From: a bacterium
GTDB lineage: Bacteria; CG2-30-53-67; CG2-30-70-394
Assembly (NCBI GenBank): GCA_024278555.1
Contig: JAJRSX010000183.1
Location: 4,043-68,042, forward strand
Reading direction: 5' to 3'
DNA: 64,000 nucleotides
Part shown: in pieces, positions 1 to 64,000 of the stretch
Numbering within the stretch: position 1 is the first letter of the stretch
How the letters are laid out: the number at the start of each line of letters is the position of its first letter
Made by a program: the position numbers and the translations under genes
Notes under the pieces: generated by a model
Databases searched by the model: none
What the model saw: the letters and a program-made list of their open reading frames with translations, nothing else
What the model was told of the DNA's origin: nothing

Positions 1-494
1 AGACGGTCACCGAGGGGATCCTGCGCTCGGGTATGCCGTCCCACGAGGATGTCTCCCTGGCAGATCGCAAGGCGGTGATCGCCTACATCAAGACCTTCTC
101 GCCGCGGTGGACCGAGGAGGAGCCGGGTGAGCCGATCAAGATCGGCAAGGTGCCCTCCTACGTGGGGACCGCCGCCTCGGTGAAGCGGGGCAAGGAGCTC
201 TACAAGAAGGTGGGCTGCTTCCAGTGTCACGGTCTGAGCGGCAAGGGCGACGGTCCCTCGTCGGCCACCCTGAAGGATGCATGGGGCGACGCGATCCTCC
301 CCTTCGATTTCACCTCGGGTGCCTTGAAGATGGGGTCGGGGCCGGTCGACATCTACCGGACCTTCGTTACCGGCCTTGACGGGACCCCGATGCCGTCGTA
401 CGAGGAGTCGCTGAGCGAGAAGCAGCGGTGGGATATCGTCTCCTACTGCCTCGCGGTGATGCAGCAGGGGAAGCCTCACCTCGCCGAGCGGTGA
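1..494 (+). CDS. c-type cytochrome, 5' end truncated by window edge (CxxCH = CFQCH); the frame is open from base 3
   Basis: The single CFQCH heme-binding motif is followed by GLSGKGDG. It lies immediately upstream of nosZ, as in clade II nos clusters, which carry a cytochrome c gene there. Confidence 0.6.
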   Translation, partial: TVTEGILRSGMPSHEDVSLADRKAVIAYIKTFSPRWTEEEPGEPIKIGKVPSYVGTAASVKRGKELYKKVGCFQCHGLSGKGDGPSSATLKDAWGDAILPFDFTSGALKMGSGPVDIYRTFVTGLDGTPMPSYEESLSEKQRWDIVSYCLAVMQQGKPHLAER

Positions 495-550
495 CCGTGG
501 CGCTCCCCAATCGAACCTGAGCCCCAAGTACGAAACGCAAGGAGATCCTG

Positions 551-2380
551 ATGTCTAAATATTGGTTGCCAAAAACGCTGCGCTCTCGGCGTGGCATTCT
601 GTTTACCTTCTTGACCGCTTCGATTGCGACGGCGCTGGTGGTGGGCATCGTGTCCGTCCCCAGCCTCGTAGAGGCAAAAAAGAACAAGCTGCGCACCGAG
701 GTCCACCCCGGCGAGCTCGACGACTACTACGGCTTCTTCAGCGGTGGCCACTCGGGCGAGGTGCGGGTCCTCGGCCTGCCCTCCATGCGGCTCTTGAAGC
801 GCATCGCGGTGTTCAACGTCGACACCGGCAGCGGCTGGGGGATCACCAACGAGAGCAAGGCGATGATGGGCGGGATGATCGTCGGCGATACCCACCACTG
901 CCACGGCTCCTACAAGGACGGGACTTACGATGGCAAGTATCTGTGGGTCAACGACAAGGCGAACAACCGCCTCGCCCGCATCCGGCTGGATCTCATGGAG
1001 ACGGACTCGATCATCAAGATCCCCCACGTCCAGGGGACCCACGGCACCTTCCCGCAGCGCTACCCGCAGACCGACTGGGTGGTGGTGAACAGTGAGTTCC
1101 GGACCCCGGTGGACAACGAGGGCAAGGGGAACTTCGAGGATCCGTCCACCTACGGCGGTGTCCACACGATCGTCGATGCCCACAAGATGGAGGTGATCGC
1201 CCAGGTGATCGTGCCGTGCAACCTCGACCTCGCCGGCACCGACTACCAGGGCAAGTACTCCTTTGCCACCTCCTATAACTCCGAGGGGGGCGCCACCATC
1301 TCGCAGATGCTCGCCAGGGATCGGGACTGGCTGGTGGTCTTTAACTGGGACGCGATCAAGCAGGCTCTGAAGAAGGGGAGCTACAAGGTGGTGGACGGGG
1401 TGAAGATGCTCGACGGCAAGCCGGGCACCGGCCTCGCGATCTACATCCCGATCCCCAAGAATCCGCACGGGGTGAACATCAGCCCGGACGGCAAGTACGC
1501 GATCGCCTCGGGCAAGGTCTCGCCGACCGCGAGCGTCATCGCCATTGACAAGCTCGCCGACGCCTTCGCCGGCAAGATCAAGCCGAAGGACTGCATCGTC
1601 GCCGAGCCGCAGATCGGCCTCGGGCCGCTGCACACCACCTTCGACGGCCGCGGCAACGCCTACACCTCGCTGTTCATCGACAGCCAGATCGTCAAGTGGA
1701 ATATCCAGAAGGCGATCGACCTCTACCAGCACCCGAAGGAGGGGGATACGGCGGTGGTCGACCGCCTCGACATCCACTACCAGGTGGGCCACACCATGGC
1801 GTCGATGGCCGAGACCAAGGAGGCGGACGGCAAGTTCCTGGTGTCGCTGAACAAGATCTCCAAGGACCGCTTCCTCAACGTCGGCCCCCTGAAGCCGGAG
1901 AACGACCAGCTCGTCGACATCTCCGGGAAGAAGATGCGGTTGATCGAGGACGAGCCCTCCTACGTGGAGCCCCATGACTGCATCATCGTCCGCCGCGACC
2001 TCGTCGAGCCGCACGTCCTCGATCGGGCGGTGATGGATGAGCACCCCCTGGCGGTGCACAAGAACGCCATTGAGCGCGACGGCAACAAGGTGACCGTCCA
2101 CCTCACCGCCAACGCCCCGGTCTATGGGATGCAGAAGGTTGAGGTAAACGAGGGGGATGAGGTGACCTTTATCGTCACCAACCACGATGAGATCCCCGAC
2201 CTCTCCCACGGCTTCTGCATCTCCGAGTACAACATCAACTTCGTGGTCGGCCCCTTCCAGACGAAGTCGGTGACCTTCACCGCCGACAAGCCGGGGATGT
2301 ACTGGATTTACTGCACCAACTTCTGCCACGCCCTTCACTTGGAGATGCGTCTCCGCCTCTTGGTGAAGGCGAAGGCGTGA
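551..2380 (+). CDS. nosZ: nitrous oxide reductase NosZ
   Basis: 609 aa with the C-terminal CuA motif HGFCISEY...YCTNFCHALHLEM and a His-rich CuZ region (DTHHCHGSYKDG). The N-terminus has RSRRGILF (TAT-like), and an AAGGAG RBS sits 7 bp upstream. Confidence 0.9.
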   Translation: MSKYWLPKTLRSRRGILFTFLTASIATALVVGIVSVPSLVEAKKNKLRTEVHPGELDDYYGFFSGGHSGEVRVLGLPSMRLLKRIAVFNVDTGSGWGITNESKAMMGGMIVGDTHHCHGSYKDGTYDGKYLWVNDKANNRLARIRLDLMETDSIIKIPHVQGTHGTFPQRYPQTDWVVVNSEFRTPVDNEGKGNFEDPSTYGGVHTIVDAHKMEVIAQVIVPCNLDLAGTDYQGKYSFATSYNSEGGATISQMLARDRDWLVVFNWDAIKQALKKGSYKVVDGVKMLDGKPGTGLAIYIPIPKNPHGVNISPDGKYAIASGKVSPTASVIAIDKLADAFAGKIKPKDCIVAEPQIGLGPLHTTFDGRGNAYTSLFIDSQIVKWNIQKAIDLYQHPKEGDTAVVDRLDIHYQVGHTMASMAETKEADGKFLVSLNKISKDRFLNVGPLKPENDQLVDISGKKMRLIEDEPSYVEPHDCIIVRRDLVEPHVLDRAVMDEHPLAVHKNAIERDGNKVTVHLTANAPVYGMQKVEVNEGDEVTFIVTNHDEIPDLSHGFCISEYNINFVVGPFQTKSVTFTADKPGMYWIYCTNFCHALHLEMRLRLLVKAKA

Positions 2381-2483
2381 GCAGAGCCCTGGCGGGATAG
2401 CTGTTTGGGGTGGCCGGTCGGTGGGGCCGGCCACCCCTCCCGCCTCCTTGGTGACGGTCTCTCCCTAACGCGGAAGGTCTCTC

Positions 2484-5400
2484 TTGTATCGCCAGTCCAT
2501 ACGAAGCCTCTTCATTCTCGCCGTACTCGCTCTGGTAGTGCTTGCCCGGGCGGCGTCGGCGCAGATCCTCTTTGGCGAGAAAAAGTACCCGTACGAGCTC
2601 GGTGACGTCCTCCCGGGCGCCGCGGAGTTCGTCGAGCAGGAGGGGTACTGGGAGGCGTATGGGGCGGGCGGCAAAGGCGGCGACCCGGTGGGGTACGTCT
2701 TCCTCTCCGACAACCTGGTGGAGATCCCGGGCTACTCGGGCCACACCCTGAACACCTTGGTGGGGCTCGATCCCACCGGCAAGCTCACCGGCGTAAAGAT
2801 CGTCAGCCACGCCGAGCCGATCGTCCTCATCGGCCTGGACGAGCAGGTGATCCTCGACTTCGTCGCCCAGTACCCGGGCCATGACATTCGCGACCGGATC
2901 CTTATCAGCAACACCCCGAAGAGCGGCTACGTGACCGTGGACGGGATCAGCGGCGCCACGGTCACCGCGGTGGCGGAGAACGCCACCATCCTCAAGGCGG
3001 CGCGGACCGTGGCCAAGCAGGTGGGGATCGTCAAGGCGTCGGAGGTGCGTAGCCGCCGCCCCGCACCGGACTACCGCCCCCTCGACTGGCCGGCGCTGGT
3101 GGCGAACAAGGCGATCGGCCACCTCTCCCTCACCCCGGAACAGCTCCACCGCAGTGGCGACGACTCCACCCTCGACCTCTACTACGCGATCCTCGACGCC
3201 CCGGCGATCGGCCGGAATCTCCTCGGAGAGCGCTACTTCAAGATCGTCCAGGAGCGGGTGGCGCACGATGGGGGGTGCGCCCTCTTCATCGGCGCCCGCG
3301 GCCCGGTCTCCTTCAAGGGGGCGGGGTTTGCCCGCGGCGGCGTCTTCGACCGCTTCTCCCTGGAGCAGCAGGGCGACCTCTTCGTCTTCAAGGACATGGA
3401 TTACGTCAACCACTTCGACCTCCCCATCGAGGGCGGCGTGGAGCTCCATGAGGGGGGGGTCTTCTACATGAAGAACCCCGACTTCGATCCCGCCCAGCCC
3501 TTCACCTTCCACCTCACCCTCCCGTACCGGGTGGGGGACAAGAAGGAGTACGCCACCTTCCTGAGCGACTACGAGCTGCCCGCCGATTTTGTCGAGGAGG
3601 AGGTCCCCTTCTGGGTGACCCGCTGGCACGAGGCGCAGATGGAGGCGGCGGGTCTCGGCCTCTTCCTGATCGCGGCGGCCGCCCTCTTCACCTTCCGCCG
3701 CCGCCTCCTGCCGTACCGCAAGTGGTTCCACCGGTCCATCGCGGTGGTGGCGGTGGTGTGGGTCGGCCTGCTGATGCATGCGCAGCCCTCCACCACCCAG
3801 ATCCTCACCCCGGTCAACGCGGCGGTGCGCGGCAAGTTCCCCTTCGAGATCTTCCTCTCCGAGCCGCTGATCTTCTTGTTCTGGATCGCGATCCTCCTCT
3901 CCCTGCCCCTGTGGGGACGGGGCTTCTTCTGCGGCTGGCTCTGCCCCTACGGGGCGCTTTTGGAGCTCCTCACCACCGTGTGGCACAAGGTCGCACCCAA
4001 GCGGCTGGTGCGGCGCATCGATCGATGGGATCCGGGGCGCCTGTGGCGGTGGGGTAAGTACGCCACCTTCCTGGTGATCCTCGCGGTGGCCTTCGCCTCC
4101 CTGCCGGCGGCGGAGATGCTCGATGAGGTGGAGCCGTTCAAGACCTTCATCCTGCGCCTCGTGCGTCCGTCCCACTTCGTCGCCTACTTTGTCGTGGTCA
4201 CCGTCGGTTCGATGGTCGTCTACCGCGCCTTCTGCCGCTTCCTCTGTCCCCTCGGCGGGGCGCTGGCCCTGGTCTCCTTCAAGCCTCTCGACAAGCTGAA
4301 GCGGTACGAGCACTGCGGGACGTGCCACATCTGCTACAAGGGGTGTGAGCCGAAGGCGATCTCTCACGAGACCGGCCGAATTGACTACCGCGAGTGCCTC
4401 CACTGCTGGGACTGCCAGTCCACCGGTGAGGACCCCGCCCGCTGCCCGGAGCTGATCACCGCGGCCAAGAAGGGGCGGCCGGTGCGCCTCATGCTCCGCG
4501 CCTCGATCCTGGCGCTGTGCCTCGTCGCCACCACCGCGAGCGCGCGCACCTGGCAGGTGGCGCCCGAGGGGCGCCCGCTTGCCAAGACGCTGGCGGCGGC
4601 CGCCGACGGTGACACCGTCGAGGTGGCCGCCGGTCTCTACCGCGGCAACTTCGTGGTGGCGACGCGGATCACCCTCCACGGCGCCGACGGCGCGATCCTC
4701 GACGCCGGCGGTACGGGCCACGTCCTCGGGATCCAGGCGGCGGGGGTGGTGGTGGAGGGGCTCACCCTGCGCAACAGCGGCACCAATTCGGAGCGCTCCG
4801 ACTCGGGGATCTTTCTGGCGCAGTTGGCCGCCGACGTGCGCCTCCTGCACAACCGGGTGGAGCACTGTTGGTTCGGGATCTGGATCCACGGCAGCCCGCG
4901 GCCGGTGCTCATCGGCAACCGCATCGAGGGGATGGCGGAGATGCGGGTGAACGATCGGGGCGACGGGATCCACCTGTGGGACGTGGACGGCGCCGAGATC
5001 CGCGACAACACGGTCGTTGACAGCCGCGACGGCATCTACATGGAGCTGAGCCGCAACTGCCGGATCGTCGGTAACACCATCGAGCGCTCCCGCTACTCGA
5101 TCCACACCATGTGGTGTGACGGCAGCGCTTACAACGAGAACGTGGCGCGGGGCAACTATGTGGGGCTCGCCCTGATGTTCTCCAAGGGGATCGAGGCGCG
5201 CGGCAACACCCTCTACGACAACCGCACCCACGGCATCCTCCTGGTCCAGGATACGCGCAGCGAGATCGTCGACAACCGCCTGATCTCCAACACCAAGGGG
5301 CTGTTCGTCTACAACTCCCTCTACAACAAGATCCGCGGCAACCTGGTCGCTCGCAACCACCTCGGGATGCACTACTGGGGCGGCTCGGAGGACAACGAGG

Positions 5401-5795
5401 TCAACGACAACGCCTTCATCGACAACGAGATCCAGGTAAAGTTCGTCGCCTCTCGCGACCAGCGGTGGGACGGCAACTACTGGAGCGACTACCTCGGCTG
5501 GGACATCGACCGCGACGGCCGCGGCGACGCCCCGTACCTGTCGAACACCCTGGTGGACTCCCTCCTGTGGAGGTACCCGGCGGCGAAGCTCCTGCTCACC
5601 AGCCCCGCCTTCCAACTCCTGGCGGCGGCGGAGCGCGCCTTCCCGGTGATCGCGGTGCCCAAGGGTGAGGACCGGTCGCCGCGCATGGCGCCGATGTTTG
5701 TCGACTGGCAGGGAACCCTCGACCGTTACCCGGAGGTGGCCCACCGGTACTACGGTCACCTCTCGAAGCTGCCCCATATTCCTGGGGGGCACTAA
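2484..5795 (+). CDS. NosR-like (periplasmic FMN-binding domain + TM + 2x4Fe-4S ferredoxin) fused in-frame to NosD (periplasmic parallel beta-helix Cu-insertion protein); TTG start
   Basis: The N-terminal part has the FMN_bind flavinylation motif DGISGATVT, multiple TM helices, CPYGALLEL, and the Cys clusters CGTCHICYKGCEP / CLHCWDCQS. An internal ATG at 4491 begins MLRASILALCLVATTASA (an intact signal peptide) followed by NosD hallmarks: RGDGIHLW, FIDNEIQVKFVASRDQRWDGNYWSDYLGWD, RAFPVIAVP. No stop codon separates the two parts. Confidence 0.75.
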   Translation: MYRQSIRSLFILAVLALVVLARAASAQILFGEKKYPYELGDVLPGAAEFVEQEGYWEAYGAGGKGGDPVGYVFLSDNLVEIPGYSGHTLNTLVGLDPTGKLTGVKIVSHAEPIVLIGLDEQVILDFVAQYPGHDIRDRILISNTPKSGYVTVDGISGATVTAVAENATILKAARTVAKQVGIVKASEVRSRRPAPDYRPLDWPALVANKAIGHLSLTPEQLHRSGDDSTLDLYYAILDAPAIGRNLLGERYFKIVQERVAHDGGCALFIGARGPVSFKGAGFARGGVFDRFSLEQQGDLFVFKDMDYVNHFDLPIEGGVELHEGGVFYMKNPDFDPAQPFTFHLTLPYRVGDKKEYATFLSDYELPADFVEEEVPFWVTRWHEAQMEAAGLGLFLIAAAALFTFRRRLLPYRKWFHRSIAVVAVVWVGLLMHAQPSTTQILTPVNAAVRGKFPFEIFLSEPLIFLFWIAILLSLPLWGRGFFCGWLCPYGALLELLTTVWHKVAPKRLVRRIDRWDPGRLWRWGKYATFLVILAVAFASLPAAEMLDEVEPFKTFILRLVRPSHFVAYFVVVTVGSMVVYRAFCRFLCPLGGALALVSFKPLDKLKRYEHCGTCHICYKGCEPKAISHETGRIDYRECLHCWDCQSTGEDPARCPELITAAKKGRPVRLMLRASILALCLVATTASARTWQVAPEGRPLAKTLAAAADGDTVEVAAGLYRGNFVVATRITLHGADGAILDAGGTGHVLGIQAAGVVVEGLTLRNSGTNSERSDSGIFLAQLAADVRLLHNRVEHCWFGIWIHGSPRPVLIGNRIEGMAEMRVNDRGDGIHLWDVDGAEIRDNTVVDSRDGIYMELSRNCRIVGNTIERSRYSIHTMWCDGSAYNENVARGNYVGLALMFSKGIEARGNTLYDNRTHGILLVQDTRSEIVDNRLISNTKGLFVYNSLYNKIRGNLVARNHLGMHYWGGSEDNEVNDNAFIDNEIQVKFVASRDQRWDGNYWSDYLGWDIDRDGRGDAPYLSNTLVDSLLWRYPAAKLLLTSPAFQLLAAAERAFPVIAVPKGEDRSPRMAPMFVDWQGTLDRYPEVAHRYYGHLSKLPHIPGGH

Positions 5796-5997
5796 TCCAA
5801 GGGAGGTAGGGATTAGGGATGTAGGAAAATAGGGGAGGACAGCCCTTCGGGCTGATAAATATGCTGATGGAAGCCACCCACAAAACAATCATCGTCGGCC
5901 GCAGGCCGGCACCACCCCGATCTCCCTCACCCCTCACCCCTAACCCCTAAACCATGTCCATTGAGCAAATAGAGGCACCTCGTTTCGGGAGCACCCC

Positions 5998-6888
5998 ATG
6001 ATCCGTCTCGAAGCGGTCTCCAAGCGGTACGGCGAGCAGGTCGCCCTGCGCGCCATCGATCTGGAGATCCACCGGGGGGAGTGGCTCGGACTCTTCGGCC
6101 ACAACGGCTCGGGCAAGTCGACCCTCCTGCGCCTGCTGCTCGGCCTCACCCGCCCGACCACCGGGAGCCTGCTCATCGACGGCAAGGCGCCGAGCCCGGC
6201 CGGGTGGCGCCGCCTGCGCGAGCGCATCGGCTTCATGCCGGAGCGCATCGCCTTCTACGACCACCTCACCGGCCGCGAGATCCTCGCCTATTTCGGCCGC
6301 CTGCGCGGCGTCGGCGGGGAGCGGGTGGCGGCGGTCCTGGAGCAGGTGGGGCTGGAGGCGGCGGCGGATCGGCGGTTGGCGGGCTACTCCAAGGGGATGC
6401 GCCAGCGTCTCAACCTCGGCCAGGCCCTCCTCGGCGATCCCGAGATCATCTTCGCCGATGAGCCGGTGGAGGGGCTCGACCCCCAGGGGGTACGCGCCTT
6501 CTTCGACCTCCTCCACGCCGGGCGGGTGGAGACGGTGGTGATGTCGTCGCACCGGCTGGCCGAGTGTAGCCACCGGGTCGACCGTATCTGCGTCCTCAAC
6601 CAGGGGGAGGTGCGGGCACTCGGGTCGGTGGAGGAGCTCAGTCGCGACCTCCACCCCCCGGTCCACGTCCACGTCTACCCCTCCGAGTCCGCCAACGGCT
6701 CCCTCCAGACTACCCTCACCAATCTCGGCGCCACCGACGTGTCGATGCACCAGGGGGCGTGGGTGGCGGAGGTAGCGCAGGGGTCGAAGGTCGCATTCCT
6801 CGCCGGTCTGGCGGGGTGTCAGCCGCAGATCCGCCACCTCCACATCGAGGAGCCGAGCCTCGAGGAGCTCTACTTTGAACACGAGTGA
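5998..6888 (+). CDS. nosF: ABC transporter ATP-binding protein NosF
   Basis: Walker A motif GHNGSGKST, an ABC signature, and position directly after nosD. Confidence 0.8.
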   Translation: MIRLEAVSKRYGEQVALRAIDLEIHRGEWLGLFGHNGSGKSTLLRLLLGLTRPTTGSLLIDGKAPSPAGWRRLRERIGFMPERIAFYDHLTGREILAYFGRLRGVGGERVAAVLEQVGLEAAADRRLAGYSKGMRQRLNLGQALLGDPEIIFADEPVEGLDPQGVRAFFDLLHAGRVETVVMSSHRLAECSHRVDRICVLNQGEVRALGSVEELSRDLHPPVHVHVYPSESANGSLQTTLTNLGATDVSMHQGAWVAEVAQGSKVAFLAGLAGCQPQIRHLHIEEPSLEELYFEHE

Positions 6889-7711
6889 CCAGGTCCTGGC
6901 CATCGCCCGCAAGGAGCTCACCGACCGCCTCCGCAACCGGTGGGTGTGGACGGTCTCCGCCCTCCTCTTCCTCTGTACCGTGGTGATCGCCCTCTTCGGC
7001 GCCGCACCGGTGGGGGTGGTGGGCAACAAGGGGGCGGGTGCGGCCATGGCGAGCCTGATGAACCTGGTGGCCTACCTGGTGCCGCTCATCGCCCTCATCC
7101 TCGGCTGCGGGGCGATCATCGACGAGAAGCAGCGCGGCACCCTCGACCTCATCCTCGTCTACCCCCTGTCGCCGCGGGCCTACTTCGCCGGCACCTTCCT
7201 CGGCTTCACCCTCGCCCTGGCCATCGCGGTGGTGGTGGGCTTCGCCCTCTCCGGCCTGCTGCTCGTCTTCTGGGTGGGGGTCCCCGCTGTCGAGTACCTC
7301 ACCCTCACCGCGCTGGCCCTGCTCCTCGGGACGGCCTTCCTCGCCCTGTCGTTTTTCGTCTCCCTCCTGTCGCGCGAGCGCGGCCGGGCGATCGCCTCGT
7401 CCGTCTTCCTGTGGATCTTCGCGATCTTTGTCTTCGACCTGATCCTCGTGGGGATCCTGGTCCTCTCCGGCGGCAAGGTGCCCGCCTCCCTCTTCGGGGC
7501 GCTGCTCCTCGCCAACCCGGCCGACTGCTTCCGGATCCTCTGCTTCCAGTGGATCGGCAGCGCCGCCACCCCCCTCGGGCTGGCCTCGGTTGCCCCGGCG
7601 GGGCTGCCGGCGCCGCTCCTCCTGGTGATCCTCGCCTTCTGGGTAGTGGTCCCGGTGGTGGCGAGCTACTGGCTCTTTCAACGTCGCGTCGACCGTGACG
7701 CGCTGGTGTGA
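6875..7711 (+). CDS. nosY: ABC-2 type permease NosY
   Basis: A 278-aa polytopic membrane protein that overlaps the nosF stop, occupying the nosDFY position. Confidence 0.7.
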   Translation: MNTSDQVLAIARKELTDRLRNRWVWTVSALLFLCTVVIALFGAAPVGVVGNKGAGAAMASLMNLVAYLVPLIALILGCGAIIDEKQRGTLDLILVYPLSPRAYFAGTFLGFTLALAIAVVVGFALSGLLLVFWVGVPAVEYLTLTALALLLGTAFLALSFFVSLLSRERGRAIASSVFLWIFAIFVFDLILVGILVLSGGKVPASLFGALLLANPADCFRILCFQWIGSAATPLGLASVAPAGLPAPLLLVILAFWVVVPVVASYWLFQRRVDRDALV

Positions 7712-7739
7712 TTTGTGGTTCCTCTTTAAGGAGAAGTCG

Positions 7740-8378
7740 ATGTTCACAGACGCGTGGGTGGTGGCGACGGCGCTGTTGTTGGTGGCGGTGGGTGGGGCGG
7801 AGGCCGGCGAGCTCCACGGCCGGATCGCCACCCCGAGCTGGGGTACGGCGGTGGTGTGGGTGGAGGGGGTCAAGGGCGACGTACCGCACCAGGAGACCCC
7901 CCTCACCCACGTCCGCGGCGGCAAGTTCCGTCCGCACGTGGCGATCGGCTTCGTGGGCAACGACTTCGTCTTCCGCAACAAAGACAACCGGATGCACAAC
8001 ATCCACCTCAACCTCCGCCTCGCCCGCCACGAGGCGGTCTCGGGTCGATCGCTCCTCTATGGGGCCACCCTCTACAACATCGCCCTGCCGGCGGGGAGCA
8101 AGTCGGTGCGGCGGCCGATCAAGGAGAGCTTTCGCTACCGTGACGAGACCGGCTTCATCGAGGTGACCTGCGACCCGCACCCGCGCGAGCGGGCCTTCAT
8201 CCTCGTCTTCGCCCACCCCTTCGCGGCGGTGACCGCGGAGGACGGCACCTTCTCCATCCCTGGCGTCCCCGCGGGGCGCCACCCGGTGCGCTACTGGCAG
8301 GGAGGGAAGGTGGCCGACGGGGGGGTGGTGGAGGTGGGCGCGTCGGGGGTGACGGAGGTGGTGGTGGGCAAGGAGTAG
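7740..8378 (+). CDS. hypothetical periplasmic protein (Sec signal peptide ...GGAEA), occupying the NosL position in the nos cluster but lacking the NosL motif
   Basis: ATG with an AAGGAG RBS. The signal peptide is MFTDAWVVATALLLVAVGGAEA. The protein has only one Cys and no recognisable copper motif. Confidence 0.45.
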   Translation: MFTDAWVVATALLLVAVGGAEAGELHGRIATPSWGTAVVWVEGVKGDVPHQETPLTHVRGGKFRPHVAIGFVGNDFVFRNKDNRMHNIHLNLRLARHEAVSGRSLLYGATLYNIALPAGSKSVRRPIKESFRYRDETGFIEVTCDPHPRERAFILVFAHPFAAVTAEDGTFSIPGVPAGRHPVRYWQGGKVADGGVVEVGASGVTEVVVGKE

Positions 8379-8385
8379 CTCGGTC

Positions 8386-8973
8386 GTGGGGCGGGTGAGG
8401 CGGATGGTGGCGGCGGCCGGGCTGGCTGTCGTGACCCTGATCGGGAGCGGGGCCGGGCGTGCTTCCGCGGCGCCCCTGCAGCCTTCCGCGGCGTCCCTGC
8501 CACGCTTTGCGCTGCCCAACTGGGACGGCCGGGTGGTGACCAACGACGCCCTCCTCGGGCAGCGCGCCATCCTCGTCTTCACCTACGCCAAGTGCGTGGT
8601 CGGCTGCCCCACGGTCACCTTTCGTCTCAAGGGGCTCGACGACGAGCTCGGCCACCCGTCGGACCTCCGCTTCGTGCTGATCTCGGTCAACCCCGCCATC
8701 GACACCGCGGAGGAGGTCCTGCGTCACTTCCACACCTGCGACATCGACCCGCAGCGCGATCCCCGCTGGCTTTTTCTCGGCGGGAGCGAGCAGCAGGTCG
8801 CACCGGTCCTGGCGGAGTACGGCATCGTGGTGAAGCATACGGCCACCCCTCTGGGGGACCTCATCAAGCACACCATCAAGGTGGTGGTGGTCGGCCCCGA
8901 CGGGCGGCCGACAGCCACCTTTTCCACCTACCAGTGGGATTCAGAGGAGATGCGCCATGCCCTTGGCCTGTGA
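8386..8973 (+). CDS. SCO1/SenC family copper chaperone (thioredoxin-like, CxxxCP)
   Basis: Signal peptide, then the FTYAKCVVGCPTVT motif and a conserved His in VVKHTATP. Confidence 0.8.
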   Translation: MGRVRRMVAAAGLAVVTLIGSGAGRASAAPLQPSAASLPRFALPNWDGRVVTNDALLGQRAILVFTYAKCVVGCPTVTFRLKGLDDELGHPSDLRFVLISVNPAIDTAEEVLRHFHTCDIDPQRDPRWLFLGGSEQQVAPVLAEYGIVVKHTATPLGDLIKHTIKVVVVGPDGRPTATFSTYQWDSEEMRHALGL

Positions 8974-10027
8974 CCGCGACGCGGACGGAACCCTCGACCG
9001 GCGGGCCTTCCTGCGCCTGGCCGGATACGGCAGCCTCACCCTCCTCGGTGGTCCGCTCCTGCCGCGCCGCGCCGCCGCGGCGGTGGACCCGGCGGCGGTC
9101 ACCCGGATGGAGATCGAGGTGAGCTACCGCACCGAGGTGCGGAGCCTGCCCAGCGACGCGGAGCGGCTTCACCTCTGGATGCCCCTGCCGCCGGCGACGC
9201 CGAGCCAGGAGGTCCACGACCTCACCGTGCAGGCGTCGCTCCCCCACGAGGTGCGCAGCGAGCCGCTGTTTGGCAACCGGATGGTCTACGTCGCCAGCGG
9301 TCGCACGCCGAGCCGCTTCACGGTCGAGGCGCGCTATCGGATCGTGCGCCACCGGGCTACGGTGGAGTCGGCGGCGCTGTCACCAGCGGCGACGAAGCGT
9401 TACCTCCGCCTGCCGGGGAGGATGCGGGTCACCCCCGAGATCGACGCCTTCGCCCGCAAGGCGATCGGGGGGGCGAACGAGCCGACGCAGGTCGCCCGAC
9501 GGGTCTATGACGCCCTCATCGACTACCTCACCTACGACAAGCAGATCGCCGGCTGCGGCACCGGCGACACTGCCTGGATCATGAAGAGCCGGCGCGGCAA
9601 GTGCAGCGACTACCACGCCCTCTACACCGCCATCCTCCGTTCGCGAGGGATCCCGGTGCGCTGGGAGCAGGGCTTCCCCCTCCCGTACCCCACCGCCGGA
9701 GTCCGGGCACACGGCAAGCTGGCGGGTGATTGCACCGGCGCCCACTGCTGGGTGAGCTTCCATGATCCGGCGCGCGGCTGGGTGCCGGTGGACTGCTCCG
9801 AGGCGGACAAGCACCCCGAGCTGCACGACTTCTTCTTCGGCCACCTCACCCCGAACCGCTTCCAGATCTCCGAGGGGCGCTCCATCACCCTCAGCCCCGC
9901 CCAGGGGGGAGAGCCGCTGCCCGACTTCGCCTTCGCCTACGTCGAGGCGGACTCCATTCCGCTGATCTACCCGGCGAACTACGAGAACCTCGTCCGCTTC
10001 CGGGTTACCCGGATGGAGACCGCATGA
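8957..10027 (+). CDS. transglutaminase-like cysteine protease superfamily protein with TAT signal
   Basis: The TAT-type N-terminus is DRRAFLRLAGYGSLTLLGGPLLPRRAAAA. The transglutaminase core is GKCSDYHALYTAILRSRGIPVRWEQG ... GAHCWVSFHD ... VDCSEAD (Cys-His-Asp). Confidence 0.65.
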   Translation: MPLACDRDADGTLDRRAFLRLAGYGSLTLLGGPLLPRRAAAAVDPAAVTRMEIEVSYRTEVRSLPSDAERLHLWMPLPPATPSQEVHDLTVQASLPHEVRSEPLFGNRMVYVASGRTPSRFTVEARYRIVRHRATVESAALSPAATKRYLRLPGRMRVTPEIDAFARKAIGGANEPTQVARRVYDALIDYLTYDKQIAGCGTGDTAWIMKSRRGKCSDYHALYTAILRSRGIPVRWEQGFPLPYPTAGVRAHGKLAGDCTGAHCWVSFHDPARGWVPVDCSEADKHPELHDFFFGHLTPNRFQISEGRSITLSPAQGGEPLPDFAFAYVEADSIPLIYPANYENLVRFRVTRMETA

Positions 10028-10533
10028 CCTCCCGTTGTGCCAGGACCCTCGCCCCGATCCTCGCCGGCCTCCTCCTTCTCGGGGGAGTGGCCGAGGCGAA
10101 GGTCGCCAGGGTCGGTGAGCCGCCGCCCCTCTTCGCCCTGAAGGACGAGCAGGGGAGGATGCACCGCCTCCAGGACCTCCTCGGCAAGCCGATCATCCTC
10201 TACTTCACCCAGAACATGTGCCACTACTGCACCCAGGTGATCGGCTTCCTGAAGCGGGCCAACGCCGCCTATGGGGACCGGGGGCTTACCATCCTCACCC
10301 TCAACGTCTGGGCGGACAGCCCCAAGTACATCCGCCGCTACCGGGAGCAGTTTGGCCTGCCGTTCACCATGCTCCGCGGCAAGGACCGGGACCTCCTGCG
10401 GGGCTACGAGGTGAACTACGTCCCGATCATCGTCTTCATCGGCCGCGACGGCCGGATCCACCGCATCTTCGACCACTACATCCTCCCGGCCGACTTCGAG
10501 GCGAGCGTCCGGGAGATCGTGGAGGGGAAATGA
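10024..10533 (+). CDS. TlpA-like periplasmic thiol:disulfide oxidoreductase (redoxin family)
   Basis: Signal peptide plus the CxxC motif FTQNMCHYC, on a thioredoxin fold. Confidence 0.75.
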   Translation: MTSRCARTLAPILAGLLLLGGVAEAKVARVGEPPPLFALKDEQGRMHRLQDLLGKPIILYFTQNMCHYCTQVIGFLKRANAAYGDRGLTILTLNVWADSPKYIRRYREQFGLPFTMLRGKDRDLLRGYEVNYVPIIVFIGRDGRIHRIFDHYILPADFEASVREIVEGK

Positions 10534-10748
10534 CCGCCTGCCCGCTGCCCGCCCTGAGAGGTCCCCGCCTCGCCCTCGCCACCCTGCTCATGGCCCTGGC
10601 CGCCGCCGCCGGCCTCACCGCCTGTCACGGCGACACCGAGGTCCACGCCGCCTACATGTGCCCCATGGAGTGCGAGGGCGACAAACGCTACCCCGAACCG
10701 GGAACCTGCCCCGTCTGCGGCATGGACCTGGTGGAGGTGCAGCAGTAG
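10530..10748 (+). CDS. small (72 aa) copper/heavy-metal-binding lipoprotein (MxCPMxC ... CPVCGMDL motifs)
   Basis: Lipobox LTAC. AYMCPMECEG and GTCPVCGMDLV match the heavy-metal-binding domain found at N-termini of CusB/P-type ATPases, and resemble the NosL CxVCGM motif. Confidence 0.5.
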   Translation: MTACPLPALRGPRLALATLLMALAAAAGLTACHGDTEVHAAYMCPMECEGDKRYPEPGTCPVCGMDLVEVQQ

Positions 10749-10867
10749 GCCGACGGGGGGGGCGCAGGAGGCATGCGTCACAGTGGCGAGGGAGGTCGTG
10801 GGCTGGAATGCGGGGCTCGCGCGAAGGCGCGAAGGGCGGTGGGGCCGATGGGTGGGGTGCCTCCGCT

Positions 10868-11036
10868 CTAGGAGTCTGTCGGACTTTGGCGATCGTCGCG
10901 AGGGGAAGCGGGCCCGAGTTCGGATTGTGACCCGTTCGAGGAGCATAGTGGGCCTATGCGACGAAGAACGGGGCGCGATCCGGGCCGAGATCCGCTTTCC
11001 CGCAGTAGATCGGGCCAAAATCCGACAGACTCCTGG
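10868..11036 (-). mobile_element. MITE-like repeat copy A (TIR AGGAGTCTGTCGGA), reverse orientation relative to copies B/C
   Basis: About 170 bp bounded by inverted repeats. The internal sequence is the reverse complement of the core shared with copies B and C (GATCTACTGCGGGAAAGCGGATCTCGGCCCGGATCGCGCCCCG). Confidence 0.7.
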
Positions 11037-11205
11037 GGCTGGGGATTGGGCTGGGGCTTGAAAGGGGGGGCCAGTTACAAGGGCGCGAAGAGGGGGAGAT
11101 CCTCCCCGTGATATGGGAGGGGTGGGGGGAGTAGGGTGGGGAGATTGGAGGTGGAGGCGGGGGCTGAGGGGCAGCGGATGGGGCAGGGCGGACAGGGGTG
11201 GTGAT

Positions 11206-13619
11206 ATGGGGTGCGAGAGCTTTGATGGATTGTTCCGGCGGGCCACTGGCTTCGAGGAGCCATTCGGCTATCAACAGCGACTTGCCTGCGATTACGGGGC
11301 GGACGATTTCCCGGAGCTGGTGGATGTTCCCACCGGGTTGGGCAAGACGGCGGCAGTGGTGTTGGCGTGGCTGTGGCGGCGCCGGTTTCATCCGGATCGC
11401 GCGGTGCGCAACGCGACTCCACGGCGCTTGGTCTATTGCCTCCCGATGCGGGTGTTAGTGGAGCAGACCCACGACAACGTTGTCGCGTGGCTGGACCGTC
11501 TCGGCCTTCACGGCGAAGCGGGAGAGGGCAAGGTCTCCGTTCATCTCCTCATGGGCGGCGAGGACGACCTCCGTTCGTGGGCGGACTACCCCGAGGAGGA
11601 GATGGTCCTCATCGGTACCCAGGACATGTTGCTCTCTCGGGCACTGATGCGCGGCTACGGTATGAGCCGCTACCAATGGCCAGTCCACTTTGCCCTCCTG
11701 CACAACGATGCCCTGTGGGTTCTGGATGAGGTGCAGCTCATGGGGCCGGGGCTGGCCACCGCCTGCCAGCTTGAAGGGTTGCGGCGACGTCATGCGACAG
11801 CGCGGCCGGCGGCGACTCTGTGGGTTTCCGCTACCTTGCACCGTGACTGGCTCAGCACGGTCGATCTGCGGCCTCATCTGGACGGCTTCTCCATCCACCG
11901 AGTGAGCGGCGAGGAGATTGGTCACGACGCCATCCGAGAACGGTGTGAGGCGACAAAGACGATCGCGGCGGCATCTGTGAGTGCCCCAGCGCAGGCGGCT
12001 ACACAGGCGGGTACACGCGCCTACGTTCAGGCCCTCGTCGAAGAAGTTGCCGCTCGACACAAGCCTGGCTCCACCACCCTGGTTGTGGTCAACACCGTGG
12101 GCCGAGCGCAGGCGGTGTACACCGCCCTCGGCAAGGCAGGTGTTACGGCGGACCGGTTGCTGGTCCACGGCCGATTTCGTCCGTCAGAGAGGCGGCGTGC
12201 AAACGAAGCTCTGCGTGAGGAGCCGGGCCACGACGGTCGCATCATCGTTGCCACCCAGGCAGTGGAAGCGGGGGTCGACCTCACCAGCCGCACCCTCTTC
12301 ACCGAGCTTGCGCCGTGGTCTTCCCTGGTTCAGCGGTTCGGTCGCTGCAATCGGTACGGAGAAGAGGCGGAGGCACACATCTATTGGATCGATCTCGATG
12401 AGACCAAGCTCGCCCCGCCGTATGAGGCCGAAGAGCTGGCGCGGGCGCGCGCGGTGGTGGAACAGCTTTCCAGTGCTAGCCCAGTGGACCTGCCCCCGGT
12501 CTCCGGCGACCGGCCCCTCTACCCGGTCCTGCGCGACAAGGACCTCCTCGACCTCTTCAATACCGACTCCGACCTGTCGGGCTTCGATGTCGATGTCTCC
12601 CCCTACATCCGCGACGCCCAGACCACCGACCTGCGTGTCTTCTGGCGCGACCTTTCCGCCGGCGTGGACGGCCAGCCGCGGCCGGAACGCGACGAGCTCT
12701 GCACCTGCCCGGTGGGGGAGGTGGCGGCATACCTCAAACGGATCGCCAAGGATGGCGGCCGTGTCTACCTCTGGGATGGGCTCGGCGAGCGGTGGGCTCC
12801 CCTGTCCGGGCGGCCCCGCCCCGGCGTGGTCCTGATGCTCGATGCCGCCCGTGGCGGTTACGACGAGGGGCTCGGTTTCGCCAGTGGAGCGAAGAGGCCG
12901 GTGGCTCCCGTGGTGTCGCCCGACGTTTCGGTTCCGGAGACTTACGGTGGAGACACACGTAGCCACCTCACTGAACCGATCCCTCTCACGGATCACATCG
13001 GCCACGTAGCAGCGGTGACAGCCCAACTTGGTCGGGTGGTCGGGGCCGATGGAGACACTGAAGCCGTGTGCCGGGCCGCTGCCTGGCACGACGTGGGCAA
13101 GGCCCACGAGGTGTTTCAGCAGACCCTGACCCGTTGCCCACGGATGACCGACCGCCCCGGCGGTCCGTGGGCCAAATCACCCTGTGGTGGTCGCCACGCC
13201 CGCCCCTACTTCCGCCACGAGCTCGCCTCGGCCCTTGCCTGGCTCGCCCACCATGGTGACGAACCAGAGGCCGACCTGGTCGCGTACCTCATCGCCGCCC
13301 ACCACGGGCGGGTGCGCATGGGGATTCGTGCCCTGCCCGGCGAGAAAGAGCCGCCTGGGCCCGGTCGCCGTTTTGCCCGCGGCATCTGGGAAGGTGACGA
13401 CCTGCCGGCGCTCGTGCTCAACGACGGCGAGAGACTGCCGGCCATCCGGCTTGACCTCCACCTGATGGAGCTAGGCACCGGGCCTCAGGGCCATTCATGG
13501 ACAGCTCGCACCCAGGGACTGCTGGCGCGCTTCGGTCCCTTCCATCTCGCCTGGCTAGAGAGCCTGGTGCGCGTCGCCGACTGGCGCGCCTCGCGCGTCG
13601 AGCAGGAGGAGGAGCTGTC

Positions 13620-13623
<4 letters not shown>
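11206..13623 (+). CDS. cas3: Cas3 helicase with C-terminal HD nuclease domain (type I-G/I-U architecture)
   Basis: DEAD/DEAH helicase motifs (VPTGLGKTA, VLDEVQLMG), a helicase C region, and C-terminal HD motifs (AAWHDVGKAHEVF, AAHHGRV). ATG at 11206, though the ORF is open from 11113. Confidence 0.85.
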
Positions 13624-16729
<3,106 letters not shown>

Positions 16730-16730
16730 G

Positions 16731-18257
16731 ATGGTCGCCATTGCCTTCCGCTTCCCTGGGGGGCGCTACCACGCCACCCCCTGGGGACGCCATGTGAACG
16801 AGGCGGCAGTGGCGTGGCCGCCGGAGCCGTGGCGCATCGTCCGCAGCCTCATCGCCATCTGGCACCGCAAGACCGACCACGACGTCTATTCCGAGGAGGC
16901 GCTGACCTCGCTGCTCGCGGCGCTGGCGCGGGGGGAGCCGGTCTACCGTCTCCCCGAAGCAACCCATGCCCACACTCGCCACTACATGCCTGTGCGCTCG
17001 GGTCGGCAGGACAAGAACACCTTGATCTTCGACGCCTTCGTTCGTTTGGCGCCTGAGGCCGAGTTGGTGGTGGCCTGGCCCTCTGTCGACCTCGACGCCA
17101 ACCAAACCACGCTCCTCGACGCCCTCCTCACACCCCTCGGTTATCTCGGGCGCGCCGAGAGCTGGGTGGAGGCTCGGCGGCTGGAGGTGTGGGAGGGAGA
17201 ACCTAACTGTGTCCCTGGAGAAGAATCTGTCGATCCGGAGACCGGCGAGATCCTCGGTGAACCGGTACTCCTCCATCTGCCACAGACTCCCGATGACTAT
17301 CACCAGTTTCGCGTGCGAATGCTGGCAGGGCTTGAAGACTGCGAGTTGAAGCCACGAGAGCGCCAACGCGTCGAGGCGACCCTCCCCGAGGCGTGGCTCG
17401 CGGCGGTCTCGCTGGATACCTCCGACCTCCAGGCTGCCGGTTGGAGCGCGCCTCCGGCCGCGCGGCTCGTCCACTACCTGCGTCCTGAGACGGCTCTCCA
17501 GCCCATGGCCTCTCCCCAACCAAAACCGTCTCGCCCGTCAGCCGCCCCCACCACCGCTCGCTTCGCCCTTTACGGCCGCCCCCTGCCGCCCATGGAAGAT
17601 GCGGTGAAGGTGGGTGAGTGGCTGCGATGGGGGATCATGGGTAAGGCAAAACGGCTGTTGGGAGAGAATCGCATTCCACCGGAACTTGCCGGCCACAACG
17701 GCGGTCGCCCCGCCGAGGGACACGGTCATGCCTTTTTTCTCCCCGAGGACGTGGACGGCGACGGCCGTATCGACCACGTCGCCATTCACGTCCCCGGTGG
17801 GCTGTCGCCAGACGGATGCCGAGTGGTGGCCGCGTTGCGCCGTTTGTGGACGCGGGAGGGGCACGAGTGGCAGATCATTCTCGAAGCCCTGGGTGATGGG
17901 CCAGCGCTGGCGACGGCCACGCCACTGTTCGGCGAGAATCAGACCTGGCTTTCCGTCACCCCCTACCTACATCCGTGGCACGTGAAGAGGCGGTTCACTG
18001 TGGCGGACCAACTCCTCCGGGAGTGCGGCGAGCGGGGTCTTCCCGAGCTGTCGACGGTTGAGGCGATCCCCACGGTGCAGGTCGGTTCCCGCTCTCGCCA
18101 CGCCGTCCACTTCCACCGCTTCCGCGCTAAGCGCGGTCTCACCCAGCCGGACACCCACGGCTCTTTCTGGCGCCTCACCTTCGCCGAGCCCATCACCGGC
18201 CCCCTCGCCCTCGGCTTCGCCTGCCACTTCGGCCTCGGTCTGTTTCGCCCCGAGTAG
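16731..18257 (+). CDS. csb2: Csb2 (Cas5-Cas6 fusion, type I-G)
   Basis: The N-terminus FRFPGGRYHATPWGRHVNEAAVAWPPEPWRIVRSL fits GSU0054-family Cas5/6. Confidence 0.8.
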   Translation: MVAIAFRFPGGRYHATPWGRHVNEAAVAWPPEPWRIVRSLIAIWHRKTDHDVYSEEALTSLLAALARGEPVYRLPEATHAHTRHYMPVRSGRQDKNTLIFDAFVRLAPEAELVVAWPSVDLDANQTTLLDALLTPLGYLGRAESWVEARRLEVWEGEPNCVPGEESVDPETGEILGEPVLLHLPQTPDDYHQFRVRMLAGLEDCELKPRERQRVEATLPEAWLAAVSLDTSDLQAAGWSAPPAARLVHYLRPETALQPMASPQPKPSRPSAAPTTARFALYGRPLPPMEDAVKVGEWLRWGIMGKAKRLLGENRIPPELAGHNGGRPAEGHGHAFFLPEDVDGDGRIDHVAIHVPGGLSPDGCRVVAALRRLWTREGHEWQIILEALGDGPALATATPLFGENQTWLSVTPYLHPWHVKRRFTVADQLLRECGERGLPELSTVEAIPTVQVGSRSRHAVHFHRFRAKRGLTQPDTHGSFWRLTFAEPITGPLALGFACHFGLGLFRPE

Positions 18258-18391
18258 CCTCATCTTCTCGGTAACCTCCATGCCCTCCCTCGCTTCGTGG
18301 TGAAAAGACCGTGTAAATCCTTCACGACTACGAGGGTCGGTCCATCCGCCTGACGGACGAGCGCCTCGCCCATGTCTTGGAGCATCCGGAG

Positions 18392-18625
18392 ATGGTCGGG
18401 ATGGAGGCGGCGACCGAGGAGACCTTGGTGAAGCCGGAAGCGGTGGTCGGGTCGTTCAGCGACGAGACAGCCCATCTGTACTACCGTTTCTATGTGGGTA
18501 CCCGGGTCGGCGATAAGTACGTTTGTGTGGTGGTCAAGGTCGTTTCGGACGACGCCTTTGTGCTGACCGCGTATCTCACGGACAAGACGAAGAAGGGAAC
18601 GCAGATATGGCCAAACGAAACGTGA
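18392..18625 (+). CDS. DUF4258-like putative toxin; the conserved domain extends upstream of the first ATG into a frame closed by TAA at 18314-16 with no canonical start, so it is possibly decayed
   Basis: ...HLYYRFYVGTRVGDKYVCVVVKVVSDDAFVLTAYLT matches the DUF4258 C-terminal pattern. The upstream in-frame IRLTDERLAHVLEHPEM also fits the family but lacks ATG/GTG (only TTG at 18377). Confidence 0.4.
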   Translation: MVGMEAATEETLVKPEAVVGSFSDETAHLYYRFYVGTRVGDKYVCVVVKVVSDDAFVLTAYLTDKTKKGTQIWPNET

Positions 18626-18807
18626 AGATCTGGTACGACGCCGAAGGGGATTACCTGGAGGTGATCTACGATCAGCGGTCGGGCTATTTCCGTGAAACGG
18701 CTGCCGACCAGGTGACGGAGAAGGTGGATGAGGAGGGGGAGATTCTCGGGTTCTCCGTGTTACGGGTGAGCTCGTTGACGCGGAGCCCCCTGGAGGTGGC
18801 GCTCTGA
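18607..18807 (+). CDS. DUF2283 family protein (putative antitoxin partner)
   Basis: MAKRNVKIWYDAEGDYLEVIY...GEILGFSVL fits the DUF2283 signature. It overlaps the preceding gene's stop. Confidence 0.55.
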   Translation: MAKRNVKIWYDAEGDYLEVIYDQRSGYFRETAADQVTEKVDEEGEILGFSVLRVSSLTRSPLEVAL

Positions 18808-18832
18808 CGTCTCGCCGACGTGGGGCCGTAGG

Positions 18833-19033
18833 ATGATTGTGAAAATCACCTACGACAAAGAGGCGGACGCCCTCTACATTCGGCTGCTCGATGGGCATCA
18901 CGAGTGCCGGAATCTCGGAAGATCGAGTGTCCGATGGCCAGGTAGCTTGGGTCCCGGGTGTGTCCGTCGCGCGAGTCGTTCAGTCGCGGCCAGGTCCGTG
19001 CCGATCCGTAGAGAACTTTGTTTCTTTCGGTGA
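18833..19033 (+). pseudogene. second DUF2283 copy, truncated or frameshifted after ~21 aa
   Basis: MIVKITYDKEADALYIRLLDG matches the DUF2283 consensus almost perfectly, after which the frame degenerates into low-complexity Arg/Ser sequence. Confidence 0.35.
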
Positions 19034-19042
19034 GGTGCGGAA

Positions 19043-20788
19043 ATGGAAGCTGCCGACTCTGATGGCCGTGCGGGACGGGCGGGTGGGCCCGCGTCTCCCC
19101 CGCAGATCCCGGTGCGGATGCTCAACGAGTTCACCTACTGCCCGCGGTTGGGCTACCTCATGTGGGTCGACTCCGAGTGGGCGGATAGCCACCACACGGT
19201 GGAGGGACGGTGGCGCCACAAGCGGGTAGACAAGGCCCCGACCGAGGGGTTGCCCGAGGCAGACGGTACGCGCGATGAGCCGTTGCACGTGCGCTCGGTC
19301 AACCTGGGGAGTGAGCGGCTCGGCCTGGTGGCGAAGCTGGACGTGGTCGAGGCGGATGGCGAGACGGCCACCCCGGTGGACTACAAGCGAGGCAAGCGTC
19401 CCAAGGTCGAGGGTGGCGCGTATGACCCGGAGCGGGTCCAGCTCTGCGCCCAGGGGCTGTTGCTCCGCGAGCACGGTTATCGTTCGGAGGAGGGGGTCCT
19501 CTACTACGTCGGCTCGAAGGATCGGGTCACCGTCCCCTTCGATGATGACCTGGTCGCCTTGACCATGCGTCAGATCGAGCTCTTTGGGTTGGCGGCAGCG
19601 GCACCTCAGGCGCCGCCGCCGCTGGCCGACTCTCCCAAGTGTCCGTACTGCTCCCTGGTGGGAATTTGCCTGCCTGATGAGACCCGGATGCTGGCGCAAG
19701 AGACGACGGCGGATGCCGGCGACAACGGCAACGGCTCGAAGCCGGCACGCCATCGACCGCGACGTCTCCTGCCGGCGAGTGTCGATGCCCTGCCCCTCTA
19801 CGTCACCACCCAGGGGGCATACGTGGGAAAGAAACAGGAGGTACTGGTGATCAAGGAAAAGGGCGCCGTGGTGGCGGATGCGCGTATTCGCCACACCTCA
19901 CAGGTTGCCCTCTTCGGGAATGCTCAGGTCTCCACTCAGGCGCTGCGGGAGCTGTGCCGGAGGGGCATCCCGATCACCTACTTCTCCTCCGGCGGCTACT
20001 TCTACGGACTCAGCCATGGCATGAGCCACAAGAACGTGGGGTTGCGTATCGCCCAGTACGACACCGCGCGCAGGCCATCCCGTTGTCTCGACCTTGCCCG
20101 CCGTTTCGTGGCCGGAAAGATTGCCAACAGTCGCACGCTCCTGCGTCGCAACCATCGGAGCAAGCCGGAGGCAGAGCTCCGAGCACTCGCCCAATTGTTG
20201 CAGGAGGCGGAGGGCGCTGCTTCACTTCAGACACTCCTCGGTGTCGAGGGAATGGCCGCCCGAACCTATTTCGGTCGCTTCGGCGATCTACTCCGTCCCC
20301 CGGCCGGTGGTGATCCGGGGTTCGATTTCGAGCACCGCAACCGCCGTCCCCCGAGGGATCCGGTCAACGCCATGCTCTCCTTCGGCTACGCCCTCCTCAC
20401 GCGTGATTGGACCGTGACCCTGCTTTCCGTCGGTTTCGACCCCTATCTCGGTTTCTACCACCAGCCGCGCTACGGCCGTCCCGCCCTGGCGTTGGACATG
20501 ATGGAGGAGTTCCGCTCGTTGATCGTCGACTCTGTAGTGATATCAGCCATCAATAACGGTGAGCTCGGGGAGCCCGACTTCGTTCACGCCACCGGCGCGG
20601 TTGCCATGAGCACTCGTGGTCGTAAGGCCTTTCTTGCTGCGTACGAGAGGCGTCTTGCCCAGGAGATTTCCCACCCCGTGTTTGGCTACCGTATCAGCTA
20701 CAGGCGTATCTTTGAGGTACAAGCGAGACTACTCGCCCGAGTCATTCAAGGGGAAATTCCGGAGCTCCCCGCCTTTCGTCCGAGGTGA
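19043..20788 (+). CDS. cas1: Cas4-Cas1 fusion protein (probable true start ATG 19118)
   Basis: The N-terminal Cas4 part has MLNEFTYCPRLGY and the Fe-S Cys cluster CPYCSLVGICLPDE. The C-terminal Cas1 part has LPLYVTTQGAYVGKKQEVLVIKEKG. Confidence 0.85.
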   Translation: MEAADSDGRAGRAGGPASPPQIPVRMLNEFTYCPRLGYLMWVDSEWADSHHTVEGRWRHKRVDKAPTEGLPEADGTRDEPLHVRSVNLGSERLGLVAKLDVVEADGETATPVDYKRGKRPKVEGGAYDPERVQLCAQGLLLREHGYRSEEGVLYYVGSKDRVTVPFDDDLVALTMRQIELFGLAAAAPQAPPPLADSPKCPYCSLVGICLPDETRMLAQETTADAGDNGNGSKPARHRPRRLLPASVDALPLYVTTQGAYVGKKQEVLVIKEKGAVVADARIRHTSQVALFGNAQVSTQALRELCRRGIPITYFSSGGYFYGLSHGMSHKNVGLRIAQYDTARRPSRCLDLARRFVAGKIANSRTLLRRNHRSKPEAELRALAQLLQEAEGAASLQTLLGVEGMAARTYFGRFGDLLRPPAGGDPGFDFEHRNRRPPRDPVNAMLSFGYALLTRDWTVTLLSVGFDPYLGFYHQPRYGRPALALDMMEEFRSLIVDSVVISAINNGELGEPDFVHATGAVAMSTRGRKAFLAAYERRLAQEISHPVFGYRISYRRIFEVQARLLARVIQGEIPELPAFRPR

Positions 20789-20790
20789 CC

Positions 20791-21081
20791 ATGAAACGCG
20801 ACTATCTTGTCACCTACGACATCTGCGACGACAGGCGTCTGCGCCGCACATTCGAGGCCGTAAAGGGTTTCGGCCTCCACCTGCAGTACTCGGTTTTTCT
20901 CTGCTCACTCACACAGCGGCAACACATGGAGCTGCTTGCAATCCTGGATGAGATCATCCACCATCGTGAAGATCAAGTGATGGTGATCGACCTTGGTCAA
21001 TCCGGCTCGCGATTCAATCCCCGAATTGCCACACTCGGCAAACCCGGCCCGGATGCCACCGACAAGCCCATCATCATTTGA
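20791..21081 (+). CDS. cas2: Cas2
   Basis: A ~96-aa protein with KRDYLVTYDICDDRRLRRTFEAVKGFGLHLQYSVFLC typical of Cas2, lying directly upstream of the leader/array. Confidence 0.8.
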   Translation: MKRDYLVTYDICDDRRLRRTFEAVKGFGLHLQYSVFLCSLTQRQHMELLAILDEIIHHREDQVMVIDLGQSGSRFNPRIATLGKPGPDATDKPIII

Positions 21082-21264
21082 CAGCCCCTTCGAGCGGTCA
21101 TGTGACGGGCCGGTCATGGCCACCTCTCGAAGCAGTAAGTTCTTTGATAATAAGGTGTTTTTGTAAGATTCAGGTCCTATCCCCCTGTGATGTTCATGCG
21201 TCTGCGTGACCGATCGATCCGATGCATGCAAGTTGCTGAGTCGAAAAAGAAAATCGAGCATGCT
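21082..21264 (+). promoter_or_regulatory. CRISPR leader (AT-rich relative to genome)
   Basis: A ~180-bp AT-enriched segment between the cas2 stop and the first repeat. The repeat's 3' end ATTGAAGC (type I 8-nt handle) indicates + strand transcription away from cas2. Confidence 0.5.
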
Positions 21265-22241
21265 ATTTCCGCAGCGTTAACGCTGCGGCCCCATTGAAGC
21301 TTGCGGATGATCTTGAACGCATGGCGACGCGGCAGATTTCCGCAGCGTTAACGCTGCGGCCCCATTGAAGCATTGCGACCTCCTCTTCAGAGCGCTTCTT
21401 TTTAGCGATTTCCGCAGCGTTAACGCTGCGGCCCCATTGAAGCAGCCCTCAGCGGGAGGGAGATTCGCAAGTTTTCCGGGATTTCCGCAGCGTTAACGCT
21501 GCGGCCCCATTGAAGCCAGGCGGGATTTGGTAGAAACGAATGAGGTCGTCACATTTCCGCAGCGTTAACGCTGCGGCCCCATTGAAGCGTGGCGTGGGTC
21601 ACGGCGGCGGCGGTGCTCTGCCTCGTTACCGCAGCGTTAACGCTGCGGCCCCATTGAAGCCGAGGAGCGGCACAAAGACGGGCGCACGTTCTATTTTATT
21701 TCCGCAGCGTTAACGCTGCGGCCCCATTGAAGCCCGACCGCGACAGTCTCAGCACGCCCCGCGCGGCCATATTTCCGCAGCGTTAACGCTGCGGCCCCAT
21801 TGAAGCTACGCAGTAGTCATAAGAGATCGACATCCCTAGCGTAATTTCCGCAGCGTTAACGCTGCGGCCCCATTGAAGCCCACGTCCTTCGACATGGACT
21901 TCGTCGTTGAGTTGATTTCCGCAGCGTTAACGCTGCGGCCCCATTGAAGCTCTAGGGCTGCTTTCGACGAGGTTCTGAAACTCCTCGCATTTCCGCAGCG
22001 TTAACGCTGCGGCCCCATTGAAGCGATCCATTGATTCCCACCCATGAGATTGCTCCATCTCATTTCCGCAGCGTTAACGCTGCGGCCCCATTGAAGCTCC
22101 AGCGGCAAGGTGGGGGACGGAGTCTACGGGTATGATTTCCGCAGCGTTAACGCTGCGGCCCCATTGAAGCACCCACTTCACTTCCCCCGCCACGGTTTTT
22201 TTGGTATTTCCGCAGCGTTAACGCTGCGGCCCCATTGAAGC
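21265..22241 (+). CRISPR. CRISPR array, 14 repeats / 13 spacers
   Basis: The 36-bp repeat ATTTCCGCAGCGTTAACGCTGCGGCCCCATTGAAGC has a palindromic core CCGCAGCG-TTAA-CGCTGCGG. Spacers are 35-38 bp. Repeat 6 (21625-21660) is a variant (GTTACC... instead of ATTTCC...). Confidence 0.95.
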
Positions 22242-22289
22242 GTAATGGGTTCGATGGCGTCGGCTATGTCGTCCGTTAAGGAGAGCGCC

Positions 22290-22520
22290 ATGGAAGTGGT
22301 CCATCTGATGGCCGACATCGAGGCTGATGGCCACCTGCATGTGGACATCCCCACGAAGCTCGCATCCGGCGCGGTGGAGGTGGTGGTGATCCAGCGCGCC
22401 GGCGGCAAGGCCGGCGCGAAGGTGGCCGGGTACGATTTCAGCGACATCACCGGCCACCTCCAGTGGCAGGGCGATGCTATTGCCGCCCGGCGAAGCCTTC
22501 CGGCCGGCTTCGTGATGTAG
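22290..22520 (+). CDS. hypothetical small protein (76 aa) immediately after the array; possibly an AbrB/SpoVT-like antitoxin fold
   Basis: An AAGGAG RBS lies 6 bp upstream of the ATG. DGHLHVDIPTKLASGAVEVVVI resembles looped-hinge beta-barrel antitoxins, but the match is weak. Confidence 0.35.
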   Translation: MEVVHLMADIEADGHLHVDIPTKLASGAVEVVVIQRAGGKAGAKVAGYDFSDITGHLQWQGDAIAARRSLPAGFVM

Positions 22521-22557
22521 CTCCAGTCGTGTCGATTCGCGGCCGGCTTTCCCCTTC

Positions 22558-23046
22558 TCAGTAGCTCCGCGCCCCCGGGCCCTTTTGCCATGCCTTGAAG
22601 AGGGCGCGGCAGGCGGCGCGTTCGATGCCTTCTACCACCACCAGGGGGCTGCCGCCGAGGCGGGCGAGCTCTGCTGCCGGGAGGTGGAGCTCGTGGAAGC
22701 CGGCGGCGGCGGCGTCGGCGATGGTGGCGCCGAAGTAGAGGGTGCGGATCCGCGCCCAGTGGCTAGCGGCGAGGCACATGGGGCACGGCTCGCAGGTGGT
22801 GTAGAGGTCGCAGCCGGTGAGGTCGATCGTGGCCAGCGCCCGGCAGGCGGAGCGGATGGCGTTGATCTCGGCGTGGGCGGTGATGTCGGTGTCCTGCCAG
22901 ACGGTGTTGTGGGCGCTCGCGACCACCTCGCCGTTGCGGGCGATGACGCAGCCGAAGGGGGTCTGGCCGGCGGCGATGGAGTCGCGGCAGGCGGCGATGG
23001 CACGTCCCATGAGGCGGGTGTGGACCGAGGCGGTAGAGGAGTCCAT
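22558..23046 (-). CDS. CMP/dCMP-type zinc deaminase (TadA/guanine deaminase-like)
   Basis: HAEINAIR and CEPCPMC zinc-binding motifs; 162 aa. Confidence 0.75.
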   Translation of the reverse strand: MDSSTASVHTRLMGRAIAACRDSIAAGQTPFGCVIARNGEVVASAHNTVWQDTDITAHAEINAIRSACRALATIDLTGCDLYTTCEPCPMCLAASHWARIRTLYFGATIADAAAAGFHELHLPAAELARLGGSPLVVVEGIERAACRALFKAWQKGPGARSY

Positions 23047-23132
23047 GGGTGTCGTTGCGGCGGGTTTTTGGGGGTGGTAGCTTGCGGATCAATGATGTAC
23101 GTGCGGGTCAACCAATCTGCTTGAGGCACGCC

Positions 23133-23538
23133 ATGCTCGATAAGACGGTTCGGGAGATCATGTCCACCCAGGTATACACCGCGGAGCGTGACGAAATCCT
23201 CTTCGAGGTGGCGGCGCGCATGGCGAGCCACAACATCGGCGCGGTGGTGGTCACCGAGGGGGGGGGCGCCGGTGGGGATGTTCAGCGAGCGCGACCTCCT
23301 CAAGCGGGTGGTCTACCGCGATATCTCCGTCCACTCGTGCTACCTGGGCGAGGTGATGACCCCGAAGGTGGAGTCGGTCTCCCCGGACGATGCGGTGCAG
23401 GCGGTGACCGAGCGGATGAAGCTGTATCGCCACCGCCACCTGCCGGTGGTGGAGGACGGCAACCTCGTCGGGATCGTGTCGCTGCGCGACCTCCTCGCCG
23501 CCTACACCGAGGCGTACGAGCAGATCGTCGCGGAGTAG
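23133..23538 (+). CDS. CBS-pair domain protein interrupted by an apparent +1 frameshift at a G9 homopolymer (~23266-23274)
   Basis: Frame A (23133..) gives the CBS N-terminal half, MLDKTVREIMSTQVYTA...IGAVVVTEGG. Frame B (..23538) gives the second CBS half, GMFSERDLLKRVVY...HLPVVEDGNLVGIVSLRDLL. The switch occurs at gaggggggggggcgcc. Confidence 0.55.
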
Positions 23539-23786
23539 GAGCGGGCCATGCCCGCGATCGGGGTGCTCCCGATCACGGGGGGGAGTAGGCCATCCCCGCG
23601 GACCGGACGGAGCCTCCTTTCCATTCCCTGTCTCTCCGATCGGGGGCGTGGCCCCCTCCTACCCCGATCCCGGCCTCCTACCCGGGTAGGAACCGGCGGG
23701 TCATACCCGCGACCCCTGCGCTTCCCGCCGGGCAGGCGCAGGCCATGCACGCAATCCGGCCCTCGTGTCGGCGGCGTCTGCCGCGG

Positions 23787-24362
23787 CTACCCGGCGGTCG
23801 GCGGCTCGGGGCGTTGCGCGGCGATGACCTCGATCGCCCGTGGGGTGGTGGGGCAGACAAAGGCGCAGGCGCCGCAGCCGGTGCAGCGGGTGGCCTCCAC
23901 CGTGGGCAGGCCGAGGTTGCGCAGGTCGATGGCGGACTCGGGGCAGCGCTCTCGGCACGACAGGCACATGGCGAAGCCGGCCTGGTTGAGGCAGTGGTCG
24001 GCGATGACCTCCGCGACCCCAGGGTCGGCCACGCCGCCCTCCACTCCGCGCTGCAGGGCGCCGCTGGGACAGGCGTCGGCGCAGGCGCGGCACCGCTCGC
24101 AGTAGCCGTCCACGAAGGCCATCCACGGGGTTCTGTCCACGGCCTCGCCGCGGCCGGTGACCGGCGCGAGGACGTTGTTCGGGCAGGCCTCGATACAGGC
24201 GTGGCACCGCTCACAGGTGTCCAGGAAGGCGGACTCGGGGAGGGCGCCGGGAGGGCGTACCGGTGGCGGCAGGGGGGGCGTGTCGGGCTGCTCGGTGAGC
24301 CGTTGCCGCAGCCGCGAGAGGCCGCCGAGGAGGAGGTCGCGCCGGGTCCAGGTGGCAGCCAT
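23787..24362 (-). CDS. NapG/MauM-like periplasmic ferredoxin-type protein (4x [4Fe-4S] Cys motifs, TAT-like N-terminus)
   Basis: Contains CERCHACIEACP, CERCRACADACP, CLSCRERCP and CTGCGACAFVCP, with TWTRRDLLLGG at the N-terminus. Confidence 0.7.
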   Translation of the reverse strand: MAATWTRRDLLLGGLSRLRQRLTEQPDTPPLPPPVRPPGALPESAFLDTCERCHACIEACPNNVLAPVTGRGEAVDRTPWMAFVDGYCERCRACADACPSGALQRGVEGGVADPGVAEVIADHCLNQAGFAMCLSCRERCPESAIDLRNLGLPTVEATRCTGCGACAFVCPTTPRAIEVIAAQRPEPPTAG

Positions 24363-24469
24363 GGTCAGCTTTCGTTGGTGTGCCGCGCGGCGCGCCGATG
24401 CCCCTCATTCCCCTCGTGCGCTTCGTGGTCTTCGTGGTTTTGGCCTCTCCCGATGTGGGAAGCCCGGCG

Positions 24470-25582
24470 TTACTCCTTCCCCTCGAAGAGCTCCTTCACC
24501 TTCTGGAAGAAGCCCTGGCCGCGCGGGTGGGTCTCTTCGCCGCTGATCCGGGCGAGCTCTTCGAGGAGCTCGCGCTGGCGGGGGGTGAGCTTGGTGGGGG
24601 TCTCGACGACGACCCGCACCAGCTCGTCGCCGACGCCGTGGCCGTGGACGTTGGGGATCCCCTTGTGGCGCAGGCGAAAGACGGCGTCGGTCTGGGTGCC
24701 GGCGGGGATGTTGAGACTCTCCTCACCTTTGAGGGTGGGGACGCGGATCTCGGCGCCGAGGGCCGCCTGGCTGATGGAGATGGGGACCTCGCACAGGAGG
24801 TCGTCGCCGGAGCGGGAGAAGAGGGGGTGCTCCTTGACCACGATGATGACGTAGAGGTCGCCGCGGCCGCCGCCGTGGATGCCGCCCTCGCCCTCACCGC
24901 CGAGCCGGAGGCGGGTACCGGTCTCCACCCCCGGCGGCACCTTCACGGTGATCTGGCGGCTCTGCCGCACACGGCCGCTCCCCTTGCACCCGGGGCACGG
25001 GTCGGTGACCACCTGCCCCTCGCCGTTGCAGGCGGAGCAGGGGCGGGCGAGGGAGAAGAAGCCCTGCTGGTAGCGCACCTGGCCGCTGCCGCCGCAGGTG
25101 GGGCAGGGGCGGGCGCCGGCACCGCTCGTGCTGCGTCGGCCGCCGCACTCGCCGCACGTCTCCATGCGCGGTACCTCGACCGGGATCTCGGCACCGAAGG
25201 CGGCCTGTTCGAAGTCGATCTCGATGTCGAGCCGGAGGTCGGCGCCGCGCCTGGGCGCCTGGGCACGGCGCCGGCCCCCGCCGAAGAAGTCGCCGAAGAT
25301 GTCCTCGAAGATGTCCGAGAAGCCGCCCCCGGCAAAGCCGCCCCCACCGCCGCCGTTGGCGCCGAGACCGGCGTGGCCGAACTGGTCGTAGCGGGCCCGT
25401 TTGTCCGGGTCGGAGAGGACCTCGTACGCTTCGCTCAGCTCCTTGAACTTGTGTTCCGCCTGCTCGTCGCCCGGGTTCTTGTCCGGGTGAAAGCGCATCG
25501 CCCCCTTGCGATAGGCGCGTTTGATCTCCGTCGGCGAGGCGTCGCGGGAGACGCCGAGGGTCTCGTAGTAGTCGGTGGGCAT
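24470..25582 (-). CDS. dnaJ: chaperone DnaJ
   Basis: J-domain with HPD ([13 protein letters not shown]), a G/F-rich region, and four CxxCxGxG zinc-finger repeats. Confidence 0.9.
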
Positions 25583-25802
25583 GCGCTCGCTACGCTCGCG
25601 GGGATGGGGGGCGGGGGATGGGGGGTGAGGGGGTGGATGGCCGCTGCGCGGCCACCGATGGCGTGTGGTGGATGGCTCTCATCGTCGTCTCACGTGGCCC
25701 GAAGGGCCAACCATTCCCCCATCCCTCACCCCCCATCCCCGGGACAGGATCGCATCCAGGGAATGGAGAGCCGCCCCGGGGGGCGGTCAACCCCGGGCCG
25801 CT

Positions 25803-27719
<1,917 letters not shown>

Positions 27720-27961
27720 GCTCTCTCCTTGGTTCGTCGGTCGGATGCAAAAAGGTCTACGGGGTCAATGCTTGAACGGGAGCGAGACGGTCATCCGCCG
27801 CTCCCGCAATGGAATATGGGGACGCTCGGGTGGAGGCGCTACCCCCCGGCTCGCGGCGCGAGTTCGGGGGCTCTCAGCTTTTCGTTTTCAGCAACCGGCT
27901 TTCAGCGCACGGCGCTTCGAGTCGACTCCGTAGGTGTCGCGTGGTCGTCGCCGGAAGGGGC

Positions 27962-28543
27962 TCACTTCCGGCACACCAACACCATCGACGGGCGCAGGAG
28001 GCGGTCGTGGAGGAGGTAGCCGCGTTGGAGCTCATCGGCCACCTGGCCCGCCTCCACCGTGTCCGAGGCGGTCTCGCCGACCGCCTCGTGGAGGTTCGGG
28101 TCGAAGGGGGCGCCCACCGCCTCGATCGGGGTGACCCCGTGGCGCTTGAGGGTGTCGAGGAGCAGCTTGAGGGTCATCTCCACCCCGGTCGCCAGGGCGG
28201 CGTCGGCGTCCGCCGCGGCACCCTCGTTGTGGTGGGCCAGGGCGCGTTCCAGGTTGTCCACCGACTCTAGGAGGTCGCGTGCCAGCTTCTCGTTGGCGTA
28301 GCGCATGAATTCCGCCTTCTCCCGGGCGGTACGCTTTTTGTAGTTGTCGAGCTCGGCGCTCACCCGCAGGAGCCGTTCGTAGGTCTCCCGGGCCTGGCGC
28401 TCGATCTCCTCCTCGCGCGACGGCGCGGTCTCGTCGTCGTTCACCGCGGTGACCTCGATGTCCGGCATCCCCTCGGCGGCCACGTCGAGGGTCTCGGGGG
28501 TGAGGTCACTCTCTTCGTCACTCGGCTTTGGCTGGGTGCTCAT
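27962..28543 (-). CDS. grpE: nucleotide exchange factor GrpE
   Basis: A GrpE-like coiled-coil plus a C-terminal beta domain. It overlaps the hrcA stop and is in operon order hrcA-grpE-dnaK-dnaJ. Confidence 0.85.
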   Translation of the reverse strand: MSTQPKPSDEESDLTPETLDVAAEGMPDIEVTAVNDDETAPSREEEIERQARETYERLLRVSAELDNYKKRTAREKAEFMRYANEKLARDLLESVDNLERALAHHNEGAAADADAALATGVEMTLKLLLDTLKRHGVTPIEAVGAPFDPNLHEAVGETASDTVEAGQVADELQRGYLLHDRLLRPSMVLVCRK

Positions 28544-29577
28544 ACGCCTTGTAGCTTCCTTTCCACCGTCCGTGAGGTGAACTCCACCAAGGGAATTACC
28601 CGCGAGTAGTCCATTCGCCGCGGGCCGATGACGCCGACCGCGCCCAGGACCCGCCCTTCGATACCGTACTTGGCCGCCACCACGCTGCAGTCCACGTTAT
28701 TCCCGAGCAGGGTCTCGGCGCCGATGAAGACCTGCACCCCCTCCGCCTCCACCACCCGGTCGAGGATGGTGAGGAGGTTGCGCCGCTCCTCCAGGGCGGC
28801 GAGGAGCTCGCGGGCGCGGTCGATGTCGTCGAACTCCGGCTCGTCGAGGAGGGTGCTCGCTCCCTCCAGAAAGAGGAGGTGGGTCGCCGAATCGGCGGTC
28901 AGTTGCTCCTCGCGCACGGCCTCCATGATTAGGTGGTAGTAGACCTCTCGTGTCTTGTGCAGCTCCCGCTCCGCCCGCTGTCGTACCGCCTCCAGGGTGA
29001 GGCCGTGGAACTGCTCGTTGAGGTGGCGGGAGATGCGCGCCAGCTCCCTCTCCGAGACGTCACGGTCGGTGTGGAAGATGCGATTCTGCACATAATTGGA
29101 ACCGCTCACCAGGATGGCAAGGATGCGATGGCGGTCGAGACGGACGAGCTCGATGTGCTCCAGGACCGTCTCCCCGAGACACGGGGCGGAGACCAGCCCC
29201 ACGTGGTGGGTGAGGCCGGAGAGGAGCCGGGAGGAGGAGGCGAGGAGCCCCTCCACCCCGTGGTCGGTGGGGGGGGCGGCGATGATCTTGCGCTCCGCCT
29301 CCGACGGCCCCTGGGTGGAGAGGAGGGTGTCGACGTAGAGGCGGTAGCCGAGGTCGGTGGGGACGCGACCGGCGGAGGCGTGGGGCTGGGTGATGAGGCC
29401 GATCTCGGCGAGGTCGGCCATCACGTTGCGCACCGTGGCGGCGCTCACCTTGATGCCGTGGCGGCGCACCACGGTGCGCGAGCTCACCGGCGCCGCGGTG
29501 ACGATATAGTCCTGAACGATCGCCCTGAGGATCGCCTGGTCACGCGGCTCGATTTCTGGAGTCTCCATGTTTTTCAA
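28540..29577 (-). CDS. hrcA: heat-inducible transcription repressor HrcA
   Basis: An N-terminal winged HTH (RDQAILRAIVQDYIVTAAPVSSRTV) and the HrcA C-terminal domain; 345 aa. Confidence 0.85.
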   Translation of the reverse strand: MKNMETPEIEPRDQAILRAIVQDYIVTAAPVSSRTVVRRHGIKVSAATVRNVMADLAEIGLITQPHASAGRVPTDLGYRLYVDTLLSTQGPSEAERKIIAAPPTDHGVEGLLASSSRLLSGLTHHVGLVSAPCLGETVLEHIELVRLDRHRILAILVSGSNYVQNRIFHTDRDVSERELARISRHLNEQFHGLTLEAVRQRAERELHKTREVYYHLIMEAVREEQLTADSATHLLFLEGASTLLDEPEFDDIDRARELLAALEERRNLLTILDRVVEAEGVQVFIGAETLLGNNVDCSVVAAKYGIEGRVLGAVGVIGPRRMDYSRVIPLVEFTSRTVERKLQGV

Positions 29578-29865
29578 TAAGTTACGACGTAACCGGGGGA
29601 TGGATCATCCTCGTGAAGAGGGTGGCCAGTCAAGCTCCCGGCCGCGACCGCGGAGGTCGCGTGCGGGGGAGAGGTACGGAATGGGGGGCCGCCTTTGACC
29701 TTCGAAGAGGTAGGAGCGAGCGCCCGCTCGCGATTCGGGGCGGAAGGCCCGGCCCGCTCCGGCGGGGCGGGCTCGCCGGCGGCAGCCGGCTCCTACCGGG
29801 AAGGGGTCGCGCGGCAGGCCCCTTTTTTGACACGCCTCCGCTCCCCGGCGTACAAGCGTCGCCCC

Positions 29866-30540
29866 GTGGCGACCCTCCGTGCCGAGAATCTGTGTAAGCG
29901 CTTCGAGCGCGACGGTGCCGCCCTGGAGGTGCTCCGCGGGGTGGATGTGACCCTGGAGGCGGGGGAGTGCGTCTCCATTGTCGGCGTCTCGGGTGCCGGC
30001 AAGTCGACCCTGCTGCACTGCCTCGGCGGCCTGGAGCGGCCCACCCACGGGACCGTGTGGCTCGGCGACGACGACCTCTACCGCCTCCGCGACCGGCGTC
30101 GGGCGCAGCTTCGCAACCGCGAGGTCGGCTTTGTCTTCCAGTTTCACCACCTGCTCTCCGACTTCACCGCCCTGGAGAACGTCGCCATGCCCCTGCGGTT
30201 GGGGTCCGCCTCGGGGCGCCGGGCGGAGGCGCGGGCGCGGGAGCTTTTGGAGCGCGTCGGCCTCGGCGAGCGGGTCGAACACCGTCCCGGCGAGCTCTCC
30301 GGCGGCGAGCAGCAGCGGGTAGCGATCGCCCGTGCCCTGGCCTGCAAGCCGTCGATCCTCCTCACCGACGAGCCGACCGGCAACCTCGACGAGGAGACCG
30401 CTGACGCGGTCCACCAGCTCCTCCTGTCGCTCAACCGTGAGCTGCACACCACCCTGGTCTACGTCACCCACAACGCCGCCTTTGCCGCCACCGCCGAACG
30501 CCAGCTTCGTCTCCACCGTGGGCGGCTGGAGGCGGTGTAG
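29866..30540 (+). CDS. lolD: lipoprotein-releasing system ATP-binding protein LolD (GTG start; the ORF is open from 29695)
   Basis: Walker A GVSGAGKST, LSGGEQQRVAIARAL, Walker B ILLTDEPTGNLD; ~224 aa. Confidence 0.75.
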   Translation: MATLRAENLCKRFERDGAALEVLRGVDVTLEAGECVSIVGVSGAGKSTLLHCLGGLERPTHGTVWLGDDDLYRLRDRRRAQLRNREVGFVFQFHHLLSDFTALENVAMPLRLGSASGRRAEARARELLERVGLGERVEHRPGELSGGEQQRVAIARALACKPSILLTDEPTGNLDEETADAVHQLLLSLNRELHTTLVYVTHNAAFAATAERQLRLHRGRLEAV

Positions 30541-30570
30541 GGGTATGGCGGCTCGCAGTCGCCGGGACCA

Positions 30571-31530
30571 TCACGACGCGGCGGTGGGGCAGGGCGCCGG
30601 CCGGTCGATCTGCTCGGGGGCGAGCTCGGTGTAGTAGACGACTCGGTTTCTTCCTCCCTCCTTGGCGCGGTAGAGGGCGTCGTCGGCGCAGCGCAGCACT
30701 CCGCGCTGGCGTATTGCCGGGGCGAGATCGTCGCTGCTGATCACCCCGATGGAGAGGGTGATGGTGAGCGGGGTGCCGCCCTTCCACGGAATGGAGAGTT
30801 GTGCCACCCGTTCCCGTAGCCGCTCCGCGACCTGAACGGCGGTCTCGCGGTGGGCGTGGTCGAGGAGGATGACAAACTCCTCGCCGCCGATCCGACCCAC
30901 CGAGTCCTCGGTCCGGGCCACATCGAGGAGGAGGTCGGAGAGCGACGTCAGGACCTGGTCGCCCGCCTCGTGGCCGTAGGTGTCGTTGATCCGCTTGAAG
31001 TGGTCGATGTCCGCCATGAGCAGGGCAAAGGGCTCCTGGCGACGGCGCCAGCGCGACAGGCGGCTGTTGATCTGGCCGCTGGTCGCCCGCCGGTTGCCGA
31101 GGCCGGTGAGGGGGTCGGTGAGGGCGAGGAGGCGGAGCCGGTCGTTTTCCTCCTTCAGCCTCAGGGCGGCACGGACCCGGGCGACCAGCTCATCGGGATC
31201 GAACGGCTTGGTGATGTAGTCGCTGGCGCCGAGGGCGAGGCCGTGGCAGACGCTCTCCGTGTCGTCCGCCCGGGCGGTGACGAAGATCACCGGGGTCAAG
31301 GCGGTCTCCAGGTTCCGTTGTAGGTGGCGGCAGACGTCGAAGCCGTCCATCTCCGGCATGGCGACGTCGAGGAGGATCACGTCCGGCGGGTCTTGGATCG
31401 CCAGACGCAACCCCTCTTTGCCGCTACACGCCAGGATCGGGCAAAACCCCTCCTCCTCCAGGATCGCCTCCAGGAGCTCCCGGTTGGCGGCCCGGTCGTC
31501 GACCACCAGGATGCGCGGCCTCTCCCTCAT
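30571..31530 (-). CDS. response regulator receiver + GGDEF diguanylate cyclase
   Basis: REC domain (ILVVDDRAANRELLEA...DVILLDVAMPEMDG) and a GGDEF domain (RIGGEEFVILL). Confidence 0.8.
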   Translation of the reverse strand: MRERPRILVVDDRAANRELLEAILEEEGFCPILACSGKEGLRLAIQDPPDVILLDVAMPEMDGFDVCRHLQRNLETALTPVIFVTARADDTESVCHGLALGASDYITKPFDPDELVARVRAALRLKEENDRLRLLALTDPLTGLGNRRATSGQINSRLSRWRRRQEPFALLMADIDHFKRINDTYGHEAGDQVLTSLSDLLLDVARTEDSVGRIGGEEFVILLDHAHRETAVQVAERLRERVAQLSIPWKGGTPLTITLSIGVISSDDLAPAIRQRGVLRCADDALYRAKEGGRNRVVYYTELAPEQIDRPAPCPTAAS

Positions 31531-32696
31531 TGGGAGACCCCGTGGAGGGCCGGGGCGAACGCCTCGTCGGTGGTCTGGGTCGCTGCCGCGGGCAGGTGGA
31601 GGGTGAAGGTCGACCCCTCTCCCACCCCGCTCACCACCTTGATCTCACCCCCGAGGAGGTGGGCGAGGCTGCGGGATACCGACAGGCCGAGGCCGGTCCC
31701 CTCGTGCTCGCGGGTGGAGGAGCCGTCCGCCTGGCGGAACTTGTCGAAGATGGTGGGCAGGGCGGCGGCGGGGATGCCGATGCCGGTGTCGTGGACCACG
31801 TAGGCGAGCCCCTCCGGCCCCTCGGCGACGGTGAAGGTGACCCGCCCCTCGCGGGTGAACTTGATCGCGTTGCCGCCGAGATTCAGGAGGATCTGCTGGA
31901 GGCGCAGGGGGTCGGTGAAGAGGGTCGGCAGGTTGCTGTGGACCACCACCTCCAGATCGATGTCCCGCTCCTCGGCCAGGGGCAGGAGGGTCTCCACCGC
32001 CTGGGTGACGGCGGCGGCGGGATCGATCTCCTCCACCGTGATGGAGACCCTGCCGGCCTCGATCTTCGACAGGTCGAGGAGGTCGTTGATGACCGCCAGC
32101 AGGTGGGTGCCGTTCTCGTGGATGAGCTCCAGTTGGCGGAGCTGGCGGACGTCGCAGGTGCCGTGCGGGTTGCGTCGCAACAGGGCCGAGAAGCCGAGGA
32201 TCGCGGTGAGCGGGGTACGCAGCTCGTGGGAGACGTTGGCGAGGAACTCCGACTTCAGCCGCACCGCCTCCACCGCCTCGTCGCGCGCCGCCTTCAGCTC
32301 GCTCTTCAGCCGCTCCCGCTCAATGGCGTAGCGGAGACACCGGCCAAGGGCGTGGCCGTTGATCGTCCCCTTCACCAGGTAGTCCTGGGCACCCTCCTGC
32401 ACCGCTTGGAGCGCCAACTTCTCGTCGTTCAGGCTGGTAAGTACCACCAGGGGCACCCGGCCGGCGTGGCGTCGCACCCGGCGCACGCAGTCGAGGCCGT
32501 GGCCGTCGGGGAGGGTGAGGTCCTGGAGGACGACATCAATCTCGCCCCGGTTGAGCCACGCCAACCCGTCGGCGAGGGTGTCGGCGTAGAGGAGGTGGTA
32601 GTTGTCGGCGCCACTCTCCGTCAGCAGCTCGCGGATGAGACGGGCATCACCGGGGTCGTCCTCTACCAGTAAGAGGGTGAGTGCTTCTTGCTCCAT
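31527..32696 (-). CDS. hybrid histidine kinase (N-terminal REC + HisKA + HATPase_c, no sensor domain)
   Basis: REC domain (LLLVEDDPGDARLIRE...DVVLQDLTLPDGHG), H-box NVSHELRTPLTAILGF, and N/G1/G2 boxes. Overlaps the downstream REC-GGDEF gene by 4 bp. Confidence 0.8.
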   Translation of the reverse strand: MEQEALTLLLVEDDPGDARLIRELLTESGADNYHLLYADTLADGLAWLNRGEIDVVLQDLTLPDGHGLDCVRRVRRHAGRVPLVVLTSLNDEKLALQAVQEGAQDYLVKGTINGHALGRCLRYAIERERLKSELKAARDEAVEAVRLKSEFLANVSHELRTPLTAILGFSALLRRNPHGTCDVRQLRQLELIHENGTHLLAVINDLLDLSKIEAGRVSITVEEIDPAAAVTQAVETLLPLAEERDIDLEVVVHSNLPTLFTDPLRLQQILLNLGGNAIKFTREGRVTFTVAEGPEGLAYVVHDTGIGIPAAALPTIFDKFRQADGSSTREHEGTGLGLSVSRSLAHLLGGEIKVVSGVGEGSTFTLHLPAAATQTTDEAFAPALHGVSQ

Positions 32697-32923
32697 GTCT
32701 CACTCGTCGGTGAAAAATCACCGCTCATGAGCAAGAAACGGTCGATGTGAGAGGAAATGTGTCCGCCTCGCCGCCGGCCGCGGCCGGCGCGGCACGCTTT
32801 GCTGGATTGCCCGATGGCGGAGGGGGATGTCGCGCGTCCCCCTCGCTGTCCGTGGAGGGCGGGCCGACGCCCGACCTCAGGCCGCAGGGTGCGTCCGATC
32901 TTCGCGTGAGACCGCCACGCCTA

Positions 32924-33157
32924 CCGCTTCGGGGTCACCTTGGTCACCACCCCGTGGCGGCCGATCTCCTCGGCGCACGCCTGCGCGGAGGCCTCGTCGG
33001 GAAACTCGAAGAGGCGGAGCTGGGCGTCGAGGACGTCGAGGATCACCTGGTGGGCCTCTTCGTAGTCGATGCCCAGGTGCTTGGCGAGACACTCCCCCGC
33101 CGCCTTGGGCATGAGGTCGTCGGTGGTGGTGAAGAGGCGGAGCTGATAGGCGGACAT
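32924..33157 (-). CDS. hypothetical small protein (78 aa), downstream of proS
   Basis: The ORF MSAYQLRLFTTTDDLMPKAAGECLAKHLGIDYEEAHQVILD... has a weak resemblance to the L7/L12 C-terminal fold. Confidence 0.3.
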
Positions 33158-33273
33158 GGCAGGTAGGGGAGTGGGTGAGGGAAAACAGCGGCCCGGCAAC
33201 AAAAGGGCGAACCGCGGGATTGTCCGCCGCTTCGGCTGCACGACGCAAACCGAGGTGGCGGCGCACCGGCGGG

Positions 33274-34980
33274 CTACGCGCACCGTTCGGTGAGCCACCC
33301 CACCGCCTGCTCCACCGCCACCTCGACCCGCTCGCCGGTGGCCCGCGCCTTGATCTCCACCTTCCCCTCCTTCAGACCACGCGGTCCGACGGTCACGCAG
33401 TACGGCAGGCCGAGGAGGTCTCCGTCGTTGAACTTCACCCCCGGCCGCTCCTTGCGGTCGTCCACCAGGGGCTCGTGGCCGGCGGCGGTGAGCTCGCGCT
33501 CCATGGCTGCCGCGACCTCCAGGCTCGCCGCGTCGGTCTCGCGGATGAGGATGATCTCGACGGTGAACGGGGCGATCGGGACGGGCCAGACAATGCCGTT
33601 GTCGTCGTGGTTTTGCTCGATCGACGCGGCCATGGTGCGGCCGATGCCGATGCCGTAGCACCCCATCACCGCCGGCGTCTCCGCCCCCTCGGCGTTGAGG
33701 AAGGTGGCACCCATGGCCGCCGAGTACTTCGTCCCGAGCTTGAAGATGTGGCCGACCTCGATGCCGCGGGAGAGGTGCAGGGTGCCGGCGCAGCGCGGGC
33801 AGGGGTCGCCGTCGTCGGCGTTGATGAGGTCGGCGACGTTGTCGGTGGCGAAGTCGCGTCCCGGCTGCACCCCCGCAAGGTGGGTGTCCGCATGGTTGGC
33901 GCCGGTGACCGCCGTGGCCATCGCCGCCACCTCCCGGTCGACCCACACCGCCACGTCGCCGGCGAGCCCCACCGGCCCGGCGAAGCCGCACGGGGCGCCG
34001 GTGGCCGCCTCCACCTCTCCGTCGCTCGCCAGGGCGAGGTTGTCCGCGCCGAGGGCGTGGGCGAGCTTGATCTCGTTCACCTCCCGGTCGCCGCGTACCA
34101 ACGCGGCGACGGTCTGCTCGCCGGCGCGGTAGAGCAGGGTCTTGATGAAGTCGGTGGGCTCCCGGTGCAGGAAGGCGGCGACCTCGTCGACCGCCTTCTT
34201 GTCCGGCGTCGCCACCGCCTCCGGGGCGGGGGCGTTGGCGGCGGGCGGTGTCGCCTCCGGGGCGCGGGCGGTCGCCTTCTCCTGGTTGGCGGCGTAGTCG
34301 CAGGTGTCGCAGGAGAGGATCGCGTCCTCTCCCGAGTCGGCCAGGACCATGAACTCGTGGGAGAAGGCGCCGCCGATGGCGCCGGAGTCCGCCTCCACCG
34401 GCCGGAAGCGGAGGCCGCACCGCTCGAAGATTCGGGTGTACGCGGCGTGCATCCGCTCGTAGGTGGCGGCGGCACCGGCGTCGTCGCGGTCGAAGGAGTA
34501 GCCGTCCTTCATGATGAACTCGCGGCCGCGCATGAGGCCGAAGCGGGGGCGGATCTCGTCGCGGAACTTCGCCTGGATCTGGAAGAGGTTCACCGGCAGC
34601 TGGCGCCATGAGCGGATCTGGGCGCGGACGATGTCGGTGATCACCTCCTCGTGGGTGGGCCCGAGGCAGAACTCGCGGTCGTGGCGATCGTGCATCCGCA
34701 GGAGCTCGCGGCCGTACTTGTCCCAGCGCCCCGACTGCTGCCACAGCTCCGCCGGCTGCACCGCCGGCATGAGGAGCTCCTGGGCGCCGGCGGCCACCAT
34801 CTCCTCGCGGACGATGGCGGAGATCTTGGTGATCGACCGCAGGGCCAGGGGGAGGTAGGCGTAGATGCCCGCCGCCACCTTGTGGATCATCCCGGCGCGC
34901 AGCATCAGCCGGTGGCTGATGACCTCCGCCTCCGACGGGGTCTCACGGACGGTATTGATCAGGGCGTGGCTGTAGCGCAT
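33274..34980 (-). CDS. proS: proline--tRNA ligase (bacterial type with editing domain)
   Basis: MRYSHALINTVRETPSEAEVISHRLMLRAGMIHKVAAGIYAYLPL plus class II aaRS motifs; 568 aa. Confidence 0.9.
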   Translation of the reverse strand: MRYSHALINTVRETPSEAEVISHRLMLRAGMIHKVAAGIYAYLPLALRSITKISAIVREEMVAAGAQELLMPAVQPAELWQQSGRWDKYGRELLRMHDRHDREFCLGPTHEEVITDIVRAQIRSWRQLPVNLFQIQAKFRDEIRPRFGLMRGREFIMKDGYSFDRDDAGAAATYERMHAAYTRIFERCGLRFRPVEADSGAIGGAFSHEFMVLADSGEDAILSCDTCDYAANQEKATARAPEATPPAANAPAPEAVATPDKKAVDEVAAFLHREPTDFIKTLLYRAGEQTVAALVRGDREVNEIKLAHALGADNLALASDGEVEAATGAPCGFAGPVGLAGDVAVWVDREVAAMATAVTGANHADTHLAGVQPGRDFATDNVADLINADDGDPCPRCAGTLHLSRGIEVGHIFKLGTKYSAAMGATFLNAEGAETPAVMGCYGIGIGRTMAASIEQNHDDNGIVWPVPIAPFTVEIILIRETDAASLEVAAAMERELTAAGHEPLVDDRKERPGVKFNDGDLLGLPYCVTVGPRGLKEGKVEIKARATGERVEVAVEQAVGWLTERCA

Positions 34981-35382
34981 GGCAGACCGAGGATAGAGGG
35001 ATTCGAAGGCGCACAGGGAACCACGCCCGGCGGTCGCGGGCCAGATGTCACCTCACCCCATCATCGTCGGGTGAGGATCTCCCGCGTAGAGGCCAAGACG
35101 CAGAGGAGGCCTTCGCGGTCGATGCTGAAGCCGATCCCGCTCTGACGTGAGCCGTGGGCGACGGCCGCGCCGTCGCTCGATCTCCGATCCATTCCGGGAG
35201 TGTTTCATGGGTACCCTGCTTTTCGCGGGGGGCTCTGGCCGGCCGCCGCCACCGCTGCTCAGGATCCGCACCACATCCCCCCCCGGGCCTCATCGCCCGC
35301 CTGCACCGCACCGACCTCGAAAGAGGGTCGGGCCGGACCACCGGGAGAGGGGGCATCTCCCCTCTCCCGGTGGCTCTCCTGC

Positions 35383-35787
35383 CTACCCGTCGATGCAGTC
35401 GTACGGCTTCGGCAGGCCGGCAAACTTGGTGCCCTGGAAGGCCGGCCCCTTGGGGAAGAGCTCGTACAGGTGGTCGCGGTCGAGCTTCTCGTCGCCCCAC
35501 TCCGCGCGCAGGTGGCGCAAGAGGATGCGGACATTGGGGGAGATGAGGTACTCGGCGTAGTAGCGGCGCAGGTAGTCGAGGATCCGCCAGTGCTCCTCGG
35601 TGAGGGCAATCCCGTCGAGGTGGGCGAGGACCGCGGCGATCTCCGGCGTCCACTGGTCTCGCTTGAGCATGTAGCCGTCATGGTTGGTCTCGACGGTCAT
35701 GCCGTGCATGGTGATCTCTTTGCCGTGCGGGGTCGGGCGGACGGTGACCTTGCCGGCGGGGGTGTTGAGCGTTGCGGTGGTGGACAT
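35383..35787 (-). CDS. TusE/DsrC family sulfur-relay protein, TusE-type (single C-terminal Cys: ...AGLPKPYDCIDG)
   Basis: The conserved DsrC/TusE C-terminal arm GLPKP..C is present. The second (DsrC CysB) cysteine is absent (QGTK). Confidence 0.7.
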   Translation of the reverse strand: MSTTATLNTPAGKVTVRPTPHGKEITMHGMTVETNHDGYMLKRDQWTPEIAAVLAHLDGIALTEEHWRILDYLRRYYAEYLISPNVRILLRHLRAEWGDEKLDRDHLYELFPKGPAFQGTKFAGLPKPYDCIDG

Positions 35788-35797
35788 GGCGGTCTCC

Positions 35798-36037
35798 TCA
35801 AGGTTGGGGGTTGTGTCCGAGGGCCTCGATCCGTGCCGCCACCTCCCCCTCTTCGGGAAAACGGCCCGTGGTGCGCTTGGAGAAGAGGAGCTCCCCGTTG
35901 ACGGCCACCTCGAAAACCCCCCCGTTGCCGCGCACCAGCTCGGGGGTGGCTCCGAAACGGTGCTCCAGCTCGGTCGCCAGCCTGGCGGCCCGGGGGCGGT
36001 AGTTTCACTGGCCGCAGTAGAGGATCTCGATCTTCAA
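35798..36037 (-). CDS. SelW/Rdx-family selenoprotein with in-frame UGA (Sec) codon at 36007..36005; TTG start
   Basis: Translation through the TGA gives [M]KIEILYCGQ-U-NYRPRAARLATELEHRFGATPELVRGNGGVFEVAVNGELLFSKRTTGRFPEEGEVAARIEALG. The CxxU motif sits in the Rdx position, and strong family conservation continues after the TGA (RPRA, GGVFEV, FSK, GRFP). The gene stop overlaps the tusE RBS. Confidence 0.7.
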
Positions 36038-36244
36038 GGGTTGGCTCCACGGTGGATCTCGGACTCGGTGTGGAGAAAACATACCAAAAAACATAGAGAT
36101 TGTCCGTTGATCCCGTTGCAGTCCTACCTTGGCCTTCGAATTCTTGCCTGACTGAATTGCCTGGGGCATGGTGCCGACCCTTTGACCTCGTGTTGGTTTT
36201 GACCCATCTCTATAGTTTGCTGTGTCTAAAGGAGGGCCTCATCC

Positions 36245-38179
<1,935 letters not shown>

Positions 38180-38186
38180 CACCTTT

Positions 38187-38220
38187 GGGGCGGGAGAGAG
38201 GAGATCCTCTCTCCCGCCCC
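38187..38220 (+). terminator. GC-rich hairpin terminator after acs
   Basis: GGGGCGGGAGAGAGG-agatc-CCTCTCTCCCGCCCC, a perfect 15-bp stem, 8 bp after the acs stop. Confidence 0.6.
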
Positions 38221-38442
38221 GGCAAATGCTGTCGATCGGGGGCGGGCGGTGACGGGGGGATCAACCGCACTCACCTGAAGCTCTACGTGGTGCGCAGCGG
38301 CGCCTTCGAGCTGGACAACAACGCCCAGGCCGCGGTGAAGCTGAAGTTCACCGGCCATCTGTGATGCACCGCCTGCGGCAGCTCTTGCGCTGGAGCCGCA
38401 CCCGGTGACAGTAGCGGGGGCTACTTGAGCCCGGCGTCGCCG

Positions 38443-38610
38443 GGAGCCTATCGAACCCATGCACGATCTACTGCGGGAAAGCGGATCTCGGCCCGGATCG
38501 CGCCCCGTTCTTCGTTGCATAGGCCCGCGTAGCGCTCGAACGGGTCGCAATCCGGACTCGAGCCAACTTCCCCTCGCGACGATCGCATAAGTCCGACAGA
38601 CTCCTAGATC
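38443..38610 (+). mobile_element. MITE-like repeat copy B (left TIR degenerate)
   Basis: Shares the core ...GCACGATCTACTGCGGGAAAGCGGATCTCGGCCCGGATCGCGCCCCGTTCTTCGTTGCATAGGCC...GATCGCATAAGTCCGACAGACTCCTAGATC with copies A and C. Confidence 0.7.
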
Positions 38611-38657
38611 CTTAACCAGCTTGAGCCGAGTTTGTGAATATGCGATATATTGATTAG

Positions 38658-39398
38658 GTGCGCGGTGCGCCGGAGCCCTCGGGGGAGGGGAAGACAAAAT
38701 TCGTGACCCGACCAGGAGAACAGCCCCCGGCGTTGTGCGCGCCAGCCGCCGAGTGGCGGCTGGCGCTTCCGTGGCGCCGTCTCGGTTCGATCCTCCGCCG
38801 CCTGTGCCCGTGCGTCCTCCTCCTCACCCTGTGGGGAACCGGAGCGGCGGTCGCCCAGGACCTGGGCAGAGACGGTGGCGTGGTGCAGAGCCAGAGCCTC
38901 GGCCCCGACCCCACCGTCGAGAGTCGTCTCGCCCTGCAAGAGCGAAGTCGCGACCTGGCGCGCTGGCAGCCCGGTGAGCGTGAAGGGTACTTCGATGAGC
39001 AGGATCGCCAGCACCAGGCGCGTCAGGTAAAGGGGTACTACCGCAAGATGGCCCTGCGGGCCCTACGCCGCTGGTCGGGCGACTGCTTCGGCTCCCTTCT
39101 TACCGACGACGGCATGCGCCTGCCGTGTCACCTCAACGGCGCCGGCACGGGCAGCGCCACGGGGACGATGGCGCGGCTGGTGAACGACACCGACCTCGAG
39201 CTCCACTACGGCGACAGTGGAGCCTCCCTGTCGTTCGGCCGTGACCTCGACCTGGGTCGGATCGGTTGTCGCTCGGGTCGCCTGGAGGTGGATCCGGTGC
39301 GCGGCGAGGTGGAGTTGGGCGTCGACCTCGACCGCACCTCCCTGGCGTGGACCATGGGAAACGGCCAAATGCGTCTAAGCTGGTCGATCCCGTTTTAG
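38658..39398 (+). CDS. hypothetical exported protein (start uncertain; internal signal-peptide-like segment LCPCVLLLTLWGTGAAVAQD; ends ...LSWSIPF)
   Basis: Long ORF with no recognisable domain. The C-terminal aromatic residue could suggest an OM beta-barrel, but this is weak. Confidence 0.3.
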   Translation: MRGAPEPSGEGKTKFVTRPGEQPPALCAPAAEWRLALPWRRLGSILRRLCPCVLLLTLWGTGAAVAQDLGRDGGVVQSQSLGPDPTVESRLALQERSRDLARWQPGEREGYFDEQDRQHQARQVKGYYRKMALRALRRWSGDCFGSLLTDDGMRLPCHLNGAGTGSATGTMARLVNDTDLELHYGDSGASLSFGRDLDLGRIGCRSGRLEVDPVRGEVELGVDLDRTSLAWTMGNGQMRLSWSIPF

Positions 39399-39676
39399 GG
39401 GATCCATCCGTAGGGTCGAGTAGCCGCTGAATCGTTCCCCCATCGAGGGGGCGATTTCGGCGATGCGCTTTTCCCCCCAATCCGTACCGTGTTTGCTCGC
39501 GGGTGGCTGGGGGAGACGACAGAGGTGGGGAGCCGCGGATGGCGTTGATCGTCTCCGTCCGGCACGCGCCGCCTTCCATGGGGTGGCGCAAATTGGATCA
39601 CGTCCCTGCCGCGATGCACCGATAGGGGGAGTGATACCCGAACCACGGAAGTCTCACGAGGTGAAGAGCTAAATCG

Positions 39677-40507
39677 GTGAGTCACATGGCGAGGTCAGAC
39701 ACAGCGCCAGAGAGCACGACGGGGGCGGCAAAGTCCGGTGAGTCGGAGCGGCAGCGGGTCCCGTCTCGCCGGCGGATCCGAGGTCACCGCCTGTTGCAGG
39801 GGAGCGTCATGGCCCCCTTCGATCTCAAGGCCGCGGACTCCATTGAGGACGTCACGGCGGCGCTCTCCCTGGTTCACGACAGCTACGTCGAGCTCGGTCT
39901 CATCGATCCCCACCCGTCAGGACTGCGGCTGCTGCCCCACCACCTCCTCCCGGAGACCCGGGTCTTCCTCGCCCGCGAGCACGAAGAGGTGGTTGCCACC
40001 CTCACCCTCATCCCCGACACGGAGGCTGGCCTGCCGCTGGACTCGGCGTACCGGCAGGCTGCCGATGGGTTGCGGCTGGAAGGGCGAAGGATCGGTGAGA
40101 TCTCCTGCCTGGCGCTTGCCCCTCGCTACCGTCGTCATGACGTCCTCCTCCATCTCTTCCGGATGATGCATGTCTGCGCCCGGGCCACTGGCCTCGACGA
40201 CCTGTGCGTCGTCGTCGCCCCCAAACACGGCCGTTTTTATCAGCACATCCTGCTCTTTGAGCCGTACGGCGGCTTTGCCGAGCTCGACCACCTCAACGGT
40301 GCTCCGGCGCTCCTCTATCGCCAGGACCTGCGCACGATCGAGGAGACCACTCATGGGTACTACGCCTCCTCGCCGGCTGCCGCGGACCTCTACCAGTTCT
40401 TCTTCGAAGAGGCGGCGACCGTCAGAGCACGGGCGACCGCCGGCCGCGGCTTGACCCCCGCGGAGGTCGAGACGCTCCTCATGGGCCATCCGGAGCTTCA
40501 TATCTAG
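39677..40507 (+). CDS. GNAT-fold N-acyltransferase, Acetyltransf_5 / N-acyl amino acid synthase-like (paralog 1)
   Basis: FDLKAADSIEDVTAALSLVHDSYVELGLID...TLTLIPDTEAGLPLDSAY...GEISCLALAPRYRR fits autoinducer-synthase-like N-acyl amino acid synthases. Known from memory: a PEP-CTERM/exosortase-associated subfamily exists. Confidence 0.5.
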   Translation: MSHMARSDTAPESTTGAAKSGESERQRVPSRRRIRGHRLLQGSVMAPFDLKAADSIEDVTAALSLVHDSYVELGLIDPHPSGLRLLPHHLLPETRVFLAREHEEVVATLTLIPDTEAGLPLDSAYRQAADGLRLEGRRIGEISCLALAPRYRRHDVLLHLFRMMHVCARATGLDDLCVVVAPKHGRFYQHILLFEPYGGFAELDHLNGAPALLYRQDLRTIEETTHGYYASSPAAADLYQFFFEEAATVRARATAGRGLTPAEVETLLMGHPELHI

Positions 40508-40751
40508 GAGTCTGTCGGTGGGCGCGTCGAGGGGGTGGGTGTCGGTGATTGACCGACGTTCGGTGTAGTAAAAACGCGACGGTATTGCCCGGCTGGGAGA
40601 GCGGAGGCGCTGGCGGTGTATGCCTTTCCAGCCACTTCCACGCCACCGCGCGAATACGGCGCTGTGAACCCCTGGCACGGTAATTGCTTCTTAACTAAAA
40701 GCTGCACCGCGGAACCCCTCCTAGTTCTTCCCTCCCCTCCTGGATATCTCG

Positions 40752-41573
40752 ATGGAGCTTTCCCTTGTCCCCCGTCAGGAGCGTCGCCACGCCCATTCCG
40801 TCGAAGAGGTGTGGAACGTCCACTTTGCCCGGAGCGACCACGATTTCGCCGAGGCCCTCAGGCTGGTCCAGTCGCGCTACGAGATGCGTGGCTACACCCC
40901 GGAGGGCCCGGAGCGGGCGGAACTGACCCTCTATCATGTCCTCCCCGAGACCCGGACGATCTTGGTGAAGGCGCTGTCGCGTGTGCTCGCCACCGTTACC
41001 TTCGTTCCGGACTCGCCCCTCGGCCTGCCTGCCGAGCAGGTCTTCCGGGACGAGGTGGCCCCGTTGCGATCGGAGGGACGCCACCTCTCCGAGCTCTCCG
41101 CCCTGGCGGTGGCCGACCAGATCCGCATCGAGGATCGCCCCCACCTTTCCCGCTGGCTCTTCCACTCGATCGAGGCGCAGGTGCGTGGCGAGGGACGGGT
41201 CGATGACCTCCTGATCACCGTCAATCCGCGTCACGTCGCCTTCTATGATCGTCGACTCGGCTTCGAGGTGATCGCCGGACCGCGTCCCCATCCAAAAGTT
41301 CAGGGGGCGGATGCGGTGCTCATGCGCCTGCGGGCCGACGTCGACCGCACCCACCTCACCTGGTGGGAGCGCGCCAAGGAAGAGAGCCAGGGGCTCATCG
41401 CCTCCCTGCTGGCGAATGATCCCGGCTGGACCTGGGACGACCACCGTCTCATCGACTGGGCCGACACCCTTCGCCTAGTGGCCAACGAGGTCACCCACAC
41501 GGGTTGCGACTACCTCCGTCACCTCTTCCCGACCTTCCCCTGGCCGGAGGAGTGCGGCGCGCATCGCGGTTGA
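40752..41573 (+). CDS. GNAT-fold N-acyltransferase, Acetyltransf_5-like (paralog 2)
   Basis: Same architecture and motif order as 39677..40507 (FARSDHDFAEALRLVQSRYEMRGY...TVTFVPDSPLGLPAEQVF...SELSALAVAD). Confidence 0.5.
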   Translation: MELSLVPRQERRHAHSVEEVWNVHFARSDHDFAEALRLVQSRYEMRGYTPEGPERAELTLYHVLPETRTILVKALSRVLATVTFVPDSPLGLPAEQVFRDEVAPLRSEGRHLSELSALAVADQIRIEDRPHLSRWLFHSIEAQVRGEGRVDDLLITVNPRHVAFYDRRLGFEVIAGPRPHPKVQGADAVLMRLRADVDRTHLTWWERAKEESQGLIASLLANDPGWTWDDHRLIDWADTLRLVANEVTHTGCDYLRHLFPTFPWPEECGAHRG

Positions 41574-42505
41574 GCCGCACCATGGCCCCGAGGTGGAGAG
41601 CTCCCTGGACCACCCTCGCCGCCCTCTGAGGGGTTGCTGAAGTGGTTTCTCAGCTTTATCGGTAGGACGTCGAGGGTGGTCTGGTAGCCGCGTTGGACGA
41701 GCGCGCTCTTTTCTTCGACGGAGAGGTTGAGTTTGACCGGCGGTACCGTGCCGATGTCGATCAGGACCGTGTGGTTCCACGCCCAGGGGCCGAGCCTGCG
41801 GGTAGAGGTGGCGTAGGTAAAGGTGTCGGCGAGGAGGGAGAAGTAGTCCGCGAGGCGAAACCGTCGGGATGTGGGCGACGGGGGGCGGATGGCGGCCTCC
41901 ACCTCGAAGGTGAAGGCGGGAGTCTCCTGCCGTTGTGTCTCGGTCAGTAAGATCTCGTTGGCGAGGATCTCTCCATCCACCAATACCGCTGCACCATATC
42001 GTTGGTAATCAAAGAGCACGGGGATCCCGGTGGAGAAACGCACCGCCCGTGCCACCCGTAGCTCGGGGGTGGTGTCCCGGGAGAAGACCACCGCTCGACG
42101 GAGGCGGATGTCGGTGGCTACCACCGCCAGATCGAGATCCAGGTCGCCGAAGGTGGCGCCGTGGAGCCGTTCGTCCAGCCATGCCTCGAAGGTCTTCCCC
42201 GAGCACATCCCGCCCCGTAAGAGGAGGCGGGGCGGGGTGAAGCGGACGAGGCTACGGAAGTCGGTTTCACACGCCCACTGTTCGATCTCGGTGGCCGTGG
42301 CGCCGGCGGCGAAGAGGGAGGCAACGATACTTCCTCCAGAGAGCCCCACCAGACGGTGGAATTCGACGCCCAACTCCTCCAGCGCCCGCAACACCCCCAC
42401 ATGGGCAGGAAAGCGGGTTCCACCGCCGCTCAGGATGGGGACAATTTCGCCACCACCCACGGGAGGAGGCGGGGTAGCGGGAGCAGAGGTTGATGTCTTG
42501 GCCAT
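41519..42505 (-). CDS. patatin-like phospholipase
   Basis: Oxyanion hole motif SGGGTRFPAHVGVLRAL, nucleophile elbow GLSGGS, and a catalytic DG(A/T) motif. Confidence 0.8.
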   Translation of the reverse strand: MAKTSTSAPATPPPPVGGGEIVPILSGGGTRFPAHVGVLRALEELGVEFHRLVGLSGGSIVASLFAAGATATEIEQWACETDFRSLVRFTPPRLLLRGGMCSGKTFEAWLDERLHGATFGDLDLDLAVVATDIRLRRAVVFSRDTTPELRVARAVRFSTGIPVLFDYQRYGAAVLVDGEILANEILLTETQRQETPAFTFEVEAAIRPPSPTSRRFRLADYFSLLADTFTYATSTRRLGPWAWNHTVLIDIGTVPPVKLNLSVEEKSALVQRGYQTTLDVLPIKLRNHFSNPSEGGEGGPGSSPPRGHGAAQPRCAPHSSGQGKVGKR

Positions 42506-42665
42506 CTTCGACGAGCCCCTTCGCTACCGGCAGAGGATGGTCGTGCGCGAATATAAGATCAAATGCGAAATCCGCACGGGTTTGGGGAGCCACCGCGAAC
42601 CGGGCGAGGAGCTGGGCCTTGGGGTCACTGTCGTCGACCGGACAGCGTAATGGTCGTTCAATACA

Positions 42666-43916
42666 TCATCGTTGGGCGTTTCGCCGGAGCTGCCGGCTGA
42701 CGACCTGCTCAATGCGCTGCAAGGCCGGGTACTCACCCACCTGTTCCGTGAAGGCCTCGCGCACCGGCGCGAGCTGCTCCCGCAGACGGGTGGCCACTCC
42801 GCCCAACAGCCCCAGCAGGAACCGTGGCCTGATATCGCAGGCCCTTGCCAATGTCTCCCAGTGGGCGCGGGTGACGAGGCAGGGGTTGCGCTCGCCGCCG
42901 ACATCGAGGGCCAGATGCTCATCGATGCGCTTGATGGCGCGGGTGCACACCAGATCGTAGAATGGCGCCAGCCGGATGCCCTCGTGTGGGTGATACAACA
43001 GGGCGAGATTCTTCGCGTGTCCATCCGAGTTACCGGCGAGCACGTTGAAGATCTGCCAGCGCAGCAGGTGCTGTGCGTCGATGGCCGGCTCGCTGGAGAC
43101 CTCCCGCACCAGGCGATAGCACTGGGCAAAGGTCGGGCCACCATGTTCCTGGTACTTGTGCTCATGCCCATACCCCAGCGCCTGGCACAAATCCTCCTGG
43201 TGCAGCCGTTGCACCTCACCCTGTTCGTCGAAGAAACGGTCATAGCGACCAATTTCGGCAAACCGGTTCTCCCCGATGGTGTGCAGATGGATCTCCACCA
43301 CGGGCAGGCCCACGGCAGCGGCAAGGTGCATGGTGAAGGTCTCGTAGGCAGGCACATGACGGTAGTCGGCCAGCTCGAACTTCAGGATATGGCTGGAGGG
43401 TGCCTCGCCTCGGGGCAACCCGTAGCGGCCGTTTTGCAGCAACACCGGGCACTTGTTCTGGGCGCCGGCCAAGGACAGTCGTGGCCGCTCAACGGCGGGA
43501 TCGGTCGTATAGATCTGGCCGCGCCGGGCGGCCAGACCGGCCAGATCCTCGTCGCTCAGGGGCCGGTAACGTCGCTCCCGCGAGGGAGCCCGATCCAGGG
43601 GTAGGATCGACAACGCGCCGGCGCACTCGCCGCCAATGGCGCGCAGCAGCTCGAAATCGGTGTTGGGCAGCTTGAGGTCGTGGACAATCTGGTCGCGGAC
43701 GCCCCCCTCGGGCAGGAGATTGGCGAAGAAGCGATGGGCGATGGCCGCCTCGGGCGGAAACTCGCCGGTGGCCAGCGGCAGACTCTGGGAGATCGCAAAT
43801 CCGCTCGTGATCCACTCGGTGTCGTACCGAAACCCCATCGCGCCGATGGCGTTGCGCCAGAGGGTGCCGACCCGGCGCCGTTCGTACCAGACGTGAAGCG
43901 AATCCAGGTCGCTCAT
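42666..43916 (-). CDS. hipA: HipA-family serine/threonine kinase toxin
   Basis: An N-terminal HipA coupling domain (LHVWYERRRVGTL) and the C-terminal kinase domain; 416 aa. Overlaps hipB by 4 bp. Confidence 0.8.
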   Translation of the reverse strand: MSDLDSLHVWYERRRVGTLWRNAIGAMGFRYDTEWITSGFAISQSLPLATGEFPPEAAIAHRFFANLLPEGGVRDQIVHDLKLPNTDFELLRAIGGECAGALSILPLDRAPSRERRYRPLSDEDLAGLAARRGQIYTTDPAVERPRLSLAGAQNKCPVLLQNGRYGLPRGEAPSSHILKFELADYRHVPAYETFTMHLAAAVGLPVVEIHLHTIGENRFAEIGRYDRFFDEQGEVQRLHQEDLCQALGYGHEHKYQEHGGPTFAQCYRLVREVSSEPAIDAQHLLRWQIFNVLAGNSDGHAKNLALLYHPHEGIRLAPFYDLVCTRAIKRIDEHLALDVGGERNPCLVTRAHWETLARACDIRPRFLLGLLGGVATRLREQLAPVREAFTEQVGEYPALQRIEQVVSRQLRRNAQR

Positions 43917-44203
43917 GAGCTTGGCACGCGCTCGTCATCAGGCCGCGCCTCCGGTTGCCCGCGCGGCCGAACGATCACCTCCAGCCCCAAGGTGCGCAAC
44001 GCCTTCAGCACCTTGCCGATCTCTGCGGTCTCCTTGCCCCGCTCGAGCTCGGAGAGAAATCGCACACTCAGATTACCCAGCCCCGAGATCACCTCCAGGG
44101 TCAGCTTTCGTTGCTTGCGGTGGGCGCGCAGCAGGTAGCCGAGCTCCTCGATCGTGCGGATGGGGCCGTAAGGGAGATCTGTCTTGGGCATGTGCGCCCT
44201 CAA
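43913..44203 (-). CDS. hipB: HipB-like XRE-family HTH antitoxin
   Basis: HTH motif RKQRKLTLEVISGLGNLSVRFLSELERGKE, located immediately upstream of hipA. Confidence 0.7.
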   Translation of the reverse strand: MRAHMPKTDLPYGPIRTIEELGYLLRAHRKQRKLTLEVISGLGNLSVRFLSELERGKETAEIGKVLKALRTLGLEVIVRPRGQPEARPDDERVPSS

Positions 44204-44219
44204 AAATGTACTGTACGGG

Positions 44220-44340
44220 AAAAACTAGCACGTACTATGGTCTGTTGCAACAAATTATTACCGTACGTGAAAGTCGACGCCATCACTCCACGAAACAAGA
44301 GGAATTATTACGTACGATACAAATATTGACCCTGGTGGAT
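44220..44340 (-). promoter_or_regulatory. AT-rich hipBA upstream region with multiple TACGTA/GTAC palindromes (candidate HipB operators)
   Basis: The motifs tactgtacggg, cacgtact, ccgtacgtg and ttacgtacga recur within ~100 bp immediately upstream of the hipB start. Confidence 0.35.
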
Positions 44341-44413
44341 GAGCCCGTCGTGTCGCCCGATCGTCGATCCACGCCTCCCCCTGCCTGTGATCGGCTTCGC
44401 CGGCCGTCCCCGA

Positions 44414-45484
44414 TCACGGCCCCGCGAGGAAGCTCGCCGCCGGCCGCCGCAGGCTTCGGGCGCGGGCGGGGGGGCCGTGGCCGACGCGAAAGAGGAGGAC
44501 CATGGCGCTCGCCTCGTCCACCGGGAAGAGGCCGCGAAGCAGCTTCCACGCCTCCTCCAGCCAGCGCCGCTGGCGACCGTCGAAGGCGTCCGGGCCGTGG
44601 CGCAGAAGCCGGCGGATGAAGAGGGTGGCGACGGTCATCGGCTGGAAACGGATCGACTCGGCAGTGGCGGCGAGCCAGATGCGTTCCATCGCCCTCCCCC
44701 CCTTGAGAAAGGTGGTCTCCCCCTCCTGTGGTGACCACAGGAGCCCGATCGCCGGGGCGGAGACGGCCAGACGGGTGGTGGGGAGGGTGAGGCCGCGATA
44801 GGCGCCCAGGCGGTTGAGGGCGGCCATACGCGGCCACGGTCGCACCGCCTTCAGAAAGGGGCCGGCGAAGGGGCCCGCCTCCAGGGTAGGGATCGCCATG
44901 CCGTCGCGGGTCGCCTCCGCCTCGGCGCGGGAGAAGCGCAGCTCCGCCATGAGCGACTCGTGGGCGAGCGGATGGGTGTAGCGGACCCAGTCGGCGAGGC
45001 GGATCACATGGCAAATCTTCGAGAGCGCTGCCTGCTCCGTGAGCCAGGTGAGGGTCGTGTCGGAGGTGGCGGCATCCGCCACCTGGTTCGCCAGCCAGTC
45101 GGCAGGCAACGGCCGCCGGTCGAAGGGCCGCCGGTTCACGCACCGCCCGGGGATCGCCGCGGCGAGCGGCGAGTCAAGAGGCTCTGCGGGCTCGAAGGTC
45201 AGGCGCGCCACCGGCCCCTCCCCCCCCTCGGGCCACCATGCCATCTCGGCGCCAAACCCCCGCGCCCCTGCCTCCAGCTCGACGTTGGCCGCCACGGCGC
45301 CCGCCGAGGCCAGCGCCCCGACTCGGTCTACCTCGAAGAAGTTGTCGCTCCGCTCAGCGTCCAAGAAGAGGTAGAGGCTCTCTCCCTGCCACCGGAACCG
45401 CCACGGCTGCGAGTTGTCCCCCGACGGGGCGCGTATCGCCGCCGCCAGGAGGGCTTGCCGGGTCGCCTCGTCCATTCCCGTCAT
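44414..45484 (-). CDS. nitroreductase-family / SagB-type dehydrogenase-like protein
   Basis: Nitroreductase signature IRAPSGDNSQPWRF. At 356 aa it is about twice the size of a single nitroreductase domain. Its ATG overlaps the ThiF-like gene stop (ATGA). Confidence 0.55.
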   Translation of the reverse strand: MTGMDEATRQALLAAAIRAPSGDNSQPWRFRWQGESLYLFLDAERSDNFFEVDRVGALASAGAVAANVELEAGARGFGAEMAWWPEGGEGPVARLTFEPAEPLDSPLAAAIPGRCVNRRPFDRRPLPADWLANQVADAATSDTTLTWLTEQAALSKICHVIRLADWVRYTHPLAHESLMAELRFSRAEAEATRDGMAIPTLEAGPFAGPFLKAVRPWPRMAALNRLGAYRGLTLPTTRLAVSAPAIGLLWSPQEGETTFLKGGRAMERIWLAATAESIRFQPMTVATLFIRRLLRHGPDAFDGRQRRWLEEAWKLLRGLFPVDEASAMVLLFRVGHGPPARARSLRRPAASFLAGP

Positions 45485-46311
45485 CCGAGTTTCCGACGCA
45501 GGTACCACAGCTTCGCCCGCTGGATCGGGTTGCGGTTGCCCCACGGCATTACCCCCTTCTTGTAGATCCTGCAGTAGGGATCGAACTGGAAGTAGCGGGG
45601 TGCGCAGGGCGGCCGGCCGCGCTTGAGGAGGATTCGGATCGCCTCGGTGGCCGCCATGCCGGCGCACAGGTCTGTGGCCAGCGCCAGCGAAGGCCCCTTG
45701 CCCGAGCGCAGGTCCACGTGGCCGAGGTCCATGTAGGCGAGCTGGGTTGCCCGGGGGGTGAGGCCGAGGGCGAAGCGGAGGCGTTGATCGAACACCTCCT
45801 GCCCATCGTGAATGTCGAAGTAGTCATCGAAGGTGGTCCCGCGGGGGTCAAACACCAGCATGGCGCAAGAGAAGCCGATGGGCCCCGCGGTGATTACGTA
45901 GATGCCACGCTCAGCGGCCTCCCGGAAGAGGAGTCGCCTGGCGTCGAGGGCGAAGAAGTCGAGTCCGTCCACCACCAGATCCACGCCGTCGAGGAAGGCA
46001 TCGATGTTCCCCGCGTGGATCCCCTCGGGAAAGGAGACCACCTCCGACTCCGGGTTGATCTTCGCCACCCACTCCGCCATCACCTCCACCTTCGCCCGTC
46101 CTACCGTATCCACGCTTGCCCCGAATTGGCGGTTGAAGTTCGCCTCCTCGAAGAGGTCGAGGTCGGCAAGGTGGAAGCGGCCGATCCCGAGGCGTGCGAA
46201 GGTGGCGGTGTGGATGCCACCGACCCCACCGAGACCTGGGATCGCGATGCATCGTGTCGCGAGCAATTGCTGCTCCACCTCATCGATCAGGCCACGATTG
46301 CGAGAGTACAC
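45481..46311 (-). CDS. ThiF/MoeB/HesA-family E1-like adenylyltransferase
   Basis: Nucleotide-binding motif IAIPGLGGVGG and E1-like Rossmann fold; 276 aa, no rhodanese or E2 domain. Confidence 0.6.
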   Translation of the reverse strand: MYSRNRGLIDEVEQQLLATRCIAIPGLGGVGGIHTATFARLGIGRFHLADLDLFEEANFNRQFGASVDTVGRAKVEVMAEWVAKINPESEVVSFPEGIHAGNIDAFLDGVDLVVDGLDFFALDARRLLFREAAERGIYVITAGPIGFSCAMLVFDPRGTTFDDYFDIHDGQEVFDQRLRFALGLTPRATQLAYMDLGHVDLRSGKGPSLALATDLCAGMAATEAIRILLKRGRPPCAPRYFQFDPYCRIYKKGVMPWGNRNPIQRAKLWYLRRKLG

Positions 46312-46393
46312 GGGCGGTCCGGGGTGGCGGGGGTGTTGCCTGGAGGCTCCCAGGGGAGGAGGGGAGAGGCTACGGCAAGAGGTCGATGATCAC

Positions 46394-46582
46394 TAGGAGC
46401 CTGTCGGACTTATGCACGATCTACTGCGGAAAAGCCGATCTCGGCCCGGATCGCGCCCCGCTCTTCGTTGCATCGAATCGCGGGCAGGAGCCCGCTCCTA
46501 CCGCTCCTCGAACGGGTCGCAATCCGGACTCGAGTCCGCTTTCCGTCGTGACGATCGCATAAGTCCGACAGACTCCTAGATC
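46394..46582 (+). mobile_element. MITE-like repeat copy C (best preserved, 22-bp TIRs CTAGGAG[C/T]CTGTCGGACTTATGC)
   Basis: The left end is CTAGGAGCCTGTCGGACTTATGCACGATCTACTGCGG... The right end ...CGCATAAGTCCGACAGACTCCTAGATC is its inverted complement. Confidence 0.75.
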
Positions 46583-46590
46583 GGCAACGT

Positions 46591-47895
46591 CTAGGAATCA
46601 ACCGCCAGCCGGTAGTACGCCTTCTGGTAATCGACACGGGTGGGGCGGAGTTCCATGGCGCGGCGGTACTCGCGCATCGCCGCGGCACGGTCTCCTTGAA
46701 GCTCGTAACACTTCCCGAGCCAGTAGGCGGCGCTGCCACTTTTCGGCTTGCCTGCGACCCGGCCTTCGGCGATCCGCAGGGCACGCCGCAGGTGGATCTC
46801 GGAGCTTTTCGCATTTCCGAGCTGTCGGTAGCTCCGTGCCAGGGAGAGGTTGGCGGAGACGCTCTCGCGCCCCCGTTCTCGCTTTTTCGCGATGCGTTTG
46901 AGGTCGAGGGTGATCGCCTGGACGAGGTACTTGCGGGCCACCTCTTTGTCGCCCAGGTGGCTGTAACAGTTGGCGAGCTTCCGGAGGATGGAGCACCGAT
47001 CCGGCTCCTGGTCATGGACCCGGCCGTAAAGATCGGCCGCCGTTTCCCACCGCTGGTAGCGCTCGTAGCGTCCGGCGAACTTCTCGAAGCCGTTGCTGAT
47101 TCGGTTGTCGATTCGTGCCCGGCCCTGGGGGGTGGCGTACGAGCCGTAGGTGGAGGCAGCGGCGAGAAGCGCCACCACCGCCACCGCGCCGGCGAGACGG
47201 GCGGTCAGGCCGACGGAGCTCCTCCCGGCACCCCCCTCTGTCTCGGTGGCGGCGTGGCCACGGTGGTCGTGCCAGTAGGTGATGGCCATGAGGGCGAGGG
47301 CGCACGAGATCAGCACCTCGGCGAGCTCTGCCTCGTTGAAGTGGAGGGGGCCGAGCTCGAGGACCGCCGCGGTGACGAAGAAGGGCCACAGGTGCGGGTG
47401 CGGCGGTGCCACCCCCAGGCGGTCAAGCCAGGCCGCCGGCGGGAATCGTAGGCGCACGGCAAAGGGGTAGATGGCGCCGTAGAGGACCATCCCGGCCGCC
47501 ATCAGGTACTCGATGGCCTGTTTGAGCGGGGTCGCGATGGGACCGGTGAAAAGGTTGTGGAGGTTGGCCTCGTGCTGGAGGTTGTGTTCCTGGAGCAGGG
47601 TGGGGGTGGCGAAGGAGAAGATGCGCTGGCCCCAGGAGATCTCCTCTCCCGAGACGTAGAAGAGAGACACGGCGAGGAGGGCGAAGTACCACCGGTAGGG
47701 GGAGCGCACCCGGGCGAGTCGGAGGGCGAAGAGGAAGGCGGTGGCGAAGAACCAGAACTGTGCCCACTCGCCGACGAGATCCTCGTAGGTCGCCCACAGG
47801 TAGGCGATCGTGAAGTAGGCCGCGAGGACCCCGTACAGGGTGACGATCGCGGCAAAGAGGAGGTAGACGAAGAGGACGGAGCTGCGTCGATTCAT
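46591..47895 (-). CDS. integral membrane protein with C-terminal TPR repeats
   Basis: About 8 predicted TM helices, followed by a TPR-like region (LANCYSHLGDKEVARKYLVQAITLD ... LGKCYELQGDRAAAMREYRRAMEL). Confidence 0.5.
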   Translation of the reverse strand: MNRRSSVLFVYLLFAAIVTLYGVLAAYFTIAYLWATYEDLVGEWAQFWFFATAFLFALRLARVRSPYRWYFALLAVSLFYVSGEEISWGQRIFSFATPTLLQEHNLQHEANLHNLFTGPIATPLKQAIEYLMAAGMVLYGAIYPFAVRLRFPPAAWLDRLGVAPPHPHLWPFFVTAAVLELGPLHFNEAELAEVLISCALALMAITYWHDHRGHAATETEGGAGRSSVGLTARLAGAVAVVALLAAASTYGSYATPQGRARIDNRISNGFEKFAGRYERYQRWETAADLYGRVHDQEPDRCSILRKLANCYSHLGDKEVARKYLVQAITLDLKRIAKKRERGRESVSANLSLARSYRQLGNAKSSEIHLRRALRIAEGRVAGKPKSGSAAYWLGKCYELQGDRAAAMREYRRAMELRPTRVDYQKAYYRLAVDS

Positions 47896-48012
47896 GGCGA
47901 GGCTCGTGTCGGTGGGCGTACCGCCATTGCACCACGGGTGCCGCGGGTGGCGGAACCCGCTGATCGAAGATCAATCGCCGTGGGCTTTTGCCGGCAGGCT
48001 GCAATCCAGGCC

Positions 48013-48044
48013 GAAAAAAAAGAGGCCCGCCGGAGCGGGCCTCT
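48013..48044 (-). terminator. rho-independent terminator (hairpin + U8 on minus strand) downstream of the giant repeat protein gene
   Basis: The minus strand reads GAGGCCCGC-tccgg-CGGGCCTC followed by TTTTTTTT. A second GC hairpin lies at 48057-48085. Confidence 0.65.
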
Positions 48045-48106
48045 GAAGGGTGCGAAGGAGGCGGGGCAACGTACGCCCCGCCTCCTTGGTGTGATCTCCC
48101 CGGCGG

Positions 48107-51100
48107 CTACTTCACCGGGCAGAGGGGACCACCGTTACGGCTGTCGCCATCGACGACCTCGAAGTCACCGCGCACCAGTCCCGGGCCGATCGGCTGGGAA
48201 CAGCTCGTGTGGATCTTGGCGTGGAACTTTCCCTCCACGTAGATCTTGATCTCGGTGCCGAGGGTGCCCTTCTTGTCGTTCCCCACCAGGTTGATCAGGT
48301 CGCCCGGGACAACCGTGTCCTGGAAGACGCGGCTCCCCTTCTTCTGCTGCACCTCGACAAACGCCGCGGTGGCGCCGTTGTAGCGCAGGGTCAGGTTGGT
48401 CACCCTGCCGTCGCAGCCGCAGGCGGCCGGCGGAGTGGACGGCGGCTCAGGCATGGCGACATCTTCGGAGTCGCTGTCGCCGTCGCCGTTCGAATCCTCG
48501 CCGGAATCACTGTCCGAATCGGGGCAACCGGAGAGGGCCGCCTCGGAGTCGCTGTCGCCGTCGCCGTTGGTGTCGATCCCGGAGTCGCTGTCCGAGTCCC
48601 CCGCGCTGCTCGTACCGCAGGGCGAGTCCACCGGGCAGAGGAGCGAGAACTCACGGCTCGCACCGTCGACCACCTCGAAGTCACCACGGATCAGCCCCGG
48701 CCCGATGGGCTGCGAGCAGCTCGTGTGGATCTTCGTCTGCAGCTCACCGTTGACGTAGACCTTGATCTCCGTCCCCAGAGTGCCCTTCTTGTCGGTGCCG
48801 GTGAAGGAGAAGCTCATATTCGGATCGACATCCCCCTCGAAGACGACCGTGTGGTCCTTTTTCTCCTCCACGCGGATCGCCGCGGTGGCGCTACCGAGGT
48901 AGCGCAGGGTGAGGGAGGTCACCTTGCCCTCACAGCCACAGGGCTCTTCGGGCGGAGTCTGCTGGCAGGTGACCGTGGCCGTGTCCGTCGCCTCACACAC
49001 GGCACCGGTGGCCAAAGAGCCGGTCGCCGTTACCGTGTTGGTGGTGTCGGCGCAGACGGAGGCTACCTTCGAGACCGTCTGGCTCTCGCCGGTCGCCAGC
49101 ACCGGGATGGTGGCGACAACGCCCAGCTTGTCATCGACCACCTGCACGTTCGCCACCGGCGGCCCATTATTGGTCACCACGTAGGTGTAGGTGACGTTGT
49201 CGCCGGTGCAGGCGGGGGCCGGCGGAGGTGTCCCGCCGGTCGCTTCCGAGTCGGAGTCACCATCGCCATTGGTGTCGATGCCGGAGTCGCTGTCCGAGTC
49301 GCCGGGGAGTGCCTCGGAGTCGCTGTCGCCGTCACCGTTGCGGTCGATGCCGGAGTCGCTGTCCGAATCGCCCGGGAGGGCTTCCGAGTCGCTATCGCCG
49401 TCACCGTCGCGGTCGATGCCGGAGTCGCTGTCGCTGTCGGCCGTGCTGCCGGAGACATCCATAGCGCACAGCTTGCCGCCCTCCTTGCTCGATCCGTCGA
49501 CCACTTCGAAATCGCCACTTACCAGCCCCGGACCGATGGGCTGCGAGCAGCTCGTGTGGATCTTCGTGTGCAGCGCGCCGTTGACGTAGATCTGGATCTC
49601 CGTGCCGAGGGTCCAGTGCTTGTCGGTGCCGATGAAGGAGAAGATCTCTCCCGGTGCCACCGTACCGCTGAAGACCACGTCACCATCCTTTTTCTGCTGG
49701 ACCGCGACAAAGGCCGGGTCGCTGCCGTTGTAGCGCAGGCTCAGCTCGGTCACCTTGCCCTCGCAGCCACACTCGGCCGGCGGCGGGGGGGGAGTCGTGC
49801 AGTCAACGACCTCGGGAGAGGCGGTCTTCACCACCGTCAGATCACACGTCTCGATGGTACAGGTCGCCGAGCAGCCGTCACCGTTGATCGTGTTGCCGTC
49901 GTCGCACTCCTCGCCCACGTCGAGGATCCCGTCGCCGCAGGTGGGGTTCATGCAGTTGGCCTGGCAGCCGTCGCCATCGATATTGTTGCCGTCGTCGCAC
50001 TGCTCGGGCGGAGTGAGGATGCCGTCGCCGCAGAACTCGTTGCCGCAGTTGGCGTTACAACCGTCGCCGTTGACGTTGTTGCCGTCATCACACTGCTCAC
50101 CCGGGTCGAGGATTCCGTCACCACAGGCGGGAAGCCTGCAATCGGCCTGGCAGCCGTCACCGCTGATGTTGTTGCCGTCGTCGCACTGCTCGCCCGTGTC
50201 GAGGATGCCGTCACCGCAGAAGGGCAGGGAGCAATCGGCCTGGCAGCCGTCGCCGCTGATGTTGTTGCCGTCGTCGCATTGCTCGCCGGCATCGACGATG
50301 CCGTCGCCGCAGACGGGCAGGGCGCAGTTGGCCTGGCAGCCATCGCCGTTGATGTTGTTGCCGTCATCGCACTGCTCGCCGGCATCGGGGATCCCATCGC
50401 CGCAGCGCGGGTTCATGCAGTCGGCCTGGCAGCCATCGCCGTTGATGTTGTTGCCGTCGTCACACTGCTCACCGGCATCGAGGATCCCATCGCCGCAGCG
50501 CGGGTTCATGCAATTGGCCTGGCAGCCGTCACCGTCGATGTTGTTGCCGTCGTCGCATTGCTCGGGCGGAGTGAGGATGCCGTCGCCGCAGAACTCGTTA
50601 CCGCAGTTGGCGTTACAGCCGTCGCCACTGATGTTGTTGCCGTCATCGCACTGCTCGCCGGCATCGAGGATCCCATCACCGCAGATGGGATACATGCAAT
50701 TGGCCTGGCAGCCGTCACCGTCGATGTTGTTGCCGTCATCGCACTGCTCACCCGGGTCGAGATAACCATCGCCACAACGGGCGACCGTACAGTCGCTGTG
50801 ACAGCCATCGGTCTCGACCAAGTTGCCGTCATCGCACTCCTCGCCGGGATCGACGATCCCGTCACCGCAGACCGGCACGGTGCAGTCATTTCGGCAACCG
50901 TCCGTATTGTCCATATTGCCGTCATCGCACTGCTCGCCGGCGTCGACGATCCCGTCGCCGCAGAAGGGCAAGGTGCAGTCGTTACGGCAGGCGTCAAAAT
51001 TGTCCTGATTTCCGTCGTCGCACTCCTCGCCTGGATCGACGATGCCGTTACCGCAGACAGGAGTAATGATAGGATAAACGATGACCGGATCATTGCTCGA

Positions 51101-51961
51101 GAAATACCATGGAGAGGTTTCGTCGCCACTGTTGAGTACAGCGTCGAAGCCCGCAAAATCATTGTTTTGTTGCAACTCTGATGCCCCGACAAGATCCGTC
51201 AGTACCTGGGGAGTGGTGTCGCCAAGTTCGATCTCGTTCGGGTCATTCAAGCCGGAAAAGGCAAATCCGGTATTGTTCATGATGGCATTGAGTGCCAGTT
51301 GTGCATTGCCCACAAAGGCACCAAATGCGGCGTTAATGGGGACATGGCTATAGGCGAATCCATCGCTCGGATCGTTGTCGGCGCCGGCCCCGCAGCTGAG
51401 CCAAAGGAGGCCGTCTGTTGCCTTGGCAACATCGTCCATGAGGTTGGCTACGGTGATCTCAGCGCCCCGTCCCGGGGCGGTTCCTTTGCCGTTTGTGGGT
51501 ACCGTCCCGTTGAACTCAAAGGGCGTTGCTCCGGGTCCACTATCGTGCCAAATCCGGTACATTTCTCCAGCAGCCAGGTCGAGCTTGCCGAAGGGATCGA
51601 ACGTGGGCTGCCCAAGAGTCAGGTGAGGGTTGAGCCCGGGATTAGCAGAGAATGGATCTGGAGGTCCATCGATTGCGATGACCTTTTGTACAAAGTATCC
51701 GGTAAGCTGATCGGTTGCAGATTTAGTCCACGATGAAACGCCATTGGTGACGATCTCCTGGACATCGAGAATGCCAATAATGTGGTCACCGACCTCGATG
51801 GGAACTCCGGAAAACGGTGCTGAAAACAGGGTGCCATCGGCCTTGTAGAGCACTTCGAAATTCTTGAAAAAAATCTGGTTCGCGGCGTCAGGGACGAGCA
51901 CTTGGGCAGAGACCGGGGTTGAGGTTGCCCCCATAGTCAGAAGAAACAACACGAGCAACAT
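48107..51961 (-). CDS. large secreted repeat protein (~1284 aa): novel N-terminal domain + ~20 Myxococcus cysteine-rich repeats + three ~100-aa modules separated by Asp/Ser-rich Ca-binding-like repeats
   Basis: Signal peptide MLLVLFLLTMGATSTPVSAQ. Myxococcus cysteine-rich repeats of the form CGDGI(L/V)D.GEQCDDGNN..GDGCQA.C. The triplicated module is CGCEGKVT.L.LRY.G...A...V..KKD..VVF.G.V.P...F.F.GTDK.GTLGTEI..YVNG.L.TKIHTSCSQPIGPGL..GDFEVVDG. The SDSDSGID.NGDGDSDSE repeats resemble thrombospondin type 3-like calcium-binding repeats. Confidence 0.75.
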   Translation of the reverse strand: MLLVLFLLTMGATSTPVSAQVLVPDAANQIFFKNFEVLYKADGTLFSAPFSGVPIEVGDHIIGILDVQEIVTNGVSSWTKSATDQLTGYFVQKVIAIDGPPDPFSANPGLNPHLTLGQPTFDPFGKLDLAAGEMYRIWHDSGPGATPFEFNGTVPTNGKGTAPGRGAEITVANLMDDVAKATDGLLWLSCGAGADNDPSDGFAYSHVPINAAFGAFVGNAQLALNAIMNNTGFAFSGLNDPNEIELGDTTPQVLTDLVGASELQQNNDFAGFDAVLNSGDETSPWYFSSNDPVIVYPIITPVCGNGIVDPGEECDDGNQDNFDACRNDCTLPFCGDGIVDAGEQCDDGNMDNTDGCRNDCTVPVCGDGIVDPGEECDDGNLVETDGCHSDCTVARCGDGYLDPGEQCDDGNNIDGDGCQANCMYPICGDGILDAGEQCDDGNNISGDGCNANCGNEFCGDGILTPPEQCDDGNNIDGDGCQANCMNPRCGDGILDAGEQCDDGNNINGDGCQADCMNPRCGDGIPDAGEQCDDGNNINGDGCQANCALPVCGDGIVDAGEQCDDGNNISGDGCQADCSLPFCGDGILDTGEQCDDGNNISGDGCQADCRLPACGDGILDPGEQCDDGNNVNGDGCNANCGNEFCGDGILTPPEQCDDGNNIDGDGCQANCMNPTCGDGILDVGEECDDGNTINGDGCSATCTIETCDLTVVKTASPEVVDCTTPPPPPAECGCEGKVTELSLRYNGSDPAFVAVQQKKDGDVVFSGTVAPGEIFSFIGTDKHWTLGTEIQIYVNGALHTKIHTSCSQPIGPGLVSGDFEVVDGSSKEGGKLCAMDVSGSTADSDSDSGIDRDGDGDSDSEALPGDSDSDSGIDRNGDGDSDSEALPGDSDSDSGIDTNGDGDSDSEATGGTPPPAPACTGDNVTYTYVVTNNGPPVANVQVVDDKLGVVATIPVLATGESQTVSKVASVCADTTNTVTATGSLATGAVCEATDTATVTCQQTPPEEPCGCEGKVTSLTLRYLGSATAAIRVEEKKDHTVVFEGDVDPNMSFSFTGTDKKGTLGTEIKVYVNGELQTKIHTSCSQPIGPGLIRGDFEVVDGASREFSLLCPVDSPCGTSSAGDSDSDSGIDTNGDGDSDSEAALSGCPDSDSDSGEDSNGDGDSDSEDVAMPEPPSTPPAACGCDGRVTNLTLRYNGATAAFVEVQQKKGSRVFQDTVVPGDLINLVGNDKKGTLGTEIKIYVEGKFHAKIHTSCSQPIGPGLVRGDFEVVDGDSRNGGPLCPVK

Positions 51962-52056
51962 GGAGCGGTTCGTTTTCTGGTTGATCCTCACGGTGGATTC
52001 CTTTCTGAAAGGGTACGGCTGGAAGGTGAACGAGAGAAGAGCCGGTACTTGGTTCT

Positions 52057-52182
52057 GGGAGTCTGTCGGACTCGGCCCGGAAGGGCTTCGTAACTCATTG
52101 AAACCATTGCGTTCGTGTTTCAGAATCCAATGATGCACTTTCAATGAAAACAAACCCACATGGAGAAAATCCGACAGATGCT
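52057..52182 (+). mobile_element. MITE-like element copy E (same TIRs GGAGTCTGTCGGAC...ATCCGACAGATGCTC, different low-GC internal sequence)
   Basis: The terminal inverted repeats match the family, but the internal ~100 bp is unrelated and AT-richer. It lies ~100 bp upstream of the giant protein start. Confidence 0.5.
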
Positions 52183-52899
52183 CTCTGAAGTTGAACTCTC
52201 AATGTTCAATGCATGCAAGTTTGATGCCGTGTGCCGCGAGCCCCCCTCTGTCGAGGGCGTTGTGGCGGAGTGAAACCCTGAAAAATTATATAGTTGCAGG
52301 CAGCGCCTTTGGTGCCGTCCGGGTCCATTGAGGGGGGCGCTGTCGCTAATAGATACAGACAGCAGGAGTCGGGTCGCGAGTAAGTTGTAAACGCTGTGGA
52401 CACTTTACCGCCGTGCTATTGCATGGATGATGCTGCATTTCTCGTGTTTACCGCTAGTTATGGGCGCAAAGCAGTTGTTTATTTCTTTGACAGTTCTCCT
52501 CCCGGAGTTTTCTGGATGAGACGGGCGCGGCACATACGGCACACCGAGAAGAGGGCGCCGGAGTCGGTCGAGTCGTGGTGGCGATTGGCGACGATACAAG
52601 AATTGTTGCCGCCGGCCGCCGAGGGTGGTTGCCGAGGGTGGTTGTCGTTCAACCATTGCGAGGCTCAAGATTTGTCACGCCCGGTTTCCCGGAGGTACGC
52701 GATAGTGGAGGATGTCCGGCCCATGGAGGTTTCGCAGATGAGCCACGTGCGGGGGCAGAGGGGGGCTTCGATCCCATCAATGGGCGCGGGGGCTGGCCGT
52801 GTGGCGACCGACGTGTTTTCCGGAGTCGCCGTGCTGCCGCGTCGATCGGCGGAGCCGGAGAGCCGGCGATGGGGGAATGCAATCGCTCCCCAGCTCTTG

Positions 52900-53030
52900 T
52901 CAGGGGGCTTTCGGACCTGGCCCCGATCTACTGCGAAAAGAGGGATTACGGACCCGGTCGCCATCCCGCCCTACGGCGCATGGGCCTCCTGCGTTCCGAG
53001 AAGGGGAGGCAACCCGGACTACGAACCCGT
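52900..53030 (+). repeat. partial/divergent MITE-family copy D
   Basis: ...TTTCGGACCTGGCCCCGATCTACTGCGAAAAGAGGGATTACGGACCCGGTCGCCATCCCGCC... shares the core GATCTACTGCG(G/A)AAAG with the other copies. Confidence 0.45.
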
Positions 53031-53382
53031 TTCACGTCGTGCCGATCGTCAGACCACAGCAGCCTCTTGGGCGAGCCACAGGTTACGGCGCCCAGGGACC
53101 CGGATGTGCCGAGCTGCCGTTCGGAAGGAGATACTGTCGTGCTCGAACGAGGAAAAAGTTCGTGAGGTAGCCGCTACACGGGTGAATGCTCTGGCCGATC
53201 CCCTCTAGATCTGAGATGGCTGCCAGCCGCTCACCATCAACACCCGCCTCATCGCCTATGAGGAGAAGTAGATCGTTCGTGTGTGGATCTTCAGCCGTAG
53301 AGCCATATAACCCAATCCTGCGCGTCCATGAAGCTATCACTATACAGACGATCAGCTGAGTGATAGTGAAGGAGAACAAGGT

Positions 53383-55032
53383 TTGACGAACTACAAACAT
53401 TTCGACGTGTGCATCGTCGGCACCGGTGCTGCTGGAGGGATTTTGGCTCACGCACTAGTGCGCTCTGGTTTGCGTGTCGTTTCTCTGGAGCAGGGGGAAA
53501 TTGTCAACCAGGATGAATTTCACAATGAACTAACCCCGGAGCAGAAAGGAAACTTCGGAATCACGAGGAACACCAAGTTTCCAGAAGTAGACCCGGACGT
53601 TCTTCAGCATGGTTTGTATGCGGGGCTGAGTACAAGGTCAACCTCTTCCGGGAGTGAGTCTGTTTTTAAGCAGTATCAAATCTACGCAGTAGGTGGTCTC
53701 CAGAATCTGTGGAGTGGCGTGAGTGTTAGATTTTCCCCGAGTGATTTCAGCACCAGAGTGCTTGGTCTTGAAGGACCTGATTGGCCGATTGACTACAAGG
53801 ACATTGCGGATCATTACGAGGCTGTTGAGCGCCGTATCGTGGTCTGCGGTACACGAGAGAATCTCGCGGACATTCCGGATGGTAAGTTCATTCCTCCAAA
53901 GCCATTACGACCGCCAGATCTACTCGTTGCCGGTGCGATTGAGCGATGTTCCGGTGGCACAGTGAAAGCAGTTCCATGCCGAAAGGCCGTGGAGACGCGG
54001 AAGGACAGGGGAAACGCATGTAGTAGCTGCGGGCACTGTTACGAGGGGTGTCAGCGTGGAAGTGTATATACATTCGGCAGCAGGCTGTTGCCGGAAATAC
54101 AGAATAAAGAGAACTATCTGCTAAAGCAAAACGTAAAGGTCGTGGCGCTGCGCTGCGGAGCATCAAACGCCATCTGTGGCCTTGACTGTATAGATGTCAA
54201 GACGCTGCGTCGGTTCAGCGTAGAGGCAGGTCTATACATAATGTCTGCTGGCGCCATCGAAACGCCCCGGGTGCTGCTGAATTCGGAATCGTCTCGTTCG
54301 GGATGCGCAGTCGCAAACGGGTCTGGTCTGGTAGGACGGTATCTTCAGGATAACCCAAGCGTTATGTACGGCGGATCGTTGATGAAGTTGTGGGTACGAG
54401 GCGTACCATACGATGTCGGATATGGTGAGCACATGCTCATCTCTGGCGTCTTGGGAGATGCGGGGGGCAGCGACGTCGACGAGGAATTTTCGGTATTTGG
54501 TCAGCTGTACCATGACTTCTGTAGGGAGCCGCTGTATTTGAAAGATATTTACTGGCTGCCATCGTGGTTGCGGTCGGTGGTCGCGAAAAAGATATTTGGG
54601 AGCACGATTGGTCTCGTGTTGTGGTCCTCGGCCGATCCATCAAGAGAAAACATGCTCACTGTTTCAGACGAGCGGGACTGTTATGGGGTTCGTAAAGTTG
54701 ATGTTTCTTACGGCTGCTCACAACTGGAGAGCGCAAGGATGGCGGTGCTGCGTAAATTCTCCAGACGCGTCATGAAAAGGGCATCGGCGTTGGTTTCTGT
54801 TGAGCTCCCGAGGCCTCCTGGTTCCGGTATCCACTATGTCGGAACGTGCCGTATGTCGGACGCGGAAGAACAAGGTGTCGTCGACAAGAACCTCAAGGCG
54901 CACAACCATCCAAACCTATATATTTGCGACGGTAGTGTCTTGCCAACATTACCCCCAAAACACTGCACACTGACGATAATGGCGCTCGCCGACAGGCTGG
55001 CAGAGCATCTGATATCCCTGCAGAAGGAATAG
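53383..55032 (+). CDS. GMC-family FAD-dependent oxidoreductase (TTG start)
   Basis: An FAD-binding N-terminus (DVCIVGTGAAGGILAHAL) and a GMC C-terminal region (IHYVGTCRMS), in visibly lower-GC sequence than the flanks. Confidence 0.75.
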   Translation: MTNYKHFDVCIVGTGAAGGILAHALVRSGLRVVSLEQGEIVNQDEFHNELTPEQKGNFGITRNTKFPEVDPDVLQHGLYAGLSTRSTSSGSESVFKQYQIYAVGGLQNLWSGVSVRFSPSDFSTRVLGLEGPDWPIDYKDIADHYEAVERRIVVCGTRENLADIPDGKFIPPKPLRPPDLLVAGAIERCSGGTVKAVPCRKAVETRKDRGNACSSCGHCYEGCQRGSVYTFGSRLLPEIQNKENYLLKQNVKVVALRCGASNAICGLDCIDVKTLRRFSVEAGLYIMSAGAIETPRVLLNSESSRSGCAVANGSGLVGRYLQDNPSVMYGGSLMKLWVRGVPYDVGYGEHMLISGVLGDAGGSDVDEEFSVFGQLYHDFCREPLYLKDIYWLPSWLRSVVAKKIFGSTIGLVLWSSADPSRENMLTVSDERDCYGVRKVDVSYGCSQLESARMAVLRKFSRRVMKRASALVSVELPRPPGSGIHYVGTCRMSDAEEQGVVDKNLKAHNHPNLYICDGSVLPTLPPKHCTLTIMALADRLAEHLISLQKE

Positions 55033-55066
55033 GTAATGACGGTGTCGCGCGTGGCGAGAGAATGTA

Positions 55067-56056
55067 ATGCTGTATGGTAAGATTCGCGGTTTGGATAAGC
55101 GGGCCTCGCGATTGGTCCTGGGTACGGATTCTCTGTGGCTGAATCCGTTTCATAGGGTTTTCGGTAGGTTAGAGAAATGTAGTTGTTTGAATATTCTCGA
55201 TGTTGCAGTGGAGGTTGGTATTAACACGTTTGATACAGCCGCTGTGTACGGGAGTGAGCCGCTAATCGGGTCCTGGATCAGATCCAGAGGATGCCGTGAC
55301 GAAGTTGTCGTTGTGACGAAGTGTGGTCACCCAAGCCTGATTACAGGTCGTTCGCGTACCTCATTGCGGGCTGTCACTGCCGATATCCACAGGTCTCTCA
55401 GGCGGCTCGATCTTTCTGAGATAGATGTCTTGCTGATGCATTACGACGACGACGAAATCGAGGTTTCCGAGATTGTCGGTTGGTTAGAGATGCACAGGGT
55501 CGCGGGGAATATTCGATGCTATGGGGTGTCGAATTGGGATGGTTATCGTATACGTGAGGCGCACAGGTGTGCGGCGGATAATGGTGCCAGCGGATTGGCG
55601 GCCGTCAGCGCGTACTGTGGCTTGGTTGAGTGGACGCAGCCAATGTGGCCGAAAGCCAAGAGCCTCGCGGGCAGGCAGGGAGAGGAGACTCTTGAATATT
55701 GCAGCCAGCATGGGATTTCCATCCTGGCGTGGTCCCCATTGTCTGCGGGCTACCTGTCTGGAAGGACAACCCACCCGAGAGGGTGGGTGAGGAAAAGGCG
55801 GTATTCTCAGGCGCAGCGGATTTTTGATTGTGAGGACAATAGAAAAATCCGACAGAGGGTCGAGACGCTGGCGGACCGGCACGGTGTCGGTAGTGCAGAG
55901 ATCGTGCTTGCCTATTTGTTAGGGAGCAGAAAAGAGGTGTTTCCGATAATCGGTTGCGGGACCGCGGAACATATAAGAAGAAATGCAGCCGCGGTTTCGG
56001 TTGATCTCAGCATGGAAGAGATGCGCTGGCTTGATGTGCAGTCGGTTGATCTCTAG
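55067..56056 (+). CDS. aldo/keto reductase family oxidoreductase
   Basis: AKR fold motifs (INTFDTAAVYG, VVVTKCGH, and LSEIDVLLMHYDD, which matches the AKR LDLYLIHxPD-type motif region). Confidence 0.7.
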   Translation: MLYGKIRGLDKRASRLVLGTDSLWLNPFHRVFGRLEKCSCLNILDVAVEVGINTFDTAAVYGSEPLIGSWIRSRGCRDEVVVVTKCGHPSLITGRSRTSLRAVTADIHRSLRRLDLSEIDVLLMHYDDDEIEVSEIVGWLEMHRVAGNIRCYGVSNWDGYRIREAHRCAADNGASGLAAVSAYCGLVEWTQPMWPKAKSLAGRQGEETLEYCSQHGISILAWSPLSAGYLSGRTTHPRGWVRKRRYSQAQRIFDCEDNRKIRQRVETLADRHGVGSAEIVLAYLLGSRKEVFPIIGCGTAEHIRRNAAAVSVDLSMEEMRWLDVQSVDL

Positions 56057-56438
56057 GTTATTTCGGCTACCGTAGCAGTTGCTTGTCGTGCTAAGTCGTG
56101 TCGCCGTTTTACCTGTCCTTTGTGGGGGGGGGGGTCACGGCACAGGATTGCGCGAAGTCGTCAGAGGCGAAGTATATGTAGGTGAGAAAATAATGTAGTT
56201 TGTTTCGCTGCTTGCGCAACCTCCAGTTATTCGGTCGTAAAAGGGGGCCGAAGGCGCATGGATGCTGGAGTTGCTCAAGTATGGTTCGAATTTGATCGTT
56301 GGACTCGGCTACAGCGGCGATAGTTGCGAGCTTCGGACGGAGACTTGTCCGGTAGGGGTTGCGTTCGATGGCTTCCTTCAGCACGGTGAGATGGAGGCTT
56401 TCGCGCTGTGGCGATGGGGAGTTGTCCATTACAGTGCC

Positions 56439-57635
56439 CTACGGAGTGATGACCACGGTATCGGTGGTGGAGCGAAGTTCATAGCAGATTCCGCGCCAGC
56501 AGATCCTACGTGTTCCAAGGGAGTAGAGGGTGTTGATCAGGCTAAGTAATGAAGCGATTGGCGCCGCGAACATGTAGTGAAATCGGAGGCGTGAAAGCTC
56601 TTCGTTTAGTTGGGGTAACAAGTTCTGAATGGGCTTTAAGAGAAGCGCCGCATTGGCGATCTCCAGAGGGGCGAGGAGCAGGCACAGGGTACCGATTGCG
56701 GAGGTTTGCCCTCCATTGGTTACCCAAATCAACAGGCTGACGACGCCGTAGAAGAGTAGGAGGTTGGAGGCCGAGTGGGCAATTGCTGCGCCCCACCACA
56801 AGGGAGGGAAATAGACACGCGATATAACCGATTGACGGTTGGTAAACTCTATGGTGTCGGCGAGCGTGGAGGCTTCGTAGGAGACAGCAATGCAGGTCGG
56901 TACGAAGTGAAGTTGTAGCCCGAGTTCCCGTACGCCGAGAGTGAAGGGGAAATCATCGGAGACAGCGTACTCCCAGCGCTGGGCGATTCTTGCACGTCTG
57001 AATGTGTCGTACCGGATTGCCATTGCGCCGCCCCAGGCGAAGTTGCGTTTGGGGTCGACCAAGAAGGGAAGGGCGCCGGCGTTCCACGTGCTTCGCAGGA
57101 TGGAGCCGAGGGTGGGGCGAGGAGGGTGGTACCAGCGAAAGCCGGTGGTGGCGCCAACTTGGGGGTTGGACAGGGGAACGATGAGCCGACGGACGAAGCC
57201 GGCATCGGGGCGAATGTCCGAGTCGAGGAAGACGAGGTATTCGGTGTCGTGGGGGGCCTCGCGCAGGGCAGCCAGTTGGTTGGTGAGTTTTTGTGCCCGT
57301 CTGTTGTTGACGCCGGCAACGATGAGTTGGGTATCAACCGTGGTGTCCTGCAGGAGTTTTTTGAGTGTCGAGTGGGCGGGATCCTCTGCGTGGGCGACGA
57401 CAAAAATAAGATGTATGGACGGATAGTCTTGCTGGAGGAAGGCGCTGATGTTTTCTCGGAATCCCGGGTCCAGCCCCTTGCAGGGGATGATGAGAGTTGC
57501 CAGTCCATCGGGTGGTGTGGGGTCTTGCGTAGGGACGACTCGGATGCGACGGCGGAAGGAGAGTGTGAGAAGCAGGGGAATCGACCCCATGAGGAGGGTC
57601 AAGACCAGAGGGATCATACTCAGATGGATAGACAT
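56439..57635 (-). CDS. GT2/GT21-family membrane glycosyltransferase (ceramide-glucosyltransferase/HpnI-like)
   Basis: N-terminal TM segment, GT-A motifs (IIPCKG, FLDSDIRPD), and multiple C-terminal TM segments. Confidence 0.6.
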   Translation of the reverse strand: MSIHLSMIPLVLTLLMGSIPLLLTLSFRRRIRVVPTQDPTPPDGLATLIIPCKGLDPGFRENISAFLQQDYPSIHLIFVVAHAEDPAHSTLKKLLQDTTVDTQLIVAGVNNRRAQKLTNQLAALREAPHDTEYLVFLDSDIRPDAGFVRRLIVPLSNPQVGATTGFRWYHPPRPTLGSILRSTWNAGALPFLVDPKRNFAWGGAMAIRYDTFRRARIAQRWEYAVSDDFPFTLGVRELGLQLHFVPTCIAVSYEASTLADTIEFTNRQSVISRVYFPPLWWGAAIAHSASNLLLFYGVVSLLIWVTNGGQTSAIGTLCLLLAPLEIANAALLLKPIQNLLPQLNEELSRLRFHYMFAAPIASLLSLINTLYSLGTRRICWRGICYELRSTTDTVVITP

Positions 57636-57707
57636 GGCGGCTTTCCGTGGCGTGCGAGTCAGACCGCGACACTGAAAGCCTTATCGGCGGATTTCTTCGA
57701 CAGAGCA

Positions 57708-57746
57708 AAAACAAAAAAGGAGGGGCGACCTTCGGGCCGCCCCTCC
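57708..57746 (-). terminator. rho-independent terminator downstream of PEP-CTERM gene
   Basis: The minus strand reads GGAGGGGCGGCC-cgaa-GGTCGCCCCTCC followed by TTTTTTGTTTTT. Confidence 0.6.
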
Positions 57747-57771
57747 TCGGGAACACACGCTGTCGGGGTGA

Positions 57772-58860
57772 TTACCGCCGCTGCCGACGGGCGACGCCCG
57801 CCAGTCCAACGAGGCCGAGGCCCATGAGGATCACGGTGCCAGGCTCTGGAATGCCCGTGGGGGCGACAAGGACTGGATCGTTGGAGGCGAAGTACCAGGG
57901 AGACGTCTCGTCGCCCGTGCCCTGCCACGCACCGCCCATGAACGCACCGAGGTTCGCATCGAATCCGGCGAAGTCGTTGTTCTGGGTGAGTTCGCTATTG
58001 CCTACCAGGTGGTATCCGGGAGCAACACTGCGGCCATCGGTTCCCACCTCGTTGGGGTCGACCAAGTCTCCCCACATGTAGCTGGGGACGTTAAGGATGT
58101 TGTCCATTGCAAGCCATGCTTCACCCGCGAAACCGCCAAAGGCGGAGGCAATGGGAAGATGGCTGTAGGCGAAGCCGTCCGTGTCATCACCGTCGGCTCC
58201 GACGCCGAAGCTCAGCCAGGCGGTACCGTCGGTGGCCTTGTCCACATCGTCCTTCAGGTTGGCGGTCGTGACCTCGGCACCGAGGCCGGCACCCAGGCCC
58301 ACGCCGTTAACCGGGACCGTGCCGTTGGACTCGAAGGGGGTGGCACCGGCGCCGCTGTCCACGTAGAACCGCATCATCTCGCCGGCAGCCAGATCCAGTT
58401 TGCCAAACGGGTCGAAATCAGACGTCCCAAGCTCAAGATGGGTGTCGGTCGGGCTCCCTGGCACCGGTGCGGTGCTTGTAATCTTCTGCACGAAGTAGCC
58501 GGAGAACTGGTCCGTATTGGATTTATTCCACGTAGTAACACCGTTGACCGTTATCTCCTGGACGTCAATGATCCCCACCAGATAGTCGCCGGCCTGCGCC
58601 TGGTGGCCGCCATGGGCCACCGCAAAGGGATCGGTCAGAAGATTCCCCGCTGAATCGTAGAGAACCTCGAAGTTCTTGAAAAAGATCTGGTTGTTGTTCC
58701 CGAACGAGAAGCTCGGCATGGCCTGGGCGGTGGTGCTCACCGCCAAACCTGCCGCCAGGGCGGCGGGTGCGAGGAATAGGTGTTTCTTCATGATGGTTCT
58801 CCTTTTGATGGGTTGTGGATCGCCCGTGGTTGGGAACTGCGATTGAGTGAATACACCCAC
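57772..58860 (-). CDS. PEP-CTERM sorting-domain protein; N-terminal ~330 aa homologous to the N-terminus of the 48107..51961 protein
   Basis: The C-terminus is ...GIPEPGTVILMGLGLVGLAGVARRQRR (PEP motif + TM + basic tail). The shared N-terminal motifs are NQIFFKNFEVLY, FSGYFVQK, FDPFGKLDLAAGEM, GFAYSH(L/V)PI, and SPWYF.SNDPV. Confidence 0.8.
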   Translation of the reverse strand: MGVFTQSQFPTTGDPQPIKRRTIMKKHLFLAPAALAAGLAVSTTAQAMPSFSFGNNNQIFFKNFEVLYDSAGNLLTDPFAVAHGGHQAQAGDYLVGIIDVQEITVNGVTTWNKSNTDQFSGYFVQKITSTAPVPGSPTDTHLELGTSDFDPFGKLDLAAGEMMRFYVDSGAGATPFESNGTVPVNGVGLGAGLGAEVTTANLKDDVDKATDGTAWLSFGVGADGDDTDGFAYSHLPIASAFGGFAGEAWLAMDNILNVPSYMWGDLVDPNEVGTDGRSVAPGYHLVGNSELTQNNDFAGFDANLGAFMGGAWQGTGDETSPWYFASNDPVLVAPTGIPEPGTVILMGLGLVGLAGVARRQRR

Positions 58861-59166
58861 TCATGCAGATTGCGTGCCAGGTCGTGGGTGAGTTTCGGGT
58901 TGTGCGTCGGAGTTGTTGTAACGCATTGGTATTATTAGATTTAGATGCGGTTCACTTGGGTGCGCGAAGGGCGAGACGCGATTTCTGCTCCCCGGCGATG
59001 GCCGCCGGAGAGGAAAAATTGGAAAGGATGTCGACATGTCTATCGGGAAAAATGGCGGGAGGTCTGTTAAAGCCTTAAAAATCAATGCGTTAGTGTGTGT
59101 AAAGGGAGTCGACATTGGCCTCAGTGTTGCTGACATGGGGGTGGGAACGACTTATTCCGCAAGGAG

Positions 59167-61689
59167 TTATGGTACGGCTGTCCGGGCTGCGGGAATCGTA
59201 TGGCGCCGGGGGCGGAGGGTGACGAGGAGCGCCGGCAGGAAGAGCAGGTCCGCCACCAACGCCGAGACCATGGTGGTCGCCGTGAGAAGGCCGAAGTGGA
59301 CGACGGGCATAAAGGAGGAGACCACCAGGACCACGAAGGCGAAGAAGAGGACCACCGAGGTGGAGGCCATGGCGCGACCGCGCAGGAGCAGGGTGTGGCG
59401 GACGGCCTCGACGGCGTCGGCCCCCTTGGCCCGGGTGGTGCGGTACTCGGCGAGGAAGTGGACGGTGTCGTCCACGGCGATACCGATGGCCACCGCGGAG
59501 ATCATCGCGGTGGCGGGGTTGAGGGGGATCCCCGCCCACCCCATGAGGCCGAGGTTGAGGAGGATCGGGAGGAGATTCGGTGGCATGGCGATGAGGCCGT
59601 CGCGTAGCGATCGGAAGATGACGGCCACCATGGCGAAGATGAGGAGACTGGCCAGGGCCAGGGATTGGATCTGGGCGCTCATGATGGCGTTGATGAGGTT
59701 GACGGCGAGGAGGGAGTGGCCCGTGGTGCGGGTTTGACTGGACAGGTCGAGGGTGGCGAGGTGCTCCTTTGTGGCCTCCACGAGCCCCTTGAGCTCGGCG
59801 ACGCCGTGGACGTGGACGCGGGCGTTGAGGCTCGCCCAGCTCGCGTCGTCGGTGAGGACGTCGCGGATGTCGTTGCCGTCGTAGAGGAGCATGTACTGGG
59901 CGATGAGGTCGGCTGAGTCAGGAAGGGTGGAGTGGGCCGGGTCGTCGTCGTGGAAGGCGCGGTTCATCGACTTCAGGTAGTCGGGGAGGCCTACCACCTT
60001 GTCCACCTCAGGGCGGTCGCGGAGCCAGGTTTCGATTTGCTCCTGTGCCTTCACCGCCTCCAAGGTGAGGAGGGCGTCGGGTTCGGTGCCCTTCAGGGAG
60101 ATGTGCAGGTCCTCGGTCCCCGCAAGCCGCCGTTCTACCTCAAGGGTCTGGGTGACCGGCGGTGCGTCGGGGAAGAAGAACTCGAGGCCGTTGGTCTCCA
60201 TCCGAAGGCGGGCCATACCGGCGGCGGCGACGGCGGCGATCAGGCCGGCGCCGAGGAGAATGGGGCGCGGGTGGTGGGTGACGAGGCGGGTGATGCCACC
60301 GAGGAGGTTGTCGAGGATGTCGCTCTTGAGGGGTTGGGCGTGGCGCCGGGAGATGGGGCGGCGGATGATGACCAGGAGGGCCGGCAGGAGGGTGAAGGCC
60401 ATGACCAGCGTGTACCCGGCGCCGAGGCTGGCGGCGAGCCCGAAGTGGCGGATGGGCCCCACCTGGCTGATTGCCAGTGAGCCGAAGCCGGCCATGGTGG
60501 TGAGGATCGCCGCGAGGCAGGGACGCCACAGGTCCTCGACTACGTGGGTAACGATGTGGGTGTTGTGGCGGGCGAGGTGGTCGATGCGGCCGAGGTGGTC
60601 GAGCCAGGTGGCGATCTCGGCGCTGAGGGCCGGGTCGGCCGGTGGTTCGACATCGGCCGGCTGGGTGTCGGGCACCCCGCCGGCGAGGCGCCCCTGCCAC
60701 TGGCTCATGAGCTCTGCGGCGCCGGGTGTGGGGTCCGCGGGCGCTTCCGCGGGGAGTGGCGCCGCGTCCCCCATGGGGAGTGCCCCGGTGAGGAGCTGCT
60801 CGTGGTAGTCGGTGAGGAGGTGGATGGCGAGGCCGATCCCGGTGGCCATCATCAGGGCCGGGAGGATCGAGGTCACCATGTTGTTCGTCCCCCCTACGAG
60901 GACGAGGGCGGCCATCCCCCCGGCCATGGCACACCCCACCAGAAGCGAGGGGAGGAGGATCCCCAGGGGGTGGCGGAAGAGGAGCAGCAGGATGAGGAGC
61001 ATGAGGCCGACGCACAGGGGCATGAGGCGGCCCATGTCGCGGTTGAGGTAGGCGCCGAGGTAATAGTCGGTCACCTGCCGGCCGGCGATGGCGAAGCTCC
61101 GCTCGGGATGTTCCAGGGGGCGGAGCTGTGCCTCGATCGTCTCTACAAGGCGGGCGCGGGCGGTGTCGGTGGTCGCCTCCGCCGCCATCTCGACGATGAT
61201 TCCGGCGCTCTTGTGGTCCGCGGAGACGACGCCGCGGAAGTAGAGGGGCTTGCTCAGGGCGCGGTGGCGCAGGGCGGCGAGCGTTGCCGGGTCATCGGGG
61301 ATCTCCTCAAGGAAGGGCTCCACGAGGAACTCTCCCCGGCCGCCGCGGATATCCTCCACATTGGTGAGGCTGGTGACCTTTTCTACCCCATCGAGGTCGG
61401 CGAGCCAGTCGGTGAGGTGGGCGAGGATAGCGAGGTTCTCGTGGGTAAAGAGCTCACCGCACGTCATGGTCACGACGAAGAAGTCGTGGGTGTCAAAGGC
61501 CTCCTTGTAGGCGTCGAAGAACTGCTGATCCGGGTCGTCGGCGAGCTCGAAGATTTTCGAAGAGTTGTCCGAGCGGACCTGTGAGGCCGGTACGGCGAGG
61601 AGGCCGTTGACCACGACGCAGAGCAGCAGCGTCCACCACGGGTGGCGGATCGGCCAGGTGAGCCACCGCGGTGGGGCAGGGGTGCTCAT
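59167..61689 (-). CDS. MMPL/RND-superfamily membrane transporter (HpnN-like lipid exporter family)
   Basis: 840 aa with two 6-TM bundles each followed by a large periplasmic loop; family-typical GxxxD motifs in the TM regions. Confidence 0.75.
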   Translation of the reverse strand: MSTPAPPRWLTWPIRHPWWTLLLCVVVNGLLAVPASQVRSDNSSKIFELADDPDQQFFDAYKEAFDTHDFFVVTMTCGELFTHENLAILAHLTDWLADLDGVEKVTSLTNVEDIRGGRGEFLVEPFLEEIPDDPATLAALRHRALSKPLYFRGVVSADHKSAGIIVEMAAEATTDTARARLVETIEAQLRPLEHPERSFAIAGRQVTDYYLGAYLNRDMGRLMPLCVGLMLLILLLLFRHPLGILLPSLLVGCAMAGGMAALVLVGGTNNMVTSILPALMMATGIGLAIHLLTDYHEQLLTGALPMGDAAPLPAEAPADPTPGAAELMSQWQGRLAGGVPDTQPADVEPPADPALSAEIATWLDHLGRIDHLARHNTHIVTHVVEDLWRPCLAAILTTMAGFGSLAISQVGPIRHFGLAASLGAGYTLVMAFTLLPALLVIIRRPISRRHAQPLKSDILDNLLGGITRLVTHHPRPILLGAGLIAAVAAAGMARLRMETNGLEFFFPDAPPVTQTLEVERRLAGTEDLHISLKGTEPDALLTLEAVKAQEQIETWLRDRPEVDKVVGLPDYLKSMNRAFHDDDPAHSTLPDSADLIAQYMLLYDGNDIRDVLTDDASWASLNARVHVHGVAELKGLVEATKEHLATLDLSSQTRTTGHSLLAVNLINAIMSAQIQSLALASLLIFAMVAVIFRSLRDGLIAMPPNLLPILLNLGLMGWAGIPLNPATAMISAVAIGIAVDDTVHFLAEYRTTRAKGADAVEAVRHTLLLRGRAMASTSVVLFFAFVVLVVSSFMPVVHFGLLTATTMVSALVADLLFLPALLVTLRPRRHTIPAARTAVP

Positions 61690-62023
61690 GGGTGGGGGTT
61701 GGGGGGGCGCGGGTGGGGGGAGGACTGCGGGAGCCTGATACGGGTGTGGTAGGGGGTCGTGTCAGGGGAGTCAAGGCGGGTCATTTTCCTTATCGGTGGA
61801 GCGCAAGGTTTTCCACGGGGCGGGAAGTGCGAAGGGGGAGGGTGGTGGGTGGGAGAGGCCCGGGAGGATGGGCAAGCCGGCAGGGATCTGCATGCCGCCT
61901 GCACGCGAATCGGACCCCCGGGGGCGGGGGCATCGAAAGAGGTGGAGCGGTCAGGAGGGCAGCAGCCTGGAAGGCGGGTTTGCGTGAGCTATCTACGGTA
62001 GACTCAGCGCCAACTGTTGGAGA

Positions 62024-62368
62024 GTGGTAGGTAGACTCGAGGTGCCCGTGAACGAGCCATTACGCGAAAGGCTGGGGCAGACCCTTCGGCCGATCTTGCA
62101 GCGCTACGGCATCCGCCGAGCGATACTTTTTGGTTCGATGGCGCGCGGTGATCTGTCGCGCCACAGCGATGTCGATCTGATCCTCGTGCAGGAGACGGAG
62201 AAGCGGTTCCTCGATCGGTACGACGGGATCCTGGCGGAGATCACGACGGCACTCGGGGGGCGTGCGGTGGACCTGCTCATCTACACGCCCGAGGAGCTGG
62301 CGGCGGTCGCCGACCGCCCCTTCGTGGCGACGGCATTGGAGGAGGGAGAGGTGGTCTATGAGTCGTGA
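62024..62368 (+). CDS. minimal nucleotidyltransferase (MNT) antitoxin-like protein
   Basis: NTase motif LFGSMARGDLSRHSDVDLILV. Confidence 0.7.
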   Translation: MVGRLEVPVNEPLRERLGQTLRPILQRYGIRRAILFGSMARGDLSRHSDVDLILVQETEKRFLDRYDGILAEITTALGGRAVDLLIYTPEELAAVADRPFVATALEEGEVVYES

Positions 62369-62774
62369 GAAGAGTCGACACCAGGCGCAGCGATGGCTGG
62401 TGACCGCGGAAGGTGACCTGGAGACCGCGAAGATCCTGCTCCGGGAGGGGGTGTATGCCCACGCCTGTTTTCACGCCCAGCAGGCGGGAGAGAAGGCGTT
62501 GAAGGCCCTCTGGTACCTGGTGGATGGAGATCCCTGGGGCCACTCGGTCCAGAAGCTGGTGGAGGCGTTCCCCGAGCGTGATGACCTCCCCGATGTGGAT
62601 CACTGGGTGGAACAGGCGGCCATCCTCGACAAGTTCTATATCCCCACCCGCTATCCCAACGGTCTGCCCGATCTCACCCCGGCCGATGTCTATCGGGAGC
62701 GTGATGGGCTCCAGGGGGTGGAGGTCGCTGCTGCCCTCGTGGCGGCATGCCGCGAGTGGTTGGAAGGGCATTGA
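62358..62774 (+). CDS. HEPN domain protein (HepT-like toxin partner of MNT)
   Basis: HEPN-like helical domain with the R-x4-6-H-like segment YIPTRYPNGLP...; overlaps the MNT gene by 11 bp. Confidence 0.6.
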   Translation: MSREKSRHQAQRWLVTAEGDLETAKILLREGVYAHACFHAQQAGEKALKALWYLVDGDPWGHSVQKLVEAFPERDDLPDVDHWVEQAAILDKFYIPTRYPNGLPDLTPADVYRERDGLQGVEVAAALVAACREWLEGH

Positions 62775-63187
62775 TTGTGCCGGTCGGCGAAAAGCGCCCC
62801 CCGGCGCACCGGGCCCTCTTCGTATCTCTTCGTGTCCCTTCGTGGACAACCCAACCGGCCGAAGCGCCAGGGCGACTGGCGGGCGGGTTCGAGGTCGAAG
62901 CTCGCTCCTCCGCCATCCCCCCTCTACTTTTCTACCCTCTACTCCCTACCCCCGTTCCGCCCTTCCGTGTCGTTCCGTGGATTCCGTGGCGACGTCGGTG
63001 CGCCGCGCTGCGCTTGGCGCACCCTACTGAGGTTTCTGTTCCCCTTCGTGACTTTCGTGCTCTTCGTGGTTTTGTCCCCTTTCAGGTGACTCGCCAAGGG
63101 GCCACGCCCCCACGACGCCGGTGGTCTCGACCTTCACCCTGTGGGTGAACGGCCCCAGGATTACCGTTGAGCCCCGTCTCCCTCGGC

Positions 63188-64000
63188 TCAAAACCCGATT
63201 GTCGCCATCACGTACCCCTGGTCGTTGGCGGTGAAGGCGCCGAGGGCGGTGTGCTTGTTGCCGGTGAAGAGCTCCAGACCCGCCTCGACGGTGAGGTGGT
63301 CGTTCACCTTGTACTCGACCCGCGGTCGCAGGTAGCTGGCGTTGTCGCCGAGGTCCCAGGCGGCATAGAAGGCGGGGGTGAGGGTGCCGGCGAGGAGGTC
63401 GTACTGGAGGGTAGCGACCACGGTCGCCGCCTGTTTGCCGACGAAGAGCAGCGATCCGGATTCCTCCACCCACTGCTGGACGACCTGGAGGTTGCCGTAG
63501 AAGGCGTCCCGGGTGAGGTCGGCGCCGACGCCGATGAGGGTCTGGTCCGCCTCGTACACGGTGATGCTCCCGTCCGCCGCCTGCCCCTGGTACTGGGCGC
63601 CGAGGGTGCGGGCGACCTCGGCGCGGACGCCGTAGTCGCCGAGGGTCGTCTCCAGCTCGCCGCCCACGGTGACCACCCACGGGTAGTCGGCGGCCACCGC
63701 CGAGTCGGCGGCGAGGAGCGCCGCCCGCACCGCGGGCCCGGCGAGGGGGTCGGCGAGGGTGGCGGCGGTCGCCTCCGGGTCGAAGAGGGCGGCCAGCGTC
63801 GGGGCGTCGCCGCGGAAGACCGGGAAGCGCTGGTGGTAGACGAGTCCGTCGATGGCGAAGTCGACGTCGCCGATGGTGGAGCGGAGGCGCGCGCCGACCT
63901 CCGTGTCGCCCCAGCCCGGGGCGTTCACGTCGACGGCGAGGTCGTTGAAGCGGCGTGCTAGATCGACGTCGGCGGCGGTGGCCGCGGCGCCCGCCTGCCG
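63188..64000 (-). CDS. outer-membrane beta-barrel protein (DUF1302-like?), 5' end beyond window
   Basis: The C-terminus ...GYVMATIGF has a terminal Phe with an alternating hydrophobic pattern. The ORF remains open to the window edge. Confidence 0.4.
   Translation of the reverse strand, partial: RQAGAAATAADVDLARRFNDLAVDVNAPGWGDTEVGARLRSTIGDVDFAIDGLVYHQRFPVFRGDAPTLAALFDPEATAATLADPLAGPAVRAALLAADSAVAADYPWVVTVGGELETTLGDYGVRAEVARTLGAQYQGQAADGSITVYEADQTLIGVGADLTRDAFYGNLQVVQQWVEESGSLLFVGKQAATVVATLQYDLLAGTLTPAFYAAWDLGDNASYLRPRVEYKVNDHLTVEAGLELFTGNKHTALGAFTANDQGYVMATIGF

Follow-up and report, generated by a model that had tools for sequence, protein, structure and literature searches.

We identified a gene, nosRD, that joins a complete NosR-like protein and a complete NosD in one reading frame; the fusion is genuine and conserved in evolution, and the gene is translated as a single precursor of 1,103 aa. 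nosRD occupies positions 2484–5795 (+) of the window, the whole 64,000-nucleotide stretch of DNA analysed here, as one stop-free open reading frame with a TTG start codon preceded 6 nt upstream by the Shine–Dalgarno motif GGAAGG. The encoded protein consists of NosR (aa 1–661), a signal-peptide-like segment (aa 662–687) and NosD (aa 688–1103). Continuity of the frame through a NosR-like part and NosD, proposed in an earlier note made from the DNA letters, is borne out, and both halves are complete and have profile matches. The features of the junction suggest that NosRD is probably a polyprotein whose NosD part is exported by way of an internal signal peptide that is itself likely to be cleaved. 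An antisense reading frame of 1,203 aa covers the same region on the opposite strand (2277–5888); it matches no Pfam family and is a shadow frame due to high GC.

The NosR half carries every hallmark that the earlier note had named, including the FMN-binding motif DGISGATVT, transmembrane helices, the motif CPYGALLEL and two ferredoxin-type cysteine clusters. It begins with a signal peptide or first transmembrane helix (2484–2561 (+), aa 1–26, ending ARAASA|QILFGE), marked by a hydropathy peak at aa 8–26 and low pLDDT at aa 20–30. A periplasmic domain follows (2562–3638 (+), aa 27–385), assigned by profile match and alignment, in which Pfam FMN_bind matches aa 83–164 at 26.8 bits (cutoff 22). 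Within it lies the flavinylation motif DGISGATVT (aa 153–161, nt 2940–2966), whose residues A158, T159, V160 and T161 are invariant in 60 sequences, and the FMN domain of NosR and PceC is oriented outward (PMC5928378). The NapH-like membrane module (3639–4274 (+), aa 386–597) contains five hydrophobic helices, seen as five hydropathy peaks within aa 386–587, two Pfam Fer4_5 matches and two CX3CP motifs, C483–P488 and C584–P589, with CPYGALLEL beginning at aa 487. Residues C483, C487, P488, C584, C588 and P589 of these motifs are invariant in homologues. The half ends in a ferredoxin-like domain (4275–4466 (+), aa 598–661) with two four-cysteine motifs (C611/614/617/621 and C638/641/644/654), at least 90% conserved in homologues, that fit the 2×[4Fe-4S] pattern and are putative cluster sites. 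The C-terminal ferredoxin-like domain of Pseudomonas stutzeri NosR is reportedly cytoplasmic, and by analogy we infer the same location for the Fe-S domain of NosRD. The NCBIfam NosR equivalog model NF046105 aligns over its full length (aa 37–663, model positions 19–680 of 680, E = 8e-138) with a score of 460.7 bits, under the 1,000-bit equivalog cutoff, so the NosR half is a divergent homologue from a non-proteobacterial branch and no strict equivalog. A sequence search of the PDB found no NosR structure. NosRD resembles the P. stutzeri NosR/NirI family in its periplasmic FMN_bind domain bearing the flavinylation threonine of the SGAT motif, NapH-like module, paired CX3CP motifs and C-terminal 2×[4Fe-4S] cysteine pattern, and in being encoded next to a clade I nosZ; unlike P. 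stutzeri nosR, nosRD follows nosZ rather than preceding it, and its product runs past the Fe-S domain into NosD.

The remainder of the frame encodes a complete NosD beta-helix domain and the stop codon (4545–5795 (+), aa 688–1103). As the earlier note had anticipated, the domain is entire, with TIGR04247 matching aa 699–1068 above its cutoff and essentially end to end (417.6 bits, cutoff 300; model positions 1–376 of 377). PF05048 scores 164.3 bits (cutoff 23.6), Pfam Beta_helix is also matched, and residues 32–420 of the NosD structure 7o0y_A align to aa 700–1068 (E = 3.4e-78). The AlphaFold model of this half is a right-handed beta-helix of regular three-strand repeats with pLDDT of about 95. 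In these respects, and in having nosF and nosY directly downstream of its gene, the half is like NosD of the NosDFY complex (PDB 7O0Y), from which it differs in that its signal peptide lies inside the chain, behind 661 NosR residues, instead of at the N-terminus. AlphaFold models both halves of NosRD confidently; the relative placement of the two is not confident (pTM 0.46), and the model is therefore silent on NosR–NosD domain docking.

nosRD is embedded in a nos gene cluster. A cytochrome c gene (33–494 (+)) lies upstream of nosZ, which encodes a Tat-dependent (clade I) nitrous-oxide reductase (551–2380 (+); TIGR04244, 836 bits, cutoff 625) and directly precedes nosRD. Downstream are genes for a NosF-like ABC ATPase (5998–6888 (+), ABC_tran) and a NosY-like ABC-2 permease (6875–7711 (+), ABC2_membrane_2), and the spacer between nosRD and nosF has no Rfam match and a predicted fold no better than that of shuffled sequences (z = −0.86). 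A conserved set of accessory genes follows (7695–10533 (+)), encoding a 227-aa protein with a weak CarboxypepD_reg/fn3 match, a SCO1/SenC protein (8386–8973), a transglutaminase-core protein (8957–10027) and a thioredoxin/AhpC-TSA protein (10024–10533); nosL is absent from this set. The order cyt c–nosZ–nosRD–nosF–nosY–Sco–TGase–Trx is the same on the contigs of relatives examined.

We compared nos clusters across assemblies and found the same fusion in about 60 protein clusters at 90% identity, from independent ENA, JGI, NCBI and Logan assemblies. Fused members (P0001–P0057, P0059, P0064, P0065, P0067 and P0129) contain NosR and NosD at 36–90% identity and carry the taxon labels Nitrospirota, Vicinamibacterales/Acidobacteriota and Binatia. 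A scan of genome contigs with the single protein as query returned only two close relatives. The vast majority of nos clusters have separate nosR and nosD genes, as the earlier note had stated, and among the best 150 representatives at 50% identity fusion is confined to the P0047, P0065 and P0129 types. This rarity is what would favor an artefact or recent accident in one genome, whether a sequencing or assembly error, a very recent stop loss or pseudogenisation, an explanation that is scarcely credible when set against some 60 independent clusters differing in sample, assembler and phylum label, the invariant catalytic and cofactor residues kept in both halves, and purifying selection on the junction. 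The assembly or sequencing error that the earlier note had entertained is ruled out by those clusters, which include long-read contigs, two of them of 2.4 and 4.3 Mb. A recent origin of the fusion by stop loss is likewise ruled out, as homologues with as little as 51% identity share it, and so do further lineages at 36–45%.

Unfused relatives indicate how the fusion may have arisen. The nosZ–nosR–nosD clusters L003, L007 and L008 share gene order and homologous proteins with the window (NosR 45–61% identical), and in each a small-x-small site ends the NosD signal peptide directly before the first beta-strand; unlike nosRD, they have a stop codon between nosR and nosD. In L007 and L008 the two genes are adjacent with a 4-nt ATGA/GTGA overlap, such that a one-base indel would join the frames, and the fusion probably originated in this way, from adjacent nosR and nosD genes that were translationally coupled through the overlap. 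In L003, TGA TAG and a 20-nt spacer separate the genes. The unfused group that includes L003 is nested inside the fused clade in an NJ tree, a rough distance tree of 281 columns, and this nesting suggests a single old origin of the fusion followed by a secondary split.

The halves are joined by an internal signal peptide (4467–4544 (+), aa 662–687), defined by junction alignment, hydropathy and pLDDT below 50 at aa 663–685. Retention of NosD's own signal peptide between the halves, as the earlier note had proposed, is supported by the colinear alignment to aa 661–687 of the signal peptides with which stand-alone NosD proteins begin. In the window the segment comprises an n-region KKGRPVRLMLR (net charge +5), an h-region ASILALCLVA and a c-region TTASA, and signal peptidase I is predicted to cut between A687 and R688 (TTASA|RTWQV, nt 4544/4545). 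Across an alignment of 53 fused homologues, related and non-independent sequences whose −3/−1 pattern we scored manually, the residue at −1 is Ala in 51 and Gly in two (0.23 bits), that at −3 is A, S, G, V or L in 48, with a poor residue in a few (Pro in two, Arg in one), and position −2 is hypervariable (entropy 3.34 bits). The n-region of the same 53 sequences has a mean net charge of +2.8, the hydrophobic core is mostly 8–14 residues long, and Pro stands at −6 in 23. The junction accordingly has the attributes of a Sec signal peptide, namely a positive n-region, an h-region of 7–15 residues and a polar c-region with a helix breaker, and the first NosD beta-strand starts 1–2 residues past the predicted site, the same distance as in stand-alone NosD. 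Judged from this alignment, the junction is under purifying selection.

These features also bear on whether the chain stays whole. In the alternative, which we consider possible if doubtful, the signal peptide would remain uncleaved as a seventh transmembrane anchor, holding NosD covalently on NosR and coupling NosR to the NosDFY maturation machine. Conservation of the frame over some 60 lineages means that selection could have acted on the single chain as such, the uncharged stretch at the junction averages 18.8 residues and is 24 or more long in some members, a length of 15–24 uncharged residues could span the membrane as a signal anchor, and gene fusions often mark physical partners. A plain anchor, however, needs neither a near-invariant −1 Ala, a small or aliphatic −3 residue and a free −2 position nor Pro or Gly at −4 to −6, and the hydrophobic core is just 8–14 residues. 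The chain also lacks an evolved spacer, with its 1–2 residues between site and strand as in cleaved stand-alone NosD, and in the lineage that seems to have returned to separate genes, L003, the same element is an ordinary N-terminal NosD signal peptide. AlphaFold leaves the segment unpacked against the NosR helix bundle, with pLDDT below 50 and a helix of only nine residues. The earlier note had suggested that the old signal peptide has become a transmembrane anchor; that this is now its sole role is possible but less likely, because the −3/−1 pattern and the short h-region have been kept under selection. Were the chain to stay uncleaved, the electron-transfer/activation protein NosR might form one obligatory membrane complex with the NosDFY machine for copper-sulfide maturation, a prospect we regard as rather unlikely.

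The junction contains an ATG (4491–4493 (+)) that encodes M670 and, as the earlier note had read it, is followed by LRASILALCLVATTASA|RTWQV in a frame that stays open through to NosD. As no stop codon interrupts the frame of nosRD, translation yields the full-length chain regardless; free pre-NosD could nonetheless arise mainly from independent initiation at this ATG, with the read-through fusion incidental, which we judge quite improbable. M670 stands exactly at the expected start of ancestral nosD, the Met is kept in the closest relatives of the window (P0001–P0009, L001 and L002) as in the window itself, and both the window and L004 have a GTG three codons upstream. Against this reading, only about 20 of the 53 fused homologues have Met in the M670 column, the others having L, V, I, T, A, W or K, and L006 has no ATG, GTG or TTG between the Fe-S domain and the h-region. 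We dropped the argument that no start codon occurs anywhere in the case of L004, given its upstream GTG, and L006 is the one clean example. The sole SD-like motif nearby, AAGGGG, ends 15 nt upstream of the ATG, compared with 6 nt for the motifs of nosRD and nosF. Moreover, an independently initiated NosD would not maintain an in-frame, stop-free junction of near-constant length over such divergence. A nested second start yielding free NosD, which the earlier note had weighed equally with fusion, is therefore not a conserved mechanism, and the ATG is probably a relic of the ancestral nosD start codon.

In the favored reading, a polyprotein with an exported NosD, the NosR part would insert first, placing the FMN domain in the periplasm, the five helices across the membrane and the 2×[4Fe-4S] domain in the cytoplasm, so that the chain would be left at the cytoplasmic face. 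Oriented N-in/C-out, the internal signal peptide would then re-engage the Sec translocon and thread the NosD beta-helix into the periplasm, where signal peptidase I would most probably cut after A687. The expected products would be NosR with one extra C-terminal membrane segment and free periplasmic NosD, made 1:1 at the same membrane site, and the exported NosD would work in the periplasm with NosF and NosY. A comparable arrangement is that of FbcH of Bradyrhizobium japonicum, a cytochrome b/c1 polyprotein that is reportedly cleaved at an internal signal peptide. As in FbcH, a polytopic membrane redox protein with a cytoplasmic end, inferred for NosRD, is joined to a periplasmic partner through the partner's signal peptide, and one gene probably gives two proteins; unlike in FbcH, to which the protein families are unrelated, cleavage is predicted from sequence for NosRD rather than established by experiment.

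The role of NosR is debated, with proposals that it is an electron donor to NosZ, a keeper of the active CuZ state or a part of the maturation machinery. Regardless of cleavage, a fusion maintained for so long is independent evolutionary evidence that NosR and NosD act at one membrane site and in a constant ratio to each other. If cleavage occurs, NosRD would join a very small number of bacterial respiratory polyproteins that are cut at a signal peptide inside the chain; if it does not, the fusion would be natural evidence that NosR acts at the step where NosDFY assembles or repairs CuZ, beyond electron donation to NosZ. NosRD is also a natural construct with which NosR could be co-purified with NosDFY or imaged with it by cryo-EM.

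We found no description of a NosR–NosD fusion in the searchable full-text literature, where matches on fusions concerned lacZ fusions, HzsBC fusions and a nosP–nosQ fusion. NosR and NosD both assist the enzyme by which the greenhouse gas nitrous oxide is destroyed, and the fused form is present in dozens of uncultured bacteria. Genes of the nosRD type are currently annotated only as 'NosD' or only as 'NosR/NirI regulator', and with such one-name annotation, surveys of nos accessory genes in MAGs labelled Acidobacteriota, Binatia or Nitrospirota will wrongly score NosR or NosD as missing.

The gene nosRD (2484-5795, + strand) is a single open reading frame of 1103 codons with a TTG start, a GGAAGG Shine-Dalgarno motif 6 nt upstream and no internal stop. 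Its product matches the NCBIfam NosR model end to end across aa 37-663 (E 8e-138) and the NosD subfamily model TIGR04247 end to end across aa 699-1068 (417.6 bits against a 300-bit cutoff), carries the Pfam domains FMN_bind, Fer4_5 (two copies), NosD and Beta_helix, and aligns over aa 700-1068 with 7o0y_A, the solved NosD of the NosDFY complex (E 3e-78). Codon 670 is an ATG (4491-4493) followed by LRASILALCLVATTASA and, past the predicted cleavage site, RTWQV. The earlier note's account of one NosR-NosD frame is borne out, with every motif it named found. An opposite-strand ORF (2277-5888, − strand, 1203 aa) antisense to nosRD had no Pfam match and was set aside as the kind of shadow ORF that high-GC DNA typically produces.

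A search of 5.8 billion proteins, clustered at 90% identity, recovered ~60 clusters of roughly 1090-1200 aa with both NosR and NosD domains, 90% down to 51% identical to the window protein, together with P0065 (1097 aa) at 36% and, from further lineages, the N-truncated fused members P0064, P0067 and P0129. These proteins come from ENA, JGI, NCBI and Logan assemblies, two of them on long-read contigs of 2.4 and 4.3 Mb, and are labeled Nitrospirae/Nitrospirota MAGs (including loci L001 and L002, 80% and 78% identical), Vicinamibacterales/Acidobacteriota and Candidatus Binatia. Gene order around nosRD is unchanged in distant members, and an alignment of 60 sequences shows the cofactor residues of both halves to be invariant or nearly so. 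The fusion is real and conserved; given this range of sources and identities, the assembly or sequencing error entertained in the earlier note is contradicted, and the fusion event is not recent, as that note had suggested it could be. Among the 150 best matches from 1.84 billion 50%-identity representatives, three are fused (the P0047, P0065 and P0129 types) and the remainder have NosR or NosD on its own, which makes the fusion a rarity across nos systems at large, though a stable one within its own lineages. Public databases already list NosRD proteins by partial names, plain 'NosD' from PGAP and 'NosR/NirI regulator' from JGI, and surveys of gene presence can score nosR or nosD wrongly in phyla carrying the fusion. 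The literature we searched, of incomplete coverage, contained no description of a NosR-NosD fusion, a new variant combining known components. Among other NosR relatives, the close relative P0063 (667 aa) has a C-terminus that becomes Ser/Arg-rich just before the second Cys motif, which looks like a frameshift (sequencing error or pseudogene) in an otherwise probably fused nosRD; many homologues (P0071-P0079, P0082-P0089 and others) are ~860-890 aa, ~150 aa above typical NosR, and P0152 (1162 aa) has a ~500-aa extension N-terminal to NosR.

We examined the junction in 53 full-length fused homologues. Alignments of stand-alone NosD to the window protein start at aa 661-684, and the N-terminal signal peptides of stand-alone NosD are colinear with aa 662-687. 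The segment has diverged freely in sequence while keeping its architecture: a positively charged n-region (mean net +2.8), a hydrophobic core of mostly 8-14 residues, Pro at -6 in 23/53, A/S/G/V/L at -3 in 48/53, a -2 position that is the most variable column (3.34 bits, Arg and Glu included), and Ala (51/53) or Gly (2/53) at -1 (0.23 bits), counted from the predicted A687/R688 site. The first conserved NosD strand (xTWxVxP) begins 1-2 residues past the site, as in stand-alone NosD. At the sequence level, this is a classical signal peptidase I recognition pattern, evidently kept by selection. In the AlphaFold model both halves are of good quality (mean pLDDT 82, NosD ~95), aa 663-685 form only a 9-residue helix with pLDDT below 50, and the NosR and NosD halves receive no relative placement (pTM 0.46).

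Hydropathy and the model place, in order, an N-terminal signal or first TM segment (aa 1-26, also ending in ASA/Q), a large FMN-site domain, five helices spanning aa 386-587 and a Cys-rich domain. Wunsch and Zumft (2005) reportedly located the P. stutzeri NosR Fe-S domain in the cytoplasm. The NosR/PceC FMN domain is oriented outward (PMC5928378). The odd helix number fits an FMN domain outside and an Fe-S domain in the cytoplasm, so that the chain would be inside the cell as the internal signal peptide emerges. Inserted N-in/C-out, that peptide would carry NosD out to the site of NosFY and NosZ, making the fusion, on this partly inferred topology, coherent with no other change required. We consider it most probable, with moderate confidence, that the signal peptide still works, exporting NosD and then being cut, such that NosRD would be a polyprotein. 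Bradyrhizobium FbcH, the cytochrome b/c1 precursor, is analogous; for NosRD, cleavage is a prediction. That NosD instead remains joined to NosR through an uncleaved tether, the earlier note's TM anchor, appears rather unlikely, as a plain membrane anchor is expected to be longer than the junction segment and requires neither -3/-1 residues nor a helix breaker. The fusion speaks for NosR and NosDFY being closely linked in function, and NosRD offers a handle for structural work.

The absence of a stop in nosRD means that a full-length chain is necessarily made. Nested initiation at ATG 4491, also raised in the earlier note as a source of free NosD, is a minor candidate for the main NosD route and weakly supported at best as an additional one. 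Met occupies the M670 column in ~20/53 homologues; the distant relative L004 has ATC there, yet a GTG three codons upstream, and L006, a distant fused member, lacks any ATG, GTG or TTG in the n-region or early h-region. An SD-like AAGGGG ends 15 nt upstream of ATG 4491, compared with 6 nt for the motifs at the true nosRD and nosF starts, and independent initiation leaves the persistence of the open frame unexplained.

The classical proteobacterial order is nosR-nosZ-nosD; the window and its relatives have nosZ-nosR-nosD. The earlier note held nosR and nosD to be normally separate, which is so in the relatives L003, L007 and L008 but not in the ~60 fused clusters. In the unfused loci L007 (P0068) and L008 (P0100), the nosR stop and nosD start overlap by 4 nt (AAATGATG and CTGTGAGA), NosR stops a few residues past its last Cys motif and NosD opens with its own signal peptide. 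Since precisely these two pieces adjoin in the window protein, M670 is most simply read as what is left of the nosD start codon; a one-base indel would merge the frames. In a neighbor-joining tree of the membrane and Fe-S region (281 columns), whose roughness makes event counts provisional, the main-clade fused proteins all group together, with the unfused trio P0058/P0060/P0061 nested among them. At L003 (P0058), nosR ends in TGA TAG and a 20-nt spacer separates it from nosD, whose signal peptide (...AAGPAVAVA/GTRIV) is a normal N-terminal one; the arrangement has the look of a secondary split. P0065 groups with an unfused protein outside the main clade, suggesting either that it fused independently or that the fusion is older.

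In the window, nosRD is preceded by genes for a cytochrome c (33-494) and a Tat-type clade I nosZ (551-2380), and followed by a nosF-like ATPase (5998-6888), a nosY-like permease (6875-7711), a 227-aa protein (7695-8378), SCO1/SenC (8386-8973), a transglutaminase-core protein (8957-10027) and a thioredoxin-like protein (10024-10533); nosL is absent from this cluster. The four-gene set after nosY is conserved (window 7695-10533; L004 13010-15843), comprising a ~220-aa protein with a weak CarboxypepD_reg/fn3 match, the copper chaperone SCO1/SenC and the transglutaminase-core and thioredoxin-like proteins. ApbE comes after it on the P0025 contig, and L006 has nosL in place of the set. The set without nosL suggests that this clade delivers copper by an alternative route.

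A ~200-nt non-coding spacer (5796-5997) separates the nosRD stop from nosF, whereas the two genes overlap by 4 nt in L004 and L006. It contains G-rich/C-rich imperfect inverted repeats (TAGGGATTAGGGATG at 5807-5821, CACCCCTAACCCCTA at 5935-5949) and is partly conserved in L001, as is the beginning of the spacer in L002; no Rfam match was found, and the fold energy was no better than shuffles (z = -0.86). Directly 3' of the nosZ stop and 5' of the nosRD start, a GC-rich hairpin (2399-2432, GGGGTGGCCGG...CCGGCCACCCC) could be an attenuator setting the ratio of nosZ to accessory-gene expression. Directly downstream of the nos cluster lies a type I-G CRISPR Cas3g helicase/nuclease (11113-13623; TIGR02621, 828 bits).

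Follow-up and report, generated by a model that had tools for sequence, protein, structure and literature searches.

Many bacterial MITEs arise as internal-deletion derivatives of a full-length IS; REPs, by comparison, are palindromes of 20–40 bp, typically with a GTAG or CGTC head, and are associated with RAYTs. Among described elements, the YPAL/RU-2 repeats of Yersinia (167–169 bp) are enterobacterial repeats with a long stable stem-loop and many intergenic copies, for which a TA target duplication is described. In Methanosarcina acetivorans, MITEs derived from the IS1182-family element ISMac2 are 160 and 169 bp long and have inverted repeats of 25–26 nt; one of the two is listed with a direct repeat of 4 bp and the other without (PMC3852290). 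Another member of the IS1182 family, ISPsy36, targets the 4-bp palindrome GGCC (PMC8027508). Correia, ERIC, RUP and Chunjie are short non-coding elements with terminal inverted repeats (TIRs) that form long hairpins and lie between genes, and their known hosts are narrow, namely Neisseria, Enterobacteriaceae, Streptococcus pneumoniae and Geobacter uraniireducens, respectively (PMC3184786).

Here we analyse a family of repeats in a 64,000-nt stretch of bacterial DNA (hereafter, the window). The copies are very probably those of a MITE that has the ends of an ISAzo2-related subgroup of IS1182, inserts at CTAG and belongs to a lineage of about 168 bp rather than being a fresh local deletion. They share their TIR class and the CTAG on both flanks with ISAzo2/IS1182 ISs (NF033551), but are only 168–187 bp long, non-coding and unrelated to them in the interior. 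Parent family and size are similar to those of the ISMac2-derived MITEs, whose host, in contrast, is archaeal; the two are likened by description and no homology is claimed. Length class, the long stable stem-loop and the many intergenic copies recall YPAL/RU-2, which differs in its TA duplication from the CTAG flanks seen here; identity with YPAL was rejected, as there is no sequence similarity (global alignment z ≤ 1.1). The general build is also that of Correia, ERIC, RUP and Chunjie, but ends, target duplications and hosts are other, and the ~168-bp family spans several phyla whereas those four are narrow in host range. Identity with Chunjie was rejected on its 9-bp direct repeats (PMC3184786).

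Copies in the window

Direct reading, repeat finding and alignment agree on three clear copies, A, B and C, which are pairwise 87–92% identical over their arms (MAFFT alignment). Repeat finding returned the direct families D7, D10 and D13, of which D7 corresponds to a further copy, D, and the inverted pairs I1–I5. The 19-nt end CTAGGAGYCTGTCGGACTT matches the window six times at three or fewer mismatches, versus 0.02 times in shuffled sequence, and the conserved core quoted in the first-pass annotation, GATCTACTGCGGGAAAGCGGATCTCGGCCCGGATCGCGCCCCG, occurs exactly in copies A and B and with two mismatches in copy C. A covariance model made from 28 foreign copies and copy A, applied to the full window with its filters disabled, found no further copies in the 64 kb beyond A, B, C, D and an element, E, discussed below. 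The first-pass annotation had counted at least five copies with TIRs of 14–22 bp; three are clear, the fourth is decayed and the fifth has the ends only, and the TIR estimate falls short of the full symmetry, every element being an imperfect palindrome throughout its length.

Copy A (10868–11036, − strand, 169 bp) is near-intact and was identified, with the span first noted, by repeat finding, alignment and the covariance model, in which it scores 138.8 bits, copy A itself being among the model-building sequences. It is flanked by CTAG on its low-coordinate side and CTGG on the other, and lies between an AhpC/TSA-like ORF (10024–10533) and cas3 (11113–13623). The cas genes (11113–20788), which run from cas3 to a cas4-cas1 fusion (19043–20788), adjoin a CRISPR array (21265–22264) with 14 copies of the 36-nt repeat ATTTCCGCAGCGTTAACGCTGCGGCCCCATTGAAGC. 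Copy B (+ strand, 168 bp), found by repeat finding, MAFFT alignment and the covariance model (78.1 bits, E = 2.1e-18), lies downstream of acs (36245–38179) and spans 38440–38607 rather than 38443–38610. Its left end has six transitions in 23 nt and the flank CCGG, its right end is intact with CTAG, and the copy is probably immobile. Copy C (+ strand, 187 bp including both CTAGs) spans 46393–46579 rather than 46394–46582 and is supported by alignment, folding, the covariance model (99.9 bits, E = 6.2e-24) and an empty site; it lies between a ThiF gene (45481–46311, − strand) and a TPR gene (46591–47895, − strand). At its hairpin apex, about 19 extra nucleotides (roughly 46481–46500) form a GC-rich stem-loop of their own, and the conserved apex motif is replaced.

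Copy D (+ strand), found by repeat finding and the covariance model, is longer than first annotated (52900–53070 versus 52900–53030). Both its ends are degenerate, its left 60 nt are ~70% identical to copy C, and with 18.8 bits (E = 0.002) it is counted as a decayed member. Element E (52055–52187, no strand assigned) is ~130 bp long, with CTGGGAGTCTGTCGGACTC as its left end, a right end that is degenerate and an unrelated, AT-rich interior. It scores 12.6 bits (E = 0.08), and BLAST of its core among 120 loci gave no match; E may be a distinct MITE that shares these ends, or else a chance or incomplete relic, and its membership of the family is uncertain. It overlaps the predicted start of a 1350-aa ORF (48107–52159, − strand) that has DUF4215 and DUF7467 repeats and includes twelve 93-bp tandem units at 49766–51088. 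A solo left end, CTAGGAGTCTGTCGG (40504–40518, + strand), is a true remnant of the family, as its orthologous site in a relative holds an element. The window copies form a decay series, from intact (C and A) through mutation of one end (B) and general decay (D) to the solo end.

The finding of a MITE accounts for the repeats of the window and for its recurring pseudo-ORFs. ORFs that cross the copies arise artefactually from the repeated ends: the peptides RSLSDF and RSLSDL, which the first-pass annotation had rightly traced to the repeats, are translations of AGGAGTCTGTCGGACTTT and AGGAGCCTGTCGGACTTA, as read directly in the sequence, and a Pfam search of ORFs that overlap copies, for example 45238–46389, gave no match.

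The proposal that copies mark the boundaries of accessory blocks fails for copy C and the solo end. Both lie in spacers of a gene block made of FeeM, patatin, nitroreductase-like, ThiF and TPR genes, whose synteny is preserved in relatives whether or not these carry the elements, so that such repeats cannot be taken as island-boundary markers. Element E and copy D do lie at the left edge of a stretch of lower GC (51000–57000), where GC content is 51–57%, except for a 65% bin (52500–52999) that contains the left end of D, versus 61–72% upstream (44000–51000). This stretch encodes a GMC oxidoreductase, an aldo-keto reductase and a glycosyltransferase, and may be acquired DNA.

Ends, target site and insertion

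The end CTAGGAGYCTGTCGGACTT occurs in at least 120 genome stretches in a scan of one genome per species. The matches listed include Gamma-, Beta- and Zetaproteobacteria, Desulfobacterota, Nitrospirota, Verrucomicrobiota, Bacteroidota, Spirochaetota and others. Inverted pairs of the end in the loci listed have a sharp mode at 167–170 bp of outer length; a few pairs have lengths of 50–80, ~118, 200–235 or ~275 bp. A handful of pairs in these loci, at 1546–1708 bp, are full-length elements whose ends are exactly of the window type and which contain a single ORF of 440–480 aa with the Pfam domains DUF772, DDE_Tnp_1 and DDE_Tnp_1_6. Their transposase passes the IS1182 family model NF033551 (358.4 bits, cutoff 270), and its scores with the IS5 family models lie below the cutoffs of those models. 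Among plasmid sequences, the closest annotated relative is ISAzo2 (Aromatoleum aromaticum EbN1; 59% identity), which has the ends CTAG-CAGCCTGTCGGGCTT...GTCCGACAGGCTG-CTAG; the TIR of the window elements, ~16 nt, is GAGYCTGTCGGACTT, of the same class as CAGCCTGTCGGGCTT. No IS1182-type transposase was found in the 64-kb window by tblastn, in agreement with the first-pass annotation. One contig from elsewhere (L083) contains an IS1182 transposase fragment together with a MITE.

In most elements, full-length ISs included, the GAG...CTC body lies between two CTAGs. CTAG is present at 51 of 65 far ends, full-length ISs again included, a count that is a rough guide only, because in most pairs one end had been picked by a scan pattern that itself contains CTAG. 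Relatives of the window are labelled Nitrospirae or Nitrospirota MAGs. For copy C, three related contigs (L130, L131 and L132), which encode the same TPR-ThiF gene pair with a TPR protein 85% identical to that of the window, have an empty site with a single CTAG, GCCGAT-CTAG-TGATC, where the window reads GCCGAT-CTAG-[GAGTCTG...CAGGCTC]-CTAG-TGATC. Copy C is a clean, lineage-specific insertion into CTAG, which is now present on either side of the element; the two copies of the duplicated target lie at 46393–46396 (left) and 46576–46579 (right), and the comparison dates the insertion after the split from these relatives. Because CTAG is palindromic, a 4-bp duplication of CTAG and a duplication of TA by an element with GGAG...CTCC ends give the same sequence.

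The solo end has a filled counterpart. A contig of the JGI metagenome 3300023507 (L127), whose acs protein is 96% identical to that of the window, has a complete 172-bp element at 5969–6140, 86% identical to copy A, directly after the first FeeM gene. At the orthologous place the window keeps the first 15 nt only, so that the solo end is a deletion remnant from which ~157 bp have been lost. Copy B is absent from the spacer downstream of acs in the relatives L121–L127. The left side of that spacer is unalignable in relatives whose acs proteins are 91% and 96% identical to that of the window, so that only the right boundary of copy B is exact and an empty site was not obtained. The same L127 contig has, downstream of acs (~3353–3530), a different palindromic element of ~175 bp, CTAG-bounded and with the ends CTAGATTCTGCACTCCTTCG, which may represent a second CTAG-targeting MITE family in a close relative.

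[quoted passage not shown] A special preference for stop codons was rejected: CTAGs that flank elements double as TAG stops in 19 of 99 cases, versus 44 of 264 for other non-coding CTAGs (Fisher p = 0.64). The position of an element seems to be set by the presence of a tolerated CTAG.

These data bear out the first-pass suggestion of a non-autonomous IS derivative, with IS1182-type ends, CTAG flanks, an empty site for copy C, a filled site for the solo end and no transposase in the window. As is usual for a MITE, the elements are short and non-coding, have TIRs, show a target duplication against the empty site, occur as dispersed copies and share their ends with a transposase-bearing element. 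We infer that an IS1182-type transposase mobilizes them in trans: its gene would lie outside the window, and this DDE enzyme would bind both ends of the element and insert it at the palindromic CTAG, which would leave CTAG on both sides.

Hairpin and strand asymmetry

The first-pass annotation had also suggested folding the repeats, and RNA folding gave z-scores of −8 to −12 for copies A and C and −2.6 for copy B, whose fold is weak owing to the six transitions in its left end. RNAalifold on 29 elements predicts a single long end-to-end hairpin of 49 pairs, 30 of which have pair-preserving changes on both sides. Standard pairs are formed by 92.1% of cells, versus 77.7% with partners shuffled (0 of 500 shuffles reach 92.1%) and 29–42% with partners slid by 1–3 columns; the covariation score is 0.38 as observed, 0.13 when shuffled and 0.05–0.10 when slid. 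In the interior helices 5–7, both sides have changed in 18 of 19 pairs. Asymmetric internal loops are conserved in sequence, which argues against arm-to-arm homogenization as the only cause.

The two strands differ in their folding. The strand complementary to the orientation of the covariance model folds more stably in all 29 elements and in 18 of 20 further elements, other subfamilies included; with DNA folding parameters the same strand is the more stable in 28 of 29. The consensus folds at −76.8 kcal/mol for the complementary strand versus −46.6 kcal/mol for the other. In the window, the better-folding strand is the + strand for copy A and the − strand for copies B and C.

Covariation over the whole hairpin, conserved unpaired motifs and the consistently better folding of one strand are also what would be seen if the repeats were in the first place structured-RNA genes or modules, with terminal repeats that are merely the base of the stem. 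This explanation is improbable, however, since the ends are common to transposase-bearing IS1182 elements and CTAG is duplicated around copy C, for which an exact empty site is known. Orientation shows no bias towards neighbouring ORFs (14 versus 12 downstream of a gene, 11 versus 13 upstream), and no promoter-like or terminator-like sites were found in copies A and C. Rfam 15 gave no match in the window at gathering score, and on copy A chance-level matches only at E values up to 10.

For the MITE, the strand asymmetry of folding is unexplained by a plain model of double-stranded DNA transposition. We take the hairpin and its asymmetry to mean that selection has acted on the element itself in a single-stranded form. 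Our best guess is that the hairpin would serve mobility, or tolerance of so short an element: a cruciform or single-stranded DNA stage could juxtapose both ends of an element whose length is close to the persistence length of DNA. We think that a host RNA function is less likely than such a role. If the hairpin is needed for movement, the family would inform how DDE transposases handle very short elements.

The ~168-bp length class and its interior

Far from being confined to the window, which the first-pass annotation had named as an outcome that would count against it, the family has dozens of copies in other genomes. Cultured carriers of its canonical class include Halomonas pelophila CS7, Marinobacterium aestuariivivens NBRC 111756, Extensimonas perlucida HX2-24 and Pseudomaricurvus alcaniphilus. 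A GC-rich subfamily has four more copies on four contigs of one JGI metagenome and one on L127. Elements of ~168 bp from different phyla align in register, with the same length and motifs, and the interior of the window elements aligns with that of elements from Gamma-, Beta- and Zetaproteobacteria, Desulfobacterota and Nitrospirota. The ~168-bp lineage is present in Pseudomonadota, Desulfobacterota and Nitrospirota, that is, in at least three phyla. Its conserved interior has the motif ATCTACTGCG on one side and CTCGCTACGATC on the other, and the apex motif TTCGTTrmATAG-n5-7-CTATkCGCCTCrAA. The covariance model separates the two orientations of an element by ~70 bits, so that the polarity of the element is conserved. 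A conjugative plasmid of Pseudomonas sp. MPC6, pMPC6-328K, has a copy (L134, 1430–1615) with the interior of the family and the variant end GGAGGCTGTCCGAGAA; this copy abuts the end of another ISAzo2-like element at a shared CTAG.

These alignments bear on the origin of the elements. Ends that match those of IS1182-type ISs, together with the usual origin of many bacterial MITEs, would fit recent derivation, by internal deletion, from a full-length IS of the source genome. Such an origin is very improbable, though, as past the outermost ~20 nt the interior is similar to the subterminal regions of none of seven full-length elements, and none of the three interior motifs is present in the seven full-length ISs. 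Against it stand also the in-register alignment, with the same motifs and length, across Gamma-, Beta- and Zetaproteobacteria, Desulfobacterota and Nitrospirota, and the Pseudomonas plasmid copy, which keeps the core with a different end variant. Of what marks a derivative of an IS1182 element, the cognate transposase passes the family model, and an interior taken from the subterminal regions of the parent was not seen. Because the interiors are dissimilar, it is only the ~20 nt at each end that point to an origin from an IS1182-type IS, and the putative tie to this family runs through the ends and the target only. On the evidence of its sequence, the element appears not to be a fresh internal deletion of a local IS, and to form a lineage of ~168 bp with interior motifs of its own.

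The first-pass label of REP-like RNAs called to mind extragenic palindromes of the REP/BIME type, which a RAYT (tyrosine/HUH) transposase spreads and which are likewise intergenic, palindromic and multi-copy. The 168-bp length in place of 20–40 bp, genuine TIRs bordered by duplicated CTAG, ends in common with DDE IS1182 elements and the missing GTAG or CGTC head make that explanation scarcely credible.

MITE status and insertion at CTAG are ordinary biology, with the exception that the same ~168-bp hairpin element occurs in at least three phyla. Fixed length, a conserved interior of its own with heavy compensatory change and a spread over several phyla are unusual among bacterial MITEs. It is possible, although we hold this only tentatively and consider it doubtful, that the interior is a functional, strand-specific module of single-stranded DNA or RNA, maintained by selection in three or more phyla whatever the precise sequence of the ends. 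A hairpin or cruciform would then let the DDE IS1182 transposase act on an element below the bending length of DNA or, alternatively, the interior might act as RNA. If so, the elements would represent a long-lived, horizontally travelling MITE lineage with an adaptive structure of its own.

A literature search, ISfinder not covered, found no published description of the ~168-bp family, which can now be searched for by its ends, its CTAG target and the covariance model. Many of the matches to CTAGGAGYCTGTCGGACTT lie ~100 nt from the end of a contig, where a repeat that interrupts assembly would be expected, and the family therefore breaks many metagenome assemblies. Twelve viral or proviral contigs of IMG/VR (L139–L150) have the exact 19-nt end, mostly ~100 nt from the contig end. 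A search of the literature by end and core sequences matched only a Geobacter sulfurreducens primer, OmcE_fwd (GAGCCTGTCGGACTTGGAAAT; PMC11077965, Table 2), which is a family end sequence; a copy of the family probably lies upstream of omcE in this species.

Follow-up and report, generated by a model that had tools for sequence, protein, structure and literature searches.

The type I-G CRISPR-Cas operon in the window (the whole 64,000-nt stretch of bacterial DNA that was analysed) carries a toxin-antitoxin (TA)-type cassette between csb2 and cas4/cas1. We consider it probable that the cassette is an old captured mobile TA module, and that two late lesions, a nonsense codon in the toxin gene and a deletion in a second antitoxin-like gene, have affected the copy in the window. 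The placement of a TA-type cassette inside the cas operon had been proposed in a first-pass annotation of the same DNA, and it is supported by the Pfam and NCBIfam profile matches of the genes involved and by the strict pairing of the two cassette genes in all 80 genome loci surveyed.

Organization of the type I-G locus

The window contains all components of a type I-G CRISPR-Cas locus on the forward strand, and the NCBIfam equivalogs of the cas genes all scored above their cut-offs (cas2 by Pfam). The operon starts with cas3g, the type I-G helicase/nuclease (11113..13623; TIGR02621, 828 bits), followed by csx17/cas8g (ORF coordinates 13497..15779; TIGR04113, 705 bits, match from residue 46), csb1/cas7g (ORF coordinates 15560..16729; TIGR02570, 134 bits), and csb2 (cas5/6g) as the last effector gene (16731..18257; TIGR02165, 169 bits). 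Judged from the gene calls of locus L003 (loci used for comparison carry an L number), the true start of csx17 is probably near 13620 (719 aa in L003) and that of csb1 is probably 15776 (317 aa in L003). The adaptation module is formed by the cas4g/cas1g fusion (19043..20788; NF049935, 787.5 bits), cas2 (20785..21081; Pfam PF09827, 59.9 bits), and a CRISPR array (21265..22241), in which the repeat search found 14 copies of the 36-nt repeat ATTTCCGCAGCGTTAACGCTGCGGCCCCATTGAAGC at a spacing of 71-74 nt. Ordinary chromosomal genes flank the locus (transglutaminase-like, AhpC/TSA, deaminase, and dnaK).

The cassette occupies the 785-nt gap between the end of csb2 at 18257 and the start of cas4/cas1 at 19043. 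All features of the gap described in the first-pass annotation are present: a TAA at 18314-18316, an open frame at 18317-18625, an intact DUF2283 gene, and a partial second DUF2283 gene. A conserved leader and ribosome-binding region directly precedes cas4/cas1 (18990..19042, forward strand), as identified by alignment with L001, L003, and L087. No promoter-like or terminator-like sites were detected within 18100-19200. Since the cassette lies on the cas strand and has no terminator, it would probably be co-transcribed with the operon. The NCBIfam, PADLOC, and PHROGs profiles gave nothing, or only E-values above 0.04, for the three ORFs in the gap. A 213-aa ORF on the minus strand (18260-18901) was taken as a GC-rich shadow ORF.

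The cassette genes form a widespread two-gene module

The first cassette gene, identified by reading of the sequence, is a toxin-like gene of a 104-aa BECR-fold family (18311..18625, forward strand) with a nonsense codon at position 2. A database search yielded 1659 relatives of its product. Among the best 119 of these, 103 are exactly 104 aa long, and the N-terminus of the family reads M-[KR]-[IVL]-[LI]-HDY. The ORF in the window scored 14.4 bits against PBECR2 (PF18810), below the gathering score of 27.1, and had no match at all to DUF4258 (PF14076) in the Pfam scan. When 25 family members were scanned, PBECR2 was the best Pfam match of every one (best E = 1.9e-6), aligning residues 2-88 with profile positions 17-104 and thus covering most of the domain, and DUF4258 was matched by 20 of the 25 (best E = 2.6e-4), with all matches to both profiles below threshold. 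Some relatives carry a precomputed PF18810 match.

The AlphaFold model of the toxin (25 sequences, pLDDT 85.7) consists of two N-terminal helices packed on an antiparallel sheet, in line with the compact alpha/beta topology of the BECR fold (N-terminal helices and then an antiparallel sheet of at least four strands), and about 25 of its 30 top structural neighbours are BECR toxins, a known toxin fold of type II TA modules. The family sits between PBECR2 and DUF4258 within this fold. At the superfamily level the earlier label "DUF4258-like" is therefore correct, but it fails as a family assignment, given that PF14076 does not match the ORF and reaches its relatives only below threshold. The invariant residues R11, E15, R16, H19, K67, and Y86 are candidate catalytic residues, and the protein presumably has RNase activity. 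No relatives were found among solved structures when these were searched by sequence with the toxin profile and the two DUF2283 proteins of the cassette (A66 and A74, see below), and the literature searched (DUF2283, YuzE, COG5428) contained no characterised member of the toxin family and no functional study of the pair. DUF4258 has been placed in the colicin-like BECR branch or in the RelE/ParE superfamily, with its target unknown (bioRxiv 10.64898/2026.08.28.747851; PMC11980606), PBECR domains have been described mostly within large phage polyvalent or MuF proteins (bioRxiv 10.64898/2026.08.28.747851), and the DUF2283 label is used in one paper for the FseA/QseM regulators of an ICE (PMC4755241).

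The second gene, named A66, is an intact 66-aa DUF2283 gene (18607..18807, forward strand), whose ATG at 18607 produces a 19-nt overlap with the toxin gene. As the first-pass annotation had anticipated, PF10049 is matched over profile positions 1-49 with 24.5 bits, narrowly above the gathering score of 23, which places A66 in DUF2283. The A66 family comprises 1672 matches, nearly all 66 aa long and annotated as DUF2283 or YuzE. The A66 model is a plain five-strand beta unit without a recognisable DNA-binding domain, and it returned no informative structural neighbour. From gene order and co-occurrence, A66 presumably neutralises the toxin by binding.

The pairing was surveyed by scanning one genome per species, which gave 80 loci from many phyla (Nitrospirota, Acidobacteriota, Cyanobacteria, Proteobacteria, Verrucomicrobiota, Planctomycetota, Chloroflexota, and Actinobacteria). 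The toxin gene is immediately followed by an A66 homologue, overlapping or abutting, in 80 of 80 loci, and the two families are of parallel size (1659 and 1672 matches). Two small, adjacent, and co-oriented genes that overlap by 19 nt in the window and are conserved as a pair in every locus correspond to the generic layout of type II TA modules, and we presume that the pair is a module of this type with the toxin gene first. I-G cas genes were found within 10 kb of the pair in none of the 80 genome loci, and toxin relatives at 81-84% identity adjoin a DDE transposase or other TA genes (HepT, CopG/BrnA-type). The consistent pairing away from I-G cas genes therefore points to a mobile two-gene module. 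The GC content of the cassette is 56-59%, versus 63-70% in the flanking cas genes, and together with the cas-free occurrence of the pair in 80 of 80 genomes this supports a foreign origin of the insert, in agreement with the captured module of the first-pass annotation. A general link of this TA family to CRISPR-Cas was considered and rejected, as no surveyed locus is cas-linked and close relatives occur elsewhere.

The pair might instead not be a TA module at all, for example a small regulator pair or an anti-defence or anti-CRISPR-associated pair with a non-catalytic BECR-like protein. We regard this as highly improbable in view of the BECR toxins that make up about 25 of the top 30 structural neighbours, the strict two-gene unit with overlapping frames that is a hallmark of type II TA modules, and the extremely patchy spread across phyla at 60-80% identity. 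The neighbouring genes, which are other TA genes and transposases, and the decay that strikes the toxin first speak against it as well.

The cassette is apparently old and was inherited with the operon

A protein 88% identical to the toxin ORF of the window was found on contigs of three kinds. Locus L003/L005 represents the orthologue of the window operon and is colinear with it over window positions 11260-18912 (from cas3) at 81% identity. The L003 cassette is intact, with the toxin gene carrying a proper start and followed by A66. Behind A66 lie an intact 74-aa DUF2283 gene, named A74 (PF10049, 53.8 bits), a further DUF2283 remnant, a Phd antitoxin gene, and a truncated PIN gene, and next come a 5' stub of cas4, a 76-aa ORF, and then cas4/cas1.

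Comparison of the window with L003 gives dN/dS values of 0.141 (toxin), 0.106 (A66), 0.144 (csb2), and 0.127 (csb1), and dS is similar across the genes (0.44-0.68). The colinearity and the similar dS and dN/dS values therefore place the cassette at the junction before the two lineages split, with purifying selection acting on it from then on. Judged from these alignments, the cas-embedded cassette is old and was inherited together with the operon. The first-pass annotation had pictured an addiction module that is now eroding. This description holds for the window copy, with its codon-2 stop and its deletion on the right-hand side, but it does not extend to the module as such, whose toxin and antitoxin (dN/dS of 0.14 and 0.11) are as constrained as csb2 (0.14). 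The first-pass annotation had itself named an insert that is intact and properly started across relatives as evidence against its reading, and this is what the relatives have: the orthologous operon L003/L005 and two other operon types (L001 and L006) carry the cassette at the same junction with GTG-AAG-ATG starts.

Two late lesions in the window copy

The toxin gene of the window comprises 104 codons, which are intact apart from the GTG-TAA at codons 1-2. The GTG at 18311-18313 is followed by the TAA at 18314-18316, an open body at 18317-18622, and a TGA at 18623-18625, and a GGTGA Shine-Dalgarno-like motif is located at 18299-18303, 7 nt 5' of the GTG. The gene consequently reads M-stop-I-L-H-D-Y, with the family start codon in place and a stop at codon 2. 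The first 20-25 residues of the ORF (ILHDYEGRSIRLTDERLAHVLEHPEM) are the most conserved stretch of the family (1659 database matches), and, as had been noticed earlier, they lie 5' of any canonical start, the first in-frame ones being TTG at 18377 and ATG at 18392. Products initiated at these codons (77-82 aa) would miss the invariant D4/R11/E15/R16/H19 block, and the deposited annotation contains only a 77-aa truncated product. The function of the toxin has thus presumably been lost in the window copy.

The remaining 102 codons are intact and keep every invariant residue of the family, with I33T as the sole unusual substitution relative to 119 relatives. None of the other top 119 family members shares the truncation. 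The closest cas-linked relatives start with GTG AAG ATG or GTG/ATG AAG ATC, which implies that AAG was changed to TAA by two base changes. Since the toxin has been under purifying selection after the divergence from the ancestor shared with L003, the stop is most likely recent and lineage-specific. An attempt to date the nonsense mutation from branch-specific substitution counts was dropped, as the window branch carries 3 synonymous and 4 non-synonymous substitutions, too few to decide or to show relaxed constraint. The window copy of A66 carries two substitutions, F21Y and M37T, where conservation in the family reaches at least 90%, and these hint at relaxed constraint without proving it.

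The TAA could also be an error of the assembly or its consensus, a variant within the population, or a minority allele, as the contig derives from a metagenome-type assembly, and the toxin would then still be functional. Low-level full-length synthesis would have the same consequence, whether ribosomes initiate at the non-canonical ATC (18317) or re-initiate once past the GTG-TAA mini-ORF, and the module would be a working addiction or abortive-infection unit. The intact 102-codon body with all invariant residues, the retained GGTGA motif, and a dN/dS relative to the orthologue as low as that of csb2 are what such a gene would display. However, a merely recent stop would leave dN/dS just as low, and codon 2 differs from AAG at two positions, which excludes a single miscall. 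ATC is a very poor initiator codon. The deposited record has the same sequence, for which the gene callers gave only the 77-aa product, and the truncation is absent from the other top 119 family members. Overall, we consider a functional toxin in this copy unlikely, and a recent loss-of-function mutation remains the preferred reading.

The second lesion concerns the A74 gene, of which only a 5' remnant of about 26 codons is left in the window (18833..18916, forward strand). The remnant is matched by PF10049 with 24.9 bits, above the gathering score of 23, over residues 4-21 only (profile positions 1-18), and it is 77% identical to residues 1-26 of the L003 protein. The ORF starting from ATG 18833 continues to 19033 in sequence unrelated to the DUF2283 family, and about 130 nt separate the DUF2283-like part from the start of cas4/cas1. 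The first-pass annotation had described a second DUF2283 copy that matches the consensus and then breaks frame. The copy does break off, but a frameshift was rejected, as the other two frames contain no continuation and tblastn with residues 27-74 of L003 A74 found no match in the window in any frame. The absence of these residues from all frames and the end of the colinearity with L003 at 18912 therefore identify the event as a deletion. Alignment with L001, L003, and L087 resumes over the final ~55 nt ahead of cas4/cas1 and marks the right edge of the deletion, which would have taken the rest of A74 and whatever lay between A74 and the cas4/cas1 leader.

The csb2-cas4/1 junction in other type I-G loci

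L001, L003, and L006 share the 856-nt cassette at 98.5-98.8% identity. Otherwise, their effector modules show no relation at the DNA level, and L001 has csb1-csb2 placed ahead of the gene for a 1391-aa Cas3 fusion. The 3' end of csb2 is kept before the cassette over 234 nt in L006 and about 50 nt in L001, and the same ~50-nt stub precedes the cassette in L167, a locus without cas genes. We considered whether the ~50-nt csb2-like stretch is a part of the mobile unit. This was rejected, since the Csb2 proteins of cassette-free loci align up to the C-terminus of the window Csb2 (query residues 505-508). The stretches are therefore true csb2 stubs, which argues that the cas-embedded cassette was carried into other contexts. 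L001 and L003 share 94.7% identity in their adaptation modules, and the cas4 stub of L003 is closer to the cas4 of the window. From these alignments, the adaptation module of L003 appears to have been replaced.

The frequency of such inserts was examined in an unbiased sample of 80 metagenomic I-G loci found via Cas4/1 (47-79% identity), in which the cassette occurs only in one L003-type fragment (L089). The first-pass annotation had stated that canonical I-G loci run without interruption. This applies to 23 of the 27 sampled loci with csb2 directly 5' of cas4/cas1, which have a gap of at most 269 nt and no insert, but the other four hold TA genes of other families in the gap. Genes for HicA (24 bits, below threshold) and for HicB (46 bits) lie on the opposite strand in L094 and L096, a HicB gene accompanies a Phd-like gene (below threshold) in L091, and L098 has MNT (45 bits) and HEPN (72 bits) genes. 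L091, L094, and L096, with near-identical HicB, may go back to a single event. L143 has a CRISPR array in this gap. No insert of at least 400 nt was found at 55 junctions inside the effector module, and in the strict subset the csb2-cas4/1 junction has inserts in 2 of 20 loci (versus 0/55, p = 0.07), so that the enrichment of inserts at this junction is suggestive only.

A functional tie of the cassette to CRISPR-Cas would be compatible with the capture of an old mobile module, and could take the form of addiction to the cas locus or its adaptation module, of an abortive-infection backstop that follows cas transcription, or of regulated cas4/1-cas2 expression. It would fit the retention of the cassette at one junction under purifying selection over a dS of about 0.5, its travel with the adaptation module into different effector contexts, and the presence of unrelated TA families at this position in other I-G lineages. 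The shared strand, the lack of terminators, and the precedent of vapBC pairs in Sulfolobales cas cassettes, for which a role in CRISPR-Cas maintenance was proposed (PMC4390879), agree with it as well. Yet none of the 80 genome copies is cas-linked, close relatives reside in TA islands or beside a transposase, and 23 of the 27 related I-G loci lack an insert. The HicAB genes of L094 and L096 are on the opposite strand, and the window operon apparently tolerated the loss of the toxin. TA modules, moreover, maintain themselves by addiction without a host function. A link to Cascade through a CRISPR-repeat-like element was not found either: within 18200-19100, the best ungapped match to the repeat was 18/36, which equals the background (mean 18.7, maximum 21). 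Rfam found nothing at the cassette, and a CreTA-like RNA module was rejected, as there is neither a repeat-like element nor an Rfam match. Taken together, we regard a functional tie as unlikely.

A bolder form of the idea is that TA cassettes at I-G junctions are selected, in that they travel with cas4/1-cas2-array, addict the cells, and provide homology for swaps of the adaptation module. This would explain the 98.5-98.8% identical cassette with csb2 stubs in three architectures, the displaced cas4 stub of L003, and the unrelated TA families at the junction; we hold it to be quite unlikely.

Proposed history of the cassette

Returning to the captured and recently damaged module as the preferred reading, we propose the following history. 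The insert would be a copy of a widespread and horizontally mobile two-gene type II TA-type module, in which a BECR-fold (RelE/colicin-like) toxin of 104 aa, presumably an RNase, is encoded first and is followed by a translationally coupled gene for a DUF2283 protein of 66 aa, the presumed neutraliser of the toxin by binding. The module may have landed between the effector (cas3-csx17-csb1-csb2) and adaptation (cas4/1-cas2-array) modules in an ancestor common to at least one other lineage, and would then have been inherited with the operon under purifying selection. It was most likely a selfish or addictive passenger, which may have stabilised the locus incidentally, and TA genes may repeatedly have landed and recombined at the csb2-cas4/1 junction of I-G systems. 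In the window lineage, toxin codon 2 (AAG in relatives) would have changed to TAA, leaving only N-terminally truncated products possible, and a deletion would have removed the 3' two-thirds of the orphan A74 up to the cas4/1 leader. An antitoxin that survives the knockout of its toxin would be the expected first step of TA decay.

The cassette is not a new system, and nothing in it indicates a new defence mechanism; a toxin stop and the truncation of an antitoxin-like gene are an ordinary kind of event. The analysis defines a very large two-gene module (~1,650 clusters at 90% identity per gene, in many phyla), and the strict pairing gives DUF2283 a concrete role to test, as the antitoxin or immunity partner. 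It also clarifies the annotation of the locus: the deposited "77-aa hypothetical protein" is a truncated toxin that results from the codon-2 stop, and a deletion left the ORF at 18833 behind as a remnant.

Comparison with known systems

The closest analogues at the gene level are DUF4258/DUF2283 pairs (PF14076, which overlaps Ntox49), in which a small BECR-fold toxin-like gene is likewise followed by an overlapping DUF2283 gene. A bona fide pair of this kind, with 84 and 74 aa and a 4-nt overlap, is present in L001 at 640-1115. In contrast, the window ORF has no PF14076 match, and its partner belongs to a distinct and sharply conserved 66-aa subfamily. PBECR2 (PF18810) is of the same fold class and the best Pfam match of the family, but the window ORF stays below its threshold and belongs to a family of stand-alone 104-aa proteins, each encoded beside its own partner gene. 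The toxin gene also comes first in BrnTA, HigBA, and similar type II TA modules; they differ from the present pair in that the partner here is an all-beta DUF2283 protein that apparently has no recognisable DNA-binding domain, and sequence identity to their toxins is only 9-16%.

At the level of the locus, vapBC and other TA pairs are interspersed in Sulfolobales cas cassettes and have been proposed to help maintain CRISPR-Cas (PMC4390879). They likewise are protein TA genes between cas modules, sometimes in several copies, partly decayed, and linked with module exchange, whereas the window contains a bacterial type I-G system and a different TA family, with the insert specifically at the csb2-cas4/1 junction. 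CreTA, likewise an element of the addiction type, resides within a type I cas locus and consists of RNA genes that guard the cas genes under the control of a degenerate CRISPR repeat and Cascade (PMC10097628, PMC9458426); the cassette described here differs from it in having two protein genes and no repeat-like sequence. In conclusion, the comparison adds bacterial type I-G to the systems in which TA genes accumulate between cas functional modules. Module exchange at the junction has left traces in the sequence, namely stubs of csb2 and cas4 and a cassette that is nearly identical between different operons.

Apparent cassette movement and sequence constraint

Three loci carrying the cassette have a gene other than csb2 upstream of it, yet each retains a csb2 3' stub on its 5' side. 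The stub lies at 9894-9941 in L001, a variant I-G operon, at 1218-1270 in L167, a locus devoid of cas genes with a DDE transposase at 2357-4090, and at 9707-9941 in L006, another operon type. Its left boundary is common to L001 and L167 and corresponds to window positions ~18204-18210. The cas-embedded cassette seems to have been re-mobilised along with the csb2 stub.

Within the window's pair, the 66-aa DUF2283 gene (A66, the presumed antitoxin) carries F21Y (18667-18669) and M37T (18715-18717) at family positions that are at least 90% conserved, and the toxin body carries I33T (18413-18415; codon 33 in the 102-codon frame), a substitution that none of 119 relatives shares. These three substitutions may reflect an early relaxation of constraint, though their number is too small to decide.

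Apparent exchange of the adaptation module

In L003, the orthologue of the window's operon, a 112-aa ORF (11797-12135) is a cas4/cas1 5' stub, with 91% identity (100% across 48 nt) to the 5' end of the window's cas4. The full-length cas4/cas1 of L003 begins at 12918 and shares 78% identity with that of the window and 94.7% with that of L001. Since the stub is nearer to the window's cas4 and the full-length gene nearer to that of L001, the adaptation module of L003 looks, from these sequence comparisons, to have been replaced, with the old cas4/cas1 surviving as the stub. The 66-aa DUF2283 gene occurs twice in L001; the second copy (10809-11009) is 92% identical to the first at the DNA level and has no toxin gene adjoining. 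L001 also has a 76-aa ORF directly 5' of cas4/cas1 (11037-11267) that is conserved in L003 (12135-12365) and has no match in Pfam. The window has neither the second copy nor the 76-aa ORF.

A segment of approximately 55 nt preceding the start of cas4/cas1 (window 18990-19042; GCCGATCCGTAGAGAAC...GGTGAGGTGCGGAA) is conserved between the window, L001, L003, and L087, although the sequences farther 5' differ. It may serve the adaptation module as a conserved leader or regulatory site.

Other ORFs in the window

A 784-aa plus-strand ORF (25665-28019) matches PF10712 'NAD-specific glutamate dehydrogenase' with 604 bits. Because it is antisense to dnaK (25803-27719, minus strand; HSP70, 912 bits), it is a shadow ORF rather than a gene. 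The minus-strand 1350-aa ORF at 48107-52159 contains nine DUF4215 repeats along with three DUF7467 domains and bears no relation to the cassette.

Contents of the gap in other loci

The csb2-cas4/cas1 gap of more distant I-G loci holds other toxin-antitoxin gene pairs, namely a Phd-like gene with HicB (L091 4418-5087), HicA/HicB on the opposite strand (L094 1348-1703 and L096 7535-7843), and MNT with HEPN (L098 1991-2739). In L143, the space from csb2 to cas4/cas1 is occupied by a CRISPR array (4633-7947), its repeats visible as reiterated peptides in every frame, and a small HNH-like ORF is found at 6785-7084.

In I-G-like operons with cas3 as the last recognisable effector gene, an ORF of 310-470 aa fills the space before cas4/cas1 (L087 6132-7550, L102 6933-7862, L105 6980-7933, and L166 4844-5839); L087 also has a PIN remnant immediately 5' of cas4/cas1. 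A Pfam scan, run on the L102 ORF alone among the four, gave no match. The N-terminal G-x-x-NPLGFLAALG-type motif of these ORFs recalls Csx17.

What the first reader, a model, noticed from the sequence alone, without database searches (positions are those of the whole stretch)
24412..24446. TTCGTG direct-repeat arrays (9-10 bp periodicity) sharing an exact 14-mer at two distant loci
Three sites carry three phased TTCGTG repeats. Site 1 is CCTCGTGCG-CTTCGTGGT-CTTCGTGGTTTTGGCC (24412-24446), downstream of dnaJ and upstream of the NapG-like ferredoxin gene. Site 2 is CCTTCGTGAC-TTTCGTGCT-CTTCGTGGTTTTGTCC (63044-63078). Site 3 is CTTCGTATCT-CTTCGTGTCC-CTTCGTGGAC (62815-62847). Sites 2 and 3 both lie in the 410-bp convergent gap 62775-63187. 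Sites 1 and 2 share the exact 14-mer TCTTCGTGGTTTTG, unexpected by chance in 64 kb. Helical-turn phasing of a hexamer suggests a binding array for a dimeric or oligomerising regulator (OmpR/PhoB or NtrC-like), or a conserved small RNA module.
Basis: seen in the sequence. Interest (0 to 1): 0.5.

Follow-up and report, generated by a model that had tools for sequence, protein, structure and literature searches.

The report
Widespread three-unit TTCGTG intergenic repeat
The TTCGTG triplets are real, but they are not a private switch for the neighbouring genes: they are local copies of a strictly built three-unit repeat that turns up between genes in many bacterial phyla and in viral contigs, and whose job is still unknown.

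Summary
The window holds four same-strand arrays, not three.

Each array has exactly three units at a 9-10 nt period and ends in GTGG. This is far beyond chance: 3 exact hexamer triplets against 0.015 in shuffles.

The arrays are not a lineage-specific operator. The same architecture recurs in more than 120 genomes of many phyla and more than 120 viral contigs. It has a YTYNGTG core, variable 3-4 nt spacers, exactly three units in about 90% of arrays, and a G after the last unit in about 91-92%. About 36% of arrays have an inverted partner.

No gene family recurs next to the arrays. The one syntenic relative lacks site 1. The closest relative carries sibling arrays with other words behind the same left module.

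There is no Rfam match, no significant fold, and no promoter or terminator consensus.

Best reading: a dispersed REP-like intergenic repeat whose three-unit array is a recognition site for an oligomeric protein. The nearest known architecture is the MraZ operator (three GTG(G/T) boxes, 10-nt period), but membership fails on spacing, flanks, copy number and location. The function is not established.

The parts
24413..24437 (+). Array 1: CTCGTG-cgc-TTCGTG-gtc-TTCGTG followed by G. Period 9, 9. On the sense (minus) strand of dnaJ and the ferredoxin gene it reads CCACGAAGACCACGAAGCGCACGAG. It starts 32 nt after the dnaJ stop and ends 50 nt before the ferredoxin ATG.
24438..24443 (+). T-rich tail (TTTTGG) after the terminal GTGG. 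The tail TTTTG is shared with array 2. It corresponds to the weak T-rich stretch (to about +17) seen after arrays of the class.
24382..24391 (.). GC palindrome GCCGCGCGGC in the left module of the site-1 copy.
24351..24464 (+). Extent of the site-1 copy of the composite repeat (left GC-rich module, array, tail), as matched by sequence model R1. The 5' end overlaps the ferredoxin start codon, so that part of the match may be coincidental.
   Evidence: 82.9 bits
62819..62845 (+). Array 3: TTCGTA-tctc-TTCGTG-tccc-TTCGTG followed by G. Period 10, 10. It lies 45 nt after the HEPN stop.
62905..62962 (+). C/T-rich, G-poor stretch with CTAC(C/T)C-type short repeats between arrays 3 and 4. The plus strand of the whole gap is pyrimidine-rich.
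62963..62989 (+).
62997..63027 (+). Left module of the site-2 copy. It holds the hairpin GGTGCGCC...GGCGCACC and the 18-mer GCGCTTGGCGCACCCTAC. That 18-mer recurs in front of a CTTCATG x3 array in relative L121.
63045..63069 (+). Array 2: TTCGTG-act-TTCGTG-ctc-TTCGTG followed by G. Period 9, 9.
63070..63074 (+). T-rich tail (TTTTG) after array 2.
62976..63095 (+). Extent of the site-2 copy of the composite repeat, as matched by model R1.
   Evidence: 88 bits

Best explanation
SHOWN. The four arrays are local copies of a dispersed, modular intergenic repeat. They are not an operator evolved in place for dnaJ, the ferredoxin gene or the HEPN module.

The defining module has these features:
- exactly three direct units of 9-10 nt;
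- each unit has a conserved core (C/A/T)T(T/C)NGTG, here CTTCGTG or TTCCGTG, and 2-4 variable spacer bases;
- the last unit always ends in GTGG and is followed by a short T-rich tail.

The same module occurs in many bacterial phyla and in viral contigs, as single arrays or as outward-facing inverted pairs (5'-CCACNRA x3 ... TYNGTG x3 G-3'). It lies mostly in short spacers close to gene ends. Spacers show genome-specific 'dialects', and sibling arrays use related words (TCTGTG, TCCGTG, TTCGCG, TCTGCG, TTCATG).

INFERRED. The array is a recognition site for three subunits of an oligomeric nucleic-acid-binding protein, one subunit per GTG(K) box. The subunits would bind head to tail, with the GTGG unit marking the polar end. 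Such a protein could be the factor that spreads or maintains the repeat, as a RAYT transposase does for REPs. Alternatively it could be a host factor that uses the repeat at gene boundaries as a roadblock or insulator.

In this window the arrays therefore most likely have no gene-specific regulatory meaning. At most they have a generic boundary effect between dnaJ and the ferredoxin gene and in the convergent gap.
For: Architecture beyond the search pattern:
- G follows the last unit in 137/151 arrays by a first count and in 139/151 once units are extended. It follows internal units in only 7-12%.
- There are exactly three units in 134/151 genome arrays and 155/170 viral arrays. A control word (GTGCTT) gives a broad 3-42 distribution of mostly perfect tandem repeats (103 of 127 with identical spacers), 103 of 127 lying in long open frames, though that frame measure did not separate them from TTCGTG arrays.
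- Spacers vary in about 80-90% of arrays.
- The spacer order 4 then 3 is common and 3 then 4 is rare: 27 against 2-3.
- Other periods (7-8 or 11-12 nt) give fewer hits, mostly perfect repeats without partners.

Inverted partners:
- An outward-facing partner occurs in 205/574 arrays, against 19 inward-facing.
- The arms match at only 58% of spacer positions.
- G.U-compatible mismatches do not favour the sense strand: 30 against 33. The hairpin itself therefore does not look selected.

Dispersed-repeat nature:
- Window sites 1 and 2 and the element at L121:3665-3790 align over about 100 nt.
- L121 carries the same left module in front of arrays with other words.
- Arrays within one locus share spacers at 60%, against 36% between loci, and occasionally share flanks.
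- TCTGTG and TCCGTG arrays co-occur with TTCGTG arrays in the same viral contigs and are absent from control loci.

Not a local operator:
- The array is absent from the syntenic spacer of L124.
- No neighbouring protein family recurs.

Precedent for three head-to-tail GTG(G/T) boxes bound by one oligomer:
- the MraZ operator as described in PMC12957436 and PMC5282649;
- the same layout read directly in E. coli, in 66 Bacillales loci and in 4 Desulfuromonadales loci.
Against: - No binding protein is identified, and none can be with these tools.
- In viral contigs the arrays show a 2.2:1 preference for CACNRA on the sense strand (118 against 53). Their GTGG end hugs stop codons at 1-19 nt, and their other end lies 0-40 nt from the next start. 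Both points fit an RNA-level role better than a DNA site.
- A 9-nt and a 10-nt period within one class is awkward for a rigid oligomer.
- No target-site duplication and no transposase partner were found, so mobility is inferred only from the dispersed, non-syntenic distribution.
- The literature and Rfam checks were limited. The class may have been described under a name I could not search for.
Confidence: 0.45

Rival explanations
1. RNA-level element. The arrays act in transcripts, in 3' UTRs or intercistronic spacers. They would be an unstructured platform for an RNA-binding protein or the ribosome, or, when paired, a long imperfect hairpin that stabilises or terminates transcripts as transcribed REPs do.
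For: - In viral contigs 118 of 171 arrays in co-directional spacers have CACNRA on the sense strand.
- The GTGG end lies 1-19 nt from the upstream stop codon in 36 of 55 such cases.
- The next start codon often follows within 0-40 nt, leaving no room for a promoter.
- Window site 1 has this layout: dnaJ stop, array, ferredoxin start.
- The arrays are predicted to be unstructured.
Against: - Bacterial loci show no clear orientation bias: 22 against 14 single arrays overall, and 8 against 5 at low GC.
- Window sites 2-4 sit in a convergent gap.
- The wobble test shows no sense-strand bias, and the arms of pairs are only partly complementary.
- There is no U-tract terminator and no Rfam family.
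Confidence: 0.22
2. Purely selfish or neutral repeat. This would be a REP/MITE-like family that expands in some genomes and has no host function. The conserved core would be only the recognition site of its mobilising enzyme, or a by-product of a repeat-generating mechanism.
For: - Presence is patchy among close relatives. The window and L121 are array-rich, while L124 and L125 have none.
- Copies are non-syntenic and share left modules.
- Spacers show genome-specific dialects.
- Singlets occur alongside inverted doublets, as with REP and REPIN.
- The arrays lie after stop codons, as REPs do.
Against: - No target-site duplication was found.
- No associated transposase appeared among the neighbouring genes.
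- The copy number of exactly three and the same core across distant phyla and viral contigs argue for a constraint stronger than drift.
- Flanks are mostly unrelated within a locus: only 4-6% of pairs reach 60% identity.
Confidence: 0.2
3. Genuine MraZ sites. The arrays would be extra chromosomal and phage-borne binding sites, a regulon or decoys, for the cell-division regulator MraZ. MraZ recognises three GTG(G/T) boxes about 10 bp apart.
For: - The architecture is the same: direct orientation, three boxes, a GTG core followed by G or T, and a last box of GTGG, as in M. genitalium AAAGTGT x3 + AAAGTGG.
- Window arrays 3 and 4 have the canonical 6-nt separation, at least in part.
- Specific contacts are reported only to GTG(T/G).
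Against: - Sixty-six of 66 Bacillales operators, E. coli and three of the four Desulfuromonadales operators have 6-7 nt separation, and all have A/G-rich flanks. None has 5-nt separation, and none has the YTYN flank.
- About half or more of the class, and window sites 1 and 2, have 5-nt separation.
- No array among about 5 Mb of array-bearing loci lies next to mraZ.
- Internal boxes are followed by C or A in about a third of units.
- Sibling words such as TTCATG and TCTGCG lack GTG.
Confidence: 0.06
4. The arrays are an operator for a lineage-specific response regulator (OmpR/PhoB- or NtrC-like) controlling the ferredoxin gene and a second target.
For: - The repeats are direct and near helical phasing.
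- Site 1 ends 50 nt upstream of the ferredoxin ATG.
Against: - Site 1 is absent in the syntenic relative L124.
- Sites 2-4 have no downstream gene.
- The unit number is odd and the period is 9 nt.
- The identical array occurs in many phyla and in viral contigs beside unrelated genes.
Confidence: 0.04

Closest known systems
MraZ operator of the dcw (cell division) cluster
   Same: Three direct boxes with a GTG core followed by G or T, at about a 10-nt period, read head to tail. The final box is GTGG in M. genitalium. The operator is bound cooperatively by successive subunits of one oligomer. I read the layout directly in E. coli, Bacillales and Desulfuromonadales.
   Different: - The operator is a single site per genome, 10-40 nt upstream of mraZ.
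- Box separation is 6 nt, occasionally 7, with a single 4-nt spacing among the operators read; it is never 5.
- Flanks are A/G-rich rather than YTYN.
- It does not form inverted pairs and is not known in phages.
- In the window, sites 1 and 2 have 5-nt separation and none of the arrays is near mraZ.
REP / BIME / REPIN elements (repetitive extragenic palindromes and their RAYT transposases)
   Same: These are short, multi-copy, strictly extragenic elements. They often lie just after stop codons. They occur as singlets and as inverted doublets with one preferred relative orientation. They have a species-specific consensus around a conserved recognition core, and their presence is patchy among relatives.
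   Different: - Each REP is itself an imperfect palindrome with a GTAG or CGTC head. Here each unit array is three direct repeats with no internal palindrome and no significant fold.
- No RAYT was seen.
- The core is shared across phyla, which REP sequences are not.
Cyanobacterial STRR (short tandemly repeated repetitive) sequences
   Same: Dispersed intergenic arrays made of short words repeated in tandem, with several word families per genome. This comparison rests on my own knowledge of Mazel et al. 1990 and was not checked here.
   Different: STRRs are perfect heptamer tandems with variable copy number and are confined to cyanobacteria. Here the period is 9-10 nt, the spacers vary and the unit count is fixed at three.
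OmpR/PhoB-type direct-repeat operators (Pho boxes, OmpR F-sites)
   Same: Direct repeats of a 6-8 bp word near helical phasing, read by head-to-tail winged-helix domains.
   Different: - The period is 10-11 bp and half-sites come in even numbers.
- They are promoter-proximal and conserved with the regulon, and the words are lineage-specific.
- None of this holds for the arrays here.

Membership tests
MraZ operator | Three direct GTG(G/T) boxes | tested here: inconclusive
   Site 4 has GTGT, GTGG, GTGG (3 of 3). Site 3 has GTAT, GTGT, GTGG (2 of 3). Site 1 has GTGC, GTGG, GTGG (2 of 3). Site 2 has GTGA, GTGC, GTGG (1 of 3). The definition comes from PMC12957436.
MraZ operator | Boxes separated by six nucleotides (10-nt period) | tested here: not met
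   Sites 1 and 2 have 5 and 5. Site 4 has 6 and 5. Only site 3 has 6 and 6. Reference operators: 56 of 66 Bacillales loci have 6 and 6, the rest have 6 or 7, and none has 5. E. coli and three of the four Desulfuromonadales operators have 6 and 6; the fourth (G. metallireducens) has 6 and 4.
MraZ operator | Located immediately upstream of mraZ / the dcw cluster | tested here: not met
   The neighbours are dnaJ and a ferredoxin gene, and a HEPN gene and an unassigned gene. tblastn with MraZ finds nothing in the window or in about 5 Mb of array loci.
MraZ operator | Bound by MraZ | not testable with these tools
   Needs EMSA or ChIP.
OmpR/PhoB- or NtrC-type operator of a local regulon | Conserved in front of orthologous target genes | tested here: not met
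   The syntenic hrcA-grpE-dnaK-dnaJ-ferredoxin locus L124 has an 82-nt spacer without any array.
OmpR/PhoB- or NtrC-type operator of a local regulon | Lies upstream of a promoter or gene start | tested here: not met
   Sites 2-4 are in a convergent gap. No sigma-70-like promoter was found at either locus. Site 1 is upstream of the ferredoxin gene, but within a dnaJ-ferredoxin co-directional spacer.
OmpR/PhoB- or NtrC-type operator of a local regulon | Lineage-restricted motif with 10-11 bp period and paired half-sites | tested here: not met
   The same array is found in many phyla and in viral contigs. There are three units in about 90% of arrays, and the period is 9 in most.
REP/BIME/REPIN | Short, extragenic, multi-copy, dispersed | tested here: met
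   Four copies lie in two spacers of 64 kb. There are multiple copies per 8-15 kb in many loci.
REP/BIME/REPIN | Each unit is an imperfect palindrome (stem-loop) | tested here: not met
   The units are direct repeats. The spacers fold no better than shuffles.
REP/BIME/REPIN | Inverted doublets in one preferred orientation | tested here: inconclusive
   The class meets this, with 205 outward-facing pairs against 19 inward-facing among 574 arrays. The window does not, because all four arrays are on the same strand.
REP/BIME/REPIN | Cognate RAYT (Y1 HUH) transposase in the genome | not tested
   None appeared among neighbours of arrays. Whole genomes were not available.
Described structured RNA (Rfam) | Match to a covariance model | tested here: not met
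   There were 0 hits in the window at gathering score, 0 hits at E<=1 in 62700-63250, and 0 hits in 15 array-rich loci.
Intrinsic terminator | GC-rich hairpin followed by a T run | tested here: not met
   The scans found none at either locus. After GTGG there are only about 2 T, then an A-rich and a weakly T-rich stretch.

The most novel reading that the evidence does not exclude
The arrays belong to an undescribed cis-element class found across bacterial phyla and also carried on viral contigs. It consists of exactly three YTYNGTG units at a 9-10 nt period, ending in GTGG. It would be read by a conserved but unidentified oligomeric factor, perhaps a MraZ/AbrB-type 'cradle' protein or an OB-fold RNA binder. 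That factor would mark gene boundaries, and phages would copy the signal to plug into the same host machinery.
Probability: 0.3. Interest if true: 0.8.

Novelty: new variant of a known kind. Interest (0 to 1): 0.6.

Why it matters
If the class is as general as the scans suggest, it is a strictly built signal shared by Verrucomicrobiota, Acidobacteriota, Planctomycetota, Chloroflexota, Bacteroidota, Desulfobacterota, methanotrophs, heliobacteria and viral contigs. I could find no Rfam family or paper for it.

A fixed count of three units, a polar end (GTGG) and a cross-phylum core imply a conserved reader protein.

Two practical consequences follow:
- such arrays should not be annotated as gene-specific operators;
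- they can mislead motif-discovery and regulon-inference pipelines.

For this window the consequence is modest. The arrays say little about the regulation of dnaJ, the ferredoxin gene or the HEPN module.

Tried and rejected
1. Rfam. The whole window, 15 array-rich loci and an E<=1 scan of the gap gave nothing.
2. tRNA/tmRNA scan: none.
3. Literature text searches for TTCGTG, CTTCGTG, CCACGAA and descriptive terms returned only irrelevant hits.
4. Exact look-up of the window's DnaJ found nothing on record, so the source genome could not be named. The nearest named homologue of the ferredoxin is a partial Nitrospirae MAG protein at 64% identity.
5. Association with a neighbouring gene family. 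All-against-all BLAST of flanking ORFs gave a largest cluster of 7 of 226, and 6 loci of about 240. A Pfam scan of 107 small neighbours gave PDDEXK_3/GxxExxY in only 3. These 3 are interesting cassettes but not a general link.
6. Target-site duplications around inverted pairs: none.
7. Selected RNA hairpin: the arms are only partly complementary and show no sense-strand wobble bias.
8. Sigma-70 promoter or intrinsic terminator: none. There is no fixed-distance -10-like signal downstream of arrays.
9. Replication-strand polarity (a Chi/KOPS-like signal). The window's GC skew simply mirrors gene orientation, so it could not be tested. The orientation consistency within viral contigs (83% against 71% for random) is confounded by gene direction.
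10. BLAST of a phage array block against cultured phage genomes gave no meaningful hits.
11. The MraZ route. The E. coli query returned only Enterobacteriaceae. The single metagenome scan returned only Bacillales-like loci. These were useful as reference operators, but no mraZ upstream region from an array-rich phylum was obtained.
12. Ideas considered from memory and dropped for lack of fit: DnaA boxes, CsrA GGA sites (these fit only the ACAGGAT and CACGGAA sibling words), Rho rut sites, ECF or sigma-54 promoters, lambda-type arm sites and Xis sites, Mu/Tn7-type transposon ends, T-loop or UUCG mimicry, and consensus pause sites.

Full report
**1. The observation**

The three sites exist exactly as described.
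- Site 1 (24413-24437) lies between the stop of dnaJ (24470..25582) and the start of a NapG/NapF-like 4Fe-4S ferredoxin gene (23787..24362). Both genes are on the minus strand.
- Sites 2 (63045-63069) and 3 (62819-62845) lie in the gap between a MNT/HEPN pair ending at 62774 (plus strand) and an unassigned gene ending at 63188 (minus strand).
- All four arrays are on the plus strand.

Chance is excluded.
- TTCGTG-N3-TTCGTG with up to 1 mismatch gives 4 matches against 0.26 expected.
- The 14-mer with up to 2 mismatches gives 4 matches against 0.22 expected.
- Exact hexamer triplets at a 9-10 nt period occur at 3 loci against 0.015 in 200 dinucleotide shuffles.

**2. The arrays are not lineage-specific**

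The loci come from:
- Verrucomicrobiota, Acidobacteriota, Planctomycetota, Chloroflexota and Bacteroidota;
- Desulfobacterota, Methylococcales and heliobacteria;
- Hydrogenedentota, Lentisphaerota and others.

By my rough estimate that pattern could give tens of chance hits in 596 Gb, so the raw count proves little. The features that were not part of the query do.
- The base after the last unit is G in 137/151 arrays. After internal units it is mostly T or C.
- The arrays have exactly three units in 134/151 cases, even when a fourth unit with one mismatch is allowed.
- The spacers vary while the hexamer is fixed.
- The spacer order 4 then 3 is common, and 3 then 4 is rare.
- A weak TTAAA and T-rich tail follows to about +17.

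The same holds in viral contigs.
- There are at least 120 contigs, 170 arrays by the unit count (169 by the separate count), and 155/170 have three units.
- Other periods give fewer contigs (61 and 40). These are mostly perfect tandem repeats without partners.
- A control word of the same composition (GTGCTT) also saturates the scan. Its arrays are a different thing: spacers are identical in 103/127, copy numbers run from 3 to 42, only 1/127 has a partner, and there is no preferred following base. They look like coding minisatellites.
- Sibling arrays with TCTGTG and TCCGTG co-occur with TTCGTG arrays in the same viral contigs and are absent from the control loci.
- De novo detection gives the grammar (C/A/T)T(T/C)N-G-(T/C)-G.

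**3. Anatomy of the class**
- Of 574 arrays, 205 have an inverted partner upstream, giving 5'-C-CACNRA x2-3 ... 3-100 nt ... TYNGTG x3-G-3'. Only 19 have the opposite arrangement.
- The arms agree at only 58% of spacer positions, and 4 of 52 pairs match at every spacer position.
- Palindromy extends 2-5 nt beyond GTGG, and there is no target-site duplication.
- G.U-compatible mismatches do not favour the sense strand, 30 against 33. A selected RNA hairpin is therefore not supported.
- The GTGG end lies close to a gene boundary. It is 1-19 nt from the stop of a convergent gene, or 10-60 nt from the start of a co-directional gene. The other end is further away.
- In viral contigs the arrays sit mostly in short spacers of co-directional genes, with CACNRA on the sense strand (118 against 53). 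The next start codon often follows within 0-40 nt. Bacterial loci show no clear bias.
- No protein family recurs next to the arrays. Three GxxExxY (PDDEXK_3) mini-genes flanked by arrays are a curiosity.
- Arrays within one locus share spacers at 60%, against 36% between loci, and occasionally share flanks. Each genome has its own dialect.

**4. Relatives of this window**

The source genome is not in the look-up collection. The ferredoxin has relatives at 87, 77 and 67% identity.
- L124 (77%) keeps the hrcA-grpE-dnaK-dnaJ-ferredoxin-CBS-deaminase order of the window. Its 82-nt dnaJ-ferredoxin spacer has no array.
- L125 (67%) has none either.
- L121 (87%) is rearranged, with toxin-antitoxin modules inserted. 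It is full of sibling arrays: CTTCATG x3 followed by G, ACAGGAT x3, ATCTGCG x3 followed by G, TCTCTGCG, and CGCGAAG.
- The CTTCATG array in L121 is preceded by the same 18-mer (GCGCTTGGCRYACCCTAY) that precedes window site 2.
- A sequence model of window sites 1 and 2 plus this element scores 80-88 bits on all three. It also finds the left module in front of a TCTCTGCG array.
- Two L121 copies share an 85-nt left part.

So arrays with different words are homologous copies of one dispersed repeat family. That family is present in some close relatives and absent from others.

**5. What the arrays are not**
- There is no Rfam family.
- There is no tRNA-like gene.
- Folding is no better than shuffles: z = -0.71 and -0.32 for the gap, and +1.57 for the dnaJ-ferredoxin spacer.
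- There is no sigma-70-type promoter and no intrinsic terminator.

**6. Closest known architecture**

PMC5282649 gives the Mollicutes MraZ site as (AAAGTGK-N3)x3. [quoted passage not shown] It also gives the M. genitalium site as AAAGTGT x3 + AAAGTGG, and reports that successive MraZ subunits contact GTG(T/G) through K13, R15 and R86.

I read the same layout directly in three groups:
- E. coli (agTGGGAaattgTGGGGcaaagTGGGAat);
- 66 of 66 Bacillales mraZ loci;
- four Desulfuromonadales loci.

The arrays here share the direct orientation, the count of three, the GTG core, the following K, and the terminal GTGG. They differ in several ways:
- the 5' flank is pyrimidine-rich (YTYN) rather than A/G-rich;
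- the separation is 5 nt in about half or more of the class, and in window sites 1 and 2;
- there are many copies per genome;
- they occur in viral contigs and form inverted pairs;
- they are not near mraZ, and tblastn found no MraZ in about 5 Mb of array loci.

Membership in the MraZ operator family therefore fails. The comparison does show that a head-to-tail oligomer reading three GTG(K) boxes is an established way for such an array to work.

**7. Conclusion**

Shown:
- the arrays are real and non-random;
- they are copies of a widespread, strictly built, dispersed intergenic repeat;
- they are not conserved with the neighbouring genes.

Inferred (confidence about 0.45):
- the three-unit module is a recognition array for an oligomeric nucleic-acid-binding protein;
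- the elements behave like REP-type repeats rather than gene-specific operators.

An RNA-level role (about 0.22) and a purely selfish repeat (about 0.2) remain live. The genuine-MraZ model (about 0.06) and the local response-regulator model (about 0.04) are unlikely.

I found no prior description, but my literature access was limited to text searches.

Noticed in passing
window 11113-22264: A complete CRISPR-Cas locus. It holds Cas3 (helicase + HD, 11113-13623), a GSU0053-family protein (15560-16729), a Cas4-Cas1 fusion (19043-20788) and Cas2 (20785-21081). These are followed by 14 repeats of ATTTCCGCAGCGTTAACGCTGCGGCCCCATTGAAGC with spacers of about 36 nt (21265-22241). The gene set looks like subtype I-G (formerly I-U).
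   Followed up: partly
window 10863-11036 (-), 38440-38610 (+), 46395-46584 (+), partial copy 52901-52961: A second, unrelated dispersed repeat of about 170 nt, 87-92% identical between copies (GGAGCCTATCGAACCCATGCACGATCTACTGCGG...). It has no Rfam match at gathering score. It could be a MITE or a small-RNA family.
   Followed up: no
window 25600-25740 (dnaK-dnaJ spacer): G-rich heptamer runs (GGGGGTG x5) are followed about 70 nt later by C-rich heptamers (TCCCCCA x4). Together they could form a long hairpin between dnaK and dnaJ.
   Followed up: no
window 48107-52159 (-): A 1351-aa ORF built largely of about twelve 93-nt (31-aa) tandem repeats plus 69-nt repeats. Its translation was not examined.
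   Followed up: no
window 52160-57770: A 5.6-kb stretch with lower G+C (0.57-0.59 against 0.65) and strong positive GC skew. My GC3-based gene call found no gene there. It may be foreign DNA or genes with atypical codon usage.
   Followed up: no
L121 2160-2250 and 3620-3700: In the closest relative the arrays are the 3' part of a larger repeat. Its left part is about 85 nt long (…GGATCGCGGGCA.G.GCCCGCTCCTACCTGG.TCCCCCTGCCGGG.GGCAACCCGAGCCGGGAAGACC…). The motif CCCGCTCCTACC recurs a third time at about L121:5775-5790.
   Followed up: partly
L103 317-745; L060 1050-1690; L096 2780-3410: Small GxxExxY (PDDEXK_3) genes are bracketed by arrays. In L103 the array even supplies the start codon and the first residues (MDTNPHEQ). 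These look like cassettes, but they account for only 3 of 107 small neighbouring ORFs.
   Followed up: partly
L100 5400-5650; L181; L517 4630-5090: Some loci carry higher-order structures. These are alternating arrays of two word types in a tandem of about 94 nt (L100), or runs of several different three-unit arrays on one strand (L181, L517). The window's gap 62815-63069 looks like a small version of this.
   Followed up: no
L121 3468-3495; L027, L032: ACAGGAT x3 sibling arrays match the CsrA/CsrB-type repeat CAGGA(U/A/C)G. The rest of the family lacks GGA, so this is probably coincidence.
   Followed up: no

Follow-up and report, generated by a model that had tools for sequence, protein, structure and literature searches.

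A predicted SelW-like selenoprotein gene with an in-frame UGA, paired with a one-Cys DsrC-like gene in a Nitrospirota-like clade

The stretch of DNA analysed here (64,000 nucleotides with a GC content of 65%, hereafter the window) carries 41 predicted genes of a Nitrospirota-like bacterium. Among them, a short minus-strand gene of the SelW-like/Rdx family, interrupted by an in-frame TGA, lies between a divergently transcribed acetate-CoA ligase gene and a gene of the DsrC/TusE/DsvC family (Table 1). Read from position 36037, the codons of the short gene run TTG AAG ATC GAG ATC CTC TAC TGC GGC CAG TGA AAC TAC CGC, and the whole frame translates as L (from TTG) KIEILYCGQ, a TGA, NYRPRAARLATELEHRFGATPELVRGNGGVFEVAVNGELLFSKRTTGRFPEEGEVAARIEALGHNPQP and a terminal TGA (35800..35798), the product ending in NPQP. 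The GC content at third codon positions (GC3) of this frame is 0.85 (1.0 before the internal TGA and 0.85 after it), the real genes of the window having values of ~0.9, and the coding sequence on both flanks of the UGA is conserved in this high-GC3 frame.

Table 1. Coordinates of the features at the locus (positions in the window).
Feature	Position	Strand	Properties
Acetate-CoA ligase gene, acs	36245..38179	plus	NF001208 1068.7 bits; divergently transcribed; kept neighbour in L001-L008
GGAG ribosome-binding site of Rdx gene	36045..36048	minus	7 nt upstream of TTG, inside GATCCACCGTGGAG
Predicted SelW-like/Rdx selenoprotein gene	35798..36037	minus	TTG start; 79 codons; TGA stop
In-frame UGA	36005..36007	minus	codon 11; same codon TGA in L001-L008, L090, L091 and L113
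bSECIS-like hairpin, GGCCGCCA-GGC-UGGCGACC	35972..35990	minus	+18..+36 from U of UGA; one C·A mismatch
117-aa ORF	35697..36050	minus	overlaps both real genes; GC by codon position 0.77/0.75/0.49
GGAG ribosome-binding site of DsrC-like gene	35794..35797	minus	abuts Rdx TGA stop, TGAGGAGACCGCCATG; kept in L001-L004 and L006
DsrC/TusE/DsvC-family gene	35383..35787	minus	134 aa; PF04358 123.3 bits; TIGR03342 124 bits; GC3 0.95
Perfect GC-rich hairpin, 16 bp	35337..35374	minus	just after DsrC-like stop; no U tract; from fold

The remaining genes of the window are of diverse kinds and include nosZ with accessory genes, a type I-G CRISPR-Cas system, hrcA-grpE-dnaK-dnaJ, a LolD-like ABC ATPase, a response-regulator diguanylate cyclase, a histidine kinase, proS, acs and a hipBA-like pair, among others. 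The TAT-type nosZ (551-2380) is followed by a single ORF of 1103 aa (2484-5795) with a NosR match at residues 37-663 and a NosD match at residues 699-1068 in one frame; this is a NosR-NosD fusion unless the ORF finder has joined two genes. The cas genes (11113-20788) form a complete type I-G set (cas3g, cas8g/csx17, cas7g/csb1, csb2 and a cas4g-cas1g fusion), and downstream of them lies a CRISPR array (21265-22241) with 14 copies of the 36-nt repeat ATTTCCGCAGCGTTAACGCTGCGGCCCCATTGAAGC. At 42669-44203, a HipA-like kinase gene with a HipB/Y4mF-like antitoxin gene immediately upstream constitutes a type II toxin-antitoxin pair. Three separate smaller ORFs at 39677-41573 and 44417-45667 match parts of PRK14851/PRK14852 and Rv1355c-type models, including the Acg-family FMN-binding oxidoreductase portion. 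A protein of 1350 aa (48110-52159) matches the myxococcal 'cysteine-rich acidic repeat' 12 times (TIGR02232, 357 bits), and the ~5.6 kb that follow (52160-57770) hold no ORF with the high-GC3 coding pattern seen elsewhere in the window; this stretch may be foreign or non-coding DNA.

At the Rdx locus itself, the list of open reading frames contains a 45-aa GTG-start ORF (35798..35935, minus strand), a 54-aa ORF ending at the internal TGA and the 117-aa ORF of Table 1. The last was rejected as a gene, its GC3 of 0.49 being unlike that of the coding genes of this genome and well below the 0.85 of the Rdx frame; it is therefore a wrong-frame artefact, as the first-pass annotation of this DNA had judged. 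The same annotation had held that standard ORF finders split or miss the gene, and this is indeed what happened in related genomes, where the public calls are all C-terminal fragments of 45-56 aa.

The start proposed for the gene, TTG, also stands. An ATG-start ORF (36169..36005) was considered as an N-terminal extension and discarded, because a 1-nt indel separates the close relatives upstream of the TTG, two of them have in-frame stops there, and in distant homologs an ATG start occupies the place of the TTG. The GGAG is kept in all 7 aligned close relatives, with a spacer that varies by 1 nt and so shifts the upstream frame. An upstream frame that is shifted and interrupted between relatives, together with a TTG placed 7-8 nt after a conserved GGAG, therefore identifies TTG as the start. 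The leader motif that holds this ribosome-binding site (GATCCACCGTGGAG, 36045-36058) is kept in 6 of the 7 aligned close relatives, L005 differing at two bases, and a T-rich stretch ~45-50 nt upstream of the TTG is likewise conserved among them. Either may be a regulatory element common to the divergent acs gene. A sigma-70 promoter scan of the intergenic region found none.

Profile searches were run on the 79-residue protein with selenocysteine (Sec) written as Cys, and they place it in the Rdx family. The check that the first-pass annotation had proposed, a match to Pfam Rdx (PF10262), gave 78.4 bits (cut-off 22.6), with residues 2-71 on profile positions 1-73 of 74, so that the match covers both sides of the internal TGA. 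The NCBIfam model NF041051, 'SelT/SelW/SelH family (seleno)protein', scored 93.6 bits (cut-off 88) and TIGR02174, CXXU_selWTH, 66.1 bits (cut-off 34.2). The redox motif C8-G-Q-U11 is in register with the YCxxU/YCxxC of 75 homologous loci. Sequence similarity extends to solved Rdx-family proteins, namely the bacterial structural-genomics proteins 2ojl, 2p0g and 2fa8 and mouse SelW 2npb (E values from 2e-9 to 5e-6), and a thioredoxin-like fold is expected for the product. CXXU SelW-like proteins are a long-described bacterial selenoprotein family with few Cys homologs (PMC1088965, PMC1794560), and no other selenoprotein family was as abundant in the Sargasso Sea data (PMC1088965).

When 5.8 billion predicted proteins were searched, just 5 matches emerged, all of them C-terminal fragments of 45-56 aa; it follows that gene callers have truncated the gene everywhere. 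At the level of DNA, the six contigs behind these matches (L001-L006) and the closest genome match, an uncultured Nitrospirota MAG (L007) that is 92-95% identical to the window across acs-Rdx-DsrC, share with the window both the TTG start and the in-frame TGA, with the protein sequence kept on both sides of the TGA and synonymous change elsewhere. Altogether, TTG and TGA are both kept in 11 of 11 readable close-relative loci (seven at 84-92% protein identity and four at ~60-67%). A scan of one genome per species yielded 117 relatives; the best 80 loci were retained, 75 of them with a readable motif. In these 75 loci, which come from many phyla, the CxxU codon is TGA in 67 and TGC or TGT in 8. 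The Cys forms belong mostly to Melainabacteria/Obscuribacter-type MAGs, plus one Desulfofustis. Judged from the sequences, such alternation of Sec and Cys at the CxxU position is the classical signature of a selenoprotein family. The first-pass annotation had named orthologs with a stop at this position as a finding that would speak against a selenoprotein. That reasoning was reversed, since a conserved TGA is what a selenoprotein predicts, and the TGA is kept in all intact relatives examined.

These observations bear on the simplest alternative, namely that the TGA is a true stop and that the locus is either a decayed pseudogene or a 10-codon leader followed by the 45-aa GTG ORF (35935..35798). 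Such an arrangement would agree with the short fragments called on related metagenome contigs and with the use of TGA as a normal stop in this genome, and there is a lineage (L088 and L089, 82% identity; represented by contig Ga0210039_1000237) in which the Rdx gene has become a remnant. In that remnant (~4850-4990 in both L088 and L089), however, a deletion of ~140 bp, from the ribosome-binding site GTGGAG to an internal GTGGAGGGCGAG, has removed the start codon, the CxxU motif and the hairpin described below, and the remainder has a 1-nt frameshift; a real pseudogene of this clade thus looks quite different from the gene in the window. The TGA occupies the same codon in 67 loci of many phyla, the residues that separate it from the GTG (NYRPRAARLA...) are conserved and fit the Rdx model, and the 10 codons before it are conserved with synonymous changes at a GC3 of 1.0. 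Termination at codon 11 therefore appears extremely improbable. The L088/L089 remnant may instead reflect loss of the selenocysteine trait in that lineage.

Further evidence for recoding comes from the RNA. A hairpin spans 15-33 nt after the UGA in the window, and in almost all TGA forms of the family positions +18..+24 pair with +30..+36 (U of UGA = 1) around a loop of 3-5 nt. In an ungapped alignment of 64 distinct family sequences, 86.6% of cells form standard pairs and 4 of the 7 pairs show compensatory double changes; pair 21-33, for example, occurs as C-G, G-C, U-A and A-U. Cells with double changes number 49, against 13.6 ± 3.0 in column shuffles, and in a control in which the 3' arm was slid by 1-3 columns, pairing falls to 24-56%. 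The loop residue G26 is invariant in the same alignment.

Since the helix lies inside the conserved codons R-A-A-x-L-A-A, a control for the protein sequence was made by re-drawing synonymous codons. The observed mean of 6.08 of 7 pairs compares with 4.4-4.5 expected (sd 0.115), and none of 1000 synonymous-codon shuffles reaches it, whereas the 7 distinct Cys forms average 3.86 of 7 pairs. Among close relatives, of the 11 codons covering the 33 nt downstream of the UGA only 1 varies at its third position, versus 29 of 57 in the remainder of the gene (Fisher p = 0.017). A hairpin that is under selection at the RNA level in TGA forms, and weak in Cys forms, is, as far as sequence comparison can tell, the signature of SelB-dependent recoding.

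The copy in the window is a weaker example of this element. An Ala-to-Thr change (GCC to ACC) at the hairpin produces a C20·A34 mismatch that occurs in only 4 of the 64 sequences, and the hairpin energy is -9.7 kcal/mol, compared with -16.9 in close relatives; the upper five pairs and the loop are intact, and 6 of 7 pairs form. Taken alone, these 6 of 7 pairs are not significant (p ~0.09 vs synonymous shuffles), and folding the 66 nt downstream of the UGA as a single sequence by minimum free energy gives nothing notable (z = 0.01), so the SECIS argument rests on the family comparison. An Rfam scan of 35300..36300, with E values up to 10, matched no SECIS family. Thus, the first-pass annotation was right to expect a hairpin after the UGA, and this hairpin is conserved and covarying, but it starts 14 nt rather than 11 nt after the UGA and has the loop GGC instead of an apical GU.

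It could also be argued that the UGA is read through without selenium, either by a near-cognate Trp or Cys tRNA or under a reassigned code, giving a CxxC- or CxxW-type Rdx protein in an organism that has no Sec pathway. The absence of Sec-pathway genes from the DNA searched is in line with this: there is no selA, selB or selD among the 41 predicted genes of the window and no tRNA gene in its 64 kb; selA, selB, selD and tRNA-Sec are likewise missing from ~90 kb of related loci, and a tRNA search of 14 related loci found tRNA-Leu only and no tRNA-Sec. Nevertheless, TGA terminates 23 of the 41 predicted genes in the window, the Rdx gene included, and is the commonest stop codon there; being the usual stop, it is therefore not reassigned in this organism. 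The selection on the hairpin in TGA forms, its weakness in Cys forms and the membership of the protein in a documented selenoprotein family also count against selenium-free read-through, which we consider very unlikely. Sec-containing proteins have been reported in Nitrospirota (PMC13510729). A crude screen of the window for other TGA read-through genes gave nothing convincing; its thresholds missed even the Rdx gene, which makes the screen uninformative.

It is reasonable to conclude that 36037..35798 on the minus strand very probably encodes a 79-residue SelW-like (Rdx) selenoprotein whose in-frame UGA is read as Sec. This agrees with the first-pass annotation, whose central claim is supported by the profile cut-offs passed, the conserved TGA, its alignment with Cys and the covarying hairpin. 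The mRNA would be translated from the TTG, and the UGA at codon 11 would be recoded because the hairpin 15-33 nt downstream, which codes for R-A-A-R-L-A-T, acts as a bacterial SECIS and recruits SelB with Sec-tRNA(Sec); the second UGA, which has no such hairpin, would terminate the gene. The predicted Cys8-x-x-Sec11 redox centre would stand at the start of the expected thioredoxin-like fold, and the product, presumably a small thiol-oxidoreductase, would cycle between selenol/thiol and selenenylsulfide forms.

The gene downstream begins with an ATG 10 nt after the Rdx stop. Its product belongs to the DsrC/TusE/DsvC superfamily (PF04358 cut-off 24.9, TIGR03342 cut-off 53.5), and its alignment with A. 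vinosum DsrC 1yx3 runs end to end (E = 2.8e-28); similarity to TusE 7syb is lower (E = 1.7e-10). An exact-sequence look-up retrieved no record identical to it. It has a single conserved C-terminal Cys, C131, in a C-terminus of the PKPYDCIDG type (...AGLPKPYDCIDG), and at the CysB position there is Thr (QGTKFAGLPKPYDCIDG vs QACRFAGLPKPTGCV). The DsrC arm motif is AGLPKPTG.C, with at most one difference allowed (PMC8477390); AGLPKPYDC differs from it at two positions, and two extra residues follow CI. The score on the TusE equivalog NF008562 is 104.5 bits against a cut-off of 191. Having one Cys, a sub-threshold TusE score and an arm motif that is off at two positions, the protein is neither a bona fide DsrC nor a TusE, and it is best described, from its sequence features, as a one-Cys DsrC-like protein. 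The first-pass label 'TusE-type' was thus apt for the single C-terminal Cys, whereas the TusE assignment itself fails and the closest match is the Allochromatium vinosum DsrC. The physical coupling that it had reported is evident in the 10-nt spacer and in the GGAG placed directly at the Rdx stop. No dsrAB or dsrMK was found among the 41 predicted genes of the window, and among the window genes there is no dsrAB or tusBCD nearby. The hairpin at 35374..35337 probably marks the end of a two-gene transcript, a terminator function being suggested by its position; in a scan against Rfam, the same hairpin drew a cluster of miRNA-type matches, which were judged spurious.

The order acs (divergent), Rdx, DsrC-like is the same in L001-L007 as in the window. 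In a survey from the Rdx side, a DsrC-family gene near Rdx was seen only in the window, L001-L007 and L008 (61% identity); ~70 family loci from other phyla have no DsrC neighbour, and neighbour clustering over 75 loci, which was noisy because of spurious high-GC ORFs, revealed no universal neighbour of the Rdx family. A metagenome scan from the DsrC side found 6 further PKPYDCIDG-type loci. In three of them (L090, L091 and L113, 62-64% identity) the Rdx gene upstream of the DsrC-like gene is intact and contains the TGA, in L087 the upstream Rdx(TGA) gene is cut by the contig end, and L088 and L089 retain only the Rdx remnant described above, with the DsrC-like gene intact and its C-terminus the same. 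An Rdx(TGA) gene followed by a DsrC-like gene is therefore found in the window, L001-L008, L087, L090, L091 and L113, and the pairing is limited to one Nitrospirota-like clade. All PKPYDCIDG-type loci found thus have Rdx or its wreck upstream, yet this DsrC-like subtype can persist without an intact Rdx gene. No paper combining DsrC, SelW and selenoprotein was found in the literature searched; thus, the clade-specific Rdx(Sec)/DsrC-like module appears undescribed. It should be noted that the selenoprotein family has long been known and that only its clade-specific pairing with a one-Cys DsrC-like protein is new.

What this pairing means is a separate question from the nature of the selenoprotein. 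The two genes probably share a transcript, and the DsrC-like protein keeps only the swinging-arm Cys at its C-terminus. In this clade, the selenoprotein would most likely act on that Cys, where it would reduce or resolve a persulfide or mixed disulfide. In its most explicit form, the proposal is that Sec-Rdx and a dedicated one-Cys DsrC-like protein (...PKPYDCIDG) make up a two-component selenium-sulfur relay, in which Sec11 attacks a persulfide or disulfide of Cys131 and neither DsrAB nor TusBCD takes part; this is a tentative and rather doubtful reading. Such a relay might be tied to the divergent acetyl-CoA synthetase. There is, however, an even chance that the selenoprotein is real but sits beside the DsrC-like gene without functional consequence, the two genes being a transcript inherited within the clade and the selenoprotein having a general thiol-redox role. 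The varied, DsrC-free neighbourhoods of family members in other phyla suggest as much, as does the persistence of the DsrC-like gene, with an unchanged C-terminus, in L088 and L089 after the Rdx deletion. Mere inheritance accords less well with a gene order kept down to ~60% protein identity (L008, L090, L091 and L113), with a 10-nt spacing and a ribosome-binding site on the stop codon that are kept in most close relatives, or with the presence of Rdx or a remnant upstream of every locus of this DsrC-like subtype.

The selenoprotein itself will not surprise a specialist. Within the context of annotation, however, gene callers have the gene wrong across the public metagenomes, reporting either a 45-56-aa fragment or an ORF in another frame; correctly read, it would identify its host, a Nitrospirota-like bacterium, as a user of selenocysteine. 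The conserved and translationally adjacent one-Cys DsrC-like partner offers a concrete candidate substrate for a bacterial SelW-like protein, and the lineage that has the partner and no selenoprotein provides a natural, built-in comparison. If true, the selenium-sulfur relay would provide bacterial SelW-like proteins with their first physiological partner.

Bacterial SelB-binding hairpins have their archetype in the SECIS of Escherichia coli fdhF. Like it, the element described here is a stem-loop that follows the UGA directly within the ORF and has a small apical loop; in contrast, its helix begins 14 nt, not 11 nt, past the UGA, its loop is of the GGC, GGU or AGU type with 3-5 nt, and no bulged U is evident. 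A small apical loop with a conserved G is a feature of bacterial SECIS elements (PMC1088965). With regard to DsrC (Allochromatium vinosum 1yx3 and Archaeoglobus fulgidus 1sau) and TusE (7syb), the neighbouring protein shares the PF04358/TIGR03342 family, the AGLPKP arm and the C-terminal Cys, but it differs from DsrC in having Thr for CysB, an arm that ends in YDCIDG instead of TGCV and a 25-residue N-terminal extension.

The partners of the mammalian selenoprotein W/Rdx group (SelT, SelH and Rdx12/MIEN1) include 14-3-3 and glutathione, for which no counterpart is shown here. This group belongs to the same Pfam family and has CxxU/CxxC at the same position, and the similarity is detectable in sequence (E = 4.8e-6 for mouse SelW 2npb and 1.4e-7 for human C17orf37/MIEN1, 2ljk); however, its eukaryotic members use a SECIS in the 3'-UTR together with SBP2/eEFSec, whereas the element in the window lies inside the coding region, as in bacteria. 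The closest likeness is to the bacterial SelW-like selenoproteins (PF10262; TIGR02174; NF041051), with which the predicted protein shares a length of ~80 residues, an N-terminal CxxU, rare Cys homologs and an in-frame UGA with a SECIS hairpin downstream of it in the coding sequence. Nothing essential differs from these proteins; the copy in the window comes from a Nitrospirota-like lineage, starts with TTG, has one mismatch in the SECIS stem and is followed immediately downstream by the DsrC-like gene.
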